NCBI GenBank assembly: GCA_050250555.1
Contig: JBFWOK010000008.1
Location: forward strand, 4,635 to 68,634
Source: Limisphaerales bacterium
GTDB taxonomy: Bacteria; Verrucomicrobiota; Verrucomicrobiia; Limisphaerales; CAIMTB01
Direction of reading: 5' to 3'
DNA: 64,000 nucleotides
A program made the translations under genes and the position numbers. Numbering within the stretch: position 1 is the first letter of the stretch; every line of letters begins with the position of its first letter. The notes beneath the pieces are model-generated. The model was not told where the DNA came from and made no database searches. It saw only the letters and a list, made by a program, of their open reading frames with translations. Of this stretch, positions 1 to 64,000 are shown in pieces.

Positions 1-958
1 CACGGTGTCGGTGGGAGTCGAGGCGAACGTTCGAACGCCGGGAAGCACCACGATTCCGGTGAAGAAATTCTTCGGGATCTGCCGCGAGCTGGGTCATTTC
101 GAGATCGACCTCGAGACGGACGAGAAAAACGTCTGCACGCTGGCGGCTGGAAACTCGTTCTATCGGATCAACGGCCTGCCGGCGGAGGATTTCCCGCCGC
201 TGCCGATGTTCACGGACAAGCGGCATGTGGTTCTTCCGCAGGAGAAGCTCAGGGCGATGCTGAAGAAGACGGCGTTCGCGATCTCCACGGACGAAAGCCG
301 GTATGTGCTGAACGGGATTTATCACAGTCTCAGGAACCACAAGGTGACGCTGGTGGCGACCGACGGAAGGCGTCTGGCGCTGGTGGAGGAGGAAGTCGAG
401 GTGTCGCAGGAGAGCGAAGCCGATTTCATCGTTCCCACCAAGGCGATCAACGAACTGACCCGGTTGCTTCAACCGGGCGGTGAAGTGGCGATCCGGTACA
501 CCGACAATCAGGTGGCGTACACGCTCCGCGGGGAAAAGTCCCCCAACATCCTGGTGATCTCGAAGCTCGTCGAAGGGAACTACCCCAACTACCGGCAGGT
601 GATTCCGAATGAGTTCAAGGAGCGGGTGACGGTGGTTCGCGAGGAACTGCTCCAGGCGTTGCGCCGGGCGGAGATCATGACCAGCGACAAGTCGAACTCG
701 GTCAAGCTGGCCTTCACGAAGAACAATCTCGCCATCACCGCCAACACCCCGGAGGTCGGTGAGGCCCGGGAAAGCCTGGCGATCGCCTACCAGGGTGCCG
801 ATATCGCCATCGCCTTCAACCCGACCTACCTGATGGACCCGCTGAAGGCGCTCGAAGGGGACGAGGTGTACCTGGAGCTGAGCGACGAGTTGAGTCCGGG
901 TGTGGTCAAGACGAACACCCCGTTCCTCTACGTCATCATGCCGATGCGGATGGCTTGA
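1..958 (+). CDS. dnaN: DNA polymerase III beta sliding clamp, C-terminal ~317 aa (5' end lies outside the window)
   Basis: The frame is open to the window edge. The translation has clamp-like motifs 'RYVLNGIY', 'LVATDGRRLA', 'KLVEGNYPNYRQVIP' and 'AFNPTYLMDPLKAL', and ends '...YVIMPMRMA'. Confidence 0.85.
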   Translation, partial: TVSVGVEANVRTPGSTTIPVKKFFGICRELGHFEIDLETDEKNVCTLAAGNSFYRINGLPAEDFPPLPMFTDKRHVVLPQEKLRAMLKKTAFAISTDESRYVLNGIYHSLRNHKVTLVATDGRRLALVEEEVEVSQESEADFIVPTKAINELTRLLQPGGEVAIRYTDNQVAYTLRGEKSPNILVISKLVEGNYPNYRQVIPNEFKERVTVVREELLQALRRAEIMTSDKSNSVKLAFTKNNLAITANTPEVGEARESLAIAYQGADIAIAFNPTYLMDPLKALEGDEVYLELSDELSPGVVKTNTPFLYVIMPMRMA

Positions 959-2174
959 TCGACTGGGCGCCCGCCTGGGCCTGTTTTCGGACGAATCCGA
1001 ACAGGTGGATGCCGAACTGAACGACCAGTCCGAGCCCCACGATGAGGCAGGCGAGGTAGGGCGTCAGCCAGGCGGGATTGCGCACGACCTGCAGGATGGT
1101 GGTGTTTTCCCCGATGAAACTGGCCTGGTAAAAGGTCAGGCCCTGGTAGCGCAACGGGGTGTTCATGTAGATCTTCACCTCGCGATCCTCGCCCGTGGAG
1201 GGGTTCCTCAGTCGGACCTGGCTCGAGTAGTTCTTCGGAATCTCGGTTCCCTTGTACTTGTCGTGGCGGAAGTCGAGCAGGGTCAGGCTGAAATCCCGGT
1301 AATGCCGGCGAAGACGAAGGTTCATGTCGTAGCGCTTGCCCTTCACTTCGAACGACTGGGGCCGCAACAGGTGCTCGCTCAACAGGAAGGAACCCAAGGA
1401 TCCTTCCGGGCTGGTGACTTCAACCACCGCGCTGGGAACGTCCCGGCTGTTGAGGTCGGTGACTCGCGGCAATTCGACCGGCGCGAACTGGGTGGCCAAT
1501 CCGGCCGACACCTTCGGGGCGTCCGCGACGTCGTCCCGGTTCGTGAGAAACGAATTCGGGTAGTAGCGGACCACCTTGAGCTGGAACGGCAGCTCGGGAT
1601 GGGTGACGGAGGCGCCGGTCTGGAGCAGGGAGTCGGGGATGGCGACCACACGGTCGCGGTCCGCCGCCGAGCCGTCGATCACCGCCAGTTCGGTTCGGCG
1701 ATCGCTCTCCGAATAGTTCTTCGTTTCACCCTCCGCCAGTCGCATCGCGGTTTCCCGCGAGAGGACGTCGGTGAAGAGCTGGCCGACCAGAAGGAGGATG
1801 ATTCCCCCGTGAACGAGGACAATCCCCACCTTCTTCCGGGATATTTGAAAGCGGGTGATGTGGGCCGCGAGAAGATTCACCAGCAACAGGCTCCCCAGCA
1901 GGTATCCGCCCGGAAACACCGGGATGTAGGGCGCGTTGAGCACGTCGGAGGCGGTCGACGGCGGCAGGTGGATCTGGACCATCTGCAGGGTCTTCTTGAG
2001 CGCGGCCGTCATCGACGCGAGATCGACGAAGGCGCTTTGGAAGAACCGATCCTGCGCGATGTACAGACCGAGGGGTTCCTGGGCCATCGTACCGAGGAAC
2101 ACGAGCGCCAGGCTGAAGGTGAGCAGCACCAGGGTCAGGCGCAGAGAGGCCAGGGGTTTGAAGATCCAGCTCAT
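936..2174 (-). CDS. resB: ResB/Ccs1-like cytochrome c biogenesis membrane protein
   Basis: N-terminal TM helix 'LRLTLVLLTFSLALVFLGTMAQ', further TM helices, and the C-terminal motif 'MNTPLRYQGLTFYQASF' typical of the ResB family. Its 3' end overlaps dnaN convergently by 23 nt. Confidence 0.7.
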   Translation of the reverse strand: MSWIFKPLASLRLTLVLLTFSLALVFLGTMAQEPLGLYIAQDRFFQSAFVDLASMTAALKKTLQMVQIHLPPSTASDVLNAPYIPVFPGGYLLGSLLLVNLLAAHITRFQISRKKVGIVLVHGGIILLLVGQLFTDVLSRETAMRLAEGETKNYSESDRRTELAVIDGSAADRDRVVAIPDSLLQTGASVTHPELPFQLKVVRYYPNSFLTNRDDVADAPKVSAGLATQFAPVELPRVTDLNSRDVPSAVVEVTSPEGSLGSFLLSEHLLRPQSFEVKGKRYDMNLRLRRHYRDFSLTLLDFRHDKYKGTEIPKNYSSQVRLRNPSTGEDREVKIYMNTPLRYQGLTFYQASFIGENTTILQVVRNPAWLTPYLACLIVGLGLVVQFGIHLFGFVRKQAQAGAQSIKPSASA

Positions 2175-3391
2175 GAGCCGCGGGTGTATTGGGCCGTTTG
2201 AATGAATTGAACGAAGCTCTCCCGGTGGGCCTCCACGGCGGCGGAAGCACCCAGGAGCTTGTAGAACCAGCTGAACCCGTCACGACGCACGATGGCCGCC
2301 ACAATGCGGGAAGTGGAGCCCGTCTCGGGGCTGGTCCCCTCGAAGTCAGCCAGCGTCGCCTTGCCCCCGAGCACATCCAGATTGTCCTGGAGCGCAAGCA
2401 GTTCAGCATCCGGAGCCGGGGAAAGTCCCACCTGGCTTCGCCATCGGTTCAGATTCGGAACCAGACCGCCGGTTTCACCCGGAAATACGCTCACGGTGAC
2501 GTCGGCGGTCGCGCCGTTGGCACCCGGGACCGTCCATTTGCTGTGGACCATCTGAGGCGCGGCCTGCGCCTGCCAGGCTTCGGGGACCTGCCATTTGGGC
2601 TTGGGCGGTTCACCGCTTCCGGAGGGTCGCGACGAGGCGGCGCCGCCAGCCGAAGCGAAGGGGGGCGGGGTTCCCATGCGACCTCCCGCGGACGCCATGC
2701 CGGCGTCGCCCGCGGGGGCCGTGAATTCCACCCCGGCTAGAAACGCCTTCAGCGGCTCCCGTTGGGCCATCACCGAAGCGGCATCGCCGCCCAGCTTGAA
2801 AAACCAGGTGAAGCCTTCGTTGCGGATGGCGGCCACAAGGATCTGGTTGCCCGCGGCCGCGGCATCCGACGACCCCGTCCCAACGATTGAAAAGAGCCGC
2901 ACGGTCTGGCCCGCCACCGTGGTTTCGTCGGTGTGGGCGGGAAGTTCCGATTCGGCGATGGGCGGCAGGCTCAGCTGACCGCGCCAGAGATTCACCAGGT
3001 CGAGGTCGGAGCCCCCTGTGCCCGGCAGGGGAATCACGGCGAGTTCGGCCCTGCCGTTGTCCGCGCCGGCGATCGAAAAGTTGGCGACCCGCATGCCGGA
3101 GGCGCCCAGTTCGGTCCAGCCCGTTGGAAGGTCCTTCCAACGCAAACCCGGTCGCGGGGGCATCTGATCCGGCAACCCACCCGCCATGGATCCGTGCCCC
3201 GGAGGCGGCGCGGCGGGAGGGGCGGCGTCCTTCGGCGCGTCGTAGGCCGCAATCTCCTCGCGCTGGCATCCGGTGGAGACCAGAACCAGGCCGGTCAAGA
3301 CCGCGAGCGTCGGAAGCACGACCGACCAGGAAGGCGAACCCGGCCCGTGCAGGCGCGGGTCGCGGCGATGAGGGAAAAGCAACGAGCGCAC
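2171..3391 (-). CDS. Hypothetical lipoprotein with an internal tandem domain duplication
   Basis: Signal peptide plus lipobox-like 'LVSTGC'. Two roughly 150-aa repeats ('NEGFTWFFKLGGDAASVMAQREPLKAF' and 'RDGFSWFYKLLGASAAVEAHRESFVQF'). Its stop overlaps the resB start (ATGA). Confidence 0.55.
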   Translation of the reverse strand: MRSLLFPHRRDPRLHGPGSPSWSVVLPTLAVLTGLVLVSTGCQREEIAAYDAPKDAAPPAAPPPGHGSMAGGLPDQMPPRPGLRWKDLPTGWTELGASGMRVANFSIAGADNGRAELAVIPLPGTGGSDLDLVNLWRGQLSLPPIAESELPAHTDETTVAGQTVRLFSIVGTGSSDAAAAGNQILVAAIRNEGFTWFFKLGGDAASVMAQREPLKAFLAGVEFTAPAGDAGMASAGGRMGTPPPFASAGGAASSRPSGSGEPPKPKWQVPEAWQAQAAPQMVHSKWTVPGANGATADVTVSVFPGETGGLVPNLNRWRSQVGLSPAPDAELLALQDNLDVLGGKATLADFEGTSPETGSTSRIVAAIVRRDGFSWFYKLLGASAAVEAHRESFVQFIQTAQYTRGS

Positions 3392-3529
3392 AGTCGGCGA
3401 AGGCTAGCGGCGGCTGAAACGATTGCAACGACGAGGGGGCCCGTTGCCACCGACGGAAATCCGATCGCTCGGCGCCCGCGGACCGGGAGGTGGCTGCGAG
3501 GGGAAGACCCGGCGGGCGGGCTGGACGGG

Positions 3530-3967
3530 CTATTCGCCGGTCGATTGGGGCGGGCGCACCATGTCGGGAGTGGTGCCGACCCGGTTGGCTTCCTTGCCCT
3601 CCATGCCCGCGATCAGATCCTGGGCGGCCTGATGGATGTTGAGGTCCATGCGGCTGGCGTCCTCGGCCATGATGGTTTGAACCTGCGTCACGATGCCCAG
3701 GAGCGCGGTCTTCTGGGTTTCCGAGAGGCTTTCGTGAGCCTCCTTGGCTGCCTTCGCCAGCGCGGAGGTTCCCTCCATGAGTTTCCCGGCGTTCAGGGAT
3801 TTGGCGGCGGCGTCGACCTGCGACTTCAACGAAGCGTCCGCATCAGCGAACGCGGCCAGCAGTTCGGACGTGTCCATCTTGGTCTTGGCGGCGCCGCCAC
3901 AACCGGCCGTGATGAAGCAGGCGGTCAGGGCGACGAGGGAGGCGAACTTGAGCAGGGCGGTTTTCAT
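3530..3967 (-). CDS. Small hypothetical lipoprotein (helical, A/K/E-rich)
   Basis: Signal peptide with lipobox 'ITAGC'. Coding-like composition. No recognisable family. Confidence 0.5.
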   Translation of the reverse strand: MKTALLKFASLVALTACFITAGCGGAAKTKMDTSELLAAFADADASLKSQVDAAAKSLNAGKLMEGTSALAKAAKEAHESLSETQKTALLGIVTQVQTIMAEDASRMDLNIHQAAQDLIAGMEGKEANRVGTTPDMVRPPQSTGE

Positions 3968-4130
3968 GGCGATCGGATCGGTTGGACGGACGGACTGTCC
4001 AGCGCGTCGGCGGCGGGTCTATCACAAAGCGCAAGCCCGGGCGAGACCCTCGCCAATCTTGCGCCGCCGACCCCGGGCGGCGACGGTAGCGGCCCCGCCG
4101 GGGAACCCGCCGAAGGTCGCCTGGCGAACC

Positions 4131-4961
4131 ATGAAGATCGGCTACCACTTCGCGCTGCGTTGGGCCTTGTGGAAACGCTTGAGCTATGCCCGCCGGCTGG
4201 CCGTCGTCGCAAGGGCTCCCCAACCCCTCGCGCCCGCTACCGACGCCACGCTCTACGCGTTCTCGGGAACCCGGGACCTGCCCGAACAGGTGGCTTCCCT
4301 GAAGTCCTTTCTCAGGCATGCCGCCGATCCGAAACGCATCGTCATCGTGGGGGATGGAACCCATACCGAATCGGATCGGGCTGTCCTTCGGTCGGTGCAT
4401 CCCCGCCTGGAGACCGTTCCCTGGGATTCGTTTCTTGGGCACGCCGTCCCCGAGGTCCTCCTCGCCTATGCCCGGGCTCATCCGCTCGGAAAGAAGATCG
4501 CGGTTCTGTTGTCGGTGCCGGCTTCGGGTCCCTGGGTGTTCAGCGATTCCGATATCCTGTTTTTCCCTGGCGCGGCGGACCTGCGGGAGCGGTTGGCGCC
4601 CGGAAGGAACGACGTGGAATACCTGGAGGACTGCTACCCGTCGCTCGACGGACGGCTGATTCGGGACGAGGCCGAGAAGGAGGCGCCGGTGAACAGCGGT
4701 TTCGTGATCGTCCATCGTCCCCTCGACTGGAGCGAAGCGCTGGAACGTTTCGCGGGGATGTCCGGCGAGCCGGGATACTTCACGGAACAGACGCTCTTCC
4801 ACCTCACGATCCGCCGGAGCGGAGGCCGGGCTCTGCCGAAGGACCGGTACGTGATCCAGAGCGACGACCAGTGGATCGCGCGGGACCTGCACACGGGACC
4901 CGACGTGGCGCTCAGGCACTACTTCAGTTCGCTCCGGTACAAGATGTGGCTGAAGGTCTGA
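4131..4961 (+). CDS. Putative glycosyltransferase (nucleotide-diphospho-sugar transferase fold, GT8-like)
   Basis: The in-frame ATG at 4131 ('MKIGYHFALRW') is chosen over the 3744 start, which overlaps the opposite-strand lipoprotein gene. DxD-like 'FSDSDILFF' and 'VNSGFVIV' motifs are present. Confidence 0.4.
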   Translation: MKIGYHFALRWALWKRLSYARRLAVVARAPQPLAPATDATLYAFSGTRDLPEQVASLKSFLRHAADPKRIVIVGDGTHTESDRAVLRSVHPRLETVPWDSFLGHAVPEVLLAYARAHPLGKKIAVLLSVPASGPWVFSDSDILFFPGAADLRERLAPGRNDVEYLEDCYPSLDGRLIRDEAEKEAPVNSGFVIVHRPLDWSEALERFAGMSGEPGYFTEQTLFHLTIRRSGGRALPKDRYVIQSDDQWIARDLHTGPDVALRHYFSSLRYKMWLKV

Positions 4962-4976
4962 AGGTCTGGACGGTGC

Positions 4977-5993
4977 TCAAGGACTCCGGCCGCGGAGACG
5001 TCGGATGAGCCGGAAGAGCCAGGGCGCGTACAGCTTCAGGCCCAATCGGATGACGGGAACCGGCGGGATGGTTCGGAATTTGGGGTAACCGGCGAGGAAC
5101 GACCGAAAGGCGGACCGGGCCGCGGCGGGCTCGTTCAGCGCGTCGTGACCCAAGGCTAGGTAGAACGTTCGACGGTGTTCCTGGACCTTCGAGGCTTCCA
5201 ACGCGACGGGACCGAGCTGGGCGCCCAGCGTCCGAAACGCCTTCAGTTCCCGGTGGGTGCGGGCCACCAGCGAGGTCGATGTCCAGGACCCCCCCGCGAT
5301 CCGGTACACGCTCATTGGGGAGTCCGGCAGGTAACCAAAGGTCCCGCGGGAGGCGAGAATCGAGACCATCGAGAGATCGGTCAGTTCGAGATCGTTGAAC
5401 CAGGGTGGCAAGGTCCCCAGGACGTCCCGTCGAAAAAGGATGCTCGTCGTGTGCGGGAACATGTCGGCGATGACCTCGCGCAGACCCAGGTCGCGCTTCA
5501 CCGTCTCCGACAGGTAGAGGCGTTTCCGGTCCAGCTCGGGGCCGTCCTGAACGTAGCAATCGTGGAAACAGGCGGAGCAATCGGGCCGCGCGTCCAGGAA
5601 GTCCGCCTGCTTCTGGAGCTTCAAGGGGCTGGTCCAGTAGTCGTCGCCCTCCAGCAGGATGGCGTATGGCGCTCGCGCGACGGTGTAGACGGAGAGGAAG
5701 TTGAACTTCCCGAAGAATCCGAGGTTCTTCGGGTGCAGGAAGGCCCGGAGACGCCCGGGATATTGACGGGCGTACTCGGCGACGATTTCGCGGCTGCCGT
5801 CGGTCGAGCAGTCGTCGCCGACCAGGATCTCGACGGGAAAGGAGGTTTGCTGCGCGAGAGCGCTGTCGAGGGCCTGCCGCAGGGTGGCGGCGTGGTTGAA
5901 CGTGATGATGAGGACGCTGACCTTCGGATGGGTGGGAAGGGCGGGGGGAACGGGTTCGGGCGAAGCCGGGGACGAAGCGGAGACTGGCTTCAT
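4977..5993 (-). CDS. Family 2 glycosyltransferase
   Basis: 'VSVLIITFNHAATLRQALDSALAQQT...EILVGDDCSTDGSREIV' is the GT2 signature. The start is set at the ATG at 5993 ('MKPVSAS') because the longer ORF (to 6068) runs into a REP-like repeat. Confidence 0.85.
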   Translation of the reverse strand: MKPVSASSPASPEPVPPALPTHPKVSVLIITFNHAATLRQALDSALAQQTSFPVEILVGDDCSTDGSREIVAEYARQYPGRLRAFLHPKNLGFFGKFNFLSVYTVARAPYAILLEGDDYWTSPLKLQKQADFLDARPDCSACFHDCYVQDGPELDRKRLYLSETVKRDLGLREVIADMFPHTTSILFRRDVLGTLPPWFNDLELTDLSMVSILASRGTFGYLPDSPMSVYRIAGGSWTSTSLVARTHRELKAFRTLGAQLGPVALEASKVQEHRRTFYLALGHDALNEPAAARSAFRSFLAGYPKFRTIPPVPVIRLGLKLYAPWLFRLIRRLRGRSP

Positions 5994-5999
5994 GGGGGT

Positions 6000-6300
6000 A
6001 TCAACGAGTTGAGACTCGCGCGCTGGATCCATGAACCCGAGGGGCATCACACGGAGGCGCGGAGGCACGGAAGGGGACGGAATCCATCCTCAAATCTCCG
6101 TGTCTCAGTGCCTCCGTGAGAGAATTCCGGTTCATGGGTAGCATCAACGAGTTGCGACTCGCGCGTTGGATCCATGAACGGCGGACGATTCCACCACGAA
6201 GACACGAAGATCACGAAGAAGACGGGTGGATTGGATACCTTCTTTTCGCTCGGTCTTCGTGTCCTTCGTGCGCTTCGTGGTTAATTGCCGGTTCATGGAG
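6000..6300. repeat. Two tandem type-A REP/MITE-like hairpin elements (about 6000-6138 and 6141-6300)
   Basis: Each copy has the leader 'atcaacgagttg.gactcgcgcg.tggatccatgaac', an imperfect long hairpin and a closing 'ggttcatgg' inverted end. Copy 1 arms are 'cacggaggcgcggaggcacgga' and 'tccgtgtctcagtgcctccgtg'. Copy 2 arms are 'ccacgaagacacgaagatcacgaagaa' and 'ttcgtgtccttcgtgcgcttcgtgg'. Related copies lie at 13292, 17315, 34425 and 44512. Confidence 0.85.
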
Positions 6301-6304
6301 CGTA

Positions 6305-7537
6305 TCAGGAGGCGGCTTTGTTGGACCCCGACGCGAGACCGCGCCGCACCGGGTCTGGATCCGAAAGGGCCGTCTTCACGATGCCGCAAAGCACGTCGAT
6401 GTCGGCGGCCGAAATGGCGGTCCCGGTCGGGAGCACGATGACTCGTTCCGACATCCGTTCGGTTCTGGGAAGCAGGAGGCCGGCATGCGGAAAATAGGAG
6501 CGGTACGGTTCCATCCGATGGCAGCCGGGCCAGAAGTAGCGCCGGGCGATGACATTCTCGGCGTGGAGCACGGCGACGAGTTCATCCCGCGTGAGGCCCG
6601 CGGTGTCGGGGTCGAGTTCGATGACGATGTACTGGAAGTTGCACCGCTCCGATTCGTCGTACTTGAGAAGCGACACCGAAGGCACGCCGGCCAAGGCCTG
6701 GACATAGGCGTGGTAGTTGCGCCGATTCACTTCCACGAGGTCATCGAGGCCCTCGAGACTCGTCAGACCCATCGCGGCGCAGACCTCCGTCATCTTCCCG
6801 TTCGTCCCGATGAACACGACCTTGTCGTACCCCGCGAACCCGAAGTTCTTCATGAGACGAATCCGGGCCGCGAGTTCGTCGTCGTCGGTCGCAATCGCGC
6901 CGCCTTCGAACGAGTTGAGAAACTTCGTGGCGTGGAAGCTGAACACCTCGGCGCGGCCAAATCCGCCGATCATGCGGCCCCGATGGGAACAGGCGAACGC
7001 GTGGGCCGCGTCGAACATCAGCGTCAGTCCGTGTCGGGCGGCGATCTCGGTCAGCGCGTCGATGGCGCAGGGCCGACCCCACACGTGGGTGCCGATGATC
7101 CCGGTGGTGCGGGGCGTGATGAGGCGTTCCACCTGCTCGGGATCGAGGGTGTGGGTGCGTTCGTCGACGTCGCAGAAGACGGGTGTGATCTCCTGCCACT
7201 GGAGCGCGTGGGCGGTGGCGACGAAGGTGTAGGAGGGGACGATCACCTCGCCGTGGAGCTGGGCGGCCCGGATGGCGATCTCGAGACCCACCGTCGCGTT
7301 GCACACGGGAATGCAGTGTCGAACCCCGATCAGGTGGCACAGGCGGCGTTCGAACTCCTGAACGAACGGTCCGTTGTTGCTGAGCCAACGCCGGTCGAGC
7401 ATGTCGTTGAACCGTTCGAAAAGGCGCGCGCGGTCCGCGATGTTCGGGCGGCCCACATGGAGGGGCTGCGCGAAGGCCGGCGAACCGCCGCAGACGGCGA
7501 GGTCGCCGACCCGGCCCGTGGAGGAGGAAGTGTTCAT
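6305..7537 (-). CDS. DegT/DnrJ/EryC1/StrS-family PLP-dependent sugar aminotransferase
   Basis: 'NGPFVQEFERRLCHLIGVRHCIPVCNATVGLEIA', 'VIVPSYTFVATAHAL' and 'FSFHATKFLNSFEGGAI' (the PLP-lysine context) are present. Confidence 0.85.
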   Translation of the reverse strand: MNTSSSTGRVGDLAVCGGSPAFAQPLHVGRPNIADRARLFERFNDMLDRRWLSNNGPFVQEFERRLCHLIGVRHCIPVCNATVGLEIAIRAAQLHGEVIVPSYTFVATAHALQWQEITPVFCDVDERTHTLDPEQVERLITPRTTGIIGTHVWGRPCAIDALTEIAARHGLTLMFDAAHAFACSHRGRMIGGFGRAEVFSFHATKFLNSFEGGAIATDDDELAARIRLMKNFGFAGYDKVVFIGTNGKMTEVCAAMGLTSLEGLDDLVEVNRRNYHAYVQALAGVPSVSLLKYDESERCNFQYIVIELDPDTAGLTRDELVAVLHAENVIARRYFWPGCHRMEPYRSYFPHAGLLLPRTERMSERVIVLPTGTAISAADIDVLCGIVKTALSDPDPVRRGLASGSNKAAS

Positions 7538-7841
7538 GCCGGCGTTGTTTGCCGAGAAACGGCTGGAGTGGAGTGACGCGATCCCCGAATGGCTTGGTCT
7601 GGCCTATGGCCCGGGCCTGGATGAAGCGGACCCGCGCCGAGCCGGCCGTCGTGGCGCGCAGGCTAGGAGTCCGACGTTCACAGGTCAACGGGCCAAGGCT
7701 CGGGTGGAAGGCGATGGGTGGAGCGGCCCACCCACCCATCCGGGATTCGGTCCCCGCGACAAGGAGTGAACGAAACGTTGATCCGAACGATCGTTGCAGT
7801 AGACCTTTTGAACAGCGGACCGGAGTCCTGAGCGCGAAACC

Positions 7842-10718
7842 ATGGCACCTGACCCTTCGTCGAAACCGAAATCCAGCCAGGCGACAGGAAACCCGGGAAG
7901 GGCGGCTTGGATCTTGCCCGAACTCGTGCCTGGGTGGCTTCCCGTGATGCTCGGACTTCTGGCGGCGACCGGGACCCCGGCCACCGGCGCACCACAGGCA
8001 GGCAGTCCTGATTTCAACCTCGAAATCCGTCCGATTCTCGAAGGCCGTTGTTTCGAATGCCATGGGGCTCAAAAGCAGAAAGCCGACCTTCGGTTCGACC
8101 GGCGCCGTGAGGCGATCAAGGGGGGAGAATCGGGGCCCGCGTGGAAGGCGGGGCATTCCGACGAAAGCCTTCTCATCCAGTGGGTCGAAGGCCGCGATTC
8201 GGACCGGGTCATGCCTCCGAAAGGAGAACGCCTGACGGAGCGGCAGGTGAGCCTTCTGCGGGCGTGGATCGACTCGGGAGCCGACTGGCCGAAGGACGAT
8301 GCTGAGGATGCGGCGGACGAGGAGGTTCACTGGTCGTTCCGACCCGTGCGACGGCCGCCGGTTCCGAAGACCGATTCGGGGGATGTTTCGCCGATCGACG
8401 CCTTCATCGGCGACCGGCTTGCGAAGAACGGACTGACCCCCGCACCCGAGGCGTCCCGCGTCACGCTGATCCGCCGGTTGTACCTGGTGATGCTGGGCCT
8501 GCCGCCAACCCCCGAGGAGGTGAAGCTTTTCGTGGAGGATCCGGATCCCAAAGCGTTCGAGAAGTGGGTGGACCGGGTCCTGGACGATCCCCGGTATGGC
8601 GAACGATGGGGTCGACATTGGCTGGACGTGATCCGCTTCGCGGAAACGAACGGGTTCGAAACCAACCGGGAGCGGCCCAATGCTTGGCGGTTCAGGGATT
8701 ACGTCATCGACGCTTTCAACCGGGATGTGCCCTTCAATCGGTTCATTCGCGAACAGATCGCCGGCGACGCGCTGGGCGCGGACGTGGCCACGGGGTTTCT
8801 GGTGGGCGGGCCCGTCGACATCGTGGGCAGTCCGGATCCGGTTCTGACGGCTCAGCAGCGGGCCGACGAACTCGACGACATGGTGAACACGACGGGAACG
8901 GCGTTCCTGGGGCTGACCCTCGGTTGCGCCCGCTGCCACACGCACAAGTTCGATCCGATCGAACAGCGGGAGTACTACGCAATGACCGCGCTGCTGGGGG
9001 GTGTTCGACACGGGGAACGAGCCCTTGCACTCCCCGCGGAAGCCGCCGAAGAAGTCGCCCGGTTGTCGGCGAAGATCGCGGATCTCGAAGAGCGTCTCAC
9101 ACGGTTTATCCCCAAGGCGAAGACGGAGGAACGGGCCTCTGGGGCGAAGGTTCTGAGGCCGCCCGTGAATGCGCTTTCCAATGAGGAGGCGCTGGATCCC
9201 GTGGAGGCGCGGTTCGTCCGATTCACGATCCTGGCGTCGACCGGCGGAGAGCCGTGCCTCGATGAACTCGAGGTCTATTCCGGCGACCAGAACGTCGCCC
9301 TGGCGAGTGCGGGAACCCGCGCGACGGCATCCGGAACGCTGGCCGGCTTCGAGATCCATCAGTTGGCGCACCTGAACGACGGGCAGACGGGCAACAGCCG
9401 ATCCTGGATCTCCAATGAAAGTGGTCGAGGCTGGGTCCAGTTGGAGTTTCCCGAACCCAGACGCATCGGGAAGATCGTCTGGGGAAGGGACCGGAAGGGA
9501 GAATACGGGGACCGCCTCGCGACTGAGTATCGCATCGAGGTCGCTGTGGAACCGGGGGACTGGAAGCTCGTCGCGAGTTCGAAGGACAGGGAGCCTTGGG
9601 TGGGGGGGGAAAAGAAGCCGGCCGAGCCGCCGTACCGATTTGAAGGTCTGCCCGACGACGAGGCCCGGCAGGGAAAGGCGTGGCTCGCGGAGTGGGAGTC
9701 CGCGAAGGCCCGTCGGGAAGCATTGTCCAAGCCGCCCATGGTGTACGCGGGGACCTTCACCCAGCCGGGAGAGACCCACCGATTGCATCGCGGGGATCCG
9801 ATGCAGAAGCGGGAAACTGTCCTTCCAGCCACGCTTTCGATGATTCGACGAGTGGAATTGGCGGCGGGCGCATCCGACCAGGACCGGCGGCTCGCGCTCG
9901 CGAACTGGCTGGCGGACGATGCGAATCCGCTCACTCCCCGGGTGATCGTGAACCGGATCTGGCAGCATCATTTCGGCGTGGGCTGGGTCGACACACCCAA
10001 TGACTTTGGGAAGAACGGTTCCTTGCCGACCCACCCCGAGCTGCTCGACTGGATGGCCGCCGAACTGATGGAGCGAGGATGGAGCCTCAAGGCGATTCAG
10101 CGGCGGATCCTGTTGTCGGCGACCTGGCGGCAATCGAGCGCCCCCCGGCCGGAACCCGAGCGCGTCGATGCCGGCAACCGGCTGTTGTGGCGTTTTCCAC
10201 CCCGCCGCCTGGAGGCGGAAGCGGTCCGCGACGGCATTCTTCACCTGAGCGGCGCGCTCGATCCCACGCGGGGCGGCCCGAGCTTCCATCTGCTCGAGGT
10301 CGATCGCGAAAACGTCTATCACTACCATCCCAAGGACGACTTCGGGCCGGCCGAATACCGCCGCATGGTCTACTCGTACAAGGTCCGGATGGAACAGGAC
10401 GACGTCTTCGGGGCGTTCGATTGTCCGGACGGAAGCCTCGTCGTGCCGCGGCGCAGCGTTTCAACGACGGCATTGCAGGCACTGAACCTGTTCAACAGCC
10501 GGTTTGTCGTGCGGCAGGCGGAGATCCTTTCCAAACGACTGGAACGGGAGGCGGGACCCGGAATCGAGGATCAGGTTCGGCTCGTCTGGAGGCTCGCGTT
10601 CAACAGGGATCCGGGAACCGTCGAGGTCCGCGAAGCGACCGACTTTGCCGGGACCCACGGTGTGCAGGAACTGGCCCGCGCCGTCTTCAACGCGAACGAA
10701 TTCCTCTTCATCCCATGA
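7842..10718 (+). CDS. PSCyt/DUF1549/discoidin/DUF1553/PSD1 multidomain protein (planctomycete cytochrome-c-domain family)
   Basis: Haem motif 'CFECHG'. DUF1549-like '[31 protein letters not shown]...GLPPTPEEV' and '[12 protein letters not shown]'. F5/8-type-C-like segment '[22 protein letters not shown]'. The C-terminal PSD1-like tail ends '[10 protein letters not shown]'. Confidence 0.85.
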
Positions 10719-12226
10719 CCTTGCCGAAGCTCGGACTGCCCCTGGCCGGAAATCCCCTGCTGGATCGACGTCGGTTCCTCTCCGACGCCGGCGTGGGTCT
10801 CGGGGCCATCGCGCTGACCCACCTTCTCGGTCGTCAGGGACTTCTGGCCGCCAGCGTTTCAGGCCTGGACCCGATCAGGCCGGTCATCGATCCCGCCCGG
10901 CCGTTCGCTTCCCGACCCACCCATTTCCCGGCGCGCGCGAAGAACGTTCTGGTCATCTTCTGCAGCGGCGCGTGCAGCCATCTCGACACGTTCGACCACA
11001 AGCCCGAATTGATCCGTCGCCACGGCCAACCCATGCCGGGCAGCGAAAAGCTCATCACGTTCCAGGGCGAACAGGGTACCCTCCAGCGCAGCCCGTGGGA
11101 GTTCCGACCGCGGGGACAATGCGGCAAGTACGTTTCCGATCTGGTTCCGCACCTCGGCGACTGCGTCGACGACCTCTGCTTCATCCATTCGATGCAGGGG
11201 AAGACCAACACCCACGGGCCGGGCGAGAATTTCATGTCGACGGGCGCGACCCTCGACGGATTCCCGAGCCTCGGATCGTGGACCACCTATGCCCTGGGGA
11301 CGTCCGACCAGAGTCTGCCGGCCTATGTCGCGATTCCCGACCCCCGGGGAAAGCCGCAGAACAGCGTCAACAACTGGGGTCCTGGATTCCTGCCGGCGGC
11401 TTACCAGGGAACGGCGTTCAACGCGGCGAGCCCGATCCGGAATCTGGCCCGGCCTTCCGGGGTCTCGCCGCGGGGGGATCAGGCCACTCGCGAATTCCTC
11501 CATCGCCTGAACGACCGTCACCTCGAGCGGTTTCCGGGGGACACCGAACTCGCGGCGCGCATCGCGAGCTACGAACTCGCGGCCCGCATGCAACTCAGCG
11601 TGCCCGAGGTCGCCGATCTCTCGGATGAACCGGAGCACATCCTCAGGCTCTATGGAGCCGACGAATCGGGAACGAAGATCAAGGACCTGAGGGCGGCCTA
11701 CGCTCGAAACTGCATCCTCGCCCGGCGGCTGGTCGAGAAGGGCGTCCGCTTCGTTCAGTTGTTCAATGGCGCCTATCAGACCGGCGGGGAAGGGGTCAGC
11801 AACTGGGACGGCCACAAGGATCTCGCCGGCCAGTACAGCGTCCATGGGCCCGTCCTCGACAAACCGACCGCCGGCTTGCTCCGTGACCTGAAGCAGAGGG
11901 GATTGCTCGAAAACACGCTCGTCGTCTGGTGCACCGAGTTCGGGCGAATGCCGACCTTTCAAAAGGGGGCACAGGGTAGGGACCACAATCCGAAGGGATT
12001 CACGTGTTGGCTCGCCGGGGCGGGTGTCCGGGCGCCGTTCAGCTACGGAGCCACCGACGAATTCGGCTACCAGTCCGTGATCGATGTCGCGACGGTGTAC
12101 GATTTCCACGCGACCATCCTTCATCTGCTGGGCCTCGACCACGAACGCCTGACCTTCTACCACAACGGCCTCGAACGCCGCCTGACCGACGTGCACGGAA
12201 CCGTGATCCGCCCCGTCCTCGCGTAA
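10715..12226 (+). CDS. DUF1501 (sulfatase-like) protein with a Tat-type signal
   Basis: The ATG at 10715 overlaps the upstream stop (ATGA). '[17 protein letters not shown]' is a twin-arginine leader. '[12 protein letters not shown]', 'GRDHNPKGF' and 'DVHGTVI' are typical of DUF1501 partners of DUF1549/DUF1553 genes. Confidence 0.85.
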
Positions 12227-12229
12227 CCT

Positions 12230-12320
12230 AAGGGGTCAGTTCTTGTTAATGTCGCATTGCACTTTGGGGATTCGCCGCGGTCGGGCTAGGAGAGTTGTCA
12301 AAAACAAGAACTGACCCCTT
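12230..12320. repeat. 91-bp element with 18-bp perfect terminal inverted repeats (possible bidirectional terminator or MITE)
   Basis: 'aaggggtcagttcttgtt' (12230-12247) pairs with 'aacaagaactgacccctt' (12303-12320), with a 55-nt spacer. It lies between convergent genes. A solo half-site 'aacaagaactgacccc' recurs at 17050-17065. Confidence 0.7.
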
Positions 12321-12327
12321 GGTGACG

Positions 12328-13251
12328 TCATGCGGTGGCGCGATCGAGCGCCAGGAGGGCCTGCGCCGCCGAGGCGATTGCCGGACGATCGGCGGCCCTG
12401 ACGCACGAAAGCAGGGGGAGCAACGGCCCTGTCCTGGCGATGCCCGCGGCGTCCACCGCTTCGTGGAGGACGCGGATCGGGTGGATGGCGTTTCTGAGGT
12501 CTTCAAGGGGCGAGAAGAGGGCCCGAATGCGTTCGGCTTCCTCCCAGTCGGCGCGTCCCATCGCGGCGAGCATCCGCTGGGACAACCTCGGCGCCACACA
12601 CACGCAGCCGCTGGTGAATCCACCGAGGCCGAAGTCGCGAAGGTGCGCGATCGCGGGTTGTTCGCCGATGCCGCTGATGATCTTGAGCGGATCGACGACC
12701 GCGACCAGCTGGCGGAGGTAATCGTCGTGAACCGGATTCGCGCGCACGGTGGCGTACTTGACGGCGCTCACGAGACCGTCGCGGTCCAGGGCCGCGACAT
12801 CGGCGGGTTCGATGAATCCGTCGTGCTTGATGTAGACGAGCGCGGGCAAACCGGCGGTTTCGACGAAACGGCGAATGGCGGTGGCCACGCCGGCGCTCGT
12901 GGTGACGCCTTGTTGCGGTAGCACCATCACCGTGGGAAATCGGAATTGCCGGACGATCTTCGCCTGCTCCATCAGCGTGGCGTAGGTCGGACCGGCGGAC
13001 GGGATGACGAGGGTCGAGTCGGCGACGGCGGACGCCAGGTAGGCGAGCGTGGATTCGAATTCCGCGAGGGGCAGATGATAGAAATTGGCGTTCCCACCAT
13101 AGAGGAGCAGCGAGATGCCGCCGGACTCGAGGTGACGGATCAGGCGGCGGTTCTCGTCCGGATTCACGGTTTCATCCGAACTCCGAGCCAGGGGCGGAAC
13201 GGCCATGACGGAACGGAGGAGGTGATCGCGGGAAAGTGGTTGGGTGATCAT
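12328..13251 (-). CDS. Dihydrodipicolinate synthase/N-acetylneuraminate lyase family aldolase (probable 2-keto-3-deoxy-sugar-acid aldolase)
   Basis: Length and overall pattern fit the DHDPS family ('VPPLARSSDETVNPDENRRLIRHLESGGISLLLYGGNANFYHL'). It sits next to an IlvD/Edd dehydratase and a GntP permease. Confidence 0.6.
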   Translation of the reverse strand: MITQPLSRDHLLRSVMAVPPLARSSDETVNPDENRRLIRHLESGGISLLLYGGNANFYHLPLAEFESTLAYLASAVADSTLVIPSAGPTYATLMEQAKIVRQFRFPTVMVLPQQGVTTSAGVATAIRRFVETAGLPALVYIKHDGFIEPADVAALDRDGLVSAVKYATVRANPVHDDYLRQLVAVVDPLKIISGIGEQPAIAHLRDFGLGGFTSGCVCVAPRLSQRMLAAMGRADWEEAERIRALFSPLEDLRNAIHPIRVLHEAVDAAGIARTGPLLPLLSCVRAADRPAIASAAQALLALDRATA

Positions 13252-13291
13252 GGGTGGGAGGGTTTTCCAAAAATTTGGACACGCTTAGGGA

Positions 13292-13401
13292 CCATGAACC
13301 CGAGGGCATCACACGGAGGCGCGGAGGCACGGAGGGGGAGGGAATCCCTCCTCTTATCTCCGTGTCTCAGTGTCTCCGTGAGAGAATCCAGGTTCATGGA
13401 G
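13292..13401. repeat. Type-A REP-like hairpin element (short form)
   Basis: 'ccatgaacccgagggcatcacacggaggcgcggaggcacggag...ctccgtgtctcagtgtctccgtgagagaatccaggttcatgg'. It is preceded by a 'ggttttccaaaaatttggacac' module, which recurs inverted at about 44485-44505. Confidence 0.85.
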
Positions 13402-13406
13402 GGCAG

Positions 13407-15131
13407 TCAGTGGATGGCGGGTTCGGGAATCGCGTCGCCTCGGTGGAGGAAGCGAAAGTCGCAGCCTTCGTGGGCCTGGGTGGTCTGCTGAAGGAAGAGG
13501 TGACCGTAGCCGCGCGAATAATGCGGACAGGGCGCCTTCCATTCGGAACGGCGTCGATGGAGTTCGGCGTCCGGGACGTCCAGGTGAAGCCGACGGCCGG
13601 CCACGTCGAGTTCGACGAAATCGCCGTCGCGGACGAGGGCGATGGGGCCACCGACCGCCGATTCCGGTGAGACATGAAGCACGCAGGTGCCGTAGCTGGT
13701 TCCCGACATGCGGGCGTCGGAGATCCGGACCATGTCGCGGACGCCCTGTTTCAAGAGCTTCTTGGGGATCGGGAGCATTCCCCATTCGGGCATGCCCGGC
13801 GCACCCACGGGCCCACCGCTCAGGAGAACGAGCACGTGGTCCGGCGTGACCTCCAGATCGGGATCGTCGAGGCGTCGCTTCAGGTCGGAGTAGTCCTGAA
13901 AGACAATCGCGGGCCCTCGGTGCTGGAGGAGCCGGGGATCCGCCGCCGTCGGTTTGATAACGCAACCGTCGGGCGCCAGGTTCCCGCGAAGGACGAACGT
14001 GCCGCCGGCTTGGGCCAGGGGTTGGTCCGGGGGCCGGATGACCCGGGGATCCACCACTTGGGCCGAGGCAATGTTCTCGCCGAGGGTGCATCCATTCACG
14101 GTCGGTCGATCCAATCGAAGGTGGTCTTTGAGAAGCGACAGCAGCGCGGGAACGCCACCCGCGTCGTGGAAGTCCTCCATCAGGAACTCGCCGGCGGGCC
14201 GTAGGTTCGCAAGGACCGGCACCCGGCGCGAAAGCGCGTCGAAACGATCGAGCGTGAGCGGAACTCCGGCGCGGCGCGCGAGCGCGATGAGATGAACGAT
14301 GGCGTTGGTGGAGCCGCACAGGGCCATGTCGGCAACGATGGCGTTGTCGAAAGAATCGGCGTTGAGCAGGCGCGAAGGCCTCAGGTCCTCCCGGACCATG
14401 CCCACGATGCGCATGCCGCACGCAGCCGCCATGCGGGCGTGGGCCGAGTGGACCGCGGGAATCGTCGAAGCGCCGGGAAGGGTGAGTCCGAGGGCCTCGG
14501 TCACTGCCGCCAGGGTGGAGGCCGTTCCCATGGTCATGCAGGTTCCTGGGGAACGCGCGATGCCTTCCTCGATCTCGCGCCATTCGCAGTCGCCGAGGCA
14601 GCCGGCCTGGCGTTCGGCCCAGTACTTCCAGACATCGGTGCCGCTGCCAAGCCGGACATCGCGCCAACGGCCGGCCAGCATCGGTCCGGCGGGCAGGAAG
14701 ATTGAGGGGAGATCCATGGTGATCGCCCCCATCAGCAGGCCTGGAACCGTCTTGTCGCAACCGCCCATGAGGACCGCGCCGTCGATCGGATGACAGCGCA
14801 GCACCTCTTCGGTCTCCATCGCGAGCAGGTTGCGATAGAACATCGCCGTCGGCTTCATGAACATTTCCGACAGCGCCATCACCGGGATCTCGACCGGAAA
14901 GCCGCCCGCCTGCCACACGCCGCGTTTCACGTCGGCGGCGCGTTCCCGGAAGTGGGTGTGACACTGGTTGAGGTCGCTCCAGGTGTTCAGGATGCCGATC
15001 ACCGGTTTGCCCGCGGTCTCGGCCTCGCCGTAGCCCATCTGCCGCAGGCGGCTGCGATGGCCGAAGCTCCGAAGGTCGTCCGGACCGAACCAACGTTGGG
15101 ATCGGAGCGAAGGCGAGTCGTTCGGATTCAT
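13407..15131 (-). CDS. IlvD/Edd-family dehydratase (sugar-acid dehydratase type)
   Basis: 'LRSQRWFG...FGHRSRLRQMGY...GKPVIGILNTWSDLNQCHTHF', 'GGCDKTVPG', 'TCMTMGTASTL' and 'ALCGSTNAIVHL' match conserved IlvD/Edd blocks. Confidence 0.85.
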   Translation of the reverse strand: MNPNDSPSLRSQRWFGPDDLRSFGHRSRLRQMGYGEAETAGKPVIGILNTWSDLNQCHTHFRERAADVKRGVWQAGGFPVEIPVMALSEMFMKPTAMFYRNLLAMETEEVLRCHPIDGAVLMGGCDKTVPGLLMGAITMDLPSIFLPAGPMLAGRWRDVRLGSGTDVWKYWAERQAGCLGDCEWREIEEGIARSPGTCMTMGTASTLAAVTEALGLTLPGASTIPAVHSAHARMAAACGMRIVGMVREDLRPSRLLNADSFDNAIVADMALCGSTNAIVHLIALARRAGVPLTLDRFDALSRRVPVLANLRPAGEFLMEDFHDAGGVPALLSLLKDHLRLDRPTVNGCTLGENIASAQVVDPRVIRPPDQPLAQAGGTFVLRGNLAPDGCVIKPTAADPRLLQHRGPAIVFQDYSDLKRRLDDPDLEVTPDHVLVLLSGGPVGAPGMPEWGMLPIPKKLLKQGVRDMVRISDARMSGTSYGTCVLHVSPESAVGGPIALVRDGDFVELDVAGRRLHLDVPDAELHRRRSEWKAPCPHYSRGYGHLFLQQTTQAHEGCDFRFLHRGDAIPEPAIH

Positions 15132-15200
15132 CAGGGTCGCAGGTGCGGCATCGATCCTGTACGGTCCTCCCGCACCCCCGCAACCGGCGAAAACAGAACC

Positions 15201-16901
15201 ATGAGTCCCCTCGTCATCCTGATCATCGCCCTAACCGTAGTGATCGGGGGCGTCCTGTTCCTGCGCCTCCACGCGTTTCTGGTCCTGATCGTCGGGGCCC
15301 TGGTGGTGGGCGCGCTGACACCGACGGCCGCCATCCGCCGGTTCGAACTCGGCAAGGCGGAGATCCGGATCGAATCGGTCGCGGCGGACGGTCGGACGGG
15401 ACAGGTCTCCGATCGGAAGCGGCAGGTGGCGGATGGCTCCCGAATGCTGGCTTATCGCATCGAGGCCGGAGGCGAACCCAAGCGGATCGGGGAAGTCGGC
15501 GTCGTCGTGTCGGTTGGAGCGGGGTCGGCGGGGCGGCGGGTGGAAGCGGAATTGATCGGACGGGAGGGGGAGGAATCTCTGCGGTCTGGGGACTATCTGG
15601 TGACCGCCGGAGCGGTTGGAGCGGCCGAGAAGATCGCGGGCCAGGCCCTGGGACAGCGGGTTGCGGAAGGTTTCGGTCGGACCGCGCTGAACATCGGCAT
15701 TCTGATCGCGATGGCATCGATCCTGGGAACCTGCCTGATGGCCGCGCGGGGGGCGGAGCGGATCGTTGTTTCCCTCCAGAACGCGATCGGTGTCCACCGG
15801 ACTCCCCTGGCTTTCCTGGGAAGCGGTTTCCTCCTGGGCATTCCCATGTTCGCCGAGGCGGTTTTCTACCTGCTCCTTCCCCTGGCCAAGGCGATGTGGG
15901 CCAAGACCCGAAGTCACTACGTCCTCTATGTGCTGGCCATCGTTGCGGGAGCGACCATGACCCATTCCCTGATCCCGCCCACTCCGGGTCCGCTCTTCGT
16001 GGCCAATGAACTCGGCGTGGGACTTTCCGTGATGATGCTGCAGGGAGCGATCGTGGGCGGAATCGCCGCGCTGTCGGGTTACGGCTACGCCGTGTGGGCC
16101 GATCGACGCTGGAGCATTCCCCTGCGGGACCCCGCCGTGGTCGAGGCCGTCCAAGCGGACGGCGGGAACGCCAAGGCTTCCCCCGCGAAGTCCGGACGGT
16201 CCACGGAACGGGCGGGCTTGCCGCCGCTGATCCCGTCCCTTTTGCCGGTCCTTTTGCCTGTCGTCCTCATCAGCGCCGCATCGATCCTCGAATCGAACCC
16301 CGGCGTGGGCCTGCCGGGATGGTTGCGGTCCGCGATCGAAGTCCTCGGCGACAAGAATCTCGCGCTCACGGTGTCGGCTGGGATGGCGATCCTTCTGTTG
16401 GCAGTTCGTCAGCGAAACAATCCGGAGGGAACGCGAAAGGCGATCCGATCGGCGATCGTCGAGGGGGGTGAGATCATTCTCGTGATCGCGGCGGGGGGTG
16501 CCTTGGGTCACACCTTGAGGCAGGCTGGGATGGCGGAACTGGCAAGCGCGGCGGTGCCGGCGTGGAAACTGGCGCTGTTGCCGATGGCCTGGGGCATCAC
16601 GGCCGTGATCCGGATCGCGCAGGGATCGGCGACCGTGGCGATGATCACGGCCGTCGGGATTGTGGGACCCTTCGCGGTTTCGGCCGGGCTCGGGTATCAC
16701 CCGGTGTACCTGGCCGTGGCGATCGGCTGCGGTTCGAAGATCGGGATGTGGATGAACGACAGCGGATTCTGGGTGATCTCGAAGATGAGCGGCATGACCG
16801 AAGCGGAGACGCTCAAGACGGCATCGGCGATGGTGTTCATCGAAGGCACCGTGGGCCTGGCGGCCACGATGATGCTCGCCTCGGTCTGGCCGATGACCTG
16901 A
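15201..16901 (+). CDS. GntP-family (gluconate/sugar-acid:H+) permease with an inserted soluble segment
   Basis: Starts at the ATG at 15201 ('MSPLVILIIALTVVIGGVLFL'). Many TM helices and GntP-like blocks ('GFLLGIPMFAEAVFYLLLPLA', 'AIGCGSKIGMWMNDSGFWVISKMSG'). A non-hydrophobic insertion of roughly 100 aa follows TM2. Confidence 0.7.
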   Translation: MSPLVILIIALTVVIGGVLFLRLHAFLVLIVGALVVGALTPTAAIRRFELGKAEIRIESVAADGRTGQVSDRKRQVADGSRMLAYRIEAGGEPKRIGEVGVVVSVGAGSAGRRVEAELIGREGEESLRSGDYLVTAGAVGAAEKIAGQALGQRVAEGFGRTALNIGILIAMASILGTCLMAARGAERIVVSLQNAIGVHRTPLAFLGSGFLLGIPMFAEAVFYLLLPLAKAMWAKTRSHYVLYVLAIVAGATMTHSLIPPTPGPLFVANELGVGLSVMMLQGAIVGGIAALSGYGYAVWADRRWSIPLRDPAVVEAVQADGGNAKASPAKSGRSTERAGLPPLIPSLLPVLLPVVLISAASILESNPGVGLPGWLRSAIEVLGDKNLALTVSAGMAILLLAVRQRNNPEGTRKAIRSAIVEGGEIILVIAAGGALGHTLRQAGMAELASAAVPAWKLALLPMAWGITAVIRIAQGSATVAMITAVGIVGPFAVSAGLGYHPVYLAVAIGCGSKIGMWMNDSGFWVISKMSGMTEAETLKTASAMVFIEGTVGLAATMMLASVWPMT

Positions 16902-17314
16902 GTTCCGCGGGCGAGGCTCACCCCGCCAAAAACCAGCCGGTCCGCCGGGGTTGGTTCCTGGGAGAGGAGACCCTCCGCGCGGAGTTACCGGGGCGGATGA
17001 GCGGTTGCATCTGCGCCTGTGGCGCGCGCGGAGGAGTCCAAGCGACAATAACAAGAACTGACCCCATTATGGGCGGCAGGATTTTCATTTAGAGCTTTCA
17101 CCCAATCGGGGAATCGCGTAATGAACCGCATAAGTTCAGGAGAGGATTGGGGGATCCACAGCCGGGTGTGAGCGCGTCGGGTTCGACGTGGTCTCGAACT
17201 TGGTCTTCCCCGTTCGCTGGCATTCAAGGAAGAGGCCATGCCGATGTCGATGTCGATACCTGGAAAACTAAGGAAGGGGCCTAGGCGCATTCTCCCAGGC
17301 GAATCTCATGGGGA

Positions 17315-17455
17315 GCATCAACGAGTTGCGACTCGCGCGTTGGATCCATGAACCCGAGAGGCATCACACGGAGGCGCGGAGGCACGGAGGGGGACGGAAT
17401 CCGACTTCGGATCTCCGTGTCTCAGTGCCTCCGTGAGAGAATCAGGATTCATGGA
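17315..17455. repeat. Type-A REP-like hairpin element (full form) immediately upstream of the eCIS locus
   Basis: Near-identical to the 6141-6180 leader plus the 6030-6138 hairpin: 'atcaacgagttgcgactcgcgcgttggatccatgaacccgagaggcatcacacggaggcgcggaggcacggag...ctccgtgtctcagtgcctccgtgagagaatcaggattcatgg'. Confidence 0.9.
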
Positions 17456-17504
17456 GAGGTTCGCCCAGGGACGGGGGAGTTGACCGCGAACACGGATTGT
17501 CGCC

Positions 17505-18101
17505 ATGGCTGATTTCGCGGGCATCGCAGCGGCGGGGCGGAGCATCGAACGGCTCCTGACCCATTGCTTTGGCGAGGAAGAGCCGGTGGCCGGAAGTCGA
17601 ACCCGCGCTGTGCTCATCCGGACCGCGGACCTGGAACCGACCGCGATCGCGACGTCGATCGGAACCCCGGCGCTTTCGGTTTTCATCTATCGCGTGGATT
17701 TCAATCAGACCATGCGCGCGGCGTGGTCGGCGGTCGCCAGCCAGGATGGAAGGCCTCGCCTGCCCGTGGACCTGCACTTCCTGATCACGCCGTGGGCCAC
17801 GAACGCGGAGCACGAACTCCGCATTCTCGGAAAAGCGATGGAATGTCTCGAGGCCCATCCGGTCCTCAGCGGGCCGCGATTGGATCCGTCGGCGAACTGG
17901 GCGACGAACGAGTCGGTGCAGATCGTGATGGAAGAGATCTCGACCGAGGCGGTGATGAGGACTTTCGACTCGTTGCCAGCCGACTATCGGTTGAGCGTGC
18001 CGTATCTCGCCCGGGTTGTGCGTATCGATGCGCGACGCGCGACACCGGACGGGCCCGTGCTCACGGCGGCGATGGGCGTCACGCCCCGGGCAACCCCATG
18101 A
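17505..18101 (+). CDS. DUF4255 (Pvc16/Afp16-like) tail terminator/cap protein of the contractile injection system
   Basis: 'IERLLTHCF...', 'PALSVFIYRVDFNQTMR' and 'LDLHFLITPWA...ELRILGKAMECL' follow the DUF4255 pattern. It is the first gene of a phage-tail-like array. Confidence 0.75.
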   Translation: MADFAGIAAAGRSIERLLTHCFGEEEPVAGSRTRAVLIRTADLEPTAIATSIGTPALSVFIYRVDFNQTMRAAWSAVASQDGRPRLPVDLHFLITPWATNAEHELRILGKAMECLEAHPVLSGPRLDPSANWATNESVQIVMEEISTEAVMRTFDSLPADYRLSVPYLARVVRIDARRATPDGPVLTAAMGVTPRATP

Positions 18102-18964
18102 ACGAGTTTCTCGCATCCTCCTTCGCGGAGAATGTCCGACGCCTGGCGCTGGGACTGGAAACCCTGGATGCCGGCCGAGGCACGCGGGTCGGGCACCCGA
18201 TCCGGGTGGTGTTCCACGACGCGATCAACGGACTGCCGCGACCGGTGGTGGATCGCCACGATTCGTGTCTTCACGCCTTGTTGTATCAGCCCGGAGTCGC
18301 GGACCGGGTCGACCTGCGGTTTTACGAGGCGGCGCCGCCATTCCCCTCGGGACCCCGGGGTGCGGGGCAGGCGTTGGATTTCGGCAGTCAATTCCGGAGG
18401 GTGCCGCGACGATTCGTTCCGCGACGGATCAGCTTCCCGATCCTGACCCAGGCCCAGGCGGAACTCGCTATCGGAGCCCTCCGGGTGCGAAGACCTTCAC
18501 TGTTCCCGGGGGCGGCCTACGACCTGGATGCTGGGCAGACAGGGGTGCGGGGACGCGTGGTTCAGGCGGGCGTGGCGGTTCGCTGGGTGCGAGTGACCGC
18601 GACGCTGCCCGGAGGCACGCGGGTCGTGGGACGAGCGCATGGGGATGATCGCGGGGAGTTCCTGCTCCTCCTATCGCCCGCGGCGGGGTCGGTGGGAGAA
18701 CTGGGCGATCCCTTCACGGTGCGCATCACGGTGACGGCGCGACCGGCGCCCCCGGTGCCGGACACTCCGGAACGGGTGCTTCGGGATCCCTGGTGGGATC
18801 TGCCGGCGGAGAGTGCCGACCCCTTGGACCCGGGCGATCCGGAACTCGACCCCGTTTCATCCGGGGAGACGATGCCTTCGGGTTACACCGCCACGGTCAC
18901 AAGGGACCTCGAGGTCCCGCTGGGACGGGTCCACGCCGAGACGACCCCATTCATGCTTCCTTGA
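18098..18964 (+). CDS. Hypothetical eCIS-associated protein with a carboxypeptidase-regulatory-like beta-sandwich segment
   Basis: ATGA overlap with the DUF4255 gene. 'GVRGRVVQAGVAVRWVRVTATLPGGTRVVGRAHGDDRGEFLLLL' resembles the CarboxypepD_reg pattern. Confidence 0.5.
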   Translation: MNEFLASSFAENVRRLALGLETLDAGRGTRVGHPIRVVFHDAINGLPRPVVDRHDSCLHALLYQPGVADRVDLRFYEAAPPFPSGPRGAGQALDFGSQFRRVPRRFVPRRISFPILTQAQAELAIGALRVRRPSLFPGAAYDLDAGQTGVRGRVVQAGVAVRWVRVTATLPGGTRVVGRAHGDDRGEFLLLLSPAAGSVGELGDPFTVRITVTARPAPPVPDTPERVLRDPWWDLPAESADPLDPGDPELDPVSSGETMPSGYTATVTRDLEVPLGRVHAETTPFMLP

Positions 18965-19022
18965 GCCGACGGGGAATAATGAACCGCGTTCGATTGAATC
19001 CACGCCGACCCAAGCAAATCGA

Positions 19023-19066
19023 AACCCAACCCAACCCAACCCAACGGAACCCAACCGAACCGAACC
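19023..19066. repeat. Pentanucleotide (CCCAA)n-like microsatellite tract in the sheath-gene leader
   Basis: 'aacccaacccaacccaacccaacggaacccaaccgaaccgaacc' lies in a lower-GC 195-nt intergenic region about 95 nt upstream of the sheath start codon. Confidence 0.8.
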
Positions 19067-19159
19067 TTTCGTCCGAAGTCGCTGAATTGTCTGTCTGAAG
19101 TGCGTTCAATGAATTGATTCGATCCGCCTTTCGCCACACTCAACCCCAAGGATGATCCC

Positions 19160-21643
19160 ATGCCCGAATATCTCGCCCCCGGAGTCTACGTCGAGGAAGT
19201 GAGCTTCCGCTCGAAGTCCATCGAAGGCGTTCCCACAAGCACCACAGGATTCGCGGGCATGACCCGGACTGGCCCGGTGCGCTACACGTTCACCGACCTC
19301 AGCGCGACCGTGACGCGGGGGCCGAATCGGCCCGAGCCTCGCCTGGTCACCAGTTTCACCGAGTTCGAACGAGTGTATGGCGGGCTGGAGGCGATCGGGA
19401 CCAGCGACCGGGTCAACTACACGGCGCACGCGGCGCGCGCCTTTTTCCTGAACGGCGGCCGGCGGCTCTACATCTCGCGCGTGATCGCCGGGGATGGCAG
19501 CGCGGGCGTCGCGACGGGCGCGATTCGACCTGTGGGCGGAGCGGGACAGGCGCGTTGGCGGGCCCGATGGCCGGGGACCTTCGGAAATGTCCGGGTCGAG
19601 ACCCGGTTGACCCGGACCAAGAACGTCAATTTCACCCATCCCGCTTCGGATCCGGTGCGATCGGCGTGGGGTCCCCAGGCCCGGGGCGCGCGGGCGGGAA
19701 CGGTCGTGGAGATCACGCCGGCGGGGGGAGCCTCGGGAACGGTGATTTCGCCCGCCGGACCGTTCGATCTCGAACCAGGCCAGACGCTGGTGGTTTCGAT
19801 CGACGGCGGCGGTAACCAGGTTTTCAACTTCAACGCGACCCGGGGGGGCCGGTTCGGCGGCGGTTCCGCTTTTGGAACGGTCGTTGGCGGGGAGACGCTG
19901 GTGGTCCGAATCGATGGCGGTCCAGATCAGACCATCACCCTTCAGGCGGGCGACACGACCGCGGCGGCGGTGGCGGACCGGATCAACGCCACCCTCCTGG
20001 GAGGAGCTGCGGTGGTGAACGGAACGGAAGTCGACCTGCTTTCAGACACCCGGGGCACGGGATCGACGGTCCAGGTTGTGTCGGCAGCCGCCGCCTTCGG
20101 GCACGCGGCGGGGACGGGCACCGGCGGAGGCGATGCCGCGGACATCGATGCGGTCACGGCGGCCGAGGTCGCCGCGTTGCTGAATGCGTTCCTCGGGGGC
20201 GGGCAGGCGACGGTCGAGAACGGCGCCGTCCGGATCACGTCGAACACGGCGGGCACCGCTTCCAGTGTCCAGATTCAGCCGGCGTCGACGGCGACCGGCA
20301 TCGGGTTCGACAACAACCTCCATGGGGCATCCGGCGCGGCGCCCACCGGCAATGATCTTCCGAGCGGGGCCCGGCTTTTCGTGATCGAGACCGACGTCGA
20401 CGGGCGCCAAAGGTTCGTCAACGCCACGAATCCGCTTCCGGGGATCACGCCGCTGGCGAGCGACATCGTGCAGATCGTGACCCTCCGGGTGATCGTGACC
20501 GTCGACGACGAGCGGGTGGACGTCCACGACGCGCTGGGGGTCGACGTGGACGACAAGCGCTTCATTGGAAAGATCCTGCAAAAGGACGATCCCGAGGATG
20601 AGAACGCGGTGATCTGGCTCGAACTCGACGCCGCCGCGGAGGCGGCGTCCGGGGAACTGCTGCTGCTGGCCTTGAGGGGAACGGGCGCGACGGGGAGCGC
20701 CGAGATCCTGGCGGGAGGGAGTGACGGCTTGGTCATCACGCCGAATGATCTCCTGGGTTCGGAAGCCGACCCGGACAACCCGGACCTGAAAGCGACGGGG
20801 CTCGAGGCCCTGGGGGAAATCGACGACATTGCGATCGTCGCGGCGCCGGATGCGGCGACCCTTTCGACACCGTCGGTGGCCGCGGGTCACCTGATTTCGC
20901 ACGCCGAAAAATTCCGCTACCGCATCGCGGTGCTGGATGGTGAGCCCGGGTCGTCGATGACCGAGATCCGGGAATTCCGGGGTGGATTCGACAGCAAATA
21001 CGCCGCGCTTTACCACCCGTGGATCGAGATCCTCGATCCGACGGAGCGAGCCGCCCAGGGGGCGCCGCCACGGCGGCTGCTGCTTCCGCCGTCCGGCTTC
21101 GTCACGGGCATCTACGCGCGGAGCGATATCGAACGCGGCGTTCAGAAGGCGCCGGCGAATGAGATCGTCCGGGGGCTCACCCAGTTCGAGGCGAACATCA
21201 ACAAGGCGCGGCAGGAGGTCCTGAATCCCGAGGGCATCAACGCGCTTCGGTTCATGGAAGGACGAGGCAACCGGGTCTGGGGCGCCCGAACCGTGAGTTC
21301 CGATCCGGAATGGAAGTACGTCAACGTCCGGCGCCTGTTCATCTACATCGAACATTCCATCGACAAAGGCACCCAGTGGGCGGTGTTCGAACCCAACAAC
21401 CGCCGCCTCTGGGACAACATCCGCCAGACGGTCGAGGACTTCCTGCTCGTCCTCTGGCGGGACGGAGCCCTGATGGGCGACAAGCCCGAGGAAGCCTATT
21501 TCGTCCGGTGCGACCGGACGACCATGACTCAGAACGACCTCGATAACGGGCGGCTCATCTGCCTGATCGGAATCGCCCCGGTGAAACCCGCTGAGTTCGT
21601 GATCTTCCGGATCGGCCAGTGGACCGGGGATTCGAAGGTCTGA
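19160..21643 (+). CDS. Contractile tail sheath protein 1 (827 aa, enlarged)
   Basis: Canonical sheath N-terminus 'MPEYLAPGVYVEEV'. C-terminal sheath domain ('YAALYHPWIEI', 'PPSGFVTGIYARSD', 'KAPANE', 'INALRF...GNRVWGARTV'). An insertion of roughly 190 aa spans residues 195-385. Confidence 0.9.
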   Translation: MPEYLAPGVYVEEVSFRSKSIEGVPTSTTGFAGMTRTGPVRYTFTDLSATVTRGPNRPEPRLVTSFTEFERVYGGLEAIGTSDRVNYTAHAARAFFLNGGRRLYISRVIAGDGSAGVATGAIRPVGGAGQARWRARWPGTFGNVRVETRLTRTKNVNFTHPASDPVRSAWGPQARGARAGTVVEITPAGGASGTVISPAGPFDLEPGQTLVVSIDGGGNQVFNFNATRGGRFGGGSAFGTVVGGETLVVRIDGGPDQTITLQAGDTTAAAVADRINATLLGGAAVVNGTEVDLLSDTRGTGSTVQVVSAAAAFGHAAGTGTGGGDAADIDAVTAAEVAALLNAFLGGGQATVENGAVRITSNTAGTASSVQIQPASTATGIGFDNNLHGASGAAPTGNDLPSGARLFVIETDVDGRQRFVNATNPLPGITPLASDIVQIVTLRVIVTVDDERVDVHDALGVDVDDKRFIGKILQKDDPEDENAVIWLELDAAAEAASGELLLLALRGTGATGSAEILAGGSDGLVITPNDLLGSEADPDNPDLKATGLEALGEIDDIAIVAAPDAATLSTPSVAAGHLISHAEKFRYRIAVLDGEPGSSMTEIREFRGGFDSKYAALYHPWIEILDPTERAAQGAPPRRLLLPPSGFVTGIYARSDIERGVQKAPANEIVRGLTQFEANINKARQEVLNPEGINALRFMEGRGNRVWGARTVSSDPEWKYVNVRRLFIYIEHSIDKGTQWAVFEPNNRRLWDNIRQTVEDFLLVLWRDGALMGDKPEEAYFVRCDRTTMTQNDLDNGRLICLIGIAPVKPAEFVIFRIGQWTGDSKV

Positions 21644-21690
21644 CCGTCCGGAACCCTTAAAGCATCCACGATTCAACCCAGGAGATTCCC

Positions 21691-22152
21691 ATGCCCACAT
21701 TTCGCGAAAACCCCTACGGCGCCTTCCAGTACCTCGTGGCCCTCGGCGGCGCCCAGGGCGATGGATCGAGCGGTTCCGTGATCGGCGGCTTCTCCGACGT
21801 CAGCGGCCTCGGGGTCGACGTCAGTTACTCGGAGTACCGCAACGGCAACGAAAAGTTCAACACGGTCCGAAAGGTCCCCAACACCCACAAGGTGGACGAC
21901 GTCACGCTCAAACGCGGCCTCGTCGGGTCCGACGACCTCTTCGCGTGGATCAAGACCGTCCGCGACGGCACCGCCGATCCACGGCAGGTGAGCATCACAC
22001 TCCTCGACGAGGCGCGTCAGCCGGTCGCCACCTGGACTCTCCGGAACGCGCAGCCCAAGAAATGGACGGGTCCGACGCTGTCCGCCAAGGGAGGCGGCGA
22101 AGTCGCCATGGAGGAACTCAGCCTGGTCCACGAGGGCATCGAGTACAAGTGA
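21691..22152 (+). CDS. Tail tube protein 1 (T4 gp19-like / phage tail region protein family)
   Basis: 'FSDVSGLGVDVSYSEYRNGNE', 'VTLKRGL...LFAWI' and 'TWTLRNAQPKKWTGPTLSAKGGGEVAMEELSLVHEGIEY' match the conserved tube family. Confidence 0.85.
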   Translation: MPTFRENPYGAFQYLVALGGAQGDGSSGSVIGGFSDVSGLGVDVSYSEYRNGNEKFNTVRKVPNTHKVDDVTLKRGLVGSDDLFAWIKTVRDGTADPRQVSITLLDEARQPVATWTLRNAQPKKWTGPTLSAKGGGEVAMEELSLVHEGIEYK

Positions 22153-22179
22153 CCCCGAGCGCCTGACCTTCGCCTCGGC

Positions 22180-24168
22180 ATGGCGTCGTCGATCCTCAAC
22201 GCGCCCCTGGGCGCTCCGGGCCTCTACCGCGACCCCGGCGTTCCGCTCCGCGCACTCACCGGAGTGCGGATGGACGTCGCCGCGTTCGTCGGTGTCGCCC
22301 CGCGGGGACCCGCGCGCGAACAGGTCCTGGATCCGATCCTGCGGAATTGCCGGCCGGATCCGAGGGTGCTCCGACAGCTGAGGCGGACGGTTCCCTACGC
22401 GGTGGAGAGCTTCGACGAGTACCGGCGGTTGTACGGAGGGTTTGGCGGCCCCGGTCTGCTGCCCTACGCGGTCGCCGCGTTCTTCGACAATGGCGGCCGT
22501 CGAGCCTACATCGCACGCGTCGTTCATGACTACCCGACCGCCGCGGAGAACGAGGCGCGCGTCGCCGAGGGAATCGCCGGTGGCGCCATGACCAGCGCGG
22601 GACCGCTCGCGTTGCGGGCGCGCAACGAAGGTTCGTGGGGCAATGCCTTGCGCGTCGGCCTCACGTTCACGGCGAAGCCGCTGATTCCGATCGACGTCAC
22701 CACCACCGGGATCACCGTCGCCGCCGGGGAGGCGCTGGTGATCGGCGCCCTGCTGCGGCTCACCTTCGACGACGGCTCCAGGATCCATCGCGTCGTGACC
22801 ACAGTCCGACGTGTCACTTCGGCGACCTCCGCGTCGGGAGTTCTGACCGGGACGTTCGAGACCCCGATTCCGGCGGTTCCCGAGGCGGTCGAGATTCTCG
22901 AAGGCGATTTCCGGATCGATGACGGCGACGGACGGGTCGAGGTCCACACCGGGCAGGGGCTGTCGTCGCTGCATCCCCGCTGGCTCGCGGCGACGCTCTG
23001 CTACGAGTCGCAACTCGTCCGTCCCGGGGATTCCTGGATCGACGCCTCGATCGAGCCGGACCCGACCGCTCCCGGGGAACCGTTCTGCGGTGGCGAGGAT
23101 GATTATCCGGCCATCACGCCGGAGGATTTCTTTGATCCAACTTGGAGCCCCGCCGAGGACGAACCCGGGGACGGAATCACGGCTTTGGCGGGGCTTCCGG
23201 ACCTGTCGATCCTGGTGGTCCCCGACCTTTATTCGCCGCAATCGATCGTTGGGGAGACGCCCCTCGAAGATCCCGTCGTGCCGGACAACCCGGGGTTCGT
23301 CAGATGCGGTCCGGTGGCCGCGCCGCCGTCGGCGACCGGTCCGGCGGTGGCGGATCTCGATGGGTTGCGGCTGGACCCGGAACTTCCGCAGGACCTCGCG
23401 GAGATTGAGCGGTTGCAGTCCGGGTTGGTCGGGTTCGCTTCCGAACTCCAATCCTTCATCGTCCTGCTCGATGTTCCGCCACGACTGCATTCGCGGCAGG
23501 TCCTGGCGTGGCGGGCGAAGTTCGATTCCGCGTACGCGGCGGCTTACCATCCCTGGTTGCTGGAATCACCTGGGGACGACGACCGGGACGCGCTGATCGC
23601 GGTCCCGCCGTCGGCGGTGGCGGCCGGGATCATCGCCCGGAAGGAATGGAACCACGGCGTCGCCCACGGTCCGGCGAATGAGCTGGCGCTGGCCGTGGTC
23701 GATGCGACGGAGCCCATTCCTCCCGCCTGGCACGACGTCCTTCATCCCCAGGGGATCAATGTCTTTCTGCGGGAACCGGACGGGATTCGGCTCACCGCGG
23801 CGCGGACGCTGAGTCGCGACGCCGCCTGGCGCCAGATCAGCGTGCGCCGGCTCGTGACCCTGATCCGGCGCACGATCGAGCGGCGCATGCAGTGGCTGGT
23901 GTTCGAGCCGAACAATCGCGCGCTGAGGGCCGAAGTCCGGCGACTGCTGACGGGGTTTCTCCGACGGCTTTTTCAGGGAGGCGCCTTCGCGGGCGCGACC
24001 GAGGAGGAATCGTTCTTCGTGCGGTGCGACGAGGAACTGAATCCGCGAACCGTCGTCGACGCGGGACGTTTGATCACGCACGTGGGGGTCGCGCCCGCGG
24101 AGCCCATCGAATTCATCGTTCTTCGCCTGCTGCGCGACGGCGACGGCACCCTGACCCTGGAGGATTGA
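22180..24168 (+). CDS. Contractile tail sheath protein 2 (662 aa)
   Basis: 'APGLYRD...VAAFVGVAPRGP', 'YAAAYHPWLL', 'PPSAVAAGIIARKE', 'GPANE' and 'INVFLREPDGIRLTAARTLS' are present. Confidence 0.9.
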   Translation: MASSILNAPLGAPGLYRDPGVPLRALTGVRMDVAAFVGVAPRGPAREQVLDPILRNCRPDPRVLRQLRRTVPYAVESFDEYRRLYGGFGGPGLLPYAVAAFFDNGGRRAYIARVVHDYPTAAENEARVAEGIAGGAMTSAGPLALRARNEGSWGNALRVGLTFTAKPLIPIDVTTTGITVAAGEALVIGALLRLTFDDGSRIHRVVTTVRRVTSATSASGVLTGTFETPIPAVPEAVEILEGDFRIDDGDGRVEVHTGQGLSSLHPRWLAATLCYESQLVRPGDSWIDASIEPDPTAPGEPFCGGEDDYPAITPEDFFDPTWSPAEDEPGDGITALAGLPDLSILVVPDLYSPQSIVGETPLEDPVVPDNPGFVRCGPVAAPPSATGPAVADLDGLRLDPELPQDLAEIERLQSGLVGFASELQSFIVLLDVPPRLHSRQVLAWRAKFDSAYAAAYHPWLLESPGDDDRDALIAVPPSAVAAGIIARKEWNHGVAHGPANELALAVVDATEPIPPAWHDVLHPQGINVFLREPDGIRLTAARTLSRDAAWRQISVRRLVTLIRRTIERRMQWLVFEPNNRALRAEVRRLLTGFLRRLFQGGAFAGATEEESFFVRCDEELNPRTVVDAGRLITHVGVAPAEPIEFIVLRLLRDGDGTLTLED

Positions 24169-24170
24169 CC

Positions 24171-24650
24171 ATGGCCGAATCCGATCCGCTGCTTCGCGCC
24201 TTCCGATTCCAGGTCCAATTGCGTCGGACCGACGAGGCGGGAACGGCGCTTGGAGACGGCGCTTTCCAGGAGTGCTCGGGACTCGAAGTCGAGATGGATG
24301 TCCGGGAGCACCTCGAGGGTGGGAACAACGCCGCGGTGATCCGGCAGGCGGGACGCGCGAAGTACACGAATCTCGTGCTCAAGCGCGGCATGTTCCACAG
24401 CGCCGCCGGCCGCCTCAACGCGGACCTTTGGCGCTGGATGCAGGACGCCGTCGGGAACGTCCGGCCCATCGCCCGTTACGACGGCGTCATCGAAGTCATG
24501 AGCGTCGGCGACGAGGTGGTGGCCACCTGGGAGTTCGACCGGGGCCTGCCCGCCCGACTGCGCGGACCCGAACTGAACGCCAAGACCGGCGAGGTCGCCA
24601 TCGAGGAACTGCACATCGCCCATGAAGGTCTCCGACTCGTCCTGCCCTGA
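24171..24650 (+). CDS. Tail tube protein 2
   Basis: 'FRFQVQL...FQECSGLEVEMDVREHLEGGNN', 'LVLKRGM' and 'TWEFDRGLPARLRGPELNAKTGEVAIEELHIAHEGL' make it a paralogue of tube 1. Confidence 0.85.
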   Translation: MAESDPLLRAFRFQVQLRRTDEAGTALGDGAFQECSGLEVEMDVREHLEGGNNAAVIRQAGRAKYTNLVLKRGMFHSAAGRLNADLWRWMQDAVGNVRPIARYDGVIEVMSVGDEVVATWEFDRGLPARLRGPELNAKTGEVAIEELHIAHEGLRLVLP

Positions 24651-24671
24651 CGCGATCGACCCCATCCCGAC

Positions 24672-26162
24672 ATGAGCCAGCTGGAAAAAGCCCAACTTCA
24701 ACCGATCAAGGCCGATGGTTCGACCGACGGGCCGGCGATTCCCGTTCAGTTCAACCCGGCGACGCTCAGGCTTCAGATCACGAACCAGGTCGAAGGCGGC
24801 GACACCCGGGGCCGCCAGGTGCGGCAGTACACGGGATCGAGTTCGACCCAGTTGACCGTCGAACTGATCTTCGACACCGCCGACGAGGGCACCACCCAGG
24901 CTCCGGTGTCGGTTCGATCGAAGACCCTTCAGGTCGAGCAGTTCCTCTACCCGCGCGGCGACGACAACCAGAAGCAGGCGCCCCCGCAGCTTCGCTTCGA
25001 ATGGGGCGACCTGATCCTCGAAGGCGTCGTCGAAAGCCTCACGATCGACCTCGACCACTTCGCGTCCAACGGCTTCCCGCTTCGCGCCAAGGTGGGCTTC
25101 TCGCTGAAGGAGCAGGACCGTCGCTACGAACTCAAGATCGCGGGAGACGCCGCGAACACCGACTCCGGCGCCACCCGCCCGGGCGAGGCGGGATCGGGCG
25201 CGTTGGGAACATTCAATGCGGGCTTCGGCGCCCAGGTGGGGCTCGCGATCGGTGGCGAAAGCGCCGCCGAATTCACGGCCCGCCTCGGACTCGATCCGTC
25301 CGCGTGGCGCGGACTTTCCTTCGGAGCGAGCCTGGAAGGATCCCTGTCGTTCGAAGCGGGCCTCGAAGTGGGTTTCAGCGCGGGACTCAGCGCCAACGTG
25401 GGCCTCGGAGTCTATGTCGGCGCCAGCGCGGGCCTCTCGGTTTCCCTGGAAGCGTCGTTCGGCCTTGAAGTCGACGTCGGGGTCACCGCCGTCGCCAATG
25501 TCGGTGTCAGCGCGAATCTCCAGGCCGGATTCAGTCTGGCCGCCGCGGGCGGATTGAGCGCCGCCATCGCCTCGGTCAAGACCGCCAAGGCGGACACCGC
25601 CGTGGCCGCCACCAAAACCGCCTTCGGTCTCACCGCGAGCGCTGCTTCGAACCCCGGTGCCGGCCCGGGTTCGGCAACGGGTTCCACCACCGCGGCGGGG
25701 TCGGGGTCGGGGTCGGGGTCGCGAACGAGTTCGCAGGGTGGTTCGACTGCGGCTTCCGCCGTGACCACAACCGGGGTTGCCCGACCGACATTGCCCGCGC
25801 AGACCCGGACGCCGATGCGGTTGGCGGGGATTCCGACTCCCGCGGCGCAACAAGGCGCTCCGTCCGCCCCGCCACCACCAGTCGCGGATCCGCGGGCGTC
25901 GTCGTTCGGGTTCGGCGTTCCGCTTCGGGCCACCGTGCGACCCGGCGCCGAGGCGGCCTCGTCGACCAGCCGGGGGACCGTTCCTCTCGCGGCGCGGACA
26001 GGAACCCGAAGCGTGCCGACGACCCGCGATCCCACAGTACCAGCGTGGGTGGCGTTGCCGGAGTCCTCGGTGTCGGCCAACGCGAAAACGGGCGCGCGCG
26101 GGAGCCGGCGCGGAACGCCCTGCGACTGCGCCGGACCGAACGCTCTCAAGGGGAATCACTGA
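24672..26162 (+). CDS. Tube-fold (Afp7-like tube initiator) protein with a long low-complexity G/A/S/L C-terminal region and no LysM
   Basis: The N-terminal ~150 aa ('PVQFNPATLRLQ...QLTVELIFDT', 'LRFEWGDLILEGVVESLTIDLDHF...AKVGFSLKE') is CIS-tube-like. The remainder is repetitive ('GLEVGFSAGLSANVGLGVYVGASAGLSVSLEASFGLEV') plus GS/PA-rich sequence. Confidence 0.65.
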   Translation: MSQLEKAQLQPIKADGSTDGPAIPVQFNPATLRLQITNQVEGGDTRGRQVRQYTGSSSTQLTVELIFDTADEGTTQAPVSVRSKTLQVEQFLYPRGDDNQKQAPPQLRFEWGDLILEGVVESLTIDLDHFASNGFPLRAKVGFSLKEQDRRYELKIAGDAANTDSGATRPGEAGSGALGTFNAGFGAQVGLAIGGESAAEFTARLGLDPSAWRGLSFGASLEGSLSFEAGLEVGFSAGLSANVGLGVYVGASAGLSVSLEASFGLEVDVGVTAVANVGVSANLQAGFSLAAAGGLSAAIASVKTAKADTAVAATKTAFGLTASAASNPGAGPGSATGSTTAAGSGSGSGSRTSSQGGSTAASAVTTTGVARPTLPAQTRTPMRLAGIPTPAAQQGAPSAPPPPVADPRASSFGFGVPLRATVRPGAEAASSTSRGTVPLAARTGTRSVPTTRDPTVPAWVALPESSVSANAKTGARGSRRGTPCDCAGPNALKGNH

Positions 26163-26332
26163 TGCCCGTTCATCTCGACCAACTCACTTCGGAAGTCGTT
26201 CCGGAACCGGAACCCCAAGGCGTGCCGGTTGAACCGCGCGAAGGCGCGATCGAACCGTCGCGGTTGTCGCAACTCCTCGCCCGCCTGGCGGAGGACCGGC
26301 GGCGCGTGGCGGCGGAGGGATTCGATGACTGA
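26162..26332 (+). CDS. Small (56 aa) hypothetical protein, positional analogue of Afp6
   Basis: Its start overlaps the upstream stop (TGATG), and its stop overlaps the gpD-like gene start by 8 nt. Acidic composition. No family recognised. Confidence 0.4.
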   Translation: MPVHLDQLTSEVVPEPEPQGVPVEPREGAIEPSRLSQLLARLAEDRRRVAAEGFDD

Positions 26333-27413
26333 GGCCCTTCTGGTTTCCACGGCCCCGGTGTTCGAGGTCGACGGCGAGGTGTCGGGCGACCTCGCGCGCG
26401 ACCTGCTGCGGTTGGAGGTGGAGGAGGCCACGGACGGGCTCAAGACGTTCAGACTTCAGCTCCTGGCGCAGGGGCCGAGGGCTGGGGAGATCAACGAGGG
26501 CCTGCGTTATCTGGACGGGGCGCTGCTGGATTTCGGAAAGCCGATCTCGGTGTCGATCGGACCGGCGGACGCGAGCCGGATCATTTTCGAAGGGCACCTC
26601 AGCGCGCTCGAGGTGATTCACCGGGAGGCGAAGCCGCCGGAAGTCGCGGTCTTCGCGGAGGACAAGCTGATGACGCTGCGCATGACGCGGCGATCCAAGA
26701 CCTACGAAGAGATGTCGGACGCGGATATCGCGGAGGCCATCGCCTCGGAACACGGTTTGGCGGCGGCCGTCGACGCGGAGGGTCCGACCTACGACCGGGT
26801 GCAGCAGTGGAACATGAGCGACTTGGCTTTCCTGAGACAACGCGCCCGGCTCGTCCAGGCGGAGATCTGGGTTTTGGACGACACCCTTCACTTCCAGCAA
26901 CGGGATCGTCGAACGGCCACGCGGGTGACGCTGGTTCAGGGCAATCACCTGATCGAACTCCGGGCGCGGGCCGATCTGGCGCACCAGCGGACGCTCGTGA
27001 AGGTGAGCGGCTACGATGCGGCCACGCGGGAAGCCATCGAAGAGGAAGCCGACGACTCCGTGATCTCGGGCGACGAATCGACCGGAGGCGTCACGGGACC
27101 GGCGGTGCTGGCGCGCGCGTTTGGCGAACGGGTCTCGTACCGGGTTCGAGAGGCTCCGTTGAACGGAGAAGAAGCAGTGGCGTGGGCGGGCGCCGAGATG
27201 CGGCGCAGGGCTCGGGGCTTCGTGACGGTGACCGGAATCACGCGGGGTTCGTCCGACCTGGTCGTGGGAAGCCGGGTGATCCTCGAAAACGTGGGGAAGC
27301 CCTTCGAAGGACCGCCCTACTCGGTCACGCGCGTGGTCCACACCTACGACACGGCCGAGGGGTTCCGAACCCTGTTCCAAGCCGAACGGGCCATCCTTCA
27401 GGAGGGCGCATGA
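26325..27413 (+). CDS. Phage late control gene D (gpD)/VgrG-N-like baseplate hub protein
   Basis: 'FEVDGE...DLLRLEVEE', 'SDADIAEAIASEHGL', 'YDRVQQWNMSDLAFLRQRA' and 'VTVTGITRGSSDLVVGSRV' are typical gpD blocks. Confidence 0.8.
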   Translation: MTEALLVSTAPVFEVDGEVSGDLARDLLRLEVEEATDGLKTFRLQLLAQGPRAGEINEGLRYLDGALLDFGKPISVSIGPADASRIIFEGHLSALEVIHREAKPPEVAVFAEDKLMTLRMTRRSKTYEEMSDADIAEAIASEHGLAAAVDAEGPTYDRVQQWNMSDLAFLRQRARLVQAEIWVLDDTLHFQQRDRRTATRVTLVQGNHLIELRARADLAHQRTLVKVSGYDAATREAIEEEADDSVISGDESTGGVTGPAVLARAFGERVSYRVREAPLNGEEAVAWAGAEMRRRARGFVTVTGITRGSSDLVVGSRVILENVGKPFEGPPYSVTRVVHTYDTAEGFRTLFQAERAILQEGA

Positions 27414-28075
27414 TCGGTTCCTTCGTTCCCGACGGTCAGGCGCCGAGGTACTTCGGAGTCTACCCCGCGCTGGTCACCGACATCGTCGATCCCGATCAGC
27501 TCGGGCGAATCGAAGTGAAACTTCCGTGGCTCGGCGCCGACGGCGACGCGGTTCGCGCATGGGCGACGCTTCTGTCGCCGTACGCGGACGACGACCAGGG
27601 ATTCGAGGTGCTGCCGGCGGTGGGCACGCAGGTGGTGATCGCGTTCGAGGCGGGCGACCTGCGACGTCCCTACATCCTTGGATCCGCGTGGAACGGGCGC
27701 GAAGCCCTGCCCGAAGCGCCGGAGGCCGCCAACAACAAGCGCCTGATCAAGACGCGATCCGGCAGCCTGCTGGAATTCGACGACACGGAGGGCGCCGCGA
27801 AGGTCACGCTGTCGATGCGAAGCGGGCACAAGCTGGTCCTCGATGATTCGGGCAGCGAGGTCGTGCTGACCCATTCGAACGGGTCGGTACTTCGGTTCAC
27901 CGCCGGCGGCCAGATCGAACTCCAGGCCAATGCAACCGTCGAAGTCACGGCTTCGGCGGTGAACGTCCACGCGGCGACGGCGACCTTCGACGGCATCGTC
28001 AATTGCACGACGTTGATCGCCAGCTCCGGCGTGGTCTCACCCTCCTACACCCCGGGTGCGGGGAACATCTGGTGA
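27410..28075 (+). CDS. Baseplate spike protein (gpV/gp5 OB-fold plus beta-helix tip)
   Basis: 'YFGVYPALVTDIVDPDQLGRIEVKLPW...WATLLSPYA...GFEVLPAVGTQVVIAFEAGDLRRPYILGSAWN', then beta-helical repeats and the tip 'CTTLIASSGVVSPSYTPGAGNIW'. ATGA overlap upstream. Confidence 0.8.
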   Translation: MIGSFVPDGQAPRYFGVYPALVTDIVDPDQLGRIEVKLPWLGADGDAVRAWATLLSPYADDDQGFEVLPAVGTQVVIAFEAGDLRRPYILGSAWNGREALPEAPEAANNKRLIKTRSGSLLEFDDTEGAAKVTLSMRSGHKLVLDDSGSEVVLTHSNGSVLRFTAGGQIELQANATVEVTASAVNVHAATATFDGIVNCTTLIASSGVVSPSYTPGAGNIW

Positions 28076-29697
28076 ACACCTTCGTCCATCCCTGGTTGCT
28101 GACCGGACCCTGGTACCGCTGGGGCGACTACGAGAATCCCGGTTCGGGTGATCCGTACAACGGCCTGATCGGACGCCTCGCGCCGCCGGTGTTCCAGAAG
28201 TACGACACCTCGGACCTCGTCAACGCCTTCCTCAAGGATCCGCAGCGGTCCCTCAAATTCATCGAACCCGATGATCGCGTCCGGCGGATCACGACGGGCA
28301 CGGGTGGCCACCGGTACGGGCTCACCACAACGGGGGTTCGGAAGCTCTACCTCGACACGCACAAGAGGTTCTATCTCGTCGTCTGCGAGCTGCATTGCGA
28401 TCTGCCCGGGCTGCCGAACGCGTCGCGCGAGGACGTCTGCGAAGCGGGGTTTGTCGTGCGCCGGCGCGTGGCGCGGATTCCCGAAGGGGGCGCGGCGATC
28501 ACGCGGAAGCAGTTGGGCGCGGTCACCCGGCTTCGCGCCCAGCTGGCTGAGTTCGAGGAACTCCCGGTGGGGATGAAGGCGGACGCGACGCTCGGATTGA
28601 GGGCGCGGGTCGTGGCGGAGTACCGGGAGGCCCAGAGCCGCCTGAAGGCGACCGCCCAGGAGTTCGGGATCCGGTTCGCGCTGGAAGGCTGGGTCCCCGA
28701 CGCTTTCGAGGGCATGGGCTCGTGGGAGGAGGTCGAAACCCATCCCCAGACGGTTTGCGAGCACGTTTACCCGCTCTATCCGCTCATCGCGGATCCCACG
28801 AAGCCGGATCATTCGGGAGGCGGGCGCACGCTGTACTTCGGGTTGATGCCGACGGGGAGCGCCGACGTCGATGCCGAGGGGGATCCCCGTTACGACGATC
28901 GCAGCCTGTACCACGTCCGGTGCTTCGTTCGGCGGCACAATCCGAAATGTCCGAAGCGGCGGGAGCGGCCCGATTGCCATGGCGAGATCGTTTGGAGCCT
29001 GCCGACCGAGCACTACCAGCTCGCGAACCCGTTCGATCTCTCGGGGACGAGCAACCGGCCGATCAACATTCTCCTTCCGGACCTGCCCGCGCTCGAAGCG
29101 CAGGTCGCCACCCTTCAGCCGGGGCAGGGCGCCCCGGTTCGAATGATCGCCCCCGAAGGTTCCAACCTGGAGGTCAACGTCCCGGACGGCGACCTCGGCG
29201 CGATCTCCAAGGGCGGCCCGCCGGGGGCCGCGATCTGCAGTTTCTCGATACCCCTCATCACGATCGTGGCGTCGTTCGTGTTCCGGCTCTTCCTGCCCAT
29301 CGTGATGCTCCTCTTCGGGCTGTGGTTCATGCTGAAGATCAAGTTCTGCATCCTGCCCAGCATTGATCTCAGCGCCGACGCCGGGCTCGCGCTGGAACTG
29401 GAGGGCGCTCTCGGACTCGACGTCGACGTGTCCCTCGACGTCGCGCTCGTCGGGCGCCTGGGCGCCGTGGTCGAACCCACAAGCGGCCTGACCTTCGGCG
29501 AACTCCGGGACCAGAACGGGGCCGCGTATGAAGGAAGACCGCTCGCGGAAATGATCGCCGCGCAGGCGACCGATTTCTCGGAAAGCCTTCCGCCCGACCT
29601 CGACGTCGGCACACCACCCGCCGAGGGGATCCGCCGTCAATTGCCGTCCGCCACCACCGGCCTCGAATACGAGGCGAGAATCGAGGTGAAATCGTGA
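28072..29697 (+). CDS. Hypothetical 541-aa protein with two C-proximal transmembrane helices, embedded in the baseplate operon
   Basis: GTG start overlaps the spike stop (GTGA), and its stop overlaps the gp25 start (GTGA). The hydrophobic hairpin 'ICSFSIPLITIVASFVFRLFLPIVMLLFGLWFMLKIKFCILP' is encoded at about 29230-29360. No family recognised. Confidence 0.6.
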   Translation: MNTFVHPWLLTGPWYRWGDYENPGSGDPYNGLIGRLAPPVFQKYDTSDLVNAFLKDPQRSLKFIEPDDRVRRITTGTGGHRYGLTTTGVRKLYLDTHKRFYLVVCELHCDLPGLPNASREDVCEAGFVVRRRVARIPEGGAAITRKQLGAVTRLRAQLAEFEELPVGMKADATLGLRARVVAEYREAQSRLKATAQEFGIRFALEGWVPDAFEGMGSWEEVETHPQTVCEHVYPLYPLIADPTKPDHSGGGRTLYFGLMPTGSADVDAEGDPRYDDRSLYHVRCFVRRHNPKCPKRRERPDCHGEIVWSLPTEHYQLANPFDLSGTSNRPINILLPDLPALEAQVATLQPGQGAPVRMIAPEGSNLEVNVPDGDLGAISKGGPPGAAICSFSIPLITIVASFVFRLFLPIVMLLFGLWFMLKIKFCILPSIDLSADAGLALELEGALGLDVDVSLDVALVGRLGAVVEPTSGLTFGELRDQNGAAYEGRPLAEMIAAQATDFSESLPPDLDVGTPPAEGIRRQLPSATTGLEYEARIEVKS

Positions 29698-30086
29698 GAA
29701 CTTCGTTCGCCCGCCTCGGACGAGGCTGGGGTTTCCCGGTCGTTCCCGACCCGGAGACCCGCGGGCTGCCCTGGGTGGACGGTCCCGAGGGCGTGCGTCA
29801 ATCGATCCTGATCCTGCTCGAGACCGAGCCCGGAGAACGGGTCATGCGGCCCACGTTCGGCTGCGGACTTCGCCGGCACCTGATGAAACCCAACAACGCG
29901 ACCACGCGCGCCCTCATCCAGCGCGAAGTGGAACGCACCCTGGCCGAGTTCGAACCGCGCATCGCGCTCCAGGGAGTCCGCGTCGATCCCGGCGAGGATC
30001 CGGCGCTCGTCCTCATCGAGATCGCCTACATCCACCGACGCGACGGCCGGAAGGACAACCTCGTCTATCCTTTCTACCTCGAGTAA
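29694..30086 (+). CDS. GPW/gp25-family baseplate wedge protein
   Basis: 'GRGWGFPV...GVRQSILILLETEPGERVMRPTFGCGLRRHLMKPNN' is the gp25 signature. Confidence 0.85.
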   Translation: MRTSFARLGRGWGFPVVPDPETRGLPWVDGPEGVRQSILILLETEPGERVMRPTFGCGLRRHLMKPNNATTRALIQREVERTLAEFEPRIALQGVRVDPGEDPALVLIEIAYIHRRDGRKDNLVYPFYLE

Positions 30087-30090
30087 CGCC

Positions 30091-32250
30091 ATGCCCATCA
30101 CCGCCCCCATCCTCGACGACCGCTCCTACCAACAGCTCCGGGACGAGCTGGTCCGGCGCATCGCCGTCTACACGCCCGAGTGGACGAACCACAACCCGAG
30201 CGATCCCGGCATCACGCTCATCGAGCTCTTCGCCTTCCTCGGCGAGAATCTGCTGTATCGCTTCAACCAGATCCCCGAGGCCACCCGGATCGAGTTCCTT
30301 CGGCTTCTTCAGATTCCACTGCGCGCCGCCCAGCCGGCCAGGGCCCTGGTCGCCATGACCACCGATTCCGCCACCGGAACGCTGGTTCCCCAGCTCACCG
30401 AAGCGCGCGCCGGCGCCCTGGCTTTCGAAACCCGCACCGAGGTCCACGCCTGGCCGGTGTCCGTCGTCGCCGTCGCCCGCGTCCGGGCGGCCGCTCCCGA
30501 TCCCGACGCGGAACCCGAAAGCCATGAATACGTCCTGCGCACCCTCGACGCCCTCGGAGGACTCGAAACCGGGGAATCCGCGGACTACTACCAGAACCAG
30601 TTGGTCTCGAAGGACGACTCCGAGCCGCCGGTCGATTTCGGCGCCACGGTCGATGGCATGCTCTGGGTGGCGGTTCTCGCGGAGAAGAACGCCGACAAAT
30701 CGGAACTCGCCGACGGGCTGCTGAATCTTGGCTTCGTTCCCGACGCCGAGGTTCCGTCCATGGCCGATGTCGATCCATGCCCCGGCGACGGTCTGCGGAC
30801 GACCGGTCCGGCGGTGGAGTGGCAGATCACGTCGGCGACGCCCGCCGCCGATGGCCAGCCCAGGTACATCACCGTCAAAGTCGAAGGCGATTCGACGCGT
30901 GGTCTCAGCCAGGAAGGCGTTGTCCGGATCCGCCTGCCCAGGAAGGCGTCGGAGTTCGGCGTTGTGCCGGCGTCGGATCCGGACCTGCTGGGAGCGGGGG
31001 ATCGTCCTCCGGCGCTGGATGACGAGACCGAGGCGAAGGTCCTGTTCTGGCTGCGGGCGTTCCGACACGATGGCAGCCGGTTCGGCAAGGTCCGCCACGT
31101 CGCCGTCAACGCGACCGAGGTCTTTCAGAGGCGCCTGGCCACTCCGCAGGTTCTCGGCACGGGAAACGCCCAGCCCGGACAGGAGTTCGCCCTGAACCAC
31201 GCGCCCATCCTCGCCGGAAGCCTTCGCCTCGAAGTCGAGGAATCCGGCGTGTGGTCGACGTGGACCGAGGTCGATGGCTTTCACGCCAGCGGGCCCGAGG
31301 ACCGCCATTTCGTGGTGGATCTCGAAGCGGCCCGGGTGCGCTTTGGAAACGGACTGCGCGGCAGCGTGCCCCAGATCGGGCAGCGGGTCCGGGCGCTGGA
31401 ATACCGGTACGGCGGCGGATCCGCCGGCAACGTGGCTTCCGGGGCCATCACCAAACTCCCCGGCCATCCCTCGGTCAAAGTTTCAAACCCGATCGCCGCG
31501 TATGGCGGCGCCGACACCGAGACGCTGGAGAGCGCCCTGGACAGAATCCCCGGCGAACTGCGAAGGCGCGACCGGGCCGTGACCGCGGATGATTTCAGGG
31601 AACTGGCGCTGGCCACGCCCGGCGCGAACGTGGGTCGCGCCGAATGCCTGCCCAGGTTCCACCCGCCCACGCGGACCGGCGAACGCGCCGGCATCGTGAG
31701 CGTCGTGATCTGGCCCACCGAGGACAAGATCAACCCCGGGGCGCCGCGCCCGGAACGCAACCTCCTCCGGTCGGTCTGTGAATGGCTCGACCAACGGCGA
31801 CTCGTGACGACCGAGCTGTACGTGATTCCGCCGACCTACCGGAAGGTCGCCGTCGCGGTGGGATTGCAGGTCAAGGACGGTTACGGAATCGAGGCCGTTC
31901 GGAATTGGGTTGAGCTGGTCATCCGCCAGTACCTGGCTCCGTTGCCGCCCTATGGACCCGAGGGGCAGGGGTGGCCGCTCGGCCGGAGGGTTCACGGACC
32001 CGAACTCGAAGCCGCCGCGCTCCAGGTGGAAGGGGTCGAATTCCTCGAGGAACTCACGGTGGCCGGCTGGGACGAGACCCAGGCCGCCTGGATCCCGGGC
32101 ACGGTTGAACTCGAGGACTACGAAGTGCCCGAACTGACCGAGATCGCCGTCGTTGAAGGGCCCCTGACCTTCGCGCCGGGTGACGCGATCAGTCCGCCTC
32201 CGGCGCCCACCGTTCCCGTTCCCATTCCCGTCTTGCGGGAGGAGTGCTGA
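30091..32250 (+). CDS. Baseplate J-like (Afp11/gp6-like) baseplate assembly protein
   Basis: 'LDDRSYQQLRDELVRRIAVYTPEWTNHNPSDPGITLIELFAFLGENLLYRFNQIP' and C-terminal 'YRYGGGSAGNV', 'GGADTETLESALDRIPGELRRRDRAVTADDFRELA'. Confidence 0.8.
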   Translation: MPITAPILDDRSYQQLRDELVRRIAVYTPEWTNHNPSDPGITLIELFAFLGENLLYRFNQIPEATRIEFLRLLQIPLRAAQPARALVAMTTDSATGTLVPQLTEARAGALAFETRTEVHAWPVSVVAVARVRAAAPDPDAEPESHEYVLRTLDALGGLETGESADYYQNQLVSKDDSEPPVDFGATVDGMLWVAVLAEKNADKSELADGLLNLGFVPDAEVPSMADVDPCPGDGLRTTGPAVEWQITSATPAADGQPRYITVKVEGDSTRGLSQEGVVRIRLPRKASEFGVVPASDPDLLGAGDRPPALDDETEAKVLFWLRAFRHDGSRFGKVRHVAVNATEVFQRRLATPQVLGTGNAQPGQEFALNHAPILAGSLRLEVEESGVWSTWTEVDGFHASGPEDRHFVVDLEAARVRFGNGLRGSVPQIGQRVRALEYRYGGGSAGNVASGAITKLPGHPSVKVSNPIAAYGGADTETLESALDRIPGELRRRDRAVTADDFRELALATPGANVGRAECLPRFHPPTRTGERAGIVSVVIWPTEDKINPGAPRPERNLLRSVCEWLDQRRLVTTELYVIPPTYRKVAVAVGLQVKDGYGIEAVRNWVELVIRQYLAPLPPYGPEGQGWPLGRRVHGPELEAAALQVEGVEFLEELTVAGWDETQAAWIPGTVELEDYEVPELTEIAVVEGPLTFAPGDAISPPPAPTVPVPIPVLREEC

Positions 32251-34409
32251 TGCCGTTGCCCCGACCATTCGCGTTGGTGCGGACCGAAGACCAGTGGCGC
32301 CGCGCGGCCCACCTGGGAACGGCCCTGGTCGGGGATGTGGTGCAGTTGTCGTGGACGAACGAGCCGCGCCAGGACCTGCCACCGGGTGCGCCATTGCCGG
32401 GCGCCGGACTGGCTTTCGACGAGCATTGCCGCCTGTTTCATAGTGTTCCCGAGGAGGGTCGCGTCGAACGGCTGCTGTGGGCCGCCGCGGGAAAATCCGC
32501 GCCGCTCGAACTCTTCGCTCAACCCGAATCGGAGGTTCTTGGCGATTTCGAGGCGTCTCATCCTGCGGAACCAATCCTCGATTCCCCCCGCGGCCTCGCG
32601 GTGGATCCGCACGAACGCCTGTTCATCGCGGAAGCCGGTCGGCGCCGGATCCTGGTCTTCGATCTCTGGACCCGGCGGCTGCTCCGTGTGGTTCCGATGC
32701 CCGGGCGCCCCGTGGACCTGGCCTCCCACGGCCCGGTGATCCATGCCGTCCTCGAATCCCCGGACCGCATCGTGACCCTGAATGCGGTGTCGCATCTTCG
32801 GATCGAAACGCCGTCCGGAGGGTTCGACGGTCCCGCTCGCGTCGCGGTGTCGCCCGCGGGAGAACGTCTGCTGCTCGAGCGCGCCGGCACGGCGCAGGCC
32901 CGGATCCTCAGTCCCGGGCGGCCTCCGATCGAAGTGCCTCGCGCCACCGATCTGGAGTTCCTGTCGTCGGAGGAACTCGTGGTCGCGCGGCATCCCGGGG
33001 AGGACTTCCTCCGGTTCCGGGTTTCACCCGGCGCCTTGGAGGAAGTGCTTCCGCTCAAGGCCGCGCGCTATGACGGGCGCGGGATCGTTCGGACGCCGGA
33101 CGGTCGGATCGCGTTCTGGACCGACCTCGGCGTGCGTCACGCGGTGGCCGCGCGCGTGCGTTACGGGACCCGGGGCAGGGTCACCACGTTCCGCCTCGAC
33201 AGCGGGAACTTCCGCACGGTGTGGGGCCGTCTGTTTCTCGACGCCTGCGTCCCGAGGGAAACCAGGATTCTCGTCCACACGGTCTCCACCGATGAGACCT
33301 CGGCCGAACCGACGCTTCCGCGGACCGGACCGGAGAACGCGGTCACCCTGGAGATCCGACGACCCGACCTGTCCCCGGCCATGCCGCCGCTTTCCCTCGT
33401 GCCCGGCGACGATGAAGTCGTCCAGACGCTTCACCGCCGCGAGCGGGGGCGCGAACTGCCTTGGACGCCGTTCGCTCCGGATGATCCGATGGCAACCTAC
33501 GAGGCACCGATTCGCGCCGCGCCGGGGCGGTATCTCTGGGTCACCGTTCAACTGGAGGGCAACACCCGGTTCACCCCGCGATTCCGGTGCCTTCGAGCCG
33601 AATACCCGACTCACGATCTCCTCCGACGCATTCCGAAGGTCTACTCGCGACAGGCGGACCAGGCCGATTTCCTGCGGCGCGCGCTGGCGTCCTTCGAGGG
33701 CGTCCTTTCGCAACTGGACGCGGAAGCGGTCGCCCGGCACGCGTGGATCGATCCGCGCGGGGTGCCGGAGGAGGCGTTGCCCTGGTTGGCGGGGTTTCTC
33801 GGGCTCGCGCTCGATCCGCGCTGGCCGGTCTCCGTCCGGCGCCAACTCATCGAGGAATGCACCTGGTTGTTCCGGTTCCGGGGGACCGTGCCCGGGTTGC
33901 TGCGGTTCCTCCGAATCTGCCTCCAAAGCGAGGTCATCCTGATCGAGAAGTTTCGCGTCCGGGGACTCGGCGGCGCCCTCGTCGGGGAGTCGTCATCGCT
34001 GGAAGCGAACTCGGTGCTAGGAGCGGGTTTTCGCATTGGCGGCGCTATCGGCACTTCGGAGTCGGTCGAAGTCCGGGCCGGCACGGACGACGCCTTCGAG
34101 ACGCACGCCCACCGGTTCAGCGTCATCATTCCGCGGGCGCTCGACGAGGATCAGCTCGCGGCCGTGGCGCATCTCCTCGAGGTCCATCGTCCCGCCCACA
34201 CGCTGGTCGAGGTCTGCACAGTCGGCGCCGGAATGAGGGTGGGCCGGGGTCTGCACGTCGGATTGACCTCCCTGATCGGCAGGACGAGCGGGTTCCAGTC
34301 CCTCCAGCTCGACAACGCCGTGCTGGGCCGCGGAGCCATCGTGGGACGACCGGGACCCGGGATTTCCCCCGGCGCGAGCCGGACCGGATACGACACGCGG
34401 ATCGGATAG
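32250..34409 (+). CDS. Baseplate wedge protein with a P2 gpI-like phage tail domain (Afp12-like)
   Basis: 'ADFLRRALASFEGVLSQLD', 'LPWLAGFLGLALDPRWPVSVRRQLIEECTWLFRFRGTVPGLLRFL' and 'AHRFSVIIP' resemble the phage-tail-protein-I family. The start overlaps the upstream stop. Confidence 0.65.
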   Translation: MPLPRPFALVRTEDQWRRAAHLGTALVGDVVQLSWTNEPRQDLPPGAPLPGAGLAFDEHCRLFHSVPEEGRVERLLWAAAGKSAPLELFAQPESEVLGDFEASHPAEPILDSPRGLAVDPHERLFIAEAGRRRILVFDLWTRRLLRVVPMPGRPVDLASHGPVIHAVLESPDRIVTLNAVSHLRIETPSGGFDGPARVAVSPAGERLLLERAGTAQARILSPGRPPIEVPRATDLEFLSSEELVVARHPGEDFLRFRVSPGALEEVLPLKAARYDGRGIVRTPDGRIAFWTDLGVRHAVAARVRYGTRGRVTTFRLDSGNFRTVWGRLFLDACVPRETRILVHTVSTDETSAEPTLPRTGPENAVTLEIRRPDLSPAMPPLSLVPGDDEVVQTLHRRERGRELPWTPFAPDDPMATYEAPIRAAPGRYLWVTVQLEGNTRFTPRFRCLRAEYPTHDLLRRIPKVYSRQADQADFLRRALASFEGVLSQLDAEAVARHAWIDPRGVPEEALPWLAGFLGLALDPRWPVSVRRQLIEECTWLFRFRGTVPGLLRFLRICLQSEVILIEKFRVRGLGGALVGESSSLEANSVLGAGFRIGGAIGTSESVEVRAGTDDAFETHAHRFSVIIPRALDEDQLAAVAHLLEVHRPAHTLVEVCTVGAGMRVGRGLHVGLTSLIGRTSGFQSLQLDNAVLGRGAIVGRPGPGISPGASRTGYDTRIG

Positions 34410-34424
34410 CCAGCCAAACCAACG

Positions 34425-34566
34425 ATTCATGAACCGAGATTCTCTCACGGAGGCACGGAGGCACGGAGGTCCGAGAATGGATTCCTTGTCCCTTCGTGCC
34501 TCCGAGACTTGGTGGGATGCCCCTCGGGTTCATGGATCCCACGCGCGAGTCACAACCCATTGACGC
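34425..34566. repeat. Type-A REP-like hairpin element, inverted orientation
   Basis: 'ttcatgaaccgagattctctcacggaggcacggaggcacggagg...cttcgtgcctccgag...cctcgggttcatggatcccacgcgcgagtcacaacccattga' is the reverse complement of the 17315 type. Confidence 0.85.
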
Positions 34567-34571
34567 TCTCC

Positions 34572-36248
34572 GTGCACGCCATCCGCATCAAGAAACTGAG
34601 CGCCCGCTACCACCTGCCACCGTCGGCGGGCGGGCAGAAGCGACGCCTCGATGGATTGCTGGCGTCCGCGCTGCTGGAAGCTCTCGAACCCGCCCTTGAC
34701 CGTGTTGGTTTGGGATCCGACGAACATCTCTGCATCCGGCATCTGACGGTTCCGGTCCGGTTGCGTCTGTCGGCCCCGGATCCAAGGCTGGTCGACACTT
34801 GGGGCGATGCCTTGGGGCGGGCGATGACCCGGGCGGCGGAGCTGGGGCTTCGCGGCCGGGATGCGAATCCGTCCACCGAGATGGTCTGGTTCGCTTCGAC
34901 CGCCCACGCGTTCGTCGATCTGGGTCGGCGGGTTGCCCGTCACGATCTGCGCCACGCGTGGGCCTGGCGGCAACTGGATCTCTGGCGCGCGGAGGAAGGG
35001 GTCTCGGCGTCAGGAGCGATCCGGGAGTTCCTGAGGGCGCTCCTCCGAAATCCCGAACGGATCGTGTCCACGTTCCGTGCCCTGGCCGGGACTTCCGCGC
35101 TCGGCGAGCTGGCATCCCGGCTGGATGCGGATCATTGGATCGCTTTGGTCGCCGCCGCGCTGGAGAGCGCCGGCGTTGACCTCCGTGTGGCGGATCTCCG
35201 GAACGACCCACGGTCAAGAACCGGTGACCGGGACGGGGCTCGCGAGGATCCAAACGAGGGGCTGCTCGATGAAGGCGGTCGGGGCGCGCGTTCGGCCGGG
35301 GGAGCCGTTCGAAGAGGGCGGTCCTTTGTATCGTCGCTTCAGGTTCGATCGGGAATTGGACGCGTCGTTCCGTTGGCTTCCGTTCCTGCTTCCGCCCGTC
35401 GTGCCCTGGCCTGCCTGATCCTGCTCGACGCCGACCCTGGATGGACCCTTCGCCCGAGGCGCGCGTGGTTGAACTGGCTGGACGAAATGGGACGGGCGCG
35501 ATCGGGAGGCGAGGACCCGGTTGGACCGGAACCGCGGACCCGTCGGCCCGGTGACCTGACCGAGGGAATGGGGGACGAAGGTTCGACGACCCGCGGTGCA
35601 GGCGCTGGCGACCTCGTGGACGAGGAGCGGGAACGCGAATCCGATGAGCCGACGCCGGGATCGGGGCCCGCGGACGCCGCCGACGGGATGGAAGAGGCGG
35701 ATCCGGGTGGTGAGTTCGACGACGCGAAGGACGACCCGTCGCCCGATCCGCGGCGAAGGGGGCGAACGAGGCATGGCGGTTTGTTGTTTGTTCTCAACCT
35801 TCTCAACACCACCGATTGGCTCGGGCGATTGGCATCGGCGCTTCCGGGTCGCGGGCTTCGCTGGGTATTGAACCAATTGGCCATGGCTTTGGTCCCGGTG
35901 GAGTCGTCGGATCCGGCGGCCTTGGCGTTCGCGGGTCTCGCTCCGGGCTCCGCCGAGTTGTTGGAGGACGAACCTCCCGCGGAGCCGGAGGAACGCGAAA
36001 GCGTGGCGGTTCTCGCGGACCGCATCCGGGGCGAATTGGCGGGCGTGCTGGAGCGGCTCGAACTGAGGCCGGAAGCCGCGGCGGAATTCGTGTGCGCGCG
36101 ACCGGCGGAGATTGTGGCGGACCCGGGATGGATCGAGGCCCGGTTCGCGTTGAAAGACGTGTCGACCGACCTGCGGCGCGCGGGTCTGGACAAGGACCCC
36201 GGGTACCTGCGGTGGCTAGGGTGCGTAGTGAGGTTCGCCTATGAGTGA
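34572..36248 (+). CDS. Putative tape-measure/tail-length protein (Afp14 analogue); hypothetical
   Basis: It lies directly upstream of, and overlaps by 8 nt, the AAA+ ATPase. The start 'VHAIRIKKLSARYHLPP' (GTG 34572) is chosen because the ATG at 34509 lies inside the repeat. Central acidic/low-complexity region. The assignment rests mainly on position, and the start is uncertain. Confidence 0.4.
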   Translation: MHAIRIKKLSARYHLPPSAGGQKRRLDGLLASALLEALEPALDRVGLGSDEHLCIRHLTVPVRLRLSAPDPRLVDTWGDALGRAMTRAAELGLRGRDANPSTEMVWFASTAHAFVDLGRRVARHDLRHAWAWRQLDLWRAEEGVSASGAIREFLRALLRNPERIVSTFRALAGTSALGELASRLDADHWIALVAAALESAGVDLRVADLRNDPRSRTGDRDGAREDPNEGLLDEGGRGARSAGGAVRRGRSFVSSLQVRSGIGRVVPLASVPASARRALACLILLDADPGWTLRPRRAWLNWLDEMGRARSGGEDPVGPEPRTRRPGDLTEGMGDEGSTTRGAGAGDLVDEERERESDEPTPGSGPADAADGMEEADPGGEFDDAKDDPSPDPRRRGRTRHGGLLFVLNLLNTTDWLGRLASALPGRGLRWVLNQLAMALVPVESSDPAALAFAGLAPGSAELLEDEPPAEPEERESVAVLADRIRGELAGVLERLELRPEAAAEFVCARPAEIVADPGWIEARFALKDVSTDLRRAGLDKDPGYLRWLGCVVRFAYE

Positions 36249-44640: not shown

Positions 44641-45963
44641 ATGACGCGACGAAGCGCATTCGCCCCCACGATTCGACCCCAGTCACCCGGTCCCCGGCGT
44701 GAGGGCGTCGACCGTCGGTCTCCGCGGTCCGCCCCGACGGCTGGGTTCTGGAACCAACTCGCCACCCGGATCCAGCCGAAGCTCGCCGTCAGTCCCGTCG
44801 ACGATCCGCTGGAACGCGAAGCGGATCGAATCGCCGACCGCGTGGTCGGGTCGACGACAGGGCCTGAGCCGACGGTGCAGCGGCGGTGCGCCTCGTGCCC
44901 GCCTGGCGCGGCGTCCTGTCCCGAGTGCGAGGAGGAAACTCCGGGGACCGGGAATGAGCCGGGTGTTGTTCAGCGATCCGCGGCCGGTCCGGTTCCTTCG
45001 GCGGCGACCGGCTCCGGCGCGTCCGCGACGGGGATATCTGGAACGCTTGGATCAGGCCGGCCGTTGGATGCATCCACGAGGGCCCACCTGGAGCCGCGAT
45101 TGGGTCGGGACCTGGGTGCGGTCCGGATCCACACGGGACCGGAGGCGGCCGACGCGGCCCGGGCGCTGAGGGCCCATGCGTTCACGCTGGGCCAGGACAT
45201 CGCGTTCGCGGAAGGCGCCTATGCTCCCGGGTCGACCGAAGGCCGCCGGCTGATGGCGCATGAGATCGTCCACACCATCCAGCAGGCGGACGGACTGGGG
45301 CCGAAGGTGCAATGCGACCGGGGCGACGAGGAGGAAGGCGGGACCTCCTGCCCGTCGGAGGAGGAACTGGATGAGATCGAGGCGAAATACCGGGCGATCG
45401 TGCAGAAGGGAAGGGACGAGGGCGCCGATGTGGCCGCCGACAACCTCGAACATTTCCTCGCGGGATCGGGCACACTTCGGACGCTCTCGGTTCCCTGGTT
45501 GCGAGGGTTCGAATCATTGACCGACGCCGAGGAGGTCAACGAGGAACGGTTCGAGGACAGCCTCAACGAGGAGTCCAATTCGATGGCGCACGCCGAAAGC
45601 CGCACGTTCAACGACTACTGGCACCGGCAGTTCACGGCGAGCCAGACCGAGGAACTCTACTACGCGAGTGGCACGAGCACGATCAGGTCGACGGGAACCT
45701 TCAATCTCAGTTGCATCGAGAACGTGGTCTCGATCCGGGGCAGCGTGGAGCATCACTGGTACGATCCCTACGACTGGCACGCGGGGCTCGCCGCCCATAT
45801 TCCAGGGTTCGGATATGTTTCGGACGAGGAGGCCTTGGCCATGCAGAATTGTCGCGGAGCCGCTCCCTTCCAAATGGAAGCCGACTGGACGCGGCGTCTC
45901 AGCGGCACGGTCACAGTGGGCACCTTGTGGAATGACAAGAGTTTCACCTGGAGCGGCCCGTGA
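44641..45963 (+). CDS. DUF4157 (eCIS-associated zincin-like) domain protein with an unassigned C-terminal domain; candidate eCIS effector
   Basis: 'VDDPLEREADRIADRVV' leader. 'LGRDLGAVRIHTGPEAADAARALRAHAFTLGQDIAFAEGAYAPGSTEGRRLMAHEIVHTIQQ' is the DUF4157 signature with HExxH. The C-terminal ~220 aa are unrecognised. Confidence 0.8.
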   Translation: MTRRSAFAPTIRPQSPGPRREGVDRRSPRSAPTAGFWNQLATRIQPKLAVSPVDDPLEREADRIADRVVGSTTGPEPTVQRRCASCPPGAASCPECEEETPGTGNEPGVVQRSAAGPVPSAATGSGASATGISGTLGSGRPLDASTRAHLEPRLGRDLGAVRIHTGPEAADAARALRAHAFTLGQDIAFAEGAYAPGSTEGRRLMAHEIVHTIQQADGLGPKVQCDRGDEEEGGTSCPSEEELDEIEAKYRAIVQKGRDEGADVAADNLEHFLAGSGTLRTLSVPWLRGFESLTDAEEVNEERFEDSLNEESNSMAHAESRTFNDYWHRQFTASQTEELYYASGTSTIRSTGTFNLSCIENVVSIRGSVEHHWYDPYDWHAGLAAHIPGFGYVSDEEALAMQNCRGAAPFQMEADWTRRLSGTVTVGTLWNDKSFTWSGP

Positions 45964-46036
45964 GTGAATTCCTGAGAACGCCTCGAAGTCACGCGGGCGC
46001 GGGCGCGGGTGTGAGCGCGGTTCCGGGTACGCTCCC

Positions 46037-47413
46037 ATGATGCTTCACACGCTCAACCGGTTTCTCGACGGACTTCCCCGCACGCGCGTGGGAACCGGCC
46101 ACCGTCCGGCCCCGGCGTTCCGAACCTGCGGCATCGTGGGCTTCTATGTGGCCCTCATCACGCTCTTCGCGGGGGGGTTGCTCGCCGGACGTTCCCTCGT
46201 CGTCCTGGCGGCGATCGCGCTCGTCAGTGGACTGTCGTTTTTCGTCTACACGTACTTGCGCAAATGGATCACGGGCCGAGAGGAACTGGTGCTTCTGGAG
46301 CACGTGTGGTTCGCGTACGCCTGCAATGCCGGCACCCTGCTCCTCCTTGGGGAGCCGCTTCTCCCCTACCTCGACCTTTTCAGTGTCGCCCTCTGCCCGT
46401 TCCTCGCCGCGGGCCGGGTCGGTTGCACGCTCGTCGGTTGCTGCCACGGACTTCCGTCCTCGTTCGGGATCAAGTACACGGAGGAATGCGCCGCCGACGG
46501 ATTTCCGAGGCATCTGGTCGGGATCCGGCTCTTCCCCGCGCCCACCTTGGAAGGCATCGGGTTGGTGCTGATCGGTCTGACGGGTTTGATCGCGCTTCCG
46601 TTCGCGGCGCCCGGCCGTGTGCTCGCCTGGTTCCTCCTCGCCTACGCGATCATGCGGTTCGGCCTCGAAGGCATCCGCGGCGATCGAAGGCCGCATTTTC
46701 TTGGGCTCTCCCAGGCGCGCTGGATGGCTCTCGGCGAGACGGGTCTCGCTCTCGGATTCGGAGCGGGGGTGCCACCCGCGATCGCGGGTGGTGTGGGCAT
46801 GGCCTTGCTGGTCACCCTGATCCTCGCGTTGGATCAGAAGAATCAGAACAACCCCCGCATCCGGCTCCTGGCACCGGAACACGTTCAGGAGCTACGAGAA
46901 CTCGCGCGCGATTTCGTCGGATCCAACTCCCGCAAGGCACCGGCCCGGCCGGAATCAAAGGCGACCTCCCGTGGAGTGACCCTGGCGGCCACCCCCCAAA
47001 CCGGGAGTCCGAATGCCGAGTGGCACGTGTCCCTTCGCCTGCCCACGGAACACACCGAACTGCCCCTTCTGTGCGAACTCGCGGCTCGGGCGTTTCCCGA
47101 GTTGCCGCCTCGCTCGGCGGCGGTCTCATCCGGACAGGTTCTCCATTTCGGCCTACCCTCCAACCTCCCGCCGAACGTCCCATCGTCTCATCAGTCCCAT
47201 TTGTCGCATTTGTCGCATCTCGGAACCGCCCTCTACGGCGTCGTTCTTCATAAGCTCCAGCACCCCAGCGAGCCTGAACCTTACGAACCCGCGCCTGCCC
47301 CACCGCCGGCACAGGTGCCCCACAACTTGAGCGCGACGCCACCCTGGTACCTGGCCGGTGGCCGCCCTCGTGTTGAATCTCCGGAGTCAGGCCCCGCGGG
47401 AGGCCCATCCTGA
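46037..47413 (+). CDS. Lgt (prolipoprotein diacylglyceryl transferase)-family-like polytopic membrane protein with a C-terminal soluble extension
   Basis: At least 6 TM helices. 'AAGRVGCTLVGCCHGLP' and 'RFGLEGIRGDRRP' resemble Lgt-family motifs. The C-terminal ~190 aa are non-membrane. Confidence 0.5.
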   Translation: MMLHTLNRFLDGLPRTRVGTGHRPAPAFRTCGIVGFYVALITLFAGGLLAGRSLVVLAAIALVSGLSFFVYTYLRKWITGREELVLLEHVWFAYACNAGTLLLLGEPLLPYLDLFSVALCPFLAAGRVGCTLVGCCHGLPSSFGIKYTEECAADGFPRHLVGIRLFPAPTLEGIGLVLIGLTGLIALPFAAPGRVLAWFLLAYAIMRFGLEGIRGDRRPHFLGLSQARWMALGETGLALGFGAGVPPAIAGGVGMALLVTLILALDQKNQNNPRIRLLAPEHVQELRELARDFVGSNSRKAPARPESKATSRGVTLAATPQTGSPNAEWHVSLRLPTEHTELPLLCELAARAFPELPPRSAAVSSGQVLHFGLPSNLPPNVPSSHQSHLSHLSHLGTALYGVVLHKLQHPSEPEPYEPAPAPPPAQVPHNLSATPPWYLAGGRPRVESPESGPAGGPS

Positions 47414-47429
47414 TTGATCTAAGAACGCC

Positions 47430-50400
47430 ATGGCCGCGTCGAAGATGCCCGGCAAGTCCGGACCCAAGGAGGGCACCGCGAGGGCGGATGCCTCGCCGAA
47501 GGGTTCGACCGCGTTTTCAGCCGGCAACGCCAATGCCCAATGGGACACGCTCGCGGTCGCGCCGCCCGTCGCCGTCGGGCTTCAGGCTTCAGCCCGCGCG
47601 GTGCAGCGAGCCGATGGGGACGCTCCACCCGCCGGGCCTCCCGCCGTCGGCGGGGTTCTGATCGCTTCGGACGACGCGTCCGAAGTTTCGGCCGGACAGC
47701 TGCGGAAGACGGAGTTTCTCGACGAGGCGCAACAGAGGATCTGCGAGGCGATCGATCCGATCCTCGCGGGCGCCGGCAGGAGTTCCGAAAACTGCCCCTA
47801 CCTGGGAACGGTGTTCCGATACCTTCGGAGGCAGTCGGCCGCCTACCTCGATGGCGCGATCCGGCAGTTCGCGCCCGAGTTGGCGGAAGCGACTTCGGCG
47901 CGGGATTACCTCCCGGGAATCGTTCGGCGCGTGACGGAGTCCGCCGATGGCTGGGTGAGAACCGGTCAGATCACGGGATTGCCTCCGGAGGTTCCGTCGC
48001 TGGCCGCGCTGGTTTCCGGGGACTTGAGCAGCCTCGACAGCCTTGCCGATCTCGGGGCTTTGCTTTCGCTGCAGTTCAAGGGGGATGGAACCGGTTCCGC
48101 CGCCCAGGCGCCGCATCCGGCCGCCGTTCAGGCCCAGCTGACCCATGGGCGGCCGCTGGACGGCGGAGCGGCTTCGCGGTTGGGCTCGGCTTTCGGCGCG
48201 GACTTCGGGGGAGTCAGGGTGCATTCCGATGCGCGGGCGGCAAGCCTCGCGCGGAATCTCGGAGCGCGAGCGTTGGCCGTCGGGACCGATATCGCGTTCG
48301 CACCCGGTCAGTACCAACCGGGAACGGTCGTCGGCGACGCGCTGATCGCCCACGAACTCGCGCACGTGCTTCAACAACGGAACGCGTCCCCGGACTCAGG
48401 AACTCGAACCGGGGATCCCACCTCATACAGGGCGCTCGAAGAGGACGCCGATCAGGCTGCGATCGACGCGATCGCCCGGGTCTGGGGCCGGGACGGGGCG
48501 GCCGCGGCTCCCTCCCTGCGCGGCGGCCTTCGCCTGTCCCGGTGCGGCGGGCCGGAGCCTCCGACCGCCGAGGAGATCGCCGAATTCCTGGCGACCCAGC
48601 ATCTGCGCATCGTCGTCATCCAGGAAACCCACGAGTTTCTCGCGGGCATGCGCAAGTCCGTCGCCGTGGCGGCGAACACTTCGGAGAACCTCGACGATGC
48701 CAATGTTCGCGAAGGGGACGAACTCATCCACGGCGGACTGGATTGGCCCCGGTTGCTTTCGGTCATCGTCGACATGCCGTCGCCTTCCGGAAGTGGACCC
48801 CGCTACGAAAGACCGTCGGCCCTGCACGCCAGGACGGGGAATTTCACCGTCCATTTCATGTCCGAGGGTGAGTACCACCTGACGGCCCACGTCTCGATCG
48901 GACCCGGACACCCCCCGGTTCAGGTCCGACGCACGATCTCGGTCCGGGCGCCCACGTTCCAGGCCGACTCCGAGTCCGAGGCGCCCGCGGATCTGTCGAG
49001 CGGCGCGCGCACGGTCGACGAGGAGCGGATGGCCTGGCACCTGCACCGGGCGGATGTGCGGCAGCGGGCCGCGACCGCGGGGTTCATCACGCAGGAGGTT
49101 GTCGACAGCTGGACCGATGTCGCGATCGCGGTGCTGCAACGGGTCGCGTTGCTGGAACAATCCCAGCCGCCGGGAACCACCCAGGCCGAGATCACGACGG
49201 CGCTCGACCGCTTCGCGTCGGAGGTCAATGCCCTGCCCGTTCAGATCGCCGCCGCGCGCGGAGTCGCCGCGAGCACGAGCGTTTCCGCGATCCGGACCGC
49301 CGTGGATGCGCTTTCGCGGGCATTCGACAATTGGGTCCTCGCGCGGATCGAGGCCGGGAGCAGCTCAGACCACGAGCTCTACAAGAGCCTCCAATTCGGA
49401 CTCCAGAGCGAGCAGGAGGTGGAAAACCTGGCCGCCCGGTCGACGGTTCCCCCCGTGAGGATTCCGGCGATCTTCCATCCGAAATCGGCCTACCTGCACC
49501 AAGGTTTGATCCCCACGAGCCCGATGAGCACCGGCCGTATCCTGTCGATGCCGCTCAATCTCTGGTTGTTCCGGGAGGGCACGCAGGAATGGACTCTCCG
49601 CGACATCTCGAATCCGGAGGAGACTTCGGAATACGACGTGACCACGGCCGACAGGGATGCGGCCATCAACGACCTGATCCGACAGCTCTCGGTGGATGAT
49701 GAACGGTTGCCGGAAGGACGGCTCTACATCCAGCCGCCCGGTCAGAGCCGACGCGCGATCAACGTCGTCAGCAGCATGGATTTCCTGGACTGGCTGACGG
49801 TCTTCGGGATCGGGCTCGTGGTCGCGGGAGCCATCGTCATGACCGCCGGCGCGGCGACTCCCGTGGTGGCGGCGGCCGGGGGTTACATGGTGGCTGCGGG
49901 TTCGGCGCTCACTGCCGCCGCGGCGATCGTCGATACGGTGCAGGTCTATGAGCGGGGACGGTTGACCGGAACCCGACTGGCGCTGAACGCGCTCCAGCTT
50001 GTCGCGTCCGTGGCCACCGCTGGATCCGCGACGATCATGGCCCGGGCGGCCCGGGTGGGTGCCCTGGCCCGACTGGGATCCAACGCCCGCTACGTCTTCC
50101 TCAACCGGACGGCCACCGCCGCCGACATCGTCACGCTCATCGTGATGACGGGCGACGCGGCGCGGCAAATGTCCCGCCTCTCCGGCAACAGCCAGAACGC
50201 GGGCATGATCGCGTCGATGCTCCTCGGGCAGTTGCTGATCCAGGGAACGTTGACCGTGGTCAGCGCCCGCGATGCTTTCGGGGGCAACATGTCGCGAAAC
50301 CCGCACATCTCGATCGACGACGCGATCGACGGGAGCGGCTTGGTCGTTCGCGCCGGCGTCGATGTTCCTTCACCGGCGCGCCTGGCTGGCACAGCGCCGG

Positions 50401-51950
50401 AACCTCCGCCGACCGGAGCCGCCCACGGGACCGACGTCCATCCGCTCACGAACCTTCGGGTCGATGGCACGGGGGCGACCGTGGGTGCGCTCGGACCAAG
50501 GCGTGTGGACGAGATCCTGACGGGGATGGCGCGCCATCGACGAGCCCATGGAGGCGTAATGACCCGGCTTGGGGAGAATCATTTCCAGATGGTCGTTCCA
50601 AGCCCGAGCGGACCGCAGACGGTCGAGATCCGGGTGCAGGTCACCGCGACGCTGCCGGACACTCCGTCCCATCGTCCGACCGGAGGCGGACCCAGCCAGG
50701 CGGGTGCGGCTCGATTGCAACTCGATCCACCGGGCACGGCGGGCGGGCCGTGGACGGCGACCGTGTTCCTCGACAACCGTCTTCCGAGGCCGAACGCCGA
50801 AATCAATCTCGCCGACGAGATCGATGAGATCGCGGGCGTCCTCCACAGCCGTCCGACCGCCACACGGGCCGAGGTGGCGGCGGAGATGGACAACAGCCTT
50901 TTCCGAAGGGGCGCCGGCGCGAATCCACCCGTCACCGCCGACGACCGCGCCACGGCCGGAGCCCTGTTCGAGCTGCATTCCCGTCGATTGCAGACGATGC
51001 GGCGCGCGGAGCCACTGCGGGCAAGAACCACGCCCACCGCGGACGAGGTCACCGAATTGGCGCGCCTGGATGCGGAGATCGCCGGCTATGATGTCAGCGT
51101 CGCCCGGCTGCAGGGGTACATGGCGCTCGATGAAGCGTCCAACATCGACCAGAAAATGATGATCCTGAGGCAGGCGGCCACGGATCCCGACCGCCTCGCG
51201 CGGGTTCCGCCCGCCGTGAGGCAGCAGCTGATGGAACAATGGGAGGATTTCCTGCGGGACATGCGCCTGCGTCCCGCGGCGACCACCCTGGGCATTCATG
51301 GCGGCTCATTTGGCGCGGGCGGCGTCGGGCCGACCGCCTACGCACCGCAGTCGGCCGCCCATCTGATGTATCCGGAGCCCCACGCCGCCGTGCCGAGGTC
51401 CTCGCCGGGTCAGTTCCGGGATAATGGCATCAGCGGCGGCCACCACGACGCGGCGCTCTTGGATTTTCAGAACAACCATCCCGAGTACGGCTACTTCTTC
51501 AGGCCCGAAGGAACGCCCGTGGTTCGGGGCGGACAGACCTATCGCCGTTACACGCAGTTCATGTGGACCGGCACGGGGAACCCGCCCGCCCCTGGGACCG
51601 CGGGGCATCCCAGCGGACGCGGAACGCTCGGTGCCGGATGGGTGGAGTCCGTCCAGCCGAAGACCACCGTCACGGACATCGGCGCTTTTCTGGAGGATTC
51701 CGAGCGGGCACTGTGGCAGTTCGTGCGCAATCCCACCCGGATCTACCGTGATGCCACAGGTGCCGCCATTGGAACGGGCCAGGCGAGATTCTTCGGTCCC
51801 ACGGCCCGGGGTGGGACAAGTATTCCGTTCACCCACACCCTCGCCGGAGGGCCGAGGATCTCCGGATTCTTCGACTTCGATCCGACCGCGGTGGGCGCCG
51901 CCCGGTTCCAGATTCGAACGGCCTTCATCGACGCGTCATGGATTCCGTGA
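47430..51950 (+). CDS. Giant (1506 aa) DUF4157-domain protein with central transmembrane/hydrophobic segments; candidate eCIS effector
   Basis: 'LGSAFGADFGGVRVHSDARAASLARNLGARALAVGTDIAFAPGQYQPGTVVGDALIAHELAHVLQQ'. A hydrophobic block 'WLTVFGIGLVVAGAIVMTAGAATPVVAAAGGYMVAAGSALTAAAAIV' is encoded at about 49776-49940. The C-terminal domain is unassigned. Confidence 0.8.
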   Translation: MAASKMPGKSGPKEGTARADASPKGSTAFSAGNANAQWDTLAVAPPVAVGLQASARAVQRADGDAPPAGPPAVGGVLIASDDASEVSAGQLRKTEFLDEAQQRICEAIDPILAGAGRSSENCPYLGTVFRYLRRQSAAYLDGAIRQFAPELAEATSARDYLPGIVRRVTESADGWVRTGQITGLPPEVPSLAALVSGDLSSLDSLADLGALLSLQFKGDGTGSAAQAPHPAAVQAQLTHGRPLDGGAASRLGSAFGADFGGVRVHSDARAASLARNLGARALAVGTDIAFAPGQYQPGTVVGDALIAHELAHVLQQRNASPDSGTRTGDPTSYRALEEDADQAAIDAIARVWGRDGAAAAPSLRGGLRLSRCGGPEPPTAEEIAEFLATQHLRIVVIQETHEFLAGMRKSVAVAANTSENLDDANVREGDELIHGGLDWPRLLSVIVDMPSPSGSGPRYERPSALHARTGNFTVHFMSEGEYHLTAHVSIGPGHPPVQVRRTISVRAPTFQADSESEAPADLSSGARTVDEERMAWHLHRADVRQRAATAGFITQEVVDSWTDVAIAVLQRVALLEQSQPPGTTQAEITTALDRFASEVNALPVQIAAARGVAASTSVSAIRTAVDALSRAFDNWVLARIEAGSSSDHELYKSLQFGLQSEQEVENLAARSTVPPVRIPAIFHPKSAYLHQGLIPTSPMSTGRILSMPLNLWLFREGTQEWTLRDISNPEETSEYDVTTADRDAAINDLIRQLSVDDERLPEGRLYIQPPGQSRRAINVVSSMDFLDWLTVFGIGLVVAGAIVMTAGAATPVVAAAGGYMVAAGSALTAAAAIVDTVQVYERGRLTGTRLALNALQLVASVATAGSATIMARAARVGALARLGSNARYVFLNRTATAADIVTLIVMTGDAARQMSRLSGNSQNAGMIASMLLGQLLIQGTLTVVSARDAFGGNMSRNPHISIDDAIDGSGLVVRAGVDVPSPARLAGTAPEPPPTGAAHGTDVHPLTNLRVDGTGATVGALGPRRVDEILTGMARHRRAHGGVMTRLGENHFQMVVPSPSGPQTVEIRVQVTATLPDTPSHRPTGGGPSQAGAARLQLDPPGTAGGPWTATVFLDNRLPRPNAEINLADEIDEIAGVLHSRPTATRAEVAAEMDNSLFRRGAGANPPVTADDRATAGALFELHSRRLQTMRRAEPLRARTTPTADEVTELARLDAEIAGYDVSVARLQGYMALDEASNIDQKMMILRQAATDPDRLARVPPAVRQQLMEQWEDFLRDMRLRPAATTLGIHGGSFGAGGVGPTAYAPQSAAHLMYPEPHAAVPRSSPGQFRDNGISGGHHDAALLDFQNNHPEYGYFFRPEGTPVVRGGQTYRRYTQFMWTGTGNPPAPGTAGHPSGRGTLGAGWVESVQPKTTVTDIGAFLEDSERALWQFVRNPTRIYRDATGAAIGTGQARFFGPTARGGTSIPFTHTLAGGPRISGFFDFDPTAVGAARFQIRTAFIDASWIP

Positions 51951-52333
51951 ACCTCGGTAACCTCGCGCTGCCGCTCGCTCCCGGCCCGGGTGGACCCCTG
52001 CTCGAGGGTCGGCCTCCCTGTCCCGTCGCGCTATCCGCCGTCGTCAATGGGTATTGCGGCGGCGGGATGCTGAAGGACCTCCGAACGGTGCTCGAATCGG
52101 GCAGCCGCGCCTCCATCGACCAGGCGGTATCGGTCGTCCGGCCGTATCCGGAGGACGACCTGGCCGCCTTGCGCGAGGACTGGGAAAAACTCACCGGACT
52201 TCCCGCCGGCGACGATGTGTACGTGCTCCGCGCGTCGTGGGAACGAAGGCGCTTTCTCATGCCCAGACACGCGCTTCTCGCGCTTCTCGATCAACTCGAA
52301 CGTGGGCACGCTGGCGCCTCGGAGATGCCCTGA
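51938..52333 (+). CDS. Small hypothetical protein (131 aa), candidate cognate immunity or accessory factor
   Basis: Its ATG overlaps the last 13 nt of the giant DUF4157 gene. No family recognised. Confidence 0.45.
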   Translation: MDSVNLGNLALPLAPGPGGPLLEGRPPCPVALSAVVNGYCGGGMLKDLRTVLESGSRASIDQAVSVVRPYPEDDLAALREDWEKLTGLPAGDDVYVLRASWERRRFLMPRHALLALLDQLERGHAGASEMP

Positions 52334-52824
52334 TGGACCTCGAATTCCTGGAGCGAACCGCCGCCGAAGCCGATGTCGAAAGCCCCGGGCAGGGTGGCCG
52401 CGTGGCCGCGGCGCTCGCCGTTCTCGCCGGGCACCGGGTTTTCGAGGCCGACACGGGCGCTGTCCGAGGCTATCCAACTCTCGAAGGCTACGTGCTGGCG
52501 GCCCGGGAATTGAAGGCCTACTACGGCAGCCCCGAACGCGCCGAGTACATCCAGCCCCTCGACGCTCCCCCGATCGTGGGAGGTCCCGTGTCGGTCGACT
52601 GGTTTCGGCGGAGGGTCCCGACGCCGGAAGGCCACACGCCGCTGGGCTGGCTGGCGTTCTGTGAGTGGATCCTTCGGACGTCGGAATTGCGAGCGGATCA
52701 TCCGGGCGAGTTCTATTCGAGGATCGCGGGAAGGACCTATTACCTCCGCTTCCGTCGCGAGGACGGGGTGAATCCCGCCCTCACCTGGGCGGAACCGATG
52801 AAACGCGGGGGGACGTACGACTAA
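52333..52824 (+). CDS. Small hypothetical protein (163 aa), second candidate immunity or accessory factor
   Basis: The ATG at 52333 overlaps the upstream stop (TGATG). Coding-like composition. No family recognised. Confidence 0.45.
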   Translation: MDLEFLERTAAEADVESPGQGGRVAAALAVLAGHRVFEADTGAVRGYPTLEGYVLAARELKAYYGSPERAEYIQPLDAPPIVGGPVSVDWFRRRVPTPEGHTPLGWLAFCEWILRTSELRADHPGEFYSRIAGRTYYLRFRREDGVNPALTWAEPMKRGGTYD

Positions 52825-52847
52825 GGGACAGGGTTTTCCATTTCATT

Positions 52848-52950
52848 TGGAGTGCGGCGCTCCGCGCCGCTTTGGATCGCCTCGGAGCGTCGAAGCCTTG
52901 CGAGCCCCCTACCAAATCGAAAGCGGTGCGGAGCACCGCAGTCCAAAGGA
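52848..52950. repeat. Type-B REP-like hairpin element (second copy) closing the eCIS locus
   Basis: 'ggagtgcggcgctccgcgccgctttggatcg...aaagcggtgcggagcaccgcagtccaaagg' is near-identical to 44370-44460. Confidence 0.85.
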
Positions 52951-53031
52951 GCCGGGCGGTCCGACTAAAGACCTGTGGTTCCTCGACAATTCCGGTGGGC
53001 AATCGGCCCAACCAATTTGCGCCTGGGGGTT

Positions 53032-53226
53032 GGGTCGCTCCTAACGGAGCTCAAGATCCTCAACATGCCGTACGCCTATAAATAGGTCGGCCCTACGGGC
53101 CTGGATGGCCCACGGTTCCCACGAACGGGCCTGTCCGTGGGCAATCCTGGCTCAAGCCCCGTGAGGGGCGACCCGTCTATAGAAGGCCGGCACCCAAGTT
53201 TCCCCCAAGCTCCGTAGGAGCGACCC
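53032..53226. repeat. Type-C inverted/direct repeat cluster in a non-coding region
   Basis: 'gggtcgctcctaacggagct' (53032-53051) is the inverse of 'agctccgtaggagcgaccc' (53208-53226). A direct variant 'agccccgtgaggggcgaccc' lies at about 53155-53174, and an internal hairpin 'gcccacgg...ccgtgggc' at about 53109-53141. Confidence 0.6.
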
Positions 53227-53327
53227 GTTCCGACGGCGTCTCACGCTGAGTTCCGGTCATCTCGACCTATCCACTGGAACCATCGAGGAACCAGACCTGT
53301 TCCTTGGTAGTCCCCGAGCGTGTCTCC

Positions 53328-54062
53328 CTACGGAAAGTAGAACTGAAGGTTGCCGTCCTCGGTCTCCGTCGGGATGTCGTAACCGACGAGCGTTTTCACG
53401 AGGCGGTTGTCGTCGAACAGGTGGACCGATCCGTCGACGAGGGTGACGACTCCCGCATCCGGTCCGTGGCAGGCGCCCTGGCGCCAGTTCGCGGAGCGCG
53501 CGGCGGAGCTGGCCGAGCTGAGGACGAAGCAGTTGATGTTGTCCGGCAGGCCGACGAAATCGAAGCCGTTCATGCTCCGGTCGGTCGCCAGGATGACACG
53601 GGGCCGTTTGTCCTCGGCCTCGTTGCACAGGGCGTAACTGATGTTCGTGAGCGCCAGAACGGCGAAGTTCGTCGCCGCGATGCGGCGCACGTCGCTGGGG
53701 CAAAGGAGAATCCGGGTGGTGGCCAGCTCGTTGGAAACGATGGAGAACTGGAGATTCACCTTGGCATTGTCGGTGCCATTGGGAAGCCCACCGCCCAGGG
53801 CCTGGGCCACCTTCCAGGGGAACTTGTCCTCGTTGCCGTCGGCCCAGAGCCTCAGTCCCAGGCCGATCTGCTTCAGGTTGTTGACGCACGCCGTGCGTTG
53901 GGCCTGGCGCTTCGCGCGTCCCAACGCGGGAAGGAGCATGCTCGCAAGAATCGCAATGATGGCGATGACGACGAGGAGCTCGATCAATGTGAAGCCCCGA
54001 GGCGGAGGACCCGAAGCAGGTGGCGCCAACGGACGACCGCGGACATGCGGGGGGCGGATCAT
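53328..54062 (-). CDS. Prepilin-type N-terminal cleavage/methylation domain protein (DUF1559-like pseudopilin)
   Basis: '[48 protein letters not shown]'. The start is set at the ATG at 54062, which overlaps the upstream gene's stop (ATGA). The longer ORF (to 54713) is an off-frame extension over the upstream gene. Confidence 0.85.
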
Positions 54063-56182
54063 GGCGTCAGGGACGCGGAAACCTTGAAGAACCCGCGCGA
54101 GCCGGTCGTGGCATTCGTTCGGAGCATCGAGGTCTCGAAAGCCAGTTCGCTCGGGCTTCCCGAGATACTGTAGGGACCGTTCGCGTCGGGGGCGGCGAGG
54201 ACGCTGTAGTACAGGCCACGCACGACGTTGAATCTCAGCTCCAGATTCCCTTGTTCCATCGGTCTTGCCGTGAGTGTAACCGAGGCATCGGCCACGGATC
54301 CATCGAAGTACTTCTGGGCCAGCGCCCACGCGCTCAGTCCGGCCTCGGAACCCACTCGCCGACCCGAGAAATCGTCGGCGGGAGGGTGAATGCCACCCCA
54401 GATGCGCGACAGTCCCACCTGATCGGCGGCGTCGTAGTAGGAAGCCCATTGAAGTGTCACGGGTTCGGTGGGGCCGAGTTCGTTGATGAGCTTGGGGATG
54501 GTGTACGTGGCCAACCCGCCGGGGAACCACTTGGAACCGGTGAAGGCCGTCATGGCCTCGGCGGCGGAGCGACTGAAGGTGCTGTGGCCCGAAACGTAGC
54601 CGGGAAACGCGGGGGTCACGAAGGTCTTCTTTTGATACGCCATCCAGTCTTCCGCATGAAGCCACCGAACGCCGGCCGTCTGCTCGCTCGGGACGTCGGG
54701 TTCGCCGGGCCAAGAAAGCACGGCGATTTTGCCCGGCGTCAGGCCATCATGGCGACCCGAAGCGACGGTGGCTTCGGTGACGAGCTCGATGAGGTCGGGA
54801 ACCAGCGGCAACCCCTCGGCGGAATAGGACGGCAAGGCCGGATCGCTGCTCTGGCCGCGTCCCCCGCAGTAGCGGATCGCGCCGATGGGCCGCCAGCCGT
54901 TGTAGTAGCGTTTGACGCCCCAGGCCGCGCACGCCGCGTCGTGAAGCGCCGCGTTCAACGTGAAGTAGAGTTTCACATCCCATTCGAGACGTTCGACTTC
55001 GGGCCCACTCCCTCCGATGCGCCACACGGTCATGTCGTCGGAAACGTGATTCGCGATCGAATTCCAGTGGCCTGGCGGGGTCTCCGAGGAGGGACCATCG
55101 GCCCAGAACTCGGTCAGCGCTCGGGTGAAGTCTCCCCGGAGCACCATGTTCGGCGTGTAGGGTTGCCCGGTCACCGGATTGACGGCGTAGCCCTGACCGT
55201 CGTTGGCGCCGAGGGAGTTGTTGCCGATGGACGCGGGTGAGATGTCGATTCGGACGCCATCTTCGGTGGTGAGTTGACTGCTCGCTCGAATGACTTCGAC
55301 CAAGTTCTGCTTGAACTCCGCGTCCGTGGCCGTCCCCAGGAACGGAGGCGGGCCGGGATCGATCCAGGGCTTGTTCTCATCCACGCGACCGAGCGAGAAG
55401 GGGCGCACCCAGAGCCACTGGGCGCCCGCGTACCCCTGGAGCGGGTTCTGCGGAAATCCATTCTGGTCGATCGAATTGGCGACAATCAGTCGTTGCCAGA
55501 CGTTGATGTCCACCACGGTCTGACCGGTTCCGTCGTCGATCCCGTGAAGGAACGGATCCAAGGCGGGGTTGAGGAACGTGTACCGCCTGGGATGACCCAC
55601 CGGATAGTCGGGGTAGGCGATGGGCGGGTTCGCCTGCGGAAACGGCGTGCCGGCTTCCAGCCGGGACCCGTCTCCGAGGAACCAGGCCGAGACCGCGTCG
55701 TAGATCCGGTTGCCGACTCCCGCGGGAGTGGAGGCATCGCGGGTTGTGTTCCCGATGTCGTACCCGAGGGCGGTCATGAAGTTGTCGTTGCCCTCGACCT
55801 GGTTGGTCGCCGTCCGCGAGTAGGCGTGGCGTTCCTTCATGATCCCGTACATCGCATAACTCATCGCCTCCCTGCGGGCGGCGGCGACGTCGGGCGCCGT
55901 GTGCTTGGCCCGGTAGACGTACCCCACGGCCTTCGGGTCATAGGCCGCCCACGCGTCGTACATGCAGACCGAGAAGGTGAAGAGATTCCGCGCATGGCCC
56001 GGAGGATGCGGCGTGTCCATCCGGATGCCTTCGAGCGCGCGCTCGTTCCAGTTCCTGGCGATGGAGTACTCAGGGTTCGGGACGTACCAATTGATCGTCG
56101 CGGCGCGGCCGGGAGAAACCGCGGCAAGGGCAAGGCCCGCGATCAGGGGGCCGACAAAAAAAGGGGCATTTCGATGTCTCAT
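54059..56182 (-). CDS. PAP2-superfamily / vanadium-dependent haloperoxidase-like secreted protein
   Basis: All three PAP2 motifs are present: 'KRYYNGWRP' (Kx6RP), 'YVSGHSTFS' (SGH) and '[13 protein letters not shown]' (SRx5Hx3D). 'PPGHWN' is also present. Signal peptide after '[21 protein letters not shown]' (start at 56182). Confidence 0.8.
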
Positions 56183-56415
56183 GGGCTTTTTAAATCCGGC
56201 GCATAAGACAGGCAAACAGGGGTCCGTCACCAACGAACAGGGGCGATCTGCCGGATTCCGAGGGCGGATCGCCGGGTTCTAGGGGCGAATGGGTGGTTGC
56301 CTTGCCGTCGGCGGTTCGACTCGAGGAGAAGGCGGTTCTGGAAATGTCCTGGCAAGGCTGGGTGCGCCGCTGCTGGGGCCCTGCCTGACGAATCCAAGGT
56401 GGATCCGGCGCGACT

Positions 56416-59400
56416 ATGAAGGTCGATTCTGACATGCTGGACGCCGCCGTGGGCGAATCCGAACACAACCCGGATCCTGATCGCAGGGCTTGTCCGAAAT
56501 GCGGGAGTCCCCTTGGCCGCCGGGCCGCCGAAGGGCTTTGCCTGAAGTGCCTGCTCCAACACACGTTTCCAGATCAGGCGCGGCCCGAAGTGGGAGAGGA
56601 TTTCGGCGAGTACCTAATTCACAGGCGTCTTGGCCAGGGGGGGATGGGGTCCGTCTACGAGGCCGAGCATCGCGAAAGCGGGCGGCGGGTCGCCCTCAAG
56701 GTGATTCGTCGGGAACTACCCTCGGAAGCGGATCGAGCGCGCTTTCTGCGCGAGGGGCAACTCGCCGCTTCAGTCAATCATCCCAACCTGGTGTATGTCT
56801 ACGGGAGCGACGAGATTGAGGGGCACGGGGTGATCCTCATGGAGTTGGTCCCTGGAGGCACACTGCACGATCGGCTCAAGTCCCAGGGGCCTTTTGCGGT
56901 ATCCCACGCCGCCGATATCATCCTTCAGATCATTGACGGGCTGCAGGCGCTTCATTCGGTGGGTCTGCTCCACCGAGACCTCAAGCCGGCGAACTGTTTT
57001 GTCGGCGAAGATGGGTCGGTCAAAATAGGTGACTTCGGGCTTTCGACTCGGATCGGCGGGATGGACCTTCCCGGCGCCACCGTCATCCCCGGCCTCCACT
57101 CGCTATCGGAGTCGACCGCGGGAGCGCTTGTCGACACAGCGCCGGGGAAGCCCTTGGGCACCCAGGCTTACGCCTCGCCGGAGCAGTGGCGGGGTGACCC
57201 GGATCTCGATGTCCGCACGGATATTTTCGCGGTTGGCGCGATCCTCTTCGAGTTGATCGTGGGCCGGCGGGCCGAAAGGAAGGGCACGGCCATCACGCTC
57301 ATCCCGAAAACGGTTCCGCCGCCGCTCGCCAGGGTCCTAGAACGTTGCATGGCGTTCGATCGCCCAGATCGATTCGAAAGCTGCGCCTCATTGCGCAGCG
57401 CGCTGATCCCGTTTCTGGAGGTCGACCGACCTCCAGCGGGACTCGCACCCCGGCTAATGGCGGGCGCGATTGATATCATCCTTGGGTTCGTCGCCCTTCA
57501 GATGATCACCCGGGAGAGCCTGAATCCTCCTCAATGGCTGCTAGCAAACATCCACCGGGAATCGGGCTCGATCGGATCCCTCACGGTGGCCGCCTTGCTG
57601 ATTCTCGCCTGGGCCACGTTCGAGCGTCTCACGGAATGCACTCCCGGAAAATGGCTGCTCGGACTGAGAACGACTTCCGCGCTCGGACAACCTCCCTCGT
57701 TCATCGCGTTGATCACCCGCTCCGTCGTGTTTTTTGCCCCGGTGATCCTTCTCCCGATGGTCGTTCTGCCAAGGGAATTCACAGCCCAGTACCGTGGCGA
57801 GGGGCGCCTCGGACCCGTGTACGCTGTCTTGGGGATCTTCTTGGCGACACTTGCCGCGCTCCATTCCACGATGAGGAAAGGGAACGGATACGCCGCCATT
57901 CAGGACCTTCTGAGTGGAACAAGGGTGCGGAAGACCGGAAAAGCCCGACGACCGAGAACCGAGGCGACCCGGGCGCCGGCACGTCCTCCGTCAACCCGGG
58001 CAGACGCGCCTCGAATCGGACCCTATCGACTTGTCGGGCCGCTGTGGGAGAACGCCAACGAATCCCTGTGGGAGGGCTTCGATGATGTGCTCTTCCGAAC
58101 CGTTTGGATCCATCGGATCTTTCCACCGACTCCGATGGTTCCAGAACGTCGACGAACCATCGGCCGACCCGGCCGGCCGCGGTGGCTCTCGGGGCGTCGC
58201 GCTTCCGGCGATGCCTGGGATGCCTTTGAGGCCTTCGACGGCGAACCATTCCTGGCCTGCCGGTCATCTCCCAGGCCCTGGGCCGTCGTCCGCCATTGGG
58301 TCCACGACCTCGCGGTCGAGTATCGGGCCGGTCTCATAGCCGGGGATCTTCCGGCGGTCGTCGACGAATCCCGAATCTGGCTTGCCCGGGGAGGTCGCAT
58401 TCTCCTGGTCGACTTCCCAGCACCGAACGCCGTGACCGGCCTTTCCTCCGGTGCGGCCCAAGCAGCGACCCCCCCAAGCCTCGAGGCCATGCAGGCATTC
58501 CTGGGGCGGGTGATCGAGATATCCCTCGACGTTTCCGGTGGGCCCCTCGGCCGATCCATTCAGGAGCTCCGGCGCCGGCTCCGGAAAGGATCGTTCCCGT
58601 CCGCTGATGCCCTGGTTGAGGCGCTCGGGTCCCTCCTCGAACGCGCACCGGCCTTGAGCCGCCGGAGGAGACTCGTGAGCCTCCTGGCCGTGCCATCCAC
58701 CCTGGCGGTCGTGGGTTGGCTCTTCGCCGCCGCCACGGTCATCGGTGACCGAAACACGAACGACGGCCTCAAGGAGGTTTCGCCCGCCGCTCCCACCCTG
58801 AGAGACCTGCTCGAGGGGCGGAAGCTGATCGACCCGAACCTTGGCCAGCAACAAGGGAGTGACGTGAATCGCCTCCGAGGGCTGGTTGACCTACGACTTG
58901 CGGGCGAATTCAACTCATGGATCGGCCGGGAAGACTTTTGGAAACGGATCCCAGACGGGCAAACCGCCACGTTCAGATCCTACGTCACTGCCGCCGTCGC
59001 CGAGTTCCCGGATCCAAGCGACTCCGAATTGGCCCGGGCCTCCCAGGAAACCGGCGAATTCGTTTCCTACTTCGCTTACGACACCGGTCTCTTCCATCGC
59101 GCCGGGCCGTGGTTCTCGACCCGCGCCTTCTGGCAGGCCGCGCAGCCGATCTACCTGGGTTTGATCGTTGCCCTGTTGGTGGAGTTCATCTGGATCCTCA
59201 TTCGGGGCGAATCGTTTCTCCTGGCACGATTCGGCATCGCCGTCGTCTCGGCTTCGGGTTCCTCAGCCTCCCGGTTCCAACTCCTCGTTCGCGCGGGCCT
59301 GGGGGCCGCGACCGTCGTCCTGCTCATCCTGGTCTCAGCCCACCTTCTCTCCTTTCCCGTGCCGTCAGGGGATCCCAACGACATCTCCGCGCACGCGGTT

Positions 59401-59508
59401 GATCGGGTGCTCGCCGGATTGTTGGCCGCCGTTCTCCTGCTCTGCCTTTATCCCTATTCCCGAAGTCCACAGGACCGAATCGCTCGAACCTACCTGGTGC
59501 TGGACTGA
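56416..59508 (+). CDS. Ser/Thr protein kinase with N-terminal zinc ribbon, RDD-like membrane domain and a large C-terminal membrane-anchored region
   Basis: 'CPKCGSPL...CLKCLL'. Kinase motifs 'LGQGGMGSVYEA', 'VALKVI', 'HRDLKPANCF', 'DFGLS' and 'YASPEQ'. RDD-like 'RLMAGAIDIILGFVALQMI'. Several TM helices. Confidence 0.9.
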   Translation: MKVDSDMLDAAVGESEHNPDPDRRACPKCGSPLGRRAAEGLCLKCLLQHTFPDQARPEVGEDFGEYLIHRRLGQGGMGSVYEAEHRESGRRVALKVIRRELPSEADRARFLREGQLAASVNHPNLVYVYGSDEIEGHGVILMELVPGGTLHDRLKSQGPFAVSHAADIILQIIDGLQALHSVGLLHRDLKPANCFVGEDGSVKIGDFGLSTRIGGMDLPGATVIPGLHSLSESTAGALVDTAPGKPLGTQAYASPEQWRGDPDLDVRTDIFAVGAILFELIVGRRAERKGTAITLIPKTVPPPLARVLERCMAFDRPDRFESCASLRSALIPFLEVDRPPAGLAPRLMAGAIDIILGFVALQMITRESLNPPQWLLANIHRESGSIGSLTVAALLILAWATFERLTECTPGKWLLGLRTTSALGQPPSFIALITRSVVFFAPVILLPMVVLPREFTAQYRGEGRLGPVYAVLGIFLATLAALHSTMRKGNGYAAIQDLLSGTRVRKTGKARRPRTEATRAPARPPSTRADAPRIGPYRLVGPLWENANESLWEGFDDVLFRTVWIHRIFPPTPMVPERRRTIGRPGRPRWLSGRRASGDAWDAFEAFDGEPFLACRSSPRPWAVVRHWVHDLAVEYRAGLIAGDLPAVVDESRIWLARGGRILLVDFPAPNAVTGLSSGAAQAATPPSLEAMQAFLGRVIEISLDVSGGPLGRSIQELRRRLRKGSFPSADALVEALGSLLERAPALSRRRRLVSLLAVPSTLAVVGWLFAAATVIGDRNTNDGLKEVSPAAPTLRDLLEGRKLIDPNLGQQQGSDVNRLRGLVDLRLAGEFNSWIGREDFWKRIPDGQTATFRSYVTAAVAEFPDPSDSELARASQETGEFVSYFAYDTGLFHRAGPWFSTRAFWQAAQPIYLGLIVALLVEFIWILIRGESFLLARFGIAVVSASGSSASRFQLLVRAGLGAATVVLLILVSAHLLSFPVPSGDPNDISAHAVDRVLAGLLAAVLLLCLYPYSRSPQDRIARTYLVLD

Positions 59509-59648
59509 ACTGTCTCCGAGTCAGATCGCCGGGCGGTCCAGCGCTTTGGCCTCGAAACGGCGGTATCAACGACTGAAAACACGGAACACACCGAAGGGGA
59601 GCGAGCAGGAGAGGCGGTGCGTATGCTCCTGGGGTGACCGGTTTTCTC

Positions 59649-60362
59649 TCAAGAACTCGGTCTCACTTTCTGTCCACCACTTTCTCCGTGGTTGCCGCCG
59701 CGGCTTTTGGGTTCGCGCCTTGGGCTCCGTCCCACCACAGCGCACATTCCCGCGAGGACGCCCGCTTCCAACAGGAGACTGTGGGAGTCCGGGATGCAGA
59801 CGGCCGCCGGAATCGAGAACAGGAATTCGGTCAGAGAAAGGCTCGAAGCAGGATGGAGGGTCGTGACTCCGGTCCCGCCGTCGAGAGTCACGACAAAGTC
59901 ATTGGAGCTGGCCTCGATGATGAACGAAAGCGGTTCCGGGTCGCAGTCGCAGGGCCGAAAGTCGACGAAGAAAACATCCACGGGACCCGATGGCGGGGGA
60001 TCAATCGACGAGACTCCCGCGACGTCCCGTATGATTCCCGCGGCGAGCGAGCCCAGGTCCGGCGGCGTTACTTCGACGTAGGGGGACACATAGTCCAGAT
60101 CAACGAATTGCACCCGGGTCGCGTCGAACCGCACGTCCAGATGGAATTCCTGAATTCCTTCGGGATCCACGAACCACCGGAACGTCCACCACCCGGACGG
60201 GCTTTGGGAGGCGACCAGCCGAAACGTAAAGTACGGCACGCCTCCGAACCCAAGGCCGATCGCACGCGAGGACGGGGCCCACGCCAATACCAGCCACGCG
60301 CCCAATCCCAAGCCAAGCCTAGCCATCCATCGCGACACCCAATCACGCTGCCACTCGTTCAT
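59649..60362 (-). CDS. Hypothetical secreted protein, possibly with a PEP-CTERM-like C-terminal anchor
   Basis: N-terminal signal/TM 'LGLGLGAWLVLAWAPSS'. C-terminal 'IPDSHSLLLEAGVLAGMCAVVGRSPRR' loosely resembles PEP-CTERM. It lies directly downstream of the ECF sigma gene. Confidence 0.4.
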   Translation of the reverse strand: MNEWQRDWVSRWMARLGLGLGAWLVLAWAPSSRAIGLGFGGVPYFTFRLVASQSPSGWWTFRWFVDPEGIQEFHLDVRFDATRVQFVDLDYVSPYVEVTPPDLGSLAAGIIRDVAGVSSIDPPPSGPVDVFFVDFRPCDCDPEPLSFIIEASSNDFVVTLDGGTGVTTLHPASSLSLTEFLFSIPAAVCIPDSHSLLLEAGVLAGMCAVVGRSPRREPKSRGGNHGESGGQKVRPSS

Positions 60363-60426
60363 AAGGATACCTCCGAATCATCCAGGCTGAGAATTGATCG
60401 CGGGCCACGCGCGGCTCGCGCCCTTG

Positions 60427-61161
60427 TCATGCTGAGAGCAGGACCTCCTTGAGATAGGCCAATTCGCCTTCGACATCCTCGGGGTTCTCGACGGTACGCT
60501 CGATCTCGGATCGGAGCGCTTCCCGGAATTCACGCCGAAGCCGATGCAATCGTACGGATACCGCGTTGGGTTCGATCTCCAATCTGGCGGCGACCGCCCG
60601 GTAGCGATCATGGTCGACGGGCTGGTCGAGCAATGGTCGAAGCTCCCGAAAGATCACCGCCTTTTCGGAAGCCACGTAGCGGCTCTCAAGCCTTCGAATC
60701 GCCTCCGAAAACACTTCCACCGCCCACTGGCGGTCATAAACCGCCGACTCGGACCGCCCGTCCGACGCACCGCACAACGCCTCCTCGTCGCCGGGTAGCA
60801 CGTCCTCGAGCGCAACGAAAAAACTCCCGCCACCCCGCTTCAAGGCGTGGGCTTTGACCCAGTCCGATTGGATGTACCTGTCGAAGGATTTACGAAGGAA
60901 GCTCCGGAACCGACCCCGGTCGGGATCCGCGGCTCCCAGCGCGCCTTTTTCCACGAAATGGGCGAGGAACCCCTGTACCAGATCCTCCGCCTCGTGCCTG
61001 TCCTTCCCTCTTCGGCGAGCGAACACATAGAGGGGGCGCCAATAACTTCCGCAGAGCGCCTCCAAAGCGGCGGCGGAATCCACCGAACTGGCATCACCCG
61101 CCTTCAAAACAACGCTCCAATGCGTCGTGGCGAATTGGCTCGCTGAGTTCTCACCCACCAT
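60427..61161 (-). CDS. ECF-type sigma-70 family RNA polymerase sigma factor
   Basis: Starts at the ATG at 61161 ('MVGENSASQFATTHWSVVLKAG...ALEALCGSYWRPLYVFARRRGKDRHEAEDLVQGFL'). The C-terminal region-4-like segment is 'AVAARLEIEPNAVSVRLHRLRREFREALR'. Confidence 0.8.
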   Translation of the reverse strand: MVGENSASQFATTHWSVVLKAGDASSVDSAAALEALCGSYWRPLYVFARRRGKDRHEAEDLVQGFLAHFVEKGALGAADPDRGRFRSFLRKSFDRYIQSDWVKAHALKRGGGSFFVALEDVLPGDEEALCGASDGRSESAVYDRQWAVEVFSEAIRRLESRYVASEKAVIFRELRPLLDQPVDHDRYRAVAARLEIEPNAVSVRLHRLRREFREALRSEIERTVENPEDVEGELAYLKEVLLSA

Positions 61162-61368
61162 GGGGCCTTCCTTTTCGGAACTCTCCCGATTCCTGATTCG
61201 GTGAAGGTCAGGTCGGGATCTAACGAAACCCCCACCCCTTCCACTCATCCTTGAACGGCCGACATCGGACTCGTCGCGAGAAACCAGCATTTCGGTCCCC
61301 GACGATTCGCGATTCCGCAATGCCGACCCAGCGCATGCCCGGGTGTCTACAGAAATTACTTAGGCGAA

Positions 61369-61969
61369 TCAAGCAATTCCTTTCTGAGGCTTACCCTGGA
61401 TCGTCTCCGCTTCCTCGGCGGGCGTGACCGGGCGGACTCCGGAACGGCCATACCGGCGGCAGGTCAGGAACAAAGCGGCGAAGGCCAACCCAAGGTCGGC
61501 GTTCAGGGGGCATCCCATTGCGTCGGGAAGACAAACGCATCCCGGGATCTTCCTCGTGTCGACGATACCAGCGAAAAGCTGGGTGATCACCGTCAGATTC
61601 CAGTCCTCAACGACGACGCTGTTGCCGAAACTACCGTCGATAAAGAATTGTATCTTACCGTTCAAGGTATCCTTCAGATAATAGTTCGCGAAATCCACTT
61701 CCCTGCACTCCGGCACTGTCAGGTGGTACGTCTCCTTCGAGGTGGTCATCGTCGAGATTATCTCCCCAATCTGAGATGATGCTCCGTACGAGGTTCCGAT
61801 CTTCGATCAGTTTGGAGTCATCGGAGAACCAATTGTCCTCCGGCGAAGCAAACGGACCGTACAAGGTGACAGGAACTCCGAAGCCGCGTGAGGCGGCAAG
61901 CAATGTCGCCGCGATCGCCATCACTCGCTTGAGACGAGCACTTAGCATGGGACTCGAATGATTATTCAT
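61369..61969 (-). other. Two overlapping small ORFs (61655-61969 and 61369-61749) in a lower-GC patch: either one frameshifted secreted-protein gene or two genes
   Basis: The upstream ORF has a signal peptide ('RVMAIAATLLAASRGFG'). The downstream ORF ends with a hydrophobic+RR tail ('LGLAFAALFLTCRRYGRSG'). They overlap by 95 nt in different frames. Confidence 0.3.
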
Positions 61970-62131
61970 GTTGCACAGGTATTCAGGGTTTTGAACTTGG
62001 CGGCCAAGGATCCTCCTTACCTCGCGCGGATACCTCTCGGTGAATCCGCGTCAATGTGGGTCGAGTCCGGATCCCTCAGGTTCGTGAGCCTCCCTGCCGT
62101 CAAGGTGTACTACCAAAATGCGATGCACTGA

Positions 62132-62398
62132 TTACATCGAGACCAGGTTCGACTTTGAGTCGGGCGGCGCGAATGTGGCTGAAGGCAGGGATATCCGCAA
62201 CGCGGCGGGAGCGCTCCCCTCAAGTAGGGGATCCCGACCCGCCCATAGTCGCTGACGAAGGGTGTCCAGGCCGGGAGTTCTGCCGAGGTTCGCAACGACG
62301 CGTTGGTGTGGCACCTTACGCGTAAGGTGCGTCCCGACCAGGCTCCAGTACTCGTTACCTTCGCCGTCGACTCCGCGACCTTTGGGACCCAGGAACAT
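62132..62398 (-). pseudogene. Possible N-terminal remnant of an IS1634/IS4-like transposase
   Basis: 'GNEYWSLVGTHLTRKVPHQRVVANLGR' resembles the conserved N-terminal 'YW.LVES.R...K..QRVV..LG' block of IS1634-type transposases. Only ~88 aa remain and no catalytic domain follows. Confidence 0.3.
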
Positions 62399-62588
62399 GC
62401 TCGGAGCCTACGTCACGGCCCAGAAGCTCGATAACGGGGTCTTCGCCACAAGGCTGTCGGCGCAACCGAATTGTCCAACCCAACCCCTTGAGCGGCGGCG
62501 TCCTGATACATCCCACGGGCAGGATCGCTCCCAAATCGTCAATACTCCGCGTTCACACCGACGAACTTTGGCTGATTCCCCGGTTTGA

Positions 62589-64000
62589 TCAGAATAGCCT
62601 ACCCATCGCATCATTCAGCGCATCGATGCGGGGACAACAACAAGGCCCATCCACCACCACCTCCTCAGTCTGGCTTCGAAGAATAATGTCCTTATGAATT
62701 CCGACACCTAGGCCGCCGCCCACCTCCCCATTACCGCCAAGCTGGCGTTTCCCGGCAACGCTTATTGACACTTCTCCGGTGAAGACAGCCTTCACGGTTA
62801 CCTTGAAAGTAGCGCGATGCCTCTTGCCGGTGTCTGTGTTGATCGAGCAGGGAAGGTCCGATCTAGTGGGGAAATCTTCGGTCGCTGTGACGTCTATCTT
62901 TCCGCTTGAGCCGATGGAAAGGGGTCCCCACGAGACGCTTGGAATACTTGAGCCGACTTCGAGACTCCGGAGGTATAGCGGAAGGTCAATGACCTCTACG
63001 GAGAAGTGCCGCGCGTCTGGAGTACCATCTGGGCACGGATCGGTTTTCTCGTCCCAGAGCAGCTTCACCTTGAACTGGTGCTGAAAGGCTTCAACTTCCT
63101 CCGCCTTTAGTAGGAGCTCCCTTGATTGTCGCTCACTTCCGAAAGGATCAATTTCATTCGGGACAAAGTATGCGAGATACAGTGAATAGCCATCTTTGTA
63201 GTCCATACGGTCTCGTGAAATGAAAGTGCCGAGATCCGGACTGTATTGTCGCCGGCGAGCGCAGGAGAGGCCCGTCTCGAGATCCGAAATGTATCCTACG
63301 AAGGCGCGATCGAGACTCAAAGCGGATAAACCACCTGGCGGACTGCTGGCGCCAAGTGTGGACACTCGGCCAAAAGGAGCGTACCCAAATCGTTCCAGGA
63401 TTATGGCGTTAGAATCGGTGGTTGCCGCTGATGAGTAGAGGTGACCAGAATGAACAAATGATCTCTCTGATGGCGTCGCCAGGTACAGAATTTCATCAAT
63501 ATAGTCTCCGTACACATAGGTCATTGGTGGCGTCCTGGTGGGGGAATCGAGTATGGTCGTTGTGCCGCTGTCGGCCGAAGCATTGAGAATTGCCTTCGCT
63601 ATCACCTGGTCACGGCTCTGGAGATGGCGAGTCGTAGTGCGCCCTACGGTCTTGGCTAGCCTTCTTCCGAGCGCATCATATTGATAGGTTGCCACGGTGG
63701 GTTGGGCTGTGCCGGCCGCTGGCGCGGGAACCTCGGCCCGGGCAAGGCGGTTCTCGGGGTCCCAGGCGTACACCTGGCCCTTGTCGTCTTGGGTCAGATT
63801 CCCTTTGGCATCGTATCGGAGCTGCGCGAGGCCGAGGCCCGTCAGTTCGTGAACGGCGTTGTGCGCGCGCGGCTCGGGGACGCCGTTTCGGACGGTCTGT
63901 CTCCAGTCCCCCACCTTGGTGAGATCCCAGGTCTGAGTCTCCTCGGGACGAGCACCGCCCGCTGGCTTCGACCAGGCAATCAGACGGTCCGCGTCATCGT
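62589..64000 (-). CDS. RHS repeat-associated core protein, C-terminal part with a polymorphic toxin tip (5' end outside the window)
   Basis: The frame is open to the window edge ('DDADRLIAW...'). YD-type repeats 'LRYDAKGNLTQDDKGQVYAWDPENRL' and 'YQYDALGRRLAK'. Core end 'RRRQYSPDLGTFISRDRMDYKDGYSLYLAYFVPNEIDPFG', followed by an unrelated, lower-GC tail of ~175 aa. Confidence 0.85.
   Translation of the reverse strand, partial: DDADRLIAWSKPAGGARPEETQTWDLTKVGDWRQTVRNGVPEPRAHNAVHELTGLGLAQLRYDAKGNLTQDDKGQVYAWDPENRLARAEVPAPAAGTAQPTVATYQYDALGRRLAKTVGRTTTRHLQSRDQVIAKAILNASADSGTTTILDSPTRTPPMTYVYGDYIDEILYLATPSERSFVHSGHLYSSAATTDSNAIILERFGYAPFGRVSTLGASSPPGGLSALSLDRAFVGYISDLETGLSCARRRQYSPDLGTFISRDRMDYKDGYSLYLAYFVPNEIDPFGSERQSRELLLKAEEVEAFQHQFKVKLLWDEKTDPCPDGTPDARHFSVEVIDLPLYLRSLEVGSSIPSVSWGPLSIGSSGKIDVTATEDFPTRSDLPCSINTDTGKRHRATFKVTVKAVFTGEVSISVAGKRQLGGNGEVGGGLGVGIHKDIILRSQTEEVVVDGPCCCPRIDALNDAMGRLF

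Follow-up and report, generated by a model that had tools for sequence, protein, structure and literature searches.

Every characterised CIS spike cited here is either tipped by a PAAR-like protein or self-sharpened. The former group comprises spikes capped by PAAR proteins (Afp10/Pvc10/Cis10, T4 gp5.4, T6SS PAAR), while P2 gpV and the R2 pyocin spike are self-sharpened; P2 gpV has a split hub/spike arrangement and no separate PAAR gene. According to the part of the survey by Chen et al. 2019 considered here, the PAAR gene of Afp, afp10, follows the gp25 gene afp9, as judged by gene numbering (PMC6899500). The same part of the survey gives afp10 as missing only from eCIS subtype IIb, in which afp8 takes the form of separate gp27-like and gp5-like ORFs, afp11 is single, afp12 is present, and subtype-specific conserved genes without known domains are carried (PMC6899500). 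Several CIS clusters also encode membrane proteins, namely Cis13 of the tCIS, with a C-terminal transmembrane helix (PMC8894136), the haloarchaeal Hbor_38620, with six transmembrane helices (PMC11566945), SalCis19, with three transmembrane helices and a hydrolase (10.1101/2025.06.01.657177), and Streptomyces CisA, which is bitopic and whose expression is toxic to E. coli (PMC12237407). In each studied case, such a conserved protein marks a machine that works at the membrane of the producer and not a free particle, and the anchors of the membrane-attached CISs known so far are peripheral or separate. A different kind of membrane contact is provided by the prePAAR effectors of T6SSs, spike-tip proteins with transmembrane domains and Eag chaperones (PMC7773334), which set a precedent for tip-mounted proteins whose hydrophobic segments are meant for the target membrane.

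The locus studied here lies in a 64-kb window, i.e., the whole stretch of DNA analysed (64,000 nucleotides), from a Limisphaerales bacterium. Between the genes for the spike protein (V) and the gp25-like protein, it carries a gene, hereafter X, that encodes a protein with a long hydrophobic stretch. The features of the locus are as follows.

17505..26332, + strand: upstream CIS genes, in the order Pvc16_N, unknown ORF, sheath, tube, second sheath, second tube, CIS_tube and a ~56-aa conserved ORF
26325..27413, + strand: gp27-like hub (Pfam Phage_GPD; start refined)
27410..28075, + strand: spike V, 221 aa, gp5-like OB fold and beta-helix (Pfam Phage_base_V, E 3e-23)
27998..28072, + strand: C-terminal extension of the spike, ~aa 197-221, NCTTLIASSGVVSPSYTPGAGNIW (conservation, structural alignment)
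28072..29697, + strand: gene X, 541-aa protein of an unannotated CIS-specific family (GTG start, TGA stop; codon bias; family size)
28072..29226, + strand: globular body of X, aa 1-385 (AlphaFold2 model, conservation)
29227..29358, + strand: putative hydrophobic helical hairpin of X, aa 386-429, AAICSFSIPLITIVASFVF-R-LFLPIVMLLFGLWFMLKIKFCILP (hydropathy, conservation, AlphaFold2)
29359..29697, + strand: acidic variable tail of X, aa 430-541 (composition, AlphaFold2 block-mean pLDDT)
29694..30086, + strand: gp25-like baseplate wedge protein (Pfam GPW_gp25, E 8e-25)
30091..34409, + strand: baseplate J-like (30091-32250) and P2 gpI-like (32244-34409) wedge proteins (Pfam)
34509..45963, + strand: downstream CIS genes, in the order 579-aa ORF, AAA+ ATPase, two Cis13-like N-terminus proteins, methyltransferase/HExxH and eCIS_core (DUF4157)

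Gene X overlaps both of its neighbours: its GTG start at 28072 shares the GTGA at 28072-28075 with the TGA of the spike gene, and its TGA stop shares the GTGA at 29694-29697 with the GTG start of the gp25 gene. The reading frame is open back to a TTG at 28003 in the ORF listing, and the alignments of X homologues start at M..HPW, in agreement with the start at 28072. In a window of 66% GC, its GC3 of 0.85 against a GC2 of 0.47 is what a real gene would show. The order spike V, X and gp25 was found in 59/59 related loci, wherever the contig extends that far, from Acidobacteriota, Verrucomicrobiota, Planctomycetota, Actinomycetota, Gemmatimonadota, Pseudomonadota, Myxococcota and Bacillota-labelled MAGs (at least eight phyla). 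Gene calls and annotation agree with this order, the adjacency of V and X is kept even in loci in which two inserted genes separate X from gp25, and overlapping start and stop codons around X are seen in distant phyla. The initial annotation had placed a 541-aa ORF between the spike and gp25 genes and had coupled it to the baseplate components; its coordinates and both GTGA overlaps were verified, and the association of X homologues with CIS loci holds in all of the loci compared. Taken together, synteny, gene calls and annotation support X as a fixed, tightly coupled member of the spike/baseplate block. The median identity within the X family is 44%, as compared with 50% for the gpI-like protein and 51% for sheath 2, and its divergence is like that of structural proteins. 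The order of the upstream CIS genes is likewise repeated in two related loci (L057 and L058).

The gene content of the locus includes a split Phage_GPD (26325-27413)/Phage_base_V (27410-28075) pair, a single Baseplate_J gene and a single Tail_P2_I gene by Pfam, and no PAAR gene. By gene content, the X lineage matches subtype IIb as set out in the part of Chen et al. 2019 considered here, and this part describes neither gene X nor its hairpin. In the literature, we found no characterised subtype IIb system, no characterised member of the X lineage and no transmembrane protein at the PAAR position.

A PAAR match was sought with Pfam in the plus-strand ORFs of the locus, and none was found; neither the window nor 60 related loci gave a match to an HMM based on two PAAR proteins of sister lineages. 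Both results bear out the earlier claim that the locus has no PAAR-like gene, although a PAAR gene may lie elsewhere in the genome, beyond the 64-kb window. The sister lineages were sampled via a plasmid collection only and are represented by two split-spike PAAR loci, those of Halogeometricum borinquense and Burkholderia sp. THE68, in which the genes run hub, V, PAAR and gp25; the PAAR gene thus sits at the exact slot of X, directly after the gp5-like spike and before gp25. PAAR and X appear to be mutually exclusive in the loci examined. The statement that X stands at the position usually held by PAAR is correct for these split-spike loci of lineage II but does not extend to Afp, where afp10 comes after afp9. 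We also considered X as a PAAR homologue and rejected this possibility: X has no Pfam match, the hhalign probability between the X family and the two sister-lineage PAAR proteins is 0.06%, and no Foldseek match was obtained. At 541 aa against ~100 aa for the conical beta fold of PAAR, X is about five times larger than PAAR proteins and differs from them in having a hydrophobic hairpin and an acidic tail, with no sequence, profile or structural similarity. As far as these comparisons can tell, X is a replacement of PAAR in the gene slot and not a homologue of it.

The spike itself resembles spikes that carry a PAAR cap. Spike V is encoded separately from the gp27-like hub, and its best structural relatives among solved structures, all of them PAAR-capped, are CIS and T6SS spikes. 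Like P2 gpV, the locus has a split hub and spike without a separate PAAR gene, but V is much closer to the gp5-like spikes of CISs and T6SSs (Foldseek, 5e-10 to 9e-06) than to the self-sharpened spikes of R2 pyocin (1e-04 to 5e-04) and gpV (8e-03). A self-apexed spike of the P2 gpV type was rejected, given that the gpV match was weak and that an HxH motif sought at the C-terminus of V was not found. What distinguishes V is its C-terminal extension, which is nearly invariant in X-bearing loci and missing in the PAAR-bearing sister spikes compared. The extension has no counterpart in solved spikes, with which the alignments stop at ~aa 185-200, and the last 12 residues of V have a pLDDT below 50 in the monomer model.

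The X family comprises more than 1,000 homologues of 450-620 aa (~1,168 clusters at 50% identity) and has no family name. Candidate cultured carriers are Rhodococcus opacus strain 9 (plasmid NZ_CP095404.2, WP_160093747.1), Microbulbifer rhizosphaerae CECT 8799 and Pseudomaricurvus alcaniphilus MEBiC06469, and perhaps Plasticicumulans lactativorans, in which a homologue of spike V was found. At a cutoff of E <= 0.01, X has no match in Pfam or NCBIfam, and a PHROGs scan gave none either; its profile gave only chance matches (E >= 0.3) to PDB sequences, and its model gave no Foldseek match at E <= 0.001 in the PDB and BFVD, the tCIS baseplate entry 7b5h being among the PDB entries without a sequence or fold match. 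The weak top Foldseek matches are membrane-fusion proteins, aligned via an alpha-hairpin, with TM-scores of at most 0.21 normalised by target length. No match was found in GenBank phages by tblastn, and the IMG/VR scan also yielded no relative among viral contigs, so that within the GenBank phage and IMG/VR sets, X does not occur as a phage tail gene. The AlphaFold2 monomer has a mean pLDDT of 84.6 and a pTM of 0.83 for the whole chain, with pLDDT above 90 across most of aa 31-330. The body is predicted to be globular and without a known fold; it contains long beta strands and shows conserved Cys/His positions along with a strongly conserved N-terminus (HPWLLxGPWYRW), while an alpha-helical hairpin at ~aa 138-198 is variable and dispensable, being missing from some homologues. 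The tail contains 20 D/E against 7 K/R and ends in a conserved LEYExRVEV-like sequence. Its block-mean pLDDT is 70-72 at aa 431-460 and 79-91 at aa 461-540, and in the model it is predicted to pack back onto the body. The initial annotation had divided the protein into a soluble N-terminal region of ~380 aa, a hydrophobic hairpin and an acidic tail, and this division agrees with the borders given above. A role as a tape measure was considered as well and dropped, since X is a beta-rich, globular protein and another conserved ORF, of 579 aa, is available.

The hydrophobic stretch at aa 386-429 is the most characteristic part of X. It is continuously hydrophobic over the 43 residues at aa 386-428, with a 19-residue Kyte-Doolittle mean above 1.6 throughout and a peak of 2.41, and is the sole such segment in the core locus, where globular cores peak at ~1.7. 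The stretch was found in 238/240 full-length homologues and is the best-conserved part of the protein, with the lowest column entropy (0.57 bits). Invariant C389 and C426 flank the hairpin, P394, P409 and P429 are invariant, position 405 at the turn is K/R in 69/88 sequences, and no acidic residue occurs over 43 successive residues in nearly all sequences. A Rhodococcus homologue with 35% overall identity has an almost identical hairpin, and the hairpin is the same in monoderm and diderm producers. AlphaFold2 places helices at 393-406, 408-415 and 418-423 (14, 8 and 6 residues) with block-mean pLDDT of ~53-71, the pLDDT minimum of X falling exactly at this stretch. The two-helix hydrophobic hairpin proposed earlier is thus a family-wide feature, with the length and hydrophobicity needed for a bilayer span, and is putatively transmembrane as judged by hydropathy and by helices that AlphaFold draws with moderate confidence. 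Whether it forms a classical hairpin of two spans is not certain, however, because these helices are short and the second half is interrupted by G/Q/N at 416 and by K422/K424. The hairpin is too conserved for covariation analysis.

X resembles Cis13, CisA, Hbor_38620 and SalCis19 in being a conserved membrane-type protein of a CIS cluster, but their genes occupy the fibre position or lie away from the core block, whereas X lies between the spike and gp25. Its predicted topology also differs: with the tail predicted to fold back onto the body, the hairpin would have its two ends on the body side, unlike in these four proteins (CisA and Hbor_38620 being compared by description only). The prePAAR effectors have N-terminal transmembrane segments, a PAAR domain and a toxin, whereas X has neither a PAAR domain nor a C-terminal toxin.

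Fixed synteny, the PAAR slot, the lack of PAAR and the family-wide hairpin make it reasonable to infer a non-canonical relation to a membrane, and to this extent the proposal of an anchored or otherwise non-canonical mode of action is supported. The whole X lineage probably contacts a membrane in a manner not yet described. From the sequence data, we tentatively favour, at somewhat less than an even chance, a reading in which X is a spike-proximal core subunit with a lipid-embedded hairpin at the baseplate tip, most likely for docking to the producer membrane. X would be produced together with the spike, from the slot used for PAAR in sister lineages, and its body would bind the distal end of the spike/hub, to which the conserved C-terminal extension of V would be matched. 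The hairpin, embedded in a lipid bilayer, would couple the spike end of the baseplate directly to the membrane. The cytoplasmic membrane of the producer is the most likely one because so hydrophobic a stretch normally inserts co-translationally, and the outcome would be a tip-docked, membrane-attached machine, T6SS-like or tCIS-like, and not a free particle. By analogy, docking is also suggested by the conserved membrane proteins of CIS clusters, which so far mark membrane-attached action. Three observations speak against docking: plain lipid anchors usually keep hydrophobicity rather than sequence; a K/R at the turn of the hairpin would end up on the opposite side of the producer membrane, contrary to the positive-inside rule; and the hallmarks of released eCISs are all kept (Pvc16-type cap, AAA+ ATPase, Cis13-like N-terminus proteins and DUF4157 cargo), although Cis13 is also present in the anchored tCIS and in the haloarchaeal system. 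The near-invariance of the hairpin would imply a role more specific than that of an anchor, for example, oligomer packing or triggered insertion. It is possible, if doubtful, that X replaces PAAR functionally and at the same time acts as a membrane element, sitting as a single copy or trimer on the spike extension with a cysteine-stapled hairpin in the bilayer. In one version, the spike tip would dock to the producer membrane through a minimal "membrane complex" unlike T6SS TssJLM, Cis13 or CisA; in the other, a released particle would carry a pre-loaded hydrophobic warhead for the target membrane.

Target-membrane insertion is the main rival to producer-membrane docking. Here, X would cap or surround the spike tip of a released particle instead of PAAR, its hairpin shielded by its amphipathic acidic tail or by oligomerisation until contraction drives it into the target membrane, where the inserted hairpin would aid penetration or spike release; prePAAR transmembrane domains and the buried hydrophobic hairpins of colicin-type or diphtheria-type translocation domains would be comparable. 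We consider this rather unlikely, even though X occupies the PAAR slot in the absence of PAAR, X and the spike tip co-vary, and a hairpin so extremely conserved in sequence typifies fusion or insertion elements and not anchors. The identity of the hairpin in monoderm and diderm producers, the resemblance of the loci to ordinary eCISs with fibre-like proteins and DUF4157 cargo, the predicted folding of the tail onto the body and the existence of T6SS spike-tip proteins with transmembrane domains (PMC7773334) point in the same direction. Against it, no Eag/DUF1795-type chaperone gene or other shielding partner was found among the scanned ORFs of the locus, a stretch with a Kyte-Doolittle mean of ~2.2-2.4 would likely be captured by the insertion machinery of the producer, the K/R at the hairpin tip would need to cross the target bilayer, and the fold of X shows no similarity to PAAR. 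It is improbable that the stretch is instead the buried core of an oligomer, a helical bundle on a three-fold or six-fold axis in the baseplate, with X being an extra soluble baseplate/hub protein. Near-invariance at almost all positions, including three prolines and a threonine, would suit protein-protein packing, as would the short AlphaFold helices in place of two 20-residue spans and the pTM of the whole chain, but 43 residues without an acidic residue and a mean of up to 2.4, against the ~1.7 maximum of globular cores in the locus, would be unusual for such a core, and the pLDDT is lowest exactly there.

Two further readings separate X from the structural particle or arm it as a toxin. 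Class II holins have two-helix hydrophobic hairpins, and no lysis cassette was found among the scanned ORFs, as might be expected if X were a holin-like release/lysis protein or a membrane-bound assembly platform left behind. Holins are small and poorly conserved, however, whereas X homologues have 450-620 aa and a conserved body of ~385 aa, and X lies within the spike/baseplate block, where its start and stop codons overlap those of its neighbours in distant phyla. X also lacks the profile of a holin of ~70-150 aa beside an endolysin, being far larger, and a search for lysozyme/endolysin families among the scanned locus ORFs gave none; we regard a function as an accessory factor outside the particle as very improbable. 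A spike-loaded, membrane-disrupting toxin would explain the adjacency to the spike gene and the hydrophobic hairpin, and another CIS membrane protein, CisA, is toxic in E. coli (PMC12237407). Each locus has one X orthologue, which diverges like a structural protein and lacks a polymorphic toxin module at its C-terminus, no immunity-like gene was found next to X, and separate DUF4157 proteins are encoded in the loci, and so this reading is the least probable of those weighed, with hardly any chance of being right. The suggestion in the initial annotation of a spike-associated effector is weakened for the same reasons, X being universal in its lineage and the DUF4157/eCIS_core cargo being separate.

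Producer-membrane docking by X thus remains our tentative choice. If the reading of X as PAAR replacement and membrane element is true, it would mean that a CIS lineage that spans at least eight phyla and is common in soil and water bacteria has a tip of new architecture. This lineage has exchanged PAAR for a ~500-aa protein without a known fold and with a near-invariant membrane-type hairpin. The location of X would tell whether the systems of subtype IIb are released as particles or act as membrane-docked guns, and how a spike couples to or crosses a membrane without PAAR. Because the family has no Pfam or NCBIfam model, domain-based CIS surveys miss X; the survey by Geller et al. 2021 was built on Pfam domains, and the family was therefore invisible to it. 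X would be a simple marker gene by which to recognise the lineage. As for the other conserved ORFs of the locus, the ~56-aa ORF between CIS_tube and the hub, which matched no family, might be the afp6/Cis6 equivalent, and the 579-aa ORF between the gpI-like and AAA+ genes would lie roughly at the place of afp13/afp14 in Afp.

The window has a GC content of 66%. A complete contractile injection system (CIS) locus occupies its plus strand at about 17505–45963.

Gene order of the CIS locus in the window
Plus strand: Pvc16_N cap-like protein, then an unknown ORF
Plus strand: sheath, tube, second sheath and second tube
24672–26162, plus strand: CIS_tube protein, 496 aa
26162–26332, plus strand: conserved ORF of ~56 aa
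Plus strand: gp27-like hub (Phage_GPD)
Plus strand: gp5-like spike V, 221 aa (Phage_base_V)
28072–29697, plus strand: X, from GTG 28072 to TGA 29697
Plus strand: gp25, Baseplate_J-like and P2 gpI-like proteins
34509–36248, plus strand: unknown ORF, 579 aa, between the gpI-like and AAA+ genes
Plus strand: AAA+ ATPase, then two proteins with a Cis13-like N-terminus
43055–44356, plus strand: methyltransferase/HExxH protein
44641–45963, plus strand: eCIS_core (DUF4157) protein, 440 aa

X, a 541-aa ORF, overlaps both neighbors by GTGA, in accordance with the initial annotation. Its codon-position GC (GC3 0.85, GC2 0.47) has the pattern of a real gene, and the homologue alignments begin at the identical methionine (GTG 28072). 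Hydropathy and composition confirmed the hydrophobic region and acidic tail described in the initial annotation: the former is a single, continuous stretch (residues 386–428; Kyte-Doolittle 19-residue mean up to 2.41), a kind of segment that no other core CIS protein of the locus has, and the tail after it contains 20 D/E vs 7 K/R. X had no match in Pfam, NCBIfam or PHROG and no relative among PDB sequences. A word-indexed search returned >1,000 homologues, none with a functional name, and an exhaustive profile search gave 1,168 clusters at 50% identity (E ≤ 0.001; 252 with E ≤ 1e-30), mostly 450–620 aa long.

AlphaFold2 produced a confident model of X from an 88-sequence input (mean pLDDT 84.6, pTM 0.83), for which Foldseek found nothing at E ≤ 0.001 in PDB or BFVD; within the reach of these searches, the predicted fold is new. 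Four parts make up the model: a body rich in beta structure, a long hairpin of alpha-helices (~aa 138–198) that is wholly missing from some homologues, a hydrophobic region of one short strand and three short helices (block-mean pLDDT ~53–71), and the tail, whose block-mean pLDDT of 70–91 indicates that it folds back against the body. Both flanks of the hydrophobic hairpin are thus predicted to be parts of one folded body.

The hydrophobic hairpin was kept in 238 of 240 full-length homologues and is the most conserved part of X (mean column entropy 0.57 bits vs 0.9–2.7 elsewhere), so that, judged from the alignments, it appears universal and invariant. C389, F391, P394, L395, T397, A400, F402, L408, P409, L417, L421, C426 and P429 are identical in all 88 aligned sequences; K/R occurs at position 405 in 69 of these and at 424 in all 88, and 416 is G/Q/N. 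A Rhodococcus homologue, 35% identical to X overall, is nearly identical over the hairpin. If both halves are antiparallel, C389 and C426 would lie together at its base. Such conservation is unusual for a plain lipid anchor and suggests a role in specific packing or triggered insertion.

Scanning one genome per species, we found 56 X loci in Acidobacteriota, Verrucomicrobiota, Planctomycetota, Actinomycetota, Gemmatimonadota, Myxococcota, several Pseudomonadota (the cultured Microbulbifer rhizosphaerae and Pseudomaricurvus alcaniphilus among them) and one Heliomicrobium-labelled MAG. The initial observation was real, and more general than was visible from the sequence alone. The order hub, spike V, X, gp25, J was found in every locus whose contig extends far enough, and was borne out when genes were called independently and labelled from Pfam; on a Rhodococcus opacus megaplasmid the RefSeq annotation shows the same order, with the X homologue, a "hypothetical protein", overlapping by 4 nt on both sides. 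In the divergent metagenomic locus L064 (9593–12864), X and gp25 are separated by two additional genes, one for a 920-aa MsddA-like protein and the other a 168-aa ORF, and X still lies directly 3' of the spike gene with a 6-nt gap. X had no relative among GenBank phages or IMG/VR contigs. Its median identity across related loci (44%) is comparable to those of the gpI-like protein (50%) and second sheath (51%), and clearly higher than that of the 579-aa unknown (33%). Given its constant gene order and structural-protein-like divergence, X behaves like a structural gene that is fixed in this CIS lineage, most closely tied to the spike gene.

Two related loci in which spike and hub are likewise split, on Halogeometricum borinquense pHBOR03 (a clade IIa CIS, PMC11566945) and in Burkholderia sp. 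THE68, have the order hub, V, PAAR, gp25, J. In its own lineage X, a core, spike-linked gene, occupies exactly the slot that PAAR has in these two, in agreement with the position first assigned to it. The reported lack of a PAAR-like gene also held: no plus-strand ORF of the locus matched a PAAR family, the genes tile this strand with no space for an additional 90-aa gene, and an HMM from the two sister-lineage PAAR proteins recovered those two and nothing in the 64-kb window or 60 X-bearing loci. A diverged PAAR was ruled out as the identity of X (profile-profile probability 0.06%). A different CIS lineage, on Paracoccus versutus pTAV3 (L061, 6640–7116), lacks both PAAR and X in the interval from spike to gp25, which is filled by an Ala-rich hypothetical protein of 158 aa; the spike ends with an HTHPT motif reminiscent of self-sharpened spikes, which may represent a third solution for the spike tip.

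According to Chen et al. 2019 (PMC6899500), subtype IIb is the only subtype without afp10, has a split afp8, a single afp11 and a retained afp12, and carries subtype-specific genes without recognisable domains. The window's locus agrees with this profile in gene content, and X very probably belongs to those unnamed genes. That such subtype-specific genes exist had already been noted by Chen et al.; the novelty lies in what kind of protein X is, the signature of a widespread CIS lineage. Our literature search found no paper characterising this lineage, a subtype IIb system or X, and the survey by Geller et al. was Pfam-based and hence unable to detect X.

Spike V is highly conserved in the lineage (75–87% identity among 32 aligned homologues; median 73% across related loci). 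Its ending, FDGIVNCTTLIA..GVVSPSYTPGAGNIW, is nearly invariant across X-bearing loci, Rhodococcus included, and is missing from the spikes of Halogeometricum and Burkholderia, whose loci carry PAAR, and from the X-less Paracoccus spike. Profile matches to solved spikes (AlgoCIS, tCIS, Pvc8, Afp8, VgrG) end at ~residue 185–200, leaving this extension without a solved counterpart; the last 12 residues were unstructured in the monomer model. The fold is much closer to these PAAR-capped spikes than to the spikes of P2 (gpV) or R2 pyocin, which are self-sharpened. At the sequence level the tip co-varies with X, indirect evidence for a lineage-specific partner, for which X is the obvious candidate.

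We propose that X binds the distal spike/hub and places its hairpin in a bilayer, so that the machine would be docked via its spike end. The producer's cytoplasmic membrane is the most likely site, a tentative preference, because so hydrophobic a stretch is normally inserted during synthesis and because all cluster-encoded CIS membrane proteins studied so far accompany a membrane-attached mode: tCIS Cis13 (PMC8894136), Hbor_38620 (PMC11566945), SalCis19 (10.1101/2025.06.01.657177) and CisA (PMC12237407). The main competing possibility, which we consider somewhat unlikely, is that particles are released with a shielded hydrophobic warhead at the tip, meant for a target membrane. Such particles are favored by a hairpin that is invariant and occurs in monoderm as well as diderm hosts, and by an eCIS gene set that is ordinary in all other respects, with prePAAR effectors that have transmembrane domains as a precedent (PMC7773334); however, no Eag-like chaperone gene was found among the locus ORFs scanned. 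It is improbable that the stretch forms a buried, non-membrane oligomer core, more so that X is a holin-like or assembly accessory, and we give least credence to X being a toxin. 

Elsewhere in the locus, the ~56-aa ORF overlaps the hub start and had no match in a family search; ORFs of 55–60 aa occupy the equivalent place in the X-bearing loci L057, L058 and L064 and on the Rhodococcus plasmid. Judged by its position, the ORF may correspond to the Afp6/Cis6 spike plug, which according to Chen et al. (PMC6899500) is kept in subtype IIb. The Pfam model covers only residues 3–150 of the CIS_tube protein, the remainder being a long Ala/Gly/Ser-rich low-complexity region; in its place the Halogeometricum and Burkholderia loci encode, just 5' of the hub, a LysM-domain protein, whereas no LysM domain was detected in the window's locus. 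The first sheath protein (19160–21643, plus strand) has 827 aa vs 614–619 aa in L057 and L058, and was matched over >60% of its length in just 2 related loci, suggesting a large extra N-terminal or inserted domain specific to this locus. The conserved 579-aa ORF, the quickest-evolving syntenic gene, lies roughly at the place of afp13/afp14 in Afp and had no match in a family search. The ORF at 43055–44356, just 5' of the 440-aa DUF4157 gene, carries a class I SAM-methyltransferase domain and, in its C-terminal part, an HExxH motif (VVHELAHVILEH; weak Peptidase_U49 match); its product is a possible cargo or effector. A second DUF4157 protein (1506 aa; 47430–51950, plus strand) contains a stretch of strong hydrophobicity around residue 791, and the ORF between the two DUF4157 genes (46037–47413) matched prolipoprotein diacylglyceryl transferase (LGT) weakly and has a hydrophobic segment in its N-terminal part. 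Outside the CIS locus, the window encodes a 1030-aa fusion of a Ser/Thr protein kinase with an RDD membrane domain (56416–59508, plus strand) and a 703-aa GntP-family permease (14790–16901, plus strand), the permease domain of which begins only at residue 270.
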